DNA of 18,223 nucleotides from Leptolyngbyaceae cyanobacterium (GTDB lineage: Bacteria; Cyanobacteriota; Cyanobacteriia; Phormidesmidales; Phormidesmidaceae): NCBI GenBank assembly GCA_050331235.1, contig JBHJHA010000003.1, positions 1 through 18,223 of the forward strand, in the 5' to 3' direction. The notes beneath the pieces were generated by a model. That model did no database searches and was not told the DNA's origin. It saw only the letters and a program-made list of their open reading frames with translations. Position 1 is the stretch's first letter; every line of letters starts with the position of its first letter. Positions 1-18,223 of this stretch are shown here, piece by piece. A program made the position numbers and the translations under genes.

Positions 1-140
1 CAGCCCGTTCAATTTCCTGGTCAATACTCTGGCGGCCTTGGTGGCTTATACCTATCAAGAGAAGAAACCCGCCTTAGACCTAGAGTTCAAAGGCTTGTCG
101 GCGCTCCCTGAAGCCATCTTTTAACTCGTCGAACTGACGT
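1..140 (+). mobile_element. IS982-family insertion sequence, right end (partial)
   Basis: The transposase C-terminus is followed 16 bp after its stop by ...TCGAACTGACGT (ends at 140), which resembles ends of cyanobacterial IS982-type elements as I recall them. The host ORF on the - strand changes character abruptly at 140/141. Confidence 0.75.
2..124 (+). CDS. IS982-family transposase, C-terminal fragment (5' end outside window)
   Basis: Translated by hand, not in the ORF track: SPFNFLVNTLAALVAYTYQEKKPALDLEFKGLSALPEAIF*. This matches the IS982 C-terminal pattern (HR)SxxNFxVNxxxxLxAYxxxxKKP. Confidence 0.8.
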   Translation, partial: SPFNFLVNTLAALVAYTYQEKKPALDLEFKGLSALPEAIF

Positions 141-430
141 GTTCCGGCAGCTACTGCGGTCCCACCGAGGCCCCATCCCAGCCATCCCAACAAGCCGCCG
201 CCGCGATTGGCGTTTGCTGCCTGACGGAGGATGTGCTGATCAAAATCAGGAAAGATGTCTTCAATTTCTGCTTTTAAATCCCTAAACGTAGCGGGTTTGC
301 CCTTTTGGATCCGTAGCTTGTTTAATCGGCGGAGAACAATGTCTCGACGCACGGTTTCTAGTGGATCGGTGACCAGTTTTTTGATCTCAGCAGCCAGAAT
401 GTTGTAAGCGTGATTGTTTAGACGAGGCAT
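141..430 (-). pseudogene. 5' part of a conserved cyanobacterial hypothetical membrane-anchored protein, interrupted by IS982
   Basis: MPRLNNHAYNILAAEIKK...RLNKLR..KG.PA....L...IEDIFPDF....L..AA.ANR is followed by a hydrophobic segment (LLGWLGWGLGGTAVAAG) that runs into IS sequence. The last ~20 aa of ORF 80..430 are read off the antisense of the IS. Confidence 0.7.
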
Positions 431-645
431 ATGGTCTGGGATTCACTAAAAAGACGCATCTACTGTCTTTCTACAGTGCCCAAAATTTGATTTACCGAAG
501 CAAGCGACCGCCAAAACTGTACTGCCAGGTGCTGATAGCGCTTGACGGATCGACCAGAGATCGCTAGGACAAAGCGAGAAGCTGCATGTGCAGTTCACTG
601 CTGTCAATAATGCCGCGAAACTGAGACTGTCACGTCCTCGCAATA

Positions 646-960
646 TCAGCTAGCTTCCTGATGGCGCGGATTGGTCACGACCAAATTGAACTCCCAACCC
701 GGAATTTCGTTGATCTTTTCGGCCAGTCGCCGCAAATCTGCCGCCCCATTGAGGGTCAGGTTAGGTCGGGATCTGACATCAGCCACAATGGTCTCGTCTT
801 CGCCGTGGGCAATCAAGCCAATCGAACAACCCTGCAGGGATGTCGGTAGCGAGTCATCTTCGGGATAAACCACTACGTCGTATCCGGCGCGGTCATATTC
901 ACGCGCCAAACGGAGCAGTCGCCGATGTTCTAATGGAGTTTCAAAAGCTCGACTTTTCAT
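646..960 (-). CDS. Small restriction-endonuclease-fold protein (REase/AHJR-like), catalytic motif degenerate
   Basis: The pattern LAREYxxxGYxVxxxP....LP..L....(PD)LIA..ED.TIV(EVK)SR...L..LA..I...PGWEFNLVVTN fits the family. The PD position reads IG and the ExK position reads DVR. Confidence 0.6.
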   Translation of the reverse strand: MKSRAFETPLEHRRLLRLAREYDRAGYDVVVYPEDDSLPTSLQGCSIGLIAHGEDETIVADVRSRPNLTLNGAADLRRLAEKINEIPGWEFNLVVTNPRHQEAS

Positions 961-975
961 GACGGTTGCCGGACC

Positions 976-1395
976 TTAGGTGACACTTTCAGGGTTTCTC
1001 AGGAAGTCTATTTTAACATGCAAAAATTCTTCGCCCTTACAAAACCCTTCAGCGAGGGCGACCGACATTCCTTTCACGCGAAAAGAGCCGTTGAGATTAC
1101 GGCGTCGGTTATCCAGTTCTGCAATTTGGTAGTCGTCTCGGTAGATTACACCGTTGAGAGCATCCAAGATGGGCTTAATAATACGCTCACTGTCCAAATC
1201 TTGCCCGATGTTGCCAGGAAGCGCATCGTAAAAATGGGTGATCTTTACGTAAAGTTTATCTGCCAAGGGCGATCGCTCCCCCCAACAGTACTGAGCGGTT
1301 GCTCTGACATGCTCGCGCCAAGCTTTCAAGGCTTTTTTATCCTTGGCTCGGTGAGGCACCGGTTTACCGATAATCACAAAATCGAAAGGCAACAC
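976..1395 (-). CDS. RusA-family (Holliday junction resolvase-like) endonuclease
   Basis: LPFDFVIIGKPVP N-terminus, D-S-E-R-IIKPILDALNGVIYRDDYQI core (canonical DxDNxxKxxxDAL...DD) and C-terminal EEFLHVKI. Start is most likely GTG at 1395; the ORF track extends it to TTG 1431. Confidence 0.8.
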   Translation of the reverse strand: MLPFDFVIIGKPVPHRAKDKKALKAWREHVRATAQYCWGERSPLADKLYVKITHFYDALPGNIGQDLDSERIIKPILDALNGVIYRDDYQIAELDNRRRNLNGSFRVKGMSVALAEGFCKGEEFLHVKIDFLRNPESVT

Positions 1396-1603
1396 AAACC
1401 CAATCCCCGATGGTGTTAGCCGGTAGCGCAATTACAAAGTCTTCCCTGATCACAAGCGTGCTAGGCAAACAATCTTGCTGCACAATCATGCAAGAATGTC
1501 AAGCCTCTTTCAATATAAGCGAACAGGATGAGATTGTGGGCTGAGAAACGTCCCATCAAATTGAGCTTAGGGTGAATGTTGCCGCCTGCTAACGCCGCGT
1601 CAC

Positions 1604-2398
1604 TTAAGCAAGCACCTTGCTTTCGATTTGGGTGAGCACTTCAACACCCGTATCAGTCACCGCCACGGTATGTTCAAACTGCGCTGAAAGCTTGCGATCA
1701 GCAGTCACCGCCGTCCAACCATCAGCCAGCACCTCAACTTCATAGGTGCCTACGTTGATCATGGGCTCGATGGTAAATACCATCCCCTTGCGCAGCTTCT
1801 TGCCCTTTCCAGGGGTGCCATAGTGGGGGATTTGAGGCGCAGTGTGGAAGATGCGATGGACTCCGTGCCCAACAAAGTCACGGACGACAGAAAACCCTTC
1901 AGCCTCCGCATAAGCCTGAATCGCGGCTCCAATATCACCAACCCGCGCACCGGGTTTCACCGCTTGAATCCCGCGCCACATGGACTCTTGGGTCACCTCG
2001 ACCAACTTTTTGGCTAAGGGGGAGGGACTGCCGACTAAAAATGTCCGCGACGTATCGCCGTGATATCCATCCACAATCGGCGTCACGTCAATATTGATAA
2101 TGTCGCCATCACGTAAAACCTGGTCAGCGCTGGGAATACCGTGACAAACCACCTCATTGACGCTGGTGCAAATCGATTTTGGAAATGGGTCAATCGCCCC
2201 TGGATAACCCAGAGGAGCACTTTTAGCGCCGTGCTTTTGGGTCCAGGCTTCTGCCGCATCGTTCAGCTCGAGGGTGCTAATGCCAGGCTGCACTAAGGGT
2301 TCTAGATAATCCAGCAGTTGCGCCGCCAGACTGCCGGCCTGCCGCATTTTTTCAATTTCCCGACGCGATAGCAGCGTGATGACCTCTTGCTGTTCCAC
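1604..2398 (-). CDS. map: Type I methionine aminopeptidase
   Basis: Motifs FPKSICTSVNEVVCHGIP, GDIINIDVT, GYHGDTSRT, GHGV...FH, FTIEPMIN and SAQFEHT; the D, D, H, E, E metal ligands are present. Confidence 0.97.
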   Translation of the reverse strand: MEQQEVITLLSRREIEKMRQAGSLAAQLLDYLEPLVQPGISTLELNDAAEAWTQKHGAKSAPLGYPGAIDPFPKSICTSVNEVVCHGIPSADQVLRDGDIINIDVTPIVDGYHGDTSRTFLVGSPSPLAKKLVEVTQESMWRGIQAVKPGARVGDIGAAIQAYAEAEGFSVVRDFVGHGVHRIFHTAPQIPHYGTPGKGKKLRKGMVFTIEPMINVGTYEVEVLADGWTAVTADRKLSAQFEHTVAVTDTGVEVLTQIESKVLA

Positions 2399-2547
2399 AA
2401 TGATTATTTTTTGAATTTTGACAAAGACATTGTTATCTACTTTAGCGCTGCGCGACTGATTTGAGCAGGCGGTTTCCTTGACAGCCGGGGGGAATTAGCT
2501 AACCTACAATTAATTTCTTACTTACGCTATTTTTTGTCGTTGTCGTC

Positions 2548-2943
2548 ATGACACTGTGGTTTTTGTGTTGCGTCTTGCTGTTCATTGCCTCTCGAGGATA
2601 TGACTGGATCAGTCATCAGGGCTGGTTTTTGACCCCTGAGCTGTCTTTGCCTTGGCTGGTTTTGGGTGGCCTGGGTCTTGCGATCGCCTCTAACGGCTTA
2701 GGTACTAATTTACTTAGGTTGTCATCTTCTTCCCTGCTCCACAGTCGGTCAGCAGCTCCGGCGACTCCCCCCCGCCAAAATGCATCTGTTTCGCCGGCAC
2801 AGCATTCCACCTCAGTGCGCCAGACTCCAGACTGCACAGCAATGCCAGTTATCTCCAGGTCAGAAATTGTCCCCCCAGCTCCAGGGTCCGTTTCCTTTGA
2901 GATTCTCCCGCGATCGCCCCAATCTCAAGCTGAGCAGTCGTGA
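2548..2943 (+). CDS. Hypothetical small membrane protein (two N-terminal hydrophobic segments, Pro/Ser-rich tail)
   Basis: ATG start, divergent from map. MTLWFLCCVLLF...YDW...LPWLVLGGLGLAIASN resembles a conserved cyanobacterial hypothetical family; C-terminal SVSFEI. Confidence 0.7.
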   Translation: MTLWFLCCVLLFIASRGYDWISHQGWFLTPELSLPWLVLGGLGLAIASNGLGTNLLRLSSSSLLHSRSAAPATPPRQNASVSPAQHSTSVRQTPDCTAMPVISRSEIVPPAPGSVSFEILPRSPQSQAEQS

Positions 2944-3119
2944 GCGGTGCTAGTAAGACCGGACTTAACTGGCCCTACAATCATGAGCAGAACAAATTTG
3001 ATTGATTGAGAAACCGCAATGTCGTCAGATGCCAACGATCACTCACGCCTTGCCTGCAGTATCAAACCCTCTCCAACGCTTCTCAACATCAGCTTCTGTG
3101 CCCTGCCATTAAGGATGTC

Positions 3120-4070
3120 ATGCTGTCGATTAGAAATTTGAGCAAGACCTATCGTGGCCGACAAGCATTACAGGATCTGAACCTCGACATCTTGCCAGGT
3201 GAGGTATATGGCTTACTTGGGCCAAATGGAGCAGGTAAGACGACCACGATCAACCTCATCTGTGGGCTGCTACAGGCAGACGCTGGCCAGGTCTATATCA
3301 ACCAGCACGCTGCAGGAGAAGCTACCAAATCCTGGATTGGGGTGATGCCCCAGGAAAACTTGCTATATCGGACGCTGACCTGTCAGGAAAACCTCCAGTT
3401 TTTTGCCAAGATCTATGGGGTGCCGCGAAAGCAGCGATCGCCCCGCATTCAAAGCTGCCTATCTGCAGTTAACCTGCAGGACCGGGCCAATACTCCAGTA
3501 GAACAACTCAGCGGCGGTATGCAACGTCGGTTGAGCCTCGCCATCGCGATCGTGCATCGGCCCAAACTGCTAATTCTTGATGAGCCCACTACCGGCTTAG
3601 ACATTGAAGCTCGCCATGAAGTGTGGCAGCTCATCCGGCTGCTCAGCCGCCAAGAGGGGATGACCATCCTACTCACGACGCACCTCCTAGATGAAGCGGA
3701 ACGCCTATGCCAGCGGATCGGTATTATCAAGCAAGGATACCTCTTAGCAGAGGGCACCTTGGCTGAACTGCGGCGGCGCATTCCAGCCAGCGAGATTATG
3801 ATGCTCGAAACGAAGGAATCAGCCCAGGCAGTTGCCCGCGCCCGACAGCTCGGGTTCACGCATCGACGCTATGGGCCAGAGCTGACCTTTTGGATCCCAG
3901 AAACCTTGGAACTGAGGGAACTGATCGCCAAATTTGATGGCGTTCCTTTGGATGCGATTTCTAAAAGCCCGGTCAAATTAGAGCATATCTATCTAGAAGT
4001 CACCCAGGCCGAAATGCCTCAAGCTGAGAAGTCCATCACTGCCAACCGGGGAGTGGTATCGGACAACTAA
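3120..4070 (+). CDS. ABC transporter ATP-binding protein (ABC-2/DrrA-like export type)
   Basis: Walker A GPNGAGKTT, signature LSGGMQRR, Walker B ILDEP, H-loop TTH, and C-terminal LEHIYLEVT. ATG 3120 is preceded by AAGGA. Confidence 0.93.
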   Translation: MLSIRNLSKTYRGRQALQDLNLDILPGEVYGLLGPNGAGKTTTINLICGLLQADAGQVYINQHAAGEATKSWIGVMPQENLLYRTLTCQENLQFFAKIYGVPRKQRSPRIQSCLSAVNLQDRANTPVEQLSGGMQRRLSLAIAIVHRPKLLILDEPTTGLDIEARHEVWQLIRLLSRQEGMTILLTTHLLDEAERLCQRIGIIKQGYLLAEGTLAELRRRIPASEIMMLETKESAQAVARARQLGFTHRRYGPELTFWIPETLELRELIAKFDGVPLDAISKSPVKLEHIYLEVTQAEMPQAEKSITANRGVVSDN

Positions 4071-4132
4071 TCGATGGCCCCATTAAGGTCTATACAGTCA
4101 GAATTATTGAGCGGTAGGCAAAGGGCGAAGGG

Positions 4133-5518
4133 ATGAAGCAAACCATTGTGCAAGGGAAAACGATCGCGGCGATCGCCACCGCCATTGTGCCCCAGCAGGG
4201 CAGCGTTGGGATCGTGCGGCTGTCTGGTGCCACCGCTAAAGACATTGCTCGAGCAATTTTTCACGCGCCGGGGCAACAGCCTTGGCAAAGTCACCGTATT
4301 GTCTACGGTTACGTGATTGATCCACAATCGCAATCCGTTGTCGATGAAGCGCTCATGCTGCTGATGTGGTCACCCCGCTCCTACACCCGCGAAGACGTAG
4401 TCGAGTTTCACTGTCACGGGGGCATCATGGCGGTGCAGCAGGTGTTGCAACTGTGTATTGCCCAAGGGGCCCGACTCGCTGACCCGGGAGAGTTTACCCT
4501 ACGCGCCTTTCTCAATGGTCGGCTAGACCTGACCCAGGCTGAGGGCATTGCTGATTTAGTGGGGGCGCGATCGCCCCAGGCGGCCCATACAGCTTTGGCC
4601 GGTATCCAGGGCAAACTCACCCAGCCAATTCGCCAGTTGCGCGCCGCCTGTTTAGATATTTTGGCCGAAGTTGAGGCCCGGATTGATTTTGAGGATGATC
4701 TACCAGCCCTTGATGAGGCGGCGGTGGCCACCCAACTAGACGACGTAACCCGACAAGTAGCAGGCATACTCAACACCGCGCACCAGGGCGAACTCTTGCG
4801 TACAGGACTAAAGGTCGCCATTGTTGGGCGCCCCAACGTGGGCAAGTCTAGCCTGTTGAATGCCTGGAGCCGTAGTGATCGCGCGATCGTCACTGACCTC
4901 CCAGGCACAACCCGGGATGTTGTCGAGTCTCAACTAGTCGTCAGCGGTATCCCCATTCAGGTGCTGGACACGGCAGGCATTCGCGAAGCCAGCGACCAGG
5001 TAGAAAAGCTGGGCATTGAGCGATCGCAGGCAGCGGCCCAGGCGGCAGATTTAGTGATTTTTACCATTGAGGCCCAATACGGCTGGACTGACGCCGATAA
5101 TGCCCTCTATCAGCGTATTCAACATCGGCCCTTGATTTTGGTCGTGAACAAAACGGATTTGCAACCCAATGACCAACCGTTATCACTGCCCAAAACGGAC
5201 CTGCCCCCGGTGCAAACCGCTGCTGCCCTTAACCAAGGCCTCGAACAACTCGAGCAAACTATATTGCAGGCGGTACAGGGCGATCGCCTTCAGGCAGGCA
5301 ACGCCGAAGTCGCCATTAACCAGCGCCAGGCAGCGGCACTCACCCGCGCCCACACAGCCTTACAGCAGGTACAAACAACAATTAGGGATCAGCTTCCCCT
5401 CGACTTTTGGACAATTGATTTACGCGTTGCCGTTCGGGCCCTAGGCGAAGTCATCGGCGAAGAAGTAACGGAGTCAATACTCGACGAAATCTTTAACCGC
5501 TTTTGTATCGGCAAATAG
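4133..5518 (+). CDS. mnmE: tRNA uridine-5-carboxymethylaminomethyl(34) synthesis GTPase MnmE (TrmE)
   Basis: Motifs [39 protein letters not shown]1 [22 protein letters not shown] and C-terminal FCIGK. Confidence 0.98.
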
Positions 5519-5691
5519 CCTTGACAGAGCTGCTTGACTGGCCCATCAACATTCCAATAGATTCTGAAGAAAGGTTGAAGAGGAGAATAATAGGGGAACT
5601 ATGACAAGACCTCGTCATTATGGTTAATACCAGGAGGCAAGAAAAGATATTATTGCTTATTAGCCAATTATAGATTTAGAAAGATGTGAGA

Positions 5692-7572
5692 ATGTCATTA
5701 AAGATTCGCCAAATCCTTAATCGAATCCCACTAAAACTAATTTTAACAATTCCATTCGTTATACAAGTGGCTGGTGTTGCCGGCGTTATTGGGTACCTCT
5801 CTTTTCAGAATGGCAAACTCACTGTAAACACTCTGGCATCCCAGCTTAGAACAGAGCTAACCGCTCGAATCTTGCAGCAAATTGAAGAAACTATTGAACG
5901 TCCATACGTTATCAACCAAATCAATGTCAACTCCTTTTTACGCGGTGACATTGATGTAGTTTCAGGTAAAGGGGAGCATCAGCTTTGGCAGCAGGCTCAA
6001 GTTTTTCCCTCCACTAATCTCATCTATTGTGCCACTGAAAAAGAAGGCGCTTTCTTAGGTGTTGGGCGCTCACAAGGTGGCACTGGGGAAGCTTTACAGG
6101 CATATGTCGCCAACGCTGACACTGACCGATACCAATACTATTACGAAATCGATACGACCGGTCAGAGATCGTTTTTACGCAGTAAAAGCACTGAACAATA
6201 TGACCCACGTAGACGCCCTTGGTATACACAGACTAAGCAGGCGGGAAAACCAACATGGAGTCAGATTTACTTAGATTTCAATACCCTACTCCCTGTGATT
6301 ACGGCTAATACTCCCGTCTATGATAATCAGTCCGGAGAACTGCTTGGCATCTGTGCTACTGATGTTATTTTATCTGAAGAACTTAACAATTTTTTGGGTG
6401 AGCTCGAAATTAGCCAGTCAGGCATCGCCTTTATCATCGAGCCTTCGGGTTCCTTGGTTGCTAGTTCTATAGAAGAGCCCACCATTTCAAGTCAAGATGG
6501 CGACCCTCACTTACCTAAGGCTAGCGAAAGCCAAAACTCACTAATTCAAGCGACAACTCAATTTTTAAAGACCAAGTATGAATTATTAGAAGGTGTTGAC
6601 TCTGCTCAACTCAATACACGTTTAAATAGCGATCGCCACTACGTTGAGACCGTACGCTTTAACGATGACTATGGCCTCGATTGGATTGTGGTGTTAGTTA
6701 TCCCGGAGTCTGATTTCATGGCTCAGATCAATCGCAATACAAGACTCACGATCCTGCTATGCGTTATTACTTTCTTAGCGACTTTGGTAATGGGTTTATG
6801 GATCACTCGATGGCTATCATCCCCACTGAGAGAGCTCAGCGCGGCTGCCCAGGAGGTAGGTAGAGGAGAATGGAGCACACCGATAGACCTGACGCGGACG
6901 GACGTAATTGGTGATTTGTCGCGGTCGTTTTCGGCCATGACTCAGCAGCTACAAACGTCTTTTAGAAATTTGGAAAGTCGCATTGAAGAGCGCACTTTTG
7001 AACTAGTCAAAGCCAACCAAGAGTTACAACTCATCTCCCACATTGATGGTCTGACTCAAGTTGCCAACCGACGATATTTTGATCGGTATATTGAGCAAGA
7101 GTGGCACCGATTACAGCGTGAGCAACAGCCCATTTCTCTAGTCCTCTGCGACGTCGATCGCTTTAAGCAATACAACGATCATTATGGGCATCAGGAGGGC
7201 GATCGCTGCCTGCAGAGACTTGCTTACCTTTTGACCAAGGTTGTACAGCGCCCCGCTGATTTGGTCGCTCGGTATGGTGGTGAAGAATTCATTCTGCTGC
7301 TTTCTGACACGGACTCCTCGGGAGCAATCACCGTAGCGCAAAATATTCTTGATACGCTCAACGAAATGCGGATTCCCCATGCCGGCTGTGAAACAGGATA
7401 TGTCTCTGTCAGTCTCGGCATTGGGACTGCCATTCCCCGTCAGCAATTGACGCCTGAAACGCTACTGGCCGCGACTGACTTAGCTCTATATGAGGCCAAA
7501 GAACGCGGCCGCAACCAATATATCGTCGCTGATAGTGAATTTATTCGCCGCGTGCTCCCCGACACTCCTTGA
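5692..7572 (+). CDS. Membrane-bound diguanylate cyclase (TM-dCache-TM-HAMP-GGDEF)
   Basis: Two TM helices flank a Cache region (YDPRRRPWY...WSQIY). A HAMP segment (PLRELSAAA...DVIGDLSRSFSAM) follows, then DGLTQVANRR, DVDRFKQYNDHYGHQEGD and RPAD (I-site RxxD)...RYGGEEF. Start is ATG 5692 or GTG 5686. Confidence 0.93.
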   Translation: MSLKIRQILNRIPLKLILTIPFVIQVAGVAGVIGYLSFQNGKLTVNTLASQLRTELTARILQQIEETIERPYVINQINVNSFLRGDIDVVSGKGEHQLWQQAQVFPSTNLIYCATEKEGAFLGVGRSQGGTGEALQAYVANADTDRYQYYYEIDTTGQRSFLRSKSTEQYDPRRRPWYTQTKQAGKPTWSQIYLDFNTLLPVITANTPVYDNQSGELLGICATDVILSEELNNFLGELEISQSGIAFIIEPSGSLVASSIEEPTISSQDGDPHLPKASESQNSLIQATTQFLKTKYELLEGVDSAQLNTRLNSDRHYVETVRFNDDYGLDWIVVLVIPESDFMAQINRNTRLTILLCVITFLATLVMGLWITRWLSSPLRELSAAAQEVGRGEWSTPIDLTRTDVIGDLSRSFSAMTQQLQTSFRNLESRIEERTFELVKANQELQLISHIDGLTQVANRRYFDRYIEQEWHRLQREQQPISLVLCDVDRFKQYNDHYGHQEGDRCLQRLAYLLTKVVQRPADLVARYGGEEFILLLSDTDSSGAITVAQNILDTLNEMRIPHAGCETGYVSVSLGIGTAIPRQQLTPETLLAATDLALYEAKERGRNQYIVADSEFIRRVLPDTP

Positions 7573-7622
7573 ATGGCACAGAGGCAGACTCGAACCAGCT
7601 TGCGGACAGGGAAAAGATGATC

Positions 7623-8609
7623 CTATCCGCCAATTTGAGACATCGTGCGACTGTAGGCTCCAGTTGTGCCTGCATCCCTCATTTTGAAATTGATTTCGGG
7701 TTTAGCCGTGACCAACTCTGCTACTTGGGTCCGGATATCAGCCGCCGGCACCCCACTTCGTAACTGCTCCCGCAAATTGATTTGCCCTGCTTCGTTCAAT
7801 AAGCAAGGTCGTAACCAACCATCCGCAGAAAGGCGCATGCGATTGCAGCGATCGCAAAAGCATTCGGACATTTGACTGATGAAGCCCAAGGTCCCATGGG
7901 CACCGGGAATCTGAAACACATCCGCCGGACCGTTGCCCTGCACGGTGGCAGCGGTTAACCCCCAGCGATTGCGAATGCGCTGACGCAATGCTTCAGACGG
8001 AATCCAGCCACGATGGTGAAACAGTTCACCATTACCAATGGGCATAAACTCAATAAATCGCACATGCCATTGCCGGTCTAGGGTCAGGGCGGCCAAGTCA
8101 AGGATTTCGCCATCATTCACCCCAGGAATCACCACGACGTTGATTTTTAGCGGGGCAAAGCCCACTCGATGGGCCGCGAGAATGCCTGCCCAAACGTCCT
8201 GCCAGCGAGATTTACCCCGTCCACCAATGATGGTTTGAAACGTCTCTGGATCGAGAGAATCCAGACTAATGTTGATGCGCCGCAGGCCGGCCCGCCACAG
8301 CGCCTCGGCCTTGTTCGCTAGCCAAAAGGCATTGGTGGTCATGGATAAATCCTGCGTTTGGGAAAAATTAGCAATATCCCCAACAATGTCCACTACGTCG
8401 GGGCGCAGGAGTGGTTCGCCCCCAGTGAGGCGAAAGCGGGTAAACCCCAAGGGAATGAACACTTGCTCCAACAGTGATCGCAGCTCGGCTCGAGTGAGCC
8501 AGTCCTGCTGCAGTAGATAAGTCAGGTCCGCGCCCTCTGGCATACAGTATTGGCACTGAAAATTGCAGCGATCAATCAAACTGATACGAAGATAGTCGAT
8601 AGCATTCAT
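7623..8609 (-). CDS. moaA: GTP 3',8-cyclase MoaA (molybdenum cofactor biosynthesis, radical SAM)
   Basis: [17 protein letters not shown] (CxxxCxxC), [32 protein letters not shown] and terminal MSQIGG. Confidence 0.97.
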
Positions 8610-8702
8610 AAGCCAATCAGCCCGCTAGACACGTACACTCAACCAACGTCGCAGCACTGTGCGCGATCGCCCCTACTTTAACAACATTTGAATTGCCAAA
8701 GT

Positions 8703-9848
8703 ATGTCAGTCGATTCGATTTCCTCCCCCGAGCCTCGTGCCGGCTTTACGCTGCCGGTCTTTGCCTGTGCCAGCGCAATGGCCGCTGTCCACAAGCTGCG
8801 GCAGCCCCAAGCCACTATTTTATCCATCCAGCTTGACTTGTTAGAGCCCAAACGCAGGGTTGACATTCCCATCGAGCAAGTGGCGGCCTTGCCTGATGGC
8901 TCAGCCCTTGCCATCACTCGCAGTGATCCTGGTGACAACTTAGATCTCACCCGCAATACTCCCATTTGGGCGATGGTTCGCTGGGGTCAATCGGATCAGC
9001 AGGAGCGCATCCACCTGGAGGGCGGCGAGGGAGTGGGGCGACAAGTGGATGCTAACCATCAGTCGGCCATTTACGCTTATGCCCAGCGCTTGCTGACCCA
9101 CAACTTGACTCCCTATTTAGCTGATGGCGAAACCTTGAGCGTGACGATCATTTTGCCCGAGGGGCGATCGCTCGCCTTGAGAACGTCTAACGCAGCGTTT
9201 GGCGTAGTGGATGGCCTATCGTTGCTGGGCACGTCCGGCCTTTCAGAGCCGCTCAGTGCCCCCGGTCAGCTCGCCAAATTTCGAACAGTAGTGCGAGATA
9301 AAGCCCAGCAGTTTTCGACCCTGGTGTTTTGCGTGGGGGAAAATGGACTGCAGCTGGCGTTGACGTTGGGCGTTCCGAGTGAGCAGCGGGTAAAAACTGG
9401 CAACTGGATAGGACCACTGCTGGTTGAAGCAGCGCTCTGTGGCCTGCCTAAAATTTTGCTGTTGGGCTATCACGGCAAACTAATCAAGCTCGCCGGAGGC
9501 ATTTTTCATACCCATCATTATGTTGCAGATGGACGGCAGGAAATTTTGAGCGCGATCGCCGCCGCGGCCGGACTGCCGACTGCCGAAGTGCAACGGTTGC
9601 TCCAATCGGAAACCCTGGAGTCTGGACTGCGGCACCTGCGGCAGGTGGATGCGAAGCAAACTGAGGATTGGGTCAGCCAAATCTATCAAATCGTAGTGGA
9701 GCGCATTGATCAGCGATCGCAAGCATACATTCGAGCTAACGCCGATCGCTCCATAACCGTCGGTTCGGCAGTTTTTGATCGCCAGCGCGAGATTGTGGCG
9801 ATGAGTGGTCAGGGCCGCACACTCTTGAAGACTCTTTTGGTAAGCTAG
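8703..9848 (+). CDS. cbiD: Cobalt-precorrin-5B C1-methyltransferase CbiD
   Basis: Motifs RAGFTLPVFACASA, SDPGDNLDLTRNTP, GGEGVG, RTSNAAFGVVDGLSLLGTSG and GYHGKLIKLAGGIFHTHH. Lies upstream of guaA, as is common in cyanobacteria. Confidence 0.95.
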   Translation: MSVDSISSPEPRAGFTLPVFACASAMAAVHKLRQPQATILSIQLDLLEPKRRVDIPIEQVAALPDGSALAITRSDPGDNLDLTRNTPIWAMVRWGQSDQQERIHLEGGEGVGRQVDANHQSAIYAYAQRLLTHNLTPYLADGETLSVTIILPEGRSLALRTSNAAFGVVDGLSLLGTSGLSEPLSAPGQLAKFRTVVRDKAQQFSTLVFCVGENGLQLALTLGVPSEQRVKTGNWIGPLLVEAALCGLPKILLLGYHGKLIKLAGGIFHTHHYVADGRQEILSAIAAAAGLPTAEVQRLLQSETLESGLRHLRQVDAKQTEDWVSQIYQIVVERIDQRSQAYIRANADRSITVGSAVFDRQREIVAMSGQGRTLLKTLLVS

Positions 9849-10064
9849 TAAGAATAATTTTTTCTAATACTACTTTTACAAACCTGTGTCTTGGTCCTTG
9901 CATCGTGGCGAGGCACGCTATCCTTAACCCCCAAATTTTGTAATTAGTCATCTTTGATGACTGGTTATATCTCAAGCTCTTGTGTTGATTGATTTTGGCG
10001 TTCGTTCTGCTGATTGGGCAACACGTCGCCTTGCCGTTGCTAGCTACTAAACAGGATTTCTGCC

Positions 10065-11678
10065 GTGACTCCCCAAACTCACACTCCCACTACTACGACT
10101 GAGCCCAGCACCACCGCCCTCAATCGACAGCTTTTAGTCATCCTCGATTTTGGTTCTCAATATTCTGAGTTAATTGCCCGTCGCATTCGCGAAACTGAAG
10201 TGTATTCCGAAGTGCTATCCTACCGGACTTCAGCTGAGCAACTCAAACAGCTCAACCCCAAGGGCATTATTCTTTCGGGAGGACCAAGTTCAGTCTATGA
10301 CCAGGGTGCCCCTCACTGTGATGCCGAAATCTGGAACTTGGGAGTGCCAGTATTAGGTGTCTGCTATGGTATGCAGCTCATGGTGCAGCAACTTGGAGGT
10401 CAGGTCGAGCGCGCCGCTCGCGCGGAATACGGTAAAGCCTCTTTGCAAATCGATGACCCCACGGATTTGCTCACCAATGTTGCAGATGGCTCCACCATGT
10501 GGATGAGTCATGGCGACTCAGTAACGCAAATGCCCAATGGCTTCGAGGTTTTGGCCCACACAGACAATACTCCGAGTGCGGCGATCGCCGATCACGAGCG
10601 GAAGTTCTATGGAGTTCAATTTCACCCTGAGGTGGTGCACTCCACCGATGGCCAGTCGCTGATTCGCAACTTTGTCTATCACATCTGTGACTGTCAACCC
10701 ACGTGGACTACAGAAGCTTTTATCGAAGAAGCCATGCGTGAGGTGCGCGCCAAGGTGGGCGATCGCCGGGTACTGTTGGCTCTTTCTGGCGGCGTCGACT
10801 CTTCGACCCTGGCCTTTTTGCTCCATCGAGCCATTGGCGACAAGCTCACTTGCATGTTCATAGACCAAGGGTTTATGCGTAAAGGTGAGCCTGAACGCTT
10901 AGTCACGCTGTTCGAAGAGCAGTTCCACATCAATGTCAGCTACGTCAATGCCCGCGATCGCTTTTTAGACAAAGTCAAAGGCGTGACTGACCCGGAAGAA
11001 AAGCGAAAACGCATTGGCCATGAGTTCATTCGCGTCTTTGAAGAGGAATCCCGTCGTCTCGGTCCCTTCGACTATTTAGCTCAGGGAACGCTTTACCCTG
11101 ACGTCATCGAGTCTGCCGATACCAACGTTGATCCCAAAACCGGGGAGCGGGTCGCGGTAAAAATTAAGAGCCACCACAACGTAGGTGGATTGCCTAAGGA
11201 TCTCCAATTCAAATTGGTGGAGCCCCTGCGCAAACTCTTTAAGGACGAGGTAAGAAAGTTGGGCCGCTCCCTCGGTCTCCCAGAGGAAATTGTGCGTCGC
11301 CATCCTTTTCCAGGTCCCGGCCTAGCGATTCGAATTTTAGGAGAAGTGACCGCAGAAAAGCTCAACATCCTAAGGGATGCGGACTATATTGTGCGTCAGG
11401 AAATTCGTGATCGCGGTCTATACCACGACTTTTGGCAGGCCTTTGCGGTGTTGTTGCCGGTTCGCAGCGTTGGCGTCATGGGCGATCAGCGCACCTACGC
11501 TTACCCCATCGTGCTGCGCTGTGTCTCCAGCGAAGACGGCATGACTGCCGACTGGTCGCGCGCACCCTATGACCTATTAGAAGCCATTTCCAACCGCATT
11601 GTTAATGAGGTTAAGGGGGTTAACCGGGTTGTATACGACATCACCTCTAAGCCCCCTGGAACCATCGAGTGGGAATAG
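10065..11678 (+). CDS. guaA: Glutamine-hydrolyzing GMP synthase
   Basis: Motifs [54 protein letters not shown] and terminal KPPGTIEWE. Confidence 0.99.
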
Positions 11679-11767
11679 TTTTGTCCAGGATTTTGAATTT
11701 GGGTCAGTATTTTCCCGCTCTAAAGCTGCTAACCCCTTTATCTAAAGCATGACAGTTGCTTACGCTC

Positions 11768-11809
11768 AAAAGCACTCGAGATGCATGATGAAAATGCGCC
11801 TTGAGTGCT
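11768..11809 (-). terminator. Stem-loop between convergent guaA and clpP, probable intrinsic terminator
   Basis: AGCACTCGAGATGCAT-GATGAAA-ATGCGCCTTGAGTGCT forms an imperfect 16-bp stem, followed by a short T run on the - strand. Confidence 0.6.
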
Positions 11810-11842
11810 AAGGGGTAATCAAGTTTGCGACAGCCGATATAG

Positions 11843-12448
11843 CTACGCCACTGGAGTAGGTCGGCCACCTACAGAATGGCGATCGATGACTTGGTCAATC
11901 AGGCCATATTCCATCGCCTCGTGGGGAGACATGAAAAAGTCACGCTCAGTATCAGCAGCAATCTTATCAAGAGGCTGACCAGTATTTTCGGCTAAGGCTT
12001 TGTTTAACAAATCCTTGAGATATAAAATCTCTTTCGCCTGAATTTCGATATCCGTAGCCTGGCCTTGGGCGCCCCCCAACGGCTGGTGGATCATAATACG
12101 AGAGTTGGGCAAGCTCATACGTTTACCGTTCTTCCCGGCAGTGAGCAAAAACGCCCCCATACTTGCAGCGAGACCGACACAAATCGTGCAAACATCCGGA
12201 CGAATGTGGTTCATAGTATCAAAGATACCTAACCCAGCCGACACCGAACCACCGGGGGAATTAATGTAGAGGTAGATATCCTTCTCTGGATCTTCGGCCT
12301 CCAAAAACAGCATCTGCGCCACAATCAGGTTTGCCGAATCAGCCGTAACCTCCTGACCCAAAAATACAATGCGCTCTCGCAACAGGCGAGAGTAAATGTC
12401 AAAGGCCCGCTCACCGCGGCCAGACTGTTCAATAACGGTTGGAATCAT
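11843..12448 (-). CDS. clpP: ATP-dependent Clp protease proteolytic subunit (ClpP1 type)
   Basis: [32 protein letters not shown]-terminus; catalytic triad S (GLAASMG), H (MIHQP) and D (ERDFFM). Confidence 0.97.
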
Positions 12449-12488
12449 CGGCGTTTATTCCATCTACTGCTTTTATCTAATTCTACCG

Positions 12489-12515
12489 ATTTGACCGGAC
12501 AGTCGATGGTCAAAT
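12489..12515. promoter_or_regulatory. Perfect 8-bp inverted repeat in the clpP promoter region (candidate operator)
   Basis: ATTTGACC-N11-GGTCAAAT, lying 3 bp upstream of a TAGAAT -10-like hexamer on the - strand (12480-12485). Confidence 0.4.
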
Positions 12516-12592
12516 TACCGCCCTATCGGACTTAATTAGGTGAATTTTGCGAGGCGAGCTAACAAGCATGCGCTAAGCCGATTGGCATCGGC

Positions 12593-12793
12593 CTACATTA
12601 AGGTCGTAACAGTCGTAATAGCATCGCTGACCCGTTCAACCATTTGGGTTTTAGTTAGAAATTCACTGTAGTCGGCGACGGTATCAAGTCCAATCAGGCC
12701 CAGCACAATCTCGGCTGACAGCCACATCGTCCCTTTGACTAAAAATCTACGCCAGCGGACGGGCGAAGATTGACTCGGTTTTACTCCAGCCAT
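12593..12793 (-). CDS. Small conserved cyanobacterial hypothetical protein (~66 aa, one hydrophobic helix)
   Basis: Core motif WRRFLVKGTMWLSAEIVLGLIGLDTVADYSEF. ATG 12793 lies downstream of a TACAAT -10 element, so it is preferred over TTG 12871. A hairpin (GCCGAT-TGGC-ATCGGC, 12577-12592) follows the stop. Confidence 0.7.
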   Translation of the reverse strand: MAGVKPSQSSPVRWRRFLVKGTMWLSAEIVLGLIGLDTVADYSEFLTKTQMVERVSDAITTVTTLM

Positions 12794-12815
12794 TGTTCTC
12801 AACAAACTCAGCAGT

Positions 12816-12833
12816 CTTGTTAAGAATTGTAAA
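12816..12833 (-). promoter_or_regulatory. HLR1-like (RpaB) direct repeat overlapping a TACAAT -10 element
   Basis: The - strand reads TTTACAAT-TC-TTAACAAG against HLR1 consensus (G/T)TTACA(T/A)(T/A)-N2-(G/T)TTACA(T/A)(T/A). The first half is perfect and the second has 2 mismatches. Confidence 0.45.
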
Positions 12834-12869
12834 TCTGCTCTGTTGTCGTCCAGGTGCAGTCTTTGCTGC

Positions 12870-12894
12870 AAAAAGGGGCGGGTTTCCGCTCACC
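12870..12894 (-). terminator. Possible weak intrinsic terminator after the alkaline-phosphatase-family gene
   Basis: The - strand reads GGTGAGCGG-AAAC-CCGCCCC-TTTTT, starting 12 bp after the stop at 12906. Confidence 0.4.
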
Positions 12895-12905
12895 AGACTC
12901 AAAAT

Positions 12906-14294
12906 CTAAATAGCTAGTACTTTCCCTCGTAAATCTTTAGGTGTAGCCAAACCATAACGGTTCAGAAAAGTGGGCAGAATGTCGTAAAGCTGTGCCCCTT
13001 CTAGAACCTGGCCTTGCTTCGGCGATCGCGGATCATGAAAAACCATTAGCCCAAAGGGCGCATGATTGGCGTCGTCTGGCCCAGTATCATTTTCCACGGT
13101 ATACAAGTTATCCAGACCGACACTACCCACCGATCGCCAAGCCAAATCATCAAAATACACAATCAAGTCTGGGGCTCGTCCACGTACCTTTTGATAAATC
13201 TCCTGGGGGCGAAAGACTTTGACATTGAGCGGTTTTCCCGTTGGTGTAGTGAGCTGCGATAGCTTAGTCGTCAGTTCTTCTCGCAGCGGTTCGTAGTCAG
13301 CCATCGCGATGGTCCCTTCGGGTTCTCGTCCTTTAACATTCAAAAAGATTCGGGCGTAATAGCCACCCGCCCCCCAGACTTGAGTTTGTGTCCAGTCTAC
13401 GGCCGCTTCATTCAGAGAAACTGGCTGGGTTGGCGTTTCTTTGAGTGTGAGATAACCGTTTTTGATCAGCCACTCATTGATGCAGATACCCCCCATCAGC
13501 GGTTGTGCCCCATGATCAGAGACAACCAATACAGCTGTGTCTTCATCGCAAACACTCAACAGCTCACCAATGCGGGCATCGACGTGGACATAGTAATCAT
13601 GGATGGCTGTCGCAAAGGGGGAGTTCGGTTCATATTGTGGATGCAGAGGATCCATCGGTTTCCAAAAGGCATGGTGAATGCGATCAACTCCCATGTCCAC
13701 CAGCATCAAGAAATCAGGCTGATCCCGAATGATTAGTTTTGCGGCCAGGGTAAAGCGCTGATCACAGAGTTGAAAGAGGTTTTTGAGGATGCGCTCTTTT
13801 TCGTCTGAACGAAAGTTGGGAACATCCATCATGAAATCGGGCATCCAGGCGCGAATTTGCTCGGCGAGCTCTGGTGGATGAGTGAAAGGAGCATCCATAC
13901 CAGGGGTCAAAAAGCAGGATACTAAGTTGCCATTGATGGCATAGGGGGGCGACGTACCTGGCACACTCAGGGCATTGACCGTCCAGCCAGCCTCTCCAAG
14001 ATAATCCCACAGGCGCGGAAATTTTACCGCTCGGCCATCGGAAATACCCATGCTGTGATAATCGCGATCGCGCCGGTTGCGAAAGCCGTAGATGCCCAAC
14101 TCCCCAGGATCTCGACCGGTCATCATGCAGCTCCAAGCGGGCACAGTGATTGCCGGGATGCTGCTTTCTAGGCGGCCATAGCTCCCTTGGCCCATCAACC
14201 GACTGAGGTTGGGCAAGTCATCTCGCCAGCGCTCAAACACCAGCGATGGCTCCATACAGTCCAACCCAATGATCAGCAAGCGAGGAGTCGGCAT
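12906..14294 (-). CDS. Alkaline phosphatase superfamily protein (type I phosphodiesterase/nucleotide pyrophosphatase-like)
   Basis: IIGLD (metal-binding Asp), IPAITVPAW (Thr nucleophile), MMTG.DPG.LGIYGF, DRIHH, VVSDHG and DDANH. No signal peptide is evident. Confidence 0.9.
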   Translation of the reverse strand: MPTPRLLIIGLDCMEPSLVFERWRDDLPNLSRLMGQGSYGRLESSIPAITVPAWSCMMTGRDPGELGIYGFRNRRDRDYHSMGISDGRAVKFPRLWDYLGEAGWTVNALSVPGTSPPYAINGNLVSCFLTPGMDAPFTHPPELAEQIRAWMPDFMMDVPNFRSDEKERILKNLFQLCDQRFTLAAKLIIRDQPDFLMLVDMGVDRIHHAFWKPMDPLHPQYEPNSPFATAIHDYYVHVDARIGELLSVCDEDTAVLVVSDHGAQPLMGGICINEWLIKNGYLTLKETPTQPVSLNEAAVDWTQTQVWGAGGYYARIFLNVKGREPEGTIAMADYEPLREELTTKLSQLTTPTGKPLNVKVFRPQEIYQKVRGRAPDLIVYFDDLAWRSVGSVGLDNLYTVENDTGPDDANHAPFGLMVFHDPRSPKQGQVLEGAQLYDILPTFLNRYGLATPKDLRGKVLAI

Positions 14295-14485
14295 CGTGCA
14301 TTCTCTTTAATGGCTGTGCCTATTCTAGAATCTGTCCTCCTTTAAGAGTCACATCCTTACAGCGGCTAGATGATCGCCTCCCAGCCAGCCAAGTGAATGC
14401 GGGAGCGGTCACGCTGAGCTTCAAAGGTTTCTGAAATTAACGAATGACGCGCCCCGATAGAAATCCAGCTAAGGGATGTTGCCAA

Positions 14486-14869
14486 TTAGGCTTCCGGCTT
14501 TTCTGCCTCTGCCGCTCGCAAGGCTTTGAGCTCTGTTTCTAAACTTTCCAAGCGGGTCTGTAGCTGCTGGTTGGCTTCCAAGAGTTCTTGCGATCGCGCG
14601 CTCAAGTATGGGTCATTTTCCCACCAGTTGATACCCATTTCGCGGGCCTTATCAACCGACGCCACCAGCAGGCGGATGCGGATAGTCAGTAGCTCAGTAG
14701 AACCGACAGAAACCGAAATATCCCCCGCGATGACGATACCTTTGTCCAGCACTCGCTCTAGCACATCCACCAAAGTTGATCCTTGGGTGGCGGTAGCCAT
14801 GGGCCGCTGGTTAGCGCTGGCAGAGCGTGATAGGGATGGTCCGGTCATAATGGCCCTTGTATTTGGCAT
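14486..14869 (-). CDS. gvpJ: Gas vesicle protein GvpJ
   Basis: GvpA-like core STLVDVLERVLDKGIVIAGDISVSVGSTELL.IRIRLLVASVDKAREMGINWWENDPYLS plus a coiled-coil tail; position after gvpN. Exact start is uncertain. Confidence 0.93.
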   Translation of the reverse strand: MPNTRAIMTGPSLSRSASANQRPMATATQGSTLVDVLERVLDKGIVIAGDISVSVGSTELLTIRIRLLVASVDKAREMGINWWENDPYLSARSQELLEANQQLQTRLESLETELKALRAAEAEKPEA

Positions 14870-15049
14870 GCAGCCTGAGTAGTCAGGAAATCAGCAGTTT
14901 TTGACTCAGTTGTAGAAACTTAACCAACTCAGTAGCTACGACCGAACAGCCGTAGCGCTTCAATTATGAGTCATCCTAGTCAGAAGATCATCCTAAGTTT
15001 TGGGTCTGCCAAGACCTCAACTAGCGTGTACCTGGCCCGGAGCTAACTG

Positions 15050-16333
15050 CTATGGAGACTCGGTCGCGTGAGCTATCACCCGATAAATAGCAGGTTTACC
15101 AGAGCCATTGTGCTTTTCTAGGTAGCCAGAATCCACTAGCGATCGCAGCGCATCAACGGCTTTAAACCGAGTCAGAGAAAGTGCTGCCTCGATCTCTGCA
15201 AGCGAAGCAGCCGCCTGTTTCGTCACGAACTGTACGATACCGGCCTCAACCGGTCCCAAACCGTCGTTGGAGACTGGTTTTACCTCATCATCAGCGGGTG
15301 AGGAGACTAGTGGTAGCCCGTCGTCTGCTTTTGGCCCCTCTTCTGAGGAAAAATCAGATACAGATGCGGTTGCCGAGGGCTCGGCAATCGGCTCGGACAG
15401 AGGCTTCTCATCACTGGTCGCTGTCGCGGAGTTCAGCGCCATTGCCGTTTCCACCGTGAGTTCGTTAAACAGATCCCATAGAGTATGGGTAGCGGAAGAT
15501 AGCTCAGATGTCATGCGAGACAAGAGAATATCGCTGCACACATCGCGAAAGTCAGCATCCTCCGTCATAATTACTACACCGTGCTCATGACAAATATTAG
15601 CAATCATCAAGCTCGGGCGTAGACTGGTGGCGCATTGGCCGTTGGCCTGCCCCTGAAATGCTTTTACTAGCCGCACAATCAGCAAAGCATTGGCCGGTTC
15701 GATGCCGACTTTTTGCACCAAAATCTGCTGCTGGGTAAGCTCGTCTGGCTCCGGCATGTGAATCGTGATTAGGCGATCAAGCAGGGCATCCTGTGTACCG
15801 TGTACCCCGGCATACTCCTCTGGGTTAGAGGTGAAAATCGCTCGAAAATGAGGGTTGACCCGAAGATATTCAGGCCGGTGACCACTGGGCGGCAACACTA
15901 GTAGCTTTTCTTCTAGGGCGGATAGTAGAACGTTGTTGACCTCTGGACGAGACCGGTTGAACTCGTCGTACACCAGAGTGAAGCCCTCTCGGCAAGCGAG
16001 GGTCAGCCGGGAATCAACCCAATTGTGACGGAGTTCGTCCTCGACTTTGACCACGCTGTGGATGAAGTTGTCGACCACCTTTTTGCGGGTGTATCCCGAC
16101 TGATTCCCAATCAAATCCGAGGTTTTAAACTCGTCGTCGCCAAACACCAACATAATGGGACGGCTCAGGAGGTCGGCCAGATGCAGGGCCAGGGTCGTTT
16201 TGCCAGTGCCGGCAGGACCGCGTAAGTGAACGGAATAGCCGGATTGAAGGTATCGCAGGGCTCGACGTGCAATGCGTTCAACGGCTGGGGTACTCACAAA
16301 GTTGCGGGGGCGGGCTTGAAGAACAGTGCTCAC
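15050..16333 (-). CDS. gvpN: Gas vesicle AAA+ ATPase GvpN with acidic linker and C-terminal winged-helix-like domain
   Basis: Motifs [35 protein letters not shown] and [12 protein letters not shown]. The GTG start overlaps the gvpC stop (GTGA). Confidence 0.96.
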
Positions 16334-17319
16334 AGAACGGCTTCCTCTTGAATACGGTAGGTTCTATCTTTTTGCACGATCAGCTCTTTTTGCAGCAGCG
16401 ATCGCAAAGCATCTACGGCTTGAAAGCGATTAATCCCCAAACTGGATTCAATCTCGGTCAAGCGGGCTCCACCTGACTGGGTTTGTAAAAAGTCAAAGAC
16501 CTCTTCCTCATTAGGTTTTGCGGCTTTGGCAAGCGTCACTTTAGAGACTGGTGCCGCCGCCGCTAAGGTCGCAGCCATAGGGCGGGCAGTTCCAGGCTGA
16601 GGCTTTGGACTAGCTTGACGCACCACTGATTTGCGGGCAGGCCGGCTGGGGGGTGTTGGTTCTGTCGCGGGCGACACCCTCGGGGTATCTCCCCAAACGG
16701 CTTGGCGGATGCCGGTTCGAAAGGCCTGGCGTTGCTGACGATAGAATGCGAAATCTGCTTGCATCGCGTCGACCTGCTCAGCCAGCGCCTCGCGATCGCG
16801 CTGGCGCTGGGTCTGCTCAGCCACGGCTGTAGCCTGGCGAGTTGCCGATATTTTCGTCAAATATTCTGAGACGGTTAGCTTCAGCTCATCTACAGATTCA
16901 GTCAACGCTTGCTTTTGCGGGTCGCGCTGGGCTAGGCGGGTGGTCTGATAATGAGTCAACTGCTCATGGGCTGCCTGCTTAAGCGCTGCCACTTCTGCCG
17001 AAATTGCTTCGAGCTCAAGTTGGTGCTCAGCTCGTTGGGCTGCTACAGCCTCCCGCAGTTCCATGTCAAAGCTCTGCAACTGATTAGCAGTCTCTCGAGA
17101 CATCGTCTGACGCTGCTGTCCAAGCTGAGATAAATACAAGCTGGTATCGACCTGCACAGATGCGTAATACGCCTCAAGGGCACGACGGAGGTTTGCCGCA
17201 GTTTGCTCGCGTATCTGTTGATGATGATTCAGGTTAGACAGGACTTCGTTTCGACGCTGAGCCAGCTCCGCTTGGCGTTTTTTTCGACTCGCTTGCCATT
17301 CTTCCTGGAGTGTCGCCAC
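16330..17319 (-). CDS. gvpC: Gas vesicle protein GvpC (divergent 33-residue repeats) with basic linker and C-terminal winged-helix-like domain
   Basis: Lies between gvpA and gvpN. Helical Q/A/R-rich region has 33-aa periodicity (L6, R13, mostly L24 and L31). Likely start is GTG 17319 preceded by GAGGGAG; the ORF track start is ATG 17358. Confidence 0.85.
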
Positions 17320-17481
17320 GATTGTCAACTCCCTCTCAAATTCAGTAATCGTAGACATGACTAATACCGATTTCCAGCGCGACCTCTATTCAAAAAAGGC
17401 CAGTAAAACTGAGCGATGAAAGAGCCTTCACGGTTTGTCTTTCAAAAGGTTGGAAATTCAGCAGACAGAATCAAGTAGTCC

Positions 17482-17526
17482 CCGTTTGACAGGAAAAATA
17501 CTTTTCAGCATTTTCCTGTCAAACGG
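17482..17526. repeat. Perfect 16-bp inverted repeat (stem-loop) between gvpA and gvpC
   Basis: CCGTTTGACAGGAAAA-N13-TTTTCCTGTCAAACGG. Confidence 0.85.
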
Positions 17527-17562
17527 AAAGATCCGAAATTGGCGAAATCGTCGCCGCTTGAA

Positions 17563-17781
17563 CTAGGTTGCAGGAACGGCTGCCTGTGTTGTTAGACCTA
17601 CCGCTTCGGCATACTTTAGATAAGTCTCGACTGACGCAATAACGACTCTTGCCTCAATAGCCAAGAGCTCGATACCCACGAGGGAAACACGAACCCAAGC
17701 ATCCACAACGATACCTTTGTCCAAAATGCGATCCACAACTTCAGCCAAGCTGGATGAAGAGTTTACTTTTTCAACAGCCAT
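17563..17781 (-). CDS. gvpA: Major gas vesicle structural protein GvpA (72 aa)
   Basis: [68 protein letters not shown] Shine-Dalgarno upstream of ATG 17781. Confidence 0.99.
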
Positions 17782-18084
17782 GGTATTAAACCTCAATATC
17801 TGTTTGCTTCAGGAATTTAGAAACGACTATCTTAGCCTCAAGTTGGGTATCTCTATGGCTAGCAGTCCATTTCATGTTTTGCACAGGTTCATATTGCCCA
17901 GCCCTCAAAGGTCCTCAACACTCTTTACATATCAAAATGAATTTGTCAGTTTATTTAGCTCGGAGCAAAGTCTGAGGTCTTCTAAAAGTAATTGAGTAAA
18001 TTGAGGTATTTACTGATGTCAAAATCAATCGTTTCTCACGGATTTCAAACAACTTGAGACTAATCAATCAGTATTTTTACGAAC

Positions 18085-18223
18085 TAGTACTCAACGGCAC
18101 AAATAAGCATAGCCATTATGCGGTTAAGGGCTTGCCCGTATAGTTCCATTTGAAAGGCTTGGCCATGGTGCGATTGAAGTAATCGATGAAGTCGAGAATC
18201 TTAGCCTTGAGATGAGCTTGACT
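18085..18223 (-). mobile_element. IS630-family insertion sequence end (partial)
   Basis: The transposase C-terminus is followed on the - strand by ...TTATTTGTGCCGTTGAGTAC-TA-G. The TA at 18085-18086, within CTAG, fits the IS630 TA target. Confidence 0.75.
18116..18223 (-). CDS. IS630-family transposase, C-terminal fragment
   Basis: Translated by hand: SQAHLKAKILDFIDYFNRTMAKPFKWNYTGKPLTA*, a typical IS630 ending (L...I..FI.Y.N....KPF.W). Confidence 0.82.
   Translation of the reverse strand, partial: SQAHLKAKILDFIDYFNRTMAKPFKWNYTGKPLTA

Follow-up and report, generated by a model that had tools for sequence, protein, structure and literature searches.

The window, an 18,223-nt stretch (positions 1 to 18,223, forward strand) of contig JBHJHA010000003.1 from a Leptolyngbyaceae cyanobacterium (assembly GCA_050331235.1), carries a gvpA-gvpC-gvpN-gvpJ operon that encodes a GvpC homolog and a GvpN AAA+ ATPase (Table 1). 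The gvpA start is the ATG at 17781; the ORF listing opens this frame earlier, at a TTG at 17796. The order A-C-N-J is kept in related loci, where a gvpJ-type gene occupies the same position after gvpN. All 80 related loci have the GvpC-like gene between gvpA and gvpN, and the overlap of the gvpC stop with the gvpN start is present in 56 of the 76 that hold both genes. The gvp genes of the source genome are spread over four contigs. GvpC and GvpN share one layout, in which a conserved body is followed by a disordered linker of 55 to 65 residues and then by a winged helix of about 60 residues. The initial annotation had placed the two tails at the limits listed in Table 1, and these do translate to the C-terminal ends of both proteins.

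Table 1. Genes and protein parts of the gvp operon in the window
Feature	Position	Strand	Basis or remark
gvpA, major gas-vesicle shell protein	17563..17781	-	Pfam Gas_vesicle PF00741, E 1.9e-16
GvpC-like gene, whole	16330-17358	-	342-aa product, between gvpA and gvpN
GvpC-like helical part, residues 1-225	16684..17358	-	Q/R/E-rich; end motif FR..IRQAVWG
GvpC linker, residues 226-281	16516..16683	-	P/A/S/K/R-rich, net charge +6 (translation)
GvpC winged-helix tail, residues 282-342 (last 61)	16333..16515	-	AF2, Foldseek, VIA
GvpN gene, whole	15050-16333	-	427-aa product
GvpN AAA+ core, residues 1-305	15419..16333	-	Pfam AAA_5, E 1.2e-18
GvpN linker, residues 306-360	15254..15418	-	Acidic, S/P/E/D-rich, net charge about -10, predicted disordered
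GvpN winged-helix tail, residues 361-427 (last 67)	15053..15253	-	AF2; Pfam TrmB, sub-threshold
gvpC/gvpN 4-nt overlap, GTGA	16330..16333	-	gvpN start GTG over gvpC stop TGA
gvpJ-type GvpA paralog	14486..14869	-	Pfam Gas_vesicle, E 1.6e-15; final gvp gene of the contig

The window GvpC resembles the classical cyanobacterial GvpC in being encoded between gvpA and gvpN, in its N-terminal start, and in the motif F-R-x-x-L-x-x-S-V-[FW]-G that ends its helical part. The two helical parts aligned in hhalign over 198 columns with a probability of 98.7% (E 2.4e-16), a score that their helical, Q/R-rich composition may have inflated. The Pfam family of the 33-residue repeats (Gas_vesicle_C, PF01304) matched neither the whole window protein at E<=1 nor its residues 1 to 281 at E<=10, and in the same scan a control, the classical GvpC of locus L088, scored E 5.8e-36. 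By profile homology and gene position, the window protein is thus a GvpC that lies outside PF01304. The classical protein ends at its ...FG motif, whereas the window GvpC goes on with a 56-residue linker and the winged helix.

GvpN is identified by its AAA_5 core and its position after gvpC. Compared with 38 other GvpN proteins, it shows 57 to 80% identity along the entire length, with more than 120 invariant columns, and its core is 61 to 77% identical to the cyanobacterial GvpN cores in a 401-genome sample. The AAA+ ATPase GvpN has been assayed in Anabaena sp. PCC 7120 (PMC7204071). The passages on GvpN in that paper and in two others describe an N-terminal AAA domain or a beta-hairpin insert and mention no C-terminal domain (PMC7204071, PMC10903477, PMC11445434). 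Compared with the known GvpN, the window protein has an additional winged helix at the C terminus, on a linker that is disordered and acidic. Our literature search, with subscription journals and figures outside its coverage, returned no description of a winged helix in a gas-vesicle protein.

Homology and fold of the two tails

When the whole GvpC-like protein was compared with the whole GvpN by BLASTP, only the C-terminal ends aligned (37 of 118 positions identical, E 5e-8). A hidden Markov model built from GvpC tails only found the window GvpN tail at E 1e-11 and matched 68 of 78 GvpN ORFs among 9590 ORFs, and the reciprocal model, built from 21 GvpN tails only, found the window GvpC at E 3.5e-13. 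Each model was thus tested on the paralog it had not been built from, so the test is not circular, and by these profiles the similarity is far above chance. The proposal that GvpC and GvpN share a homologous C-terminal domain therefore holds. The similarity that had been counted by hand, as 20 identities in 40 columns, was real; the MAFFT alignment of the window tails gives 16 of 40 in the core, and 22 of 66 aligned columns overall. A genome-wide tblastn search with the GvpC tail found two copies only, at the ends of GvpC and GvpN.

Each tail also contains a HIP1 site, as first noticed by eye (15139-15146 and 16398-16405). We rejected any meaning for this coincidence, because the window has 24 HIP1 sites and the genome 6482; the sites in the tails are a by-product of codon choice for L-R-S-L.

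Both tails have the H1-b1-H2-H3-b2-wing-b3 topology of the winged-helix superfamily. The GvpC tail, modeled with AF2 from a 58-row alignment, reached a pLDDT of 84.6 with the topology H1-b-H2-H3-hairpin (helices 7-18, 25-32 and 36-48, a bridge at 23-24, and strands 52-55 and 58-61). In the full-length GvpN model, residues 361 to 419 had a pLDDT of about 97, the linker about 40, and the AAA+ core, which was modeled poorly, mostly below 60. The GvpN tail comprises helices 361-373, 378-385 and 389-401 and strands 375-377, 405-408 and 416-419, and its wing loop is longer than that of GvpC. Foldseek matched the GvpC tail model to MepR and ArsR (TMq 0.80 and 0.81, probability 1.00), with a best E value of 2.7e-3 and no match at E<=1e-3, so that the fold assignment is based on TM-scores, VIA Z-scores and topology. 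The best VIA match was 1ku9_B (Z 11.1, rmsd 1.8, 66 residues aligned); 165 chains had Z>=8, and those listed are winged-helix domains. Together, AF2, Foldseek and VIA bear out the winged-helix-like reading that the initial annotation gave to both tails.

Sequence searches gave fainter signals. Pfam TrmB (PF01978) scored 21.4 bits for GvpN (E 2.3e-4) and 16.5 bits for GvpC, both below its gathering cut-off of 25.6, and a precomputed match to this family exists in 10 of 21 GvpN clusters and in 6 of 67 GvpC-like proteins among the relatives. The tail profile matched PDB sequences weakly (best E 0.0054), and a protein atlas feature search with the tail gave scores of at most 0.83, within the noise range.

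Regulators of the MarR, TrmB, IclR and ArsR types share the fold and topology of the tails (TMq about 0.8; Z 9 to 11), with weak sequence matches. However, MarR-type regulators have N- and C-terminal dimerization helices, whereas the tail model has three helices, a hairpin and a C-terminal helix of 4 residues. Unlike these regulators, the tail is a bare 60-residue domain that has no ligand-binding domain and is fused to a structural protein or to an ATPase. The fold matches are equally good to winged helices that bind DNA (MarR, IclR, ArsR, Z-alpha) and to winged helices that bind protein (ESCRT-II, ScpB, RPA32). Therefore, the fold is uninformative on the ligand.

Distribution, descent and conservation

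Among the 80 loci, which come from related species, so that their counts are not independent, and which were seeded with a GvpC-tail pattern, the GvpN tail was present as well in 67; a complete GvpN without a tail was found in 7, and GvpN was cut by a contig end in 6. In the 401-genome sample, 50 genomes had GvpN, with the tail in 23 and without it in 27, and all 15 genomes with a GvpC tail also carried a GvpN tail. The tails thus co-occur, as had been anticipated (in 67 of the 74 fetched loci whose GvpN is complete). They are not exclusive partners, however: a diverged GvpN tail also occurs in clusters whose classical 33-residue-repeat GvpC has no tail, and six or seven lineages have a GvpC tail without a GvpN tail. 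Tail-bearing GvpN was found in classical-type clusters with tandem gvpA copies as well. Existing assembly work and engineered acoustic reporter genes may therefore already use a GvpN that carries this undescribed domain.

When 1.84 billion representatives were searched with the profile, 290 matches were returned at E<=1e-3. The best 150 of these 290 comprised 124 GvpC-like proteins, 7 GvpN proteins, 18 short pieces of linker plus domain, and 1 unrelated repeat protein; in these 150 the domain was always C-terminal, and a free-standing regulator containing it was not recognizable. Judged by these profile matches, the family is almost confined to gas-vesicle proteins.

On a tree of the tails, the GvpC or GvpN label needed 3 changes, against 53 when shuffled, and in the AU test a single clade of GvpC tails had p 0.91. 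The two kinds of tail look like the products of one old duplication followed by separate descent; with the cross-matching HMMs, the tree makes them paralogs, in line with the suggestion that the domain was duplicated between the shell protein and the ATPase. Recent gene conversion was considered and rejected, because in no genome does the GvpC tail group with the GvpN tail.

The tail is the most conserved part of GvpC, with a mean column identity of 68% versus 32% for the whole proteins. Across 36 species, 17 of its columns are invariant; they take in a run of eight residues in helix 3, the G-A-R-L that precedes helix 2, and the wing motif D-R-x-Y. The GvpC tail also stays invariant in 6 lineages in which GvpN is tail-less. 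The GvpN tail drifts much faster (column identity 44% versus 68%), and nearly all long branches of the tail tree are GvpN tails. Conservation is strongest on the canonical DNA-reading elements, at the Arg that opens helix 3, at the basic end of that helix and at the Arg of the wing. The first of these is unchanged in 58 of 58 tails, GvpC and GvpN together.

The GvpC linkers of the family have a median length of 85 residues (range, 34 to 148) and a median net charge of +6, which is positive in 62 of 78; they contain 23% A, 19% P and 7% K, with K plus R at about 11%. The GvpN linkers have a median net charge of -16 and are negative in 63 of 68. A basic GvpC linker accompanies an acidic GvpN linker in 48 of 67 loci, and across loci the charges of the two linkers did not compensate each other (Spearman +0.30).

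Candidate roles of the winged-helix head

We suggest that the tail is a candidate head for protein docking, through which GvpC, GvpN and further vesicle proteins would be linked, and we put the probability of this reading at roughly 0.45. The winged helix would be a vesicle-specific head presented on a flexible stalk. Many copies on GvpC would project from the vesicle surface, up to six copies on GvpN would hang from the expected ATPase ring, and the heads would bring GvpN to GvpC-coated vesicles. Both heads might bind the same conserved vesicle component, or GvpN might be the partner of the GvpC head, and the GvpN head would then mimic that head in tethered form. The very strong constraint on the GvpC tail fits an invariant partner, and fast drift would be expected of a GvpN copy held near its target in cis. 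As GvpN tails exist beside a tail-less GvpC and the GvpC tail stays invariant beside a tail-less GvpN, pairing of GvpC with GvpN cannot explain everything. A predicted complex of the GvpC and GvpN tails scored 0.11, against a mark of 0.32, which favors neither binding nor its absence. The many gas-vesicle clusters without the tail suggest that the module is modulatory, not essential.

The best functional parallel, an analogy of architecture, is the haloarchaeal GvpC. The Halobacterium salinarum protein is described as a set of helical repeats that an extended linker joins to a compact C-terminal domain (PMC10903477), the same layout as the window GvpC, and this globular domain is reported to bind GvpN and GvpO (PMC9372576), a role that the head would share. 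In contrast to the window GvpN, the haloarchaeal GvpN is not reported in these accounts to have a copy of the GvpC C-terminal domain (PMC9372576, PMC10903477). Gas-vesicle bicones require GvpN to grow into cylinders, and its way of reaching the shell and acting there is described as unexplained (PMC10903477, PMC11445434). A targeting head common to GvpN and the shell-coating protein would be a concrete handle on GvpN recruitment.

We counted the homology, the fold, the restriction to Gvp proteins, the co-occurrence and the duplication history in favor of docking, together with the gvpC/gvpN gene overlap, the opposite linker charges, the absence of a shared operator (see below) and the slightly acidic charge of the winged-helix domains. 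The position of the conserved residues on canonical DNA-reading elements counts against it, as do linker charges that do not compensate.

Those conserved residues bring in a second reading, in which the heads would bind DNA with low sequence specificity and gain avidity from the many copies per vesicle or the six per GvpN ring. The nucleoid would then anchor both the vesicles and the ATPase that grows them, in the service of spacing or inheritance. The nearest matches of the tails are mostly DNA-binding winged helices: TrmB, MarR_2 and HTH_27 in Pfam, CodY, PapI, Z-alpha and AspA by profile, and MarR-like proteins, IclR and ArsR by structure. The helix 3 N-terminal Arg and the wing Arg and Tyr are kept in both paralogs and mostly also in the diverged GvpN-only tails, and most conserved basic residues lie on the canonical face, with helix 1 and the C terminus acidic. 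The predominantly basic GvpC linkers point the same way. However, eight successive invariant residues in helix 3 would be more than nonspecific DNA binding needs, the net charge of both winged-helix domains is slightly acidic (mean about -1.3), and the strongly acidic GvpN linker should oppose DNA binding. Moreover, the flanking dimerization helices of the MarR type are absent, and none of the best 150 of the 290 profile matches is a free-standing DNA-binding relative. On balance, we consider DNA tethering of this kind less likely than docking, but a strong competitor to it.

PhaF and PhaM are nucleoid tethers of PHA granules, and linker histone H1 consists of a winged helix plus a basic tail. 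GvpC is like PhaF and PhaM in lying on the surface of an organelle and in having an end that may bind DNA, behind a linker that is basic in most lineages, and the globular domain of H1 is among the VIA fold matches (Z 9.3). It differs from all three in that its linker is mainly A/P-rich, overall not histone-like, and in that an ATPase bears a second winged-helix copy, which follows an acidic linker. The fuller picture, in which hundreds of putative DNA-binding GvpC heads on basic A/P-rich stalks and the GvpN head would engage the same matrix, with the chromosome as the scaffold for positioning and inheritance, seems to us slightly less likely still. If the ligand is DNA, gas vesicles would join the organelles that are positioned on the nucleoid.

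The heads might instead bind one another. GvpC heads would then pair with those of neighboring vesicles and with GvpN heads, bundling vesicles into gas vacuoles or fixing them at a cell site. Such a self-complementary interface would account for the extreme conservation of the GvpC head and for its persistence in the 6 lineages with a tail-less GvpN, and the A/P-rich stalks are of a length that suits a spacer role. But GvpN heads are far less conserved than GvpC heads, which is unexpected for a symmetric interface, and tails found on GvpN only are left unexplained. We think cross-linking improbable.

Least probable of all, in our judgment, is sequence-specific feedback, in which free GvpC or GvpN would bind an operator in gvp promoters and tune the dispersed gvp genes. 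A conserved operator would be expected to keep the recognition helix invariant, and gvp genes on four contigs would need co-regulation; the domain, however, has no dimerization element. We scanned 78 of the 80 gvpA upstream regions (two shorter than 300 nt were left out) for k-mers and for inverted and direct repeats, by simple exact-word searches that degenerate sites would escape. No 7- to 10-mer, inverted repeat or direct repeat was common to these 78 regions beyond clade-limited ones; the most widespread 10-mer was present in 21 of 78 loci, and the most widespread inverted repeat in 13 to 17. The four gvp upstream regions of the source genome had no word of at least 7 nt common to all four, and the 8-mers found in three of the four were 3 only, two overlapping HIP1 and the third being GCTAGCCA. 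The absence of a shared operator is weak negative evidence against autoregulation. On the other side, one clade has a conserved element upstream of gvpA, and a related sequence lies in the window at 17879-17900.

The C-terminal domain shared by GvpC and GvpN

Two gas-vesicle proteins, a GvpC-like protein and the ATPase GvpN, each carry a winged-helix head at the end of a disordered stalk, and the two heads are paralogs. Translation confirmed the tail coordinates and sequences of the initial annotation. Its claim that the two proteins end in a common domain was borne out by BLASTP and reciprocal HMMs. When the whole GvpC-like protein was aligned with the whole GvpN, the BLASTP alignment was confined to the C-terminal ends (E 5e-8), and the two window tails are identical at 22 of 66 columns of a multiple alignment. 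An HMM built from GvpC tails only found the window GvpN tail (E 1e-11), and an HMM from 21 GvpN tails alone found the window GvpC (E 3.5e-13). Among 9590 ORFs of related loci, the GvpC-tail HMM matched 68 of 78 GvpN ORFs; its other matches were solely GvpC proteins and one frameshifted fragment. The whole host genome holds two copies of the tail, those on GvpC and GvpN. Each also contains a HIP1 site, as had been pointed out, but this sharing is trivial because the genome has one HIP1 per 740 bp.

AlphaFold2 models and structure searches agreed with the winged-helix fold proposed for both tails. The GvpC tail, modeled on a 58-row alignment, has a mean pLDDT of 84.6 and consists of H1, a short strand, H2, H3, and a β-hairpin. 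In a full-length GvpN model, residues 361 to 419 (pLDDT about 97) have the GvpC-tail topology with a longer wing loop, and residues 306 to 360 are disordered; the AAA+ core of the same model is badly modeled. Foldseek TM-scores were about 0.8 to MepR, IclR, ArsR, and Z-alpha (best E-value 2.7e-3), and VIA-align gave a Z of 11.1 (1ku9_B), with Z at least 8 for 165 chains. Some of the matched winged helices bind DNA (MarR-like, IclR, ArsR, Z-alpha), and others bind proteins (ESCRT-II, ScpB, RPA32). Therefore, the ligand cannot be read from the fold. Both tails have sub-threshold matches to Pfam TrmB, and a hit to this family is already recorded in some database entries of relatives.

The Pfam 33-residue-repeat model did not match the window GvpC-like protein even at E≤10, and a classical GvpC scored 5.8e-36 in the identical scan. 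A profile of 36 GvpC-like members aligned with a profile of six classical GvpCs over 198 columns (98.7% probability, E 2.4e-16), a score possibly inflated by helical, Q/R-rich composition. This alignment reaches a common end motif, F-R-x-x-L-x-x-S-V-[FW]-G. Classical GvpC ends there, whereas in the GvpC-like family a linker and the winged helix follow. From its sequence, we read the GvpC-like protein as a GvpC that has diverged and gained a tail.

Distribution and history of the paired tails

The pairing of tails on GvpC and GvpN is widely conserved. A word-indexed search for the GvpC-like protein returned 66 additional relatives, some of them called GvpC in UniRef or nr, and a GvpN-tail search returned 20 further tail-bearing GvpN clusters. 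A scan of one genome per species yielded 80 loci, all with the GvpC tail by construction of the search pattern, under the names Halomicronema, Leptolyngbya, Nodosilinea, Phormidesmidales, Elainellales, Oculatellaceae, Stenomitos, Pantanalinema, and others. Their gene order is gvpA, gvpC, gvpN, gvpJ. The two tails had been expected to co-occur across genomes, and GvpN indeed has the tail in 67 of the 80 loci. In another 7 loci the GvpN is complete but has no tail; in 3 a contig end truncates it, and in the last 3 it falls outside the contig.

In an even sample of the phylum (401 genomes, 50 with GvpN), 23 of the 50 had the GvpN tail, and 15 of these also had a tail on the neighboring GvpC-like gene. 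In the remaining 8 only GvpN has the tail, and all 8 genomes come from a single family; the 7 inspected have tandem gvpA copies, and in 6 of them GvpC is of the classical PF01304 type and tail-less. In general, the head is dispensable for a gas-vesicle cluster. The 27 other genomes with GvpN have no tail, and the ten tail-less GvpNs inspected among them have short, mostly acidic C-terminal extensions.

In the family whose GvpC is otherwise classical, two genomes encode, after gvpA, a short GvpC-like protein of about 232 aa whose tail has diverged (L091:12540-13256 and L092:5867-6592); a tail-bearing gvpN lies about 6 kb off. In locus L035, one of the 7 with a tail-less GvpN, a tail fragment (L035:3035-3187) is out of frame with the GvpN core, on a low-coverage contig. 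The tail-less GvpN of locus L100 (L100:591-1694, -) keeps an apparent helix-1 remnant. Judged by sequence, this remnant and the out-of-frame fragment look like signs of tail decay.

A profile search of 1.84 billion representative proteins gave 290 matches at E≤1e-3. The best 150 of the 290 were 124 GvpC-like proteins, 7 GvpNs, 18 short linker-plus-domain pieces, and 1 unrelated repeat protein, and the domain was C-terminal in every one. This distribution makes the domain family essentially gas-vesicle-specific. In the 401-genome sample, 24 weak matches in small frames of 35 to 187 aa, from two further families (f34 and f35), resemble generic winged-helix proteins. A 485-aa ORF remote from gvp genes (L095:4540-5994) matched the tail profile weakly (E 1e-4).

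The proposed duplication between shell protein and ATPase was upheld by a tree of 82 GvpC and 77 GvpN tails, from which the L035 fragment and the weak, unrelated L095 match were left out, and by an AU test. The tree has 3 C/N label changes, compared with a shuffled mean of 53. Constraining the GvpC tails to one clade gave a better likelihood than the free search (AU test p 0.91). The copies thus stem from one old duplication with no later homogenization. Within GvpC, conservation is highest in the tail, with a mean column identity of 68% compared with 32% over the whole protein. In 36 species 17 tail columns are invariant, among them G-A-R-L ahead of helix 2, a run of eight residues in helix 3, and D-R-x-Y of the wing. 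The GvpN tail is less constrained (44%) and accounts for nearly all long branches of the tree. All 58 tails of the two kinds share one Arg at the beginning of helix 3.

A literature search covering the running text of freely accessible papers found no description of a winged helix in any gas-vesicle protein. Passages of PMC7204071 describe GvpN solely with an N-terminal AAA domain; passages of PMC10903477 and PMC11445434 mention the ATPase and a β-hairpin insert, and no C-terminal domain. The tail pairing is a real, conserved feature that appears undescribed in the literature searched, and the tailed GvpC and GvpN are a new variant of known proteins with a putative function.

Possible roles of the winged-helix heads

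The GvpC linker is A/P-rich (median length 85 residues, median net charge +6) and carries a positive charge in 62 of 78 loci, with three GvpCs without the anchor motif left out. The GvpN linker (median length 88 residues, median net charge -16) is negative in 63 of 68 loci. The signs are opposite, GvpC basic and GvpN strongly acidic, in 48 of 67 loci; charge compensation between the two linkers across loci was not seen (Spearman +0.30). In the window, the gvpC stop codon (TGA) and gvpN start codon (GTG) overlap by 4 nt (16330-16333), and 56 of 76 related loci have such an overlap (GTGA or ATGA type). This arrangement suggests that translation of the coat protein is coupled to that of the ATPase.

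We propose, with a probability of about 0.45, that the winged helix is a docking head that unites the GvpN ATPase with GvpC-coated vesicles. The heads would draw the two together in one of two ways: both could bind one conserved partner, or the GvpC head could bind GvpN, whose own head would then be a tethered mimic. Docking is favored because the domain is restricted to Gvp proteins, because constraint is strict for the putatively trans-acting copy and loose for the copy in cis, because the gene overlaps point to translational coupling, and because linker charges are mostly opposite. It also has a haloarchaeal precedent, since passages of PMC9372576 describe a C-terminal globular domain of GvpC that is bound by GvpN and GvpO. 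Heads that bundle vesicles by homotypic contact are an improbable alternative.

Three facts speak against a pairing of GvpC with GvpN alone. In some genomes only GvpN has a tail, the GvpC tail is invariant even where GvpN has no tail, and the best-conserved residues are at classical DNA-contact positions. Non-specific tethering to DNA or the nucleoid is therefore a serious rival to docking, if a rather unlikely one. Both domains are slightly acidic (mean net charge -1.3), and their conserved basic residues lie on helix 3 and the wing, where DNA-binding winged helices have theirs.

Feedback through a specific operator is very unlikely. Exact-word scans of 78 gvpA upstream regions found no common word, inverted repeat, or direct repeat, and the best elements were restricted to one clade (13 to 21 loci). 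Nothing of 7 nt or more is common to the four gvp upstream regions of the host genome, and only 3 8-mers occur in three of them (two overlapping HIP1, plus GCTAGCCA). A degenerate operator could escape these scans, because they are simple exact-word searches.

Gas-vesicle genes and neighboring elements

The window is one complete contig (C3, 18,223 bp) from a cyanobacterial assembly of 4.8 Mb with 52.6% GC and 6482 HIP1 sites, and beyond its gvp genes it carries housekeeping genes. The gas-vesicle genes of this genome lie on at least four contigs (A-C-N-J; K-F; G; GvpF/L), not in one cluster, and unrelated genes border each of the four groups.

Gas-vesicle genes of the window and of three other contigs (C67, C91, C113) of the same assembly
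Feature	Coordinates	Strand	Evidence
gvpA	17563-17781	-	Pfam Gas_vesicle, E 1.9e-16
GvpC-like gene, 342 aa	16330-17358	-	profile match to classical GvpC, E 2.4e-16
GvpC tail	16333-16515	-	
gvpN, 427 aa	15050-16333	-	AAA_5, E 1.2e-18
GvpN tail	15053-15253	-	
gvpJ-type gene	14486-14869	-	
gvpK and gvpF	C67:15387-16649		
gvpG	C91:10574-10843		
second GvpF/L-family gene	C113:9779-10450		

A 22-nt element, TGGGCA-9 nt-TGTGCAA, is conserved at about -140 upstream of gvpA in 20 loci of one clade (e.g., L016, L018, L022). A related copy lies upstream of gvpA in the window (17879-17900, -). The element may belong to the gvpA promoter region or be a regulator site.

At the other end of the window (646-1431, -), adjoining small ORFs match an AHJR-like restriction-endonuclease fold (E 2.7e-19) and the RusA Holliday-junction resolvase (E 8e-7). 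They may be the remnant of a mobile element.
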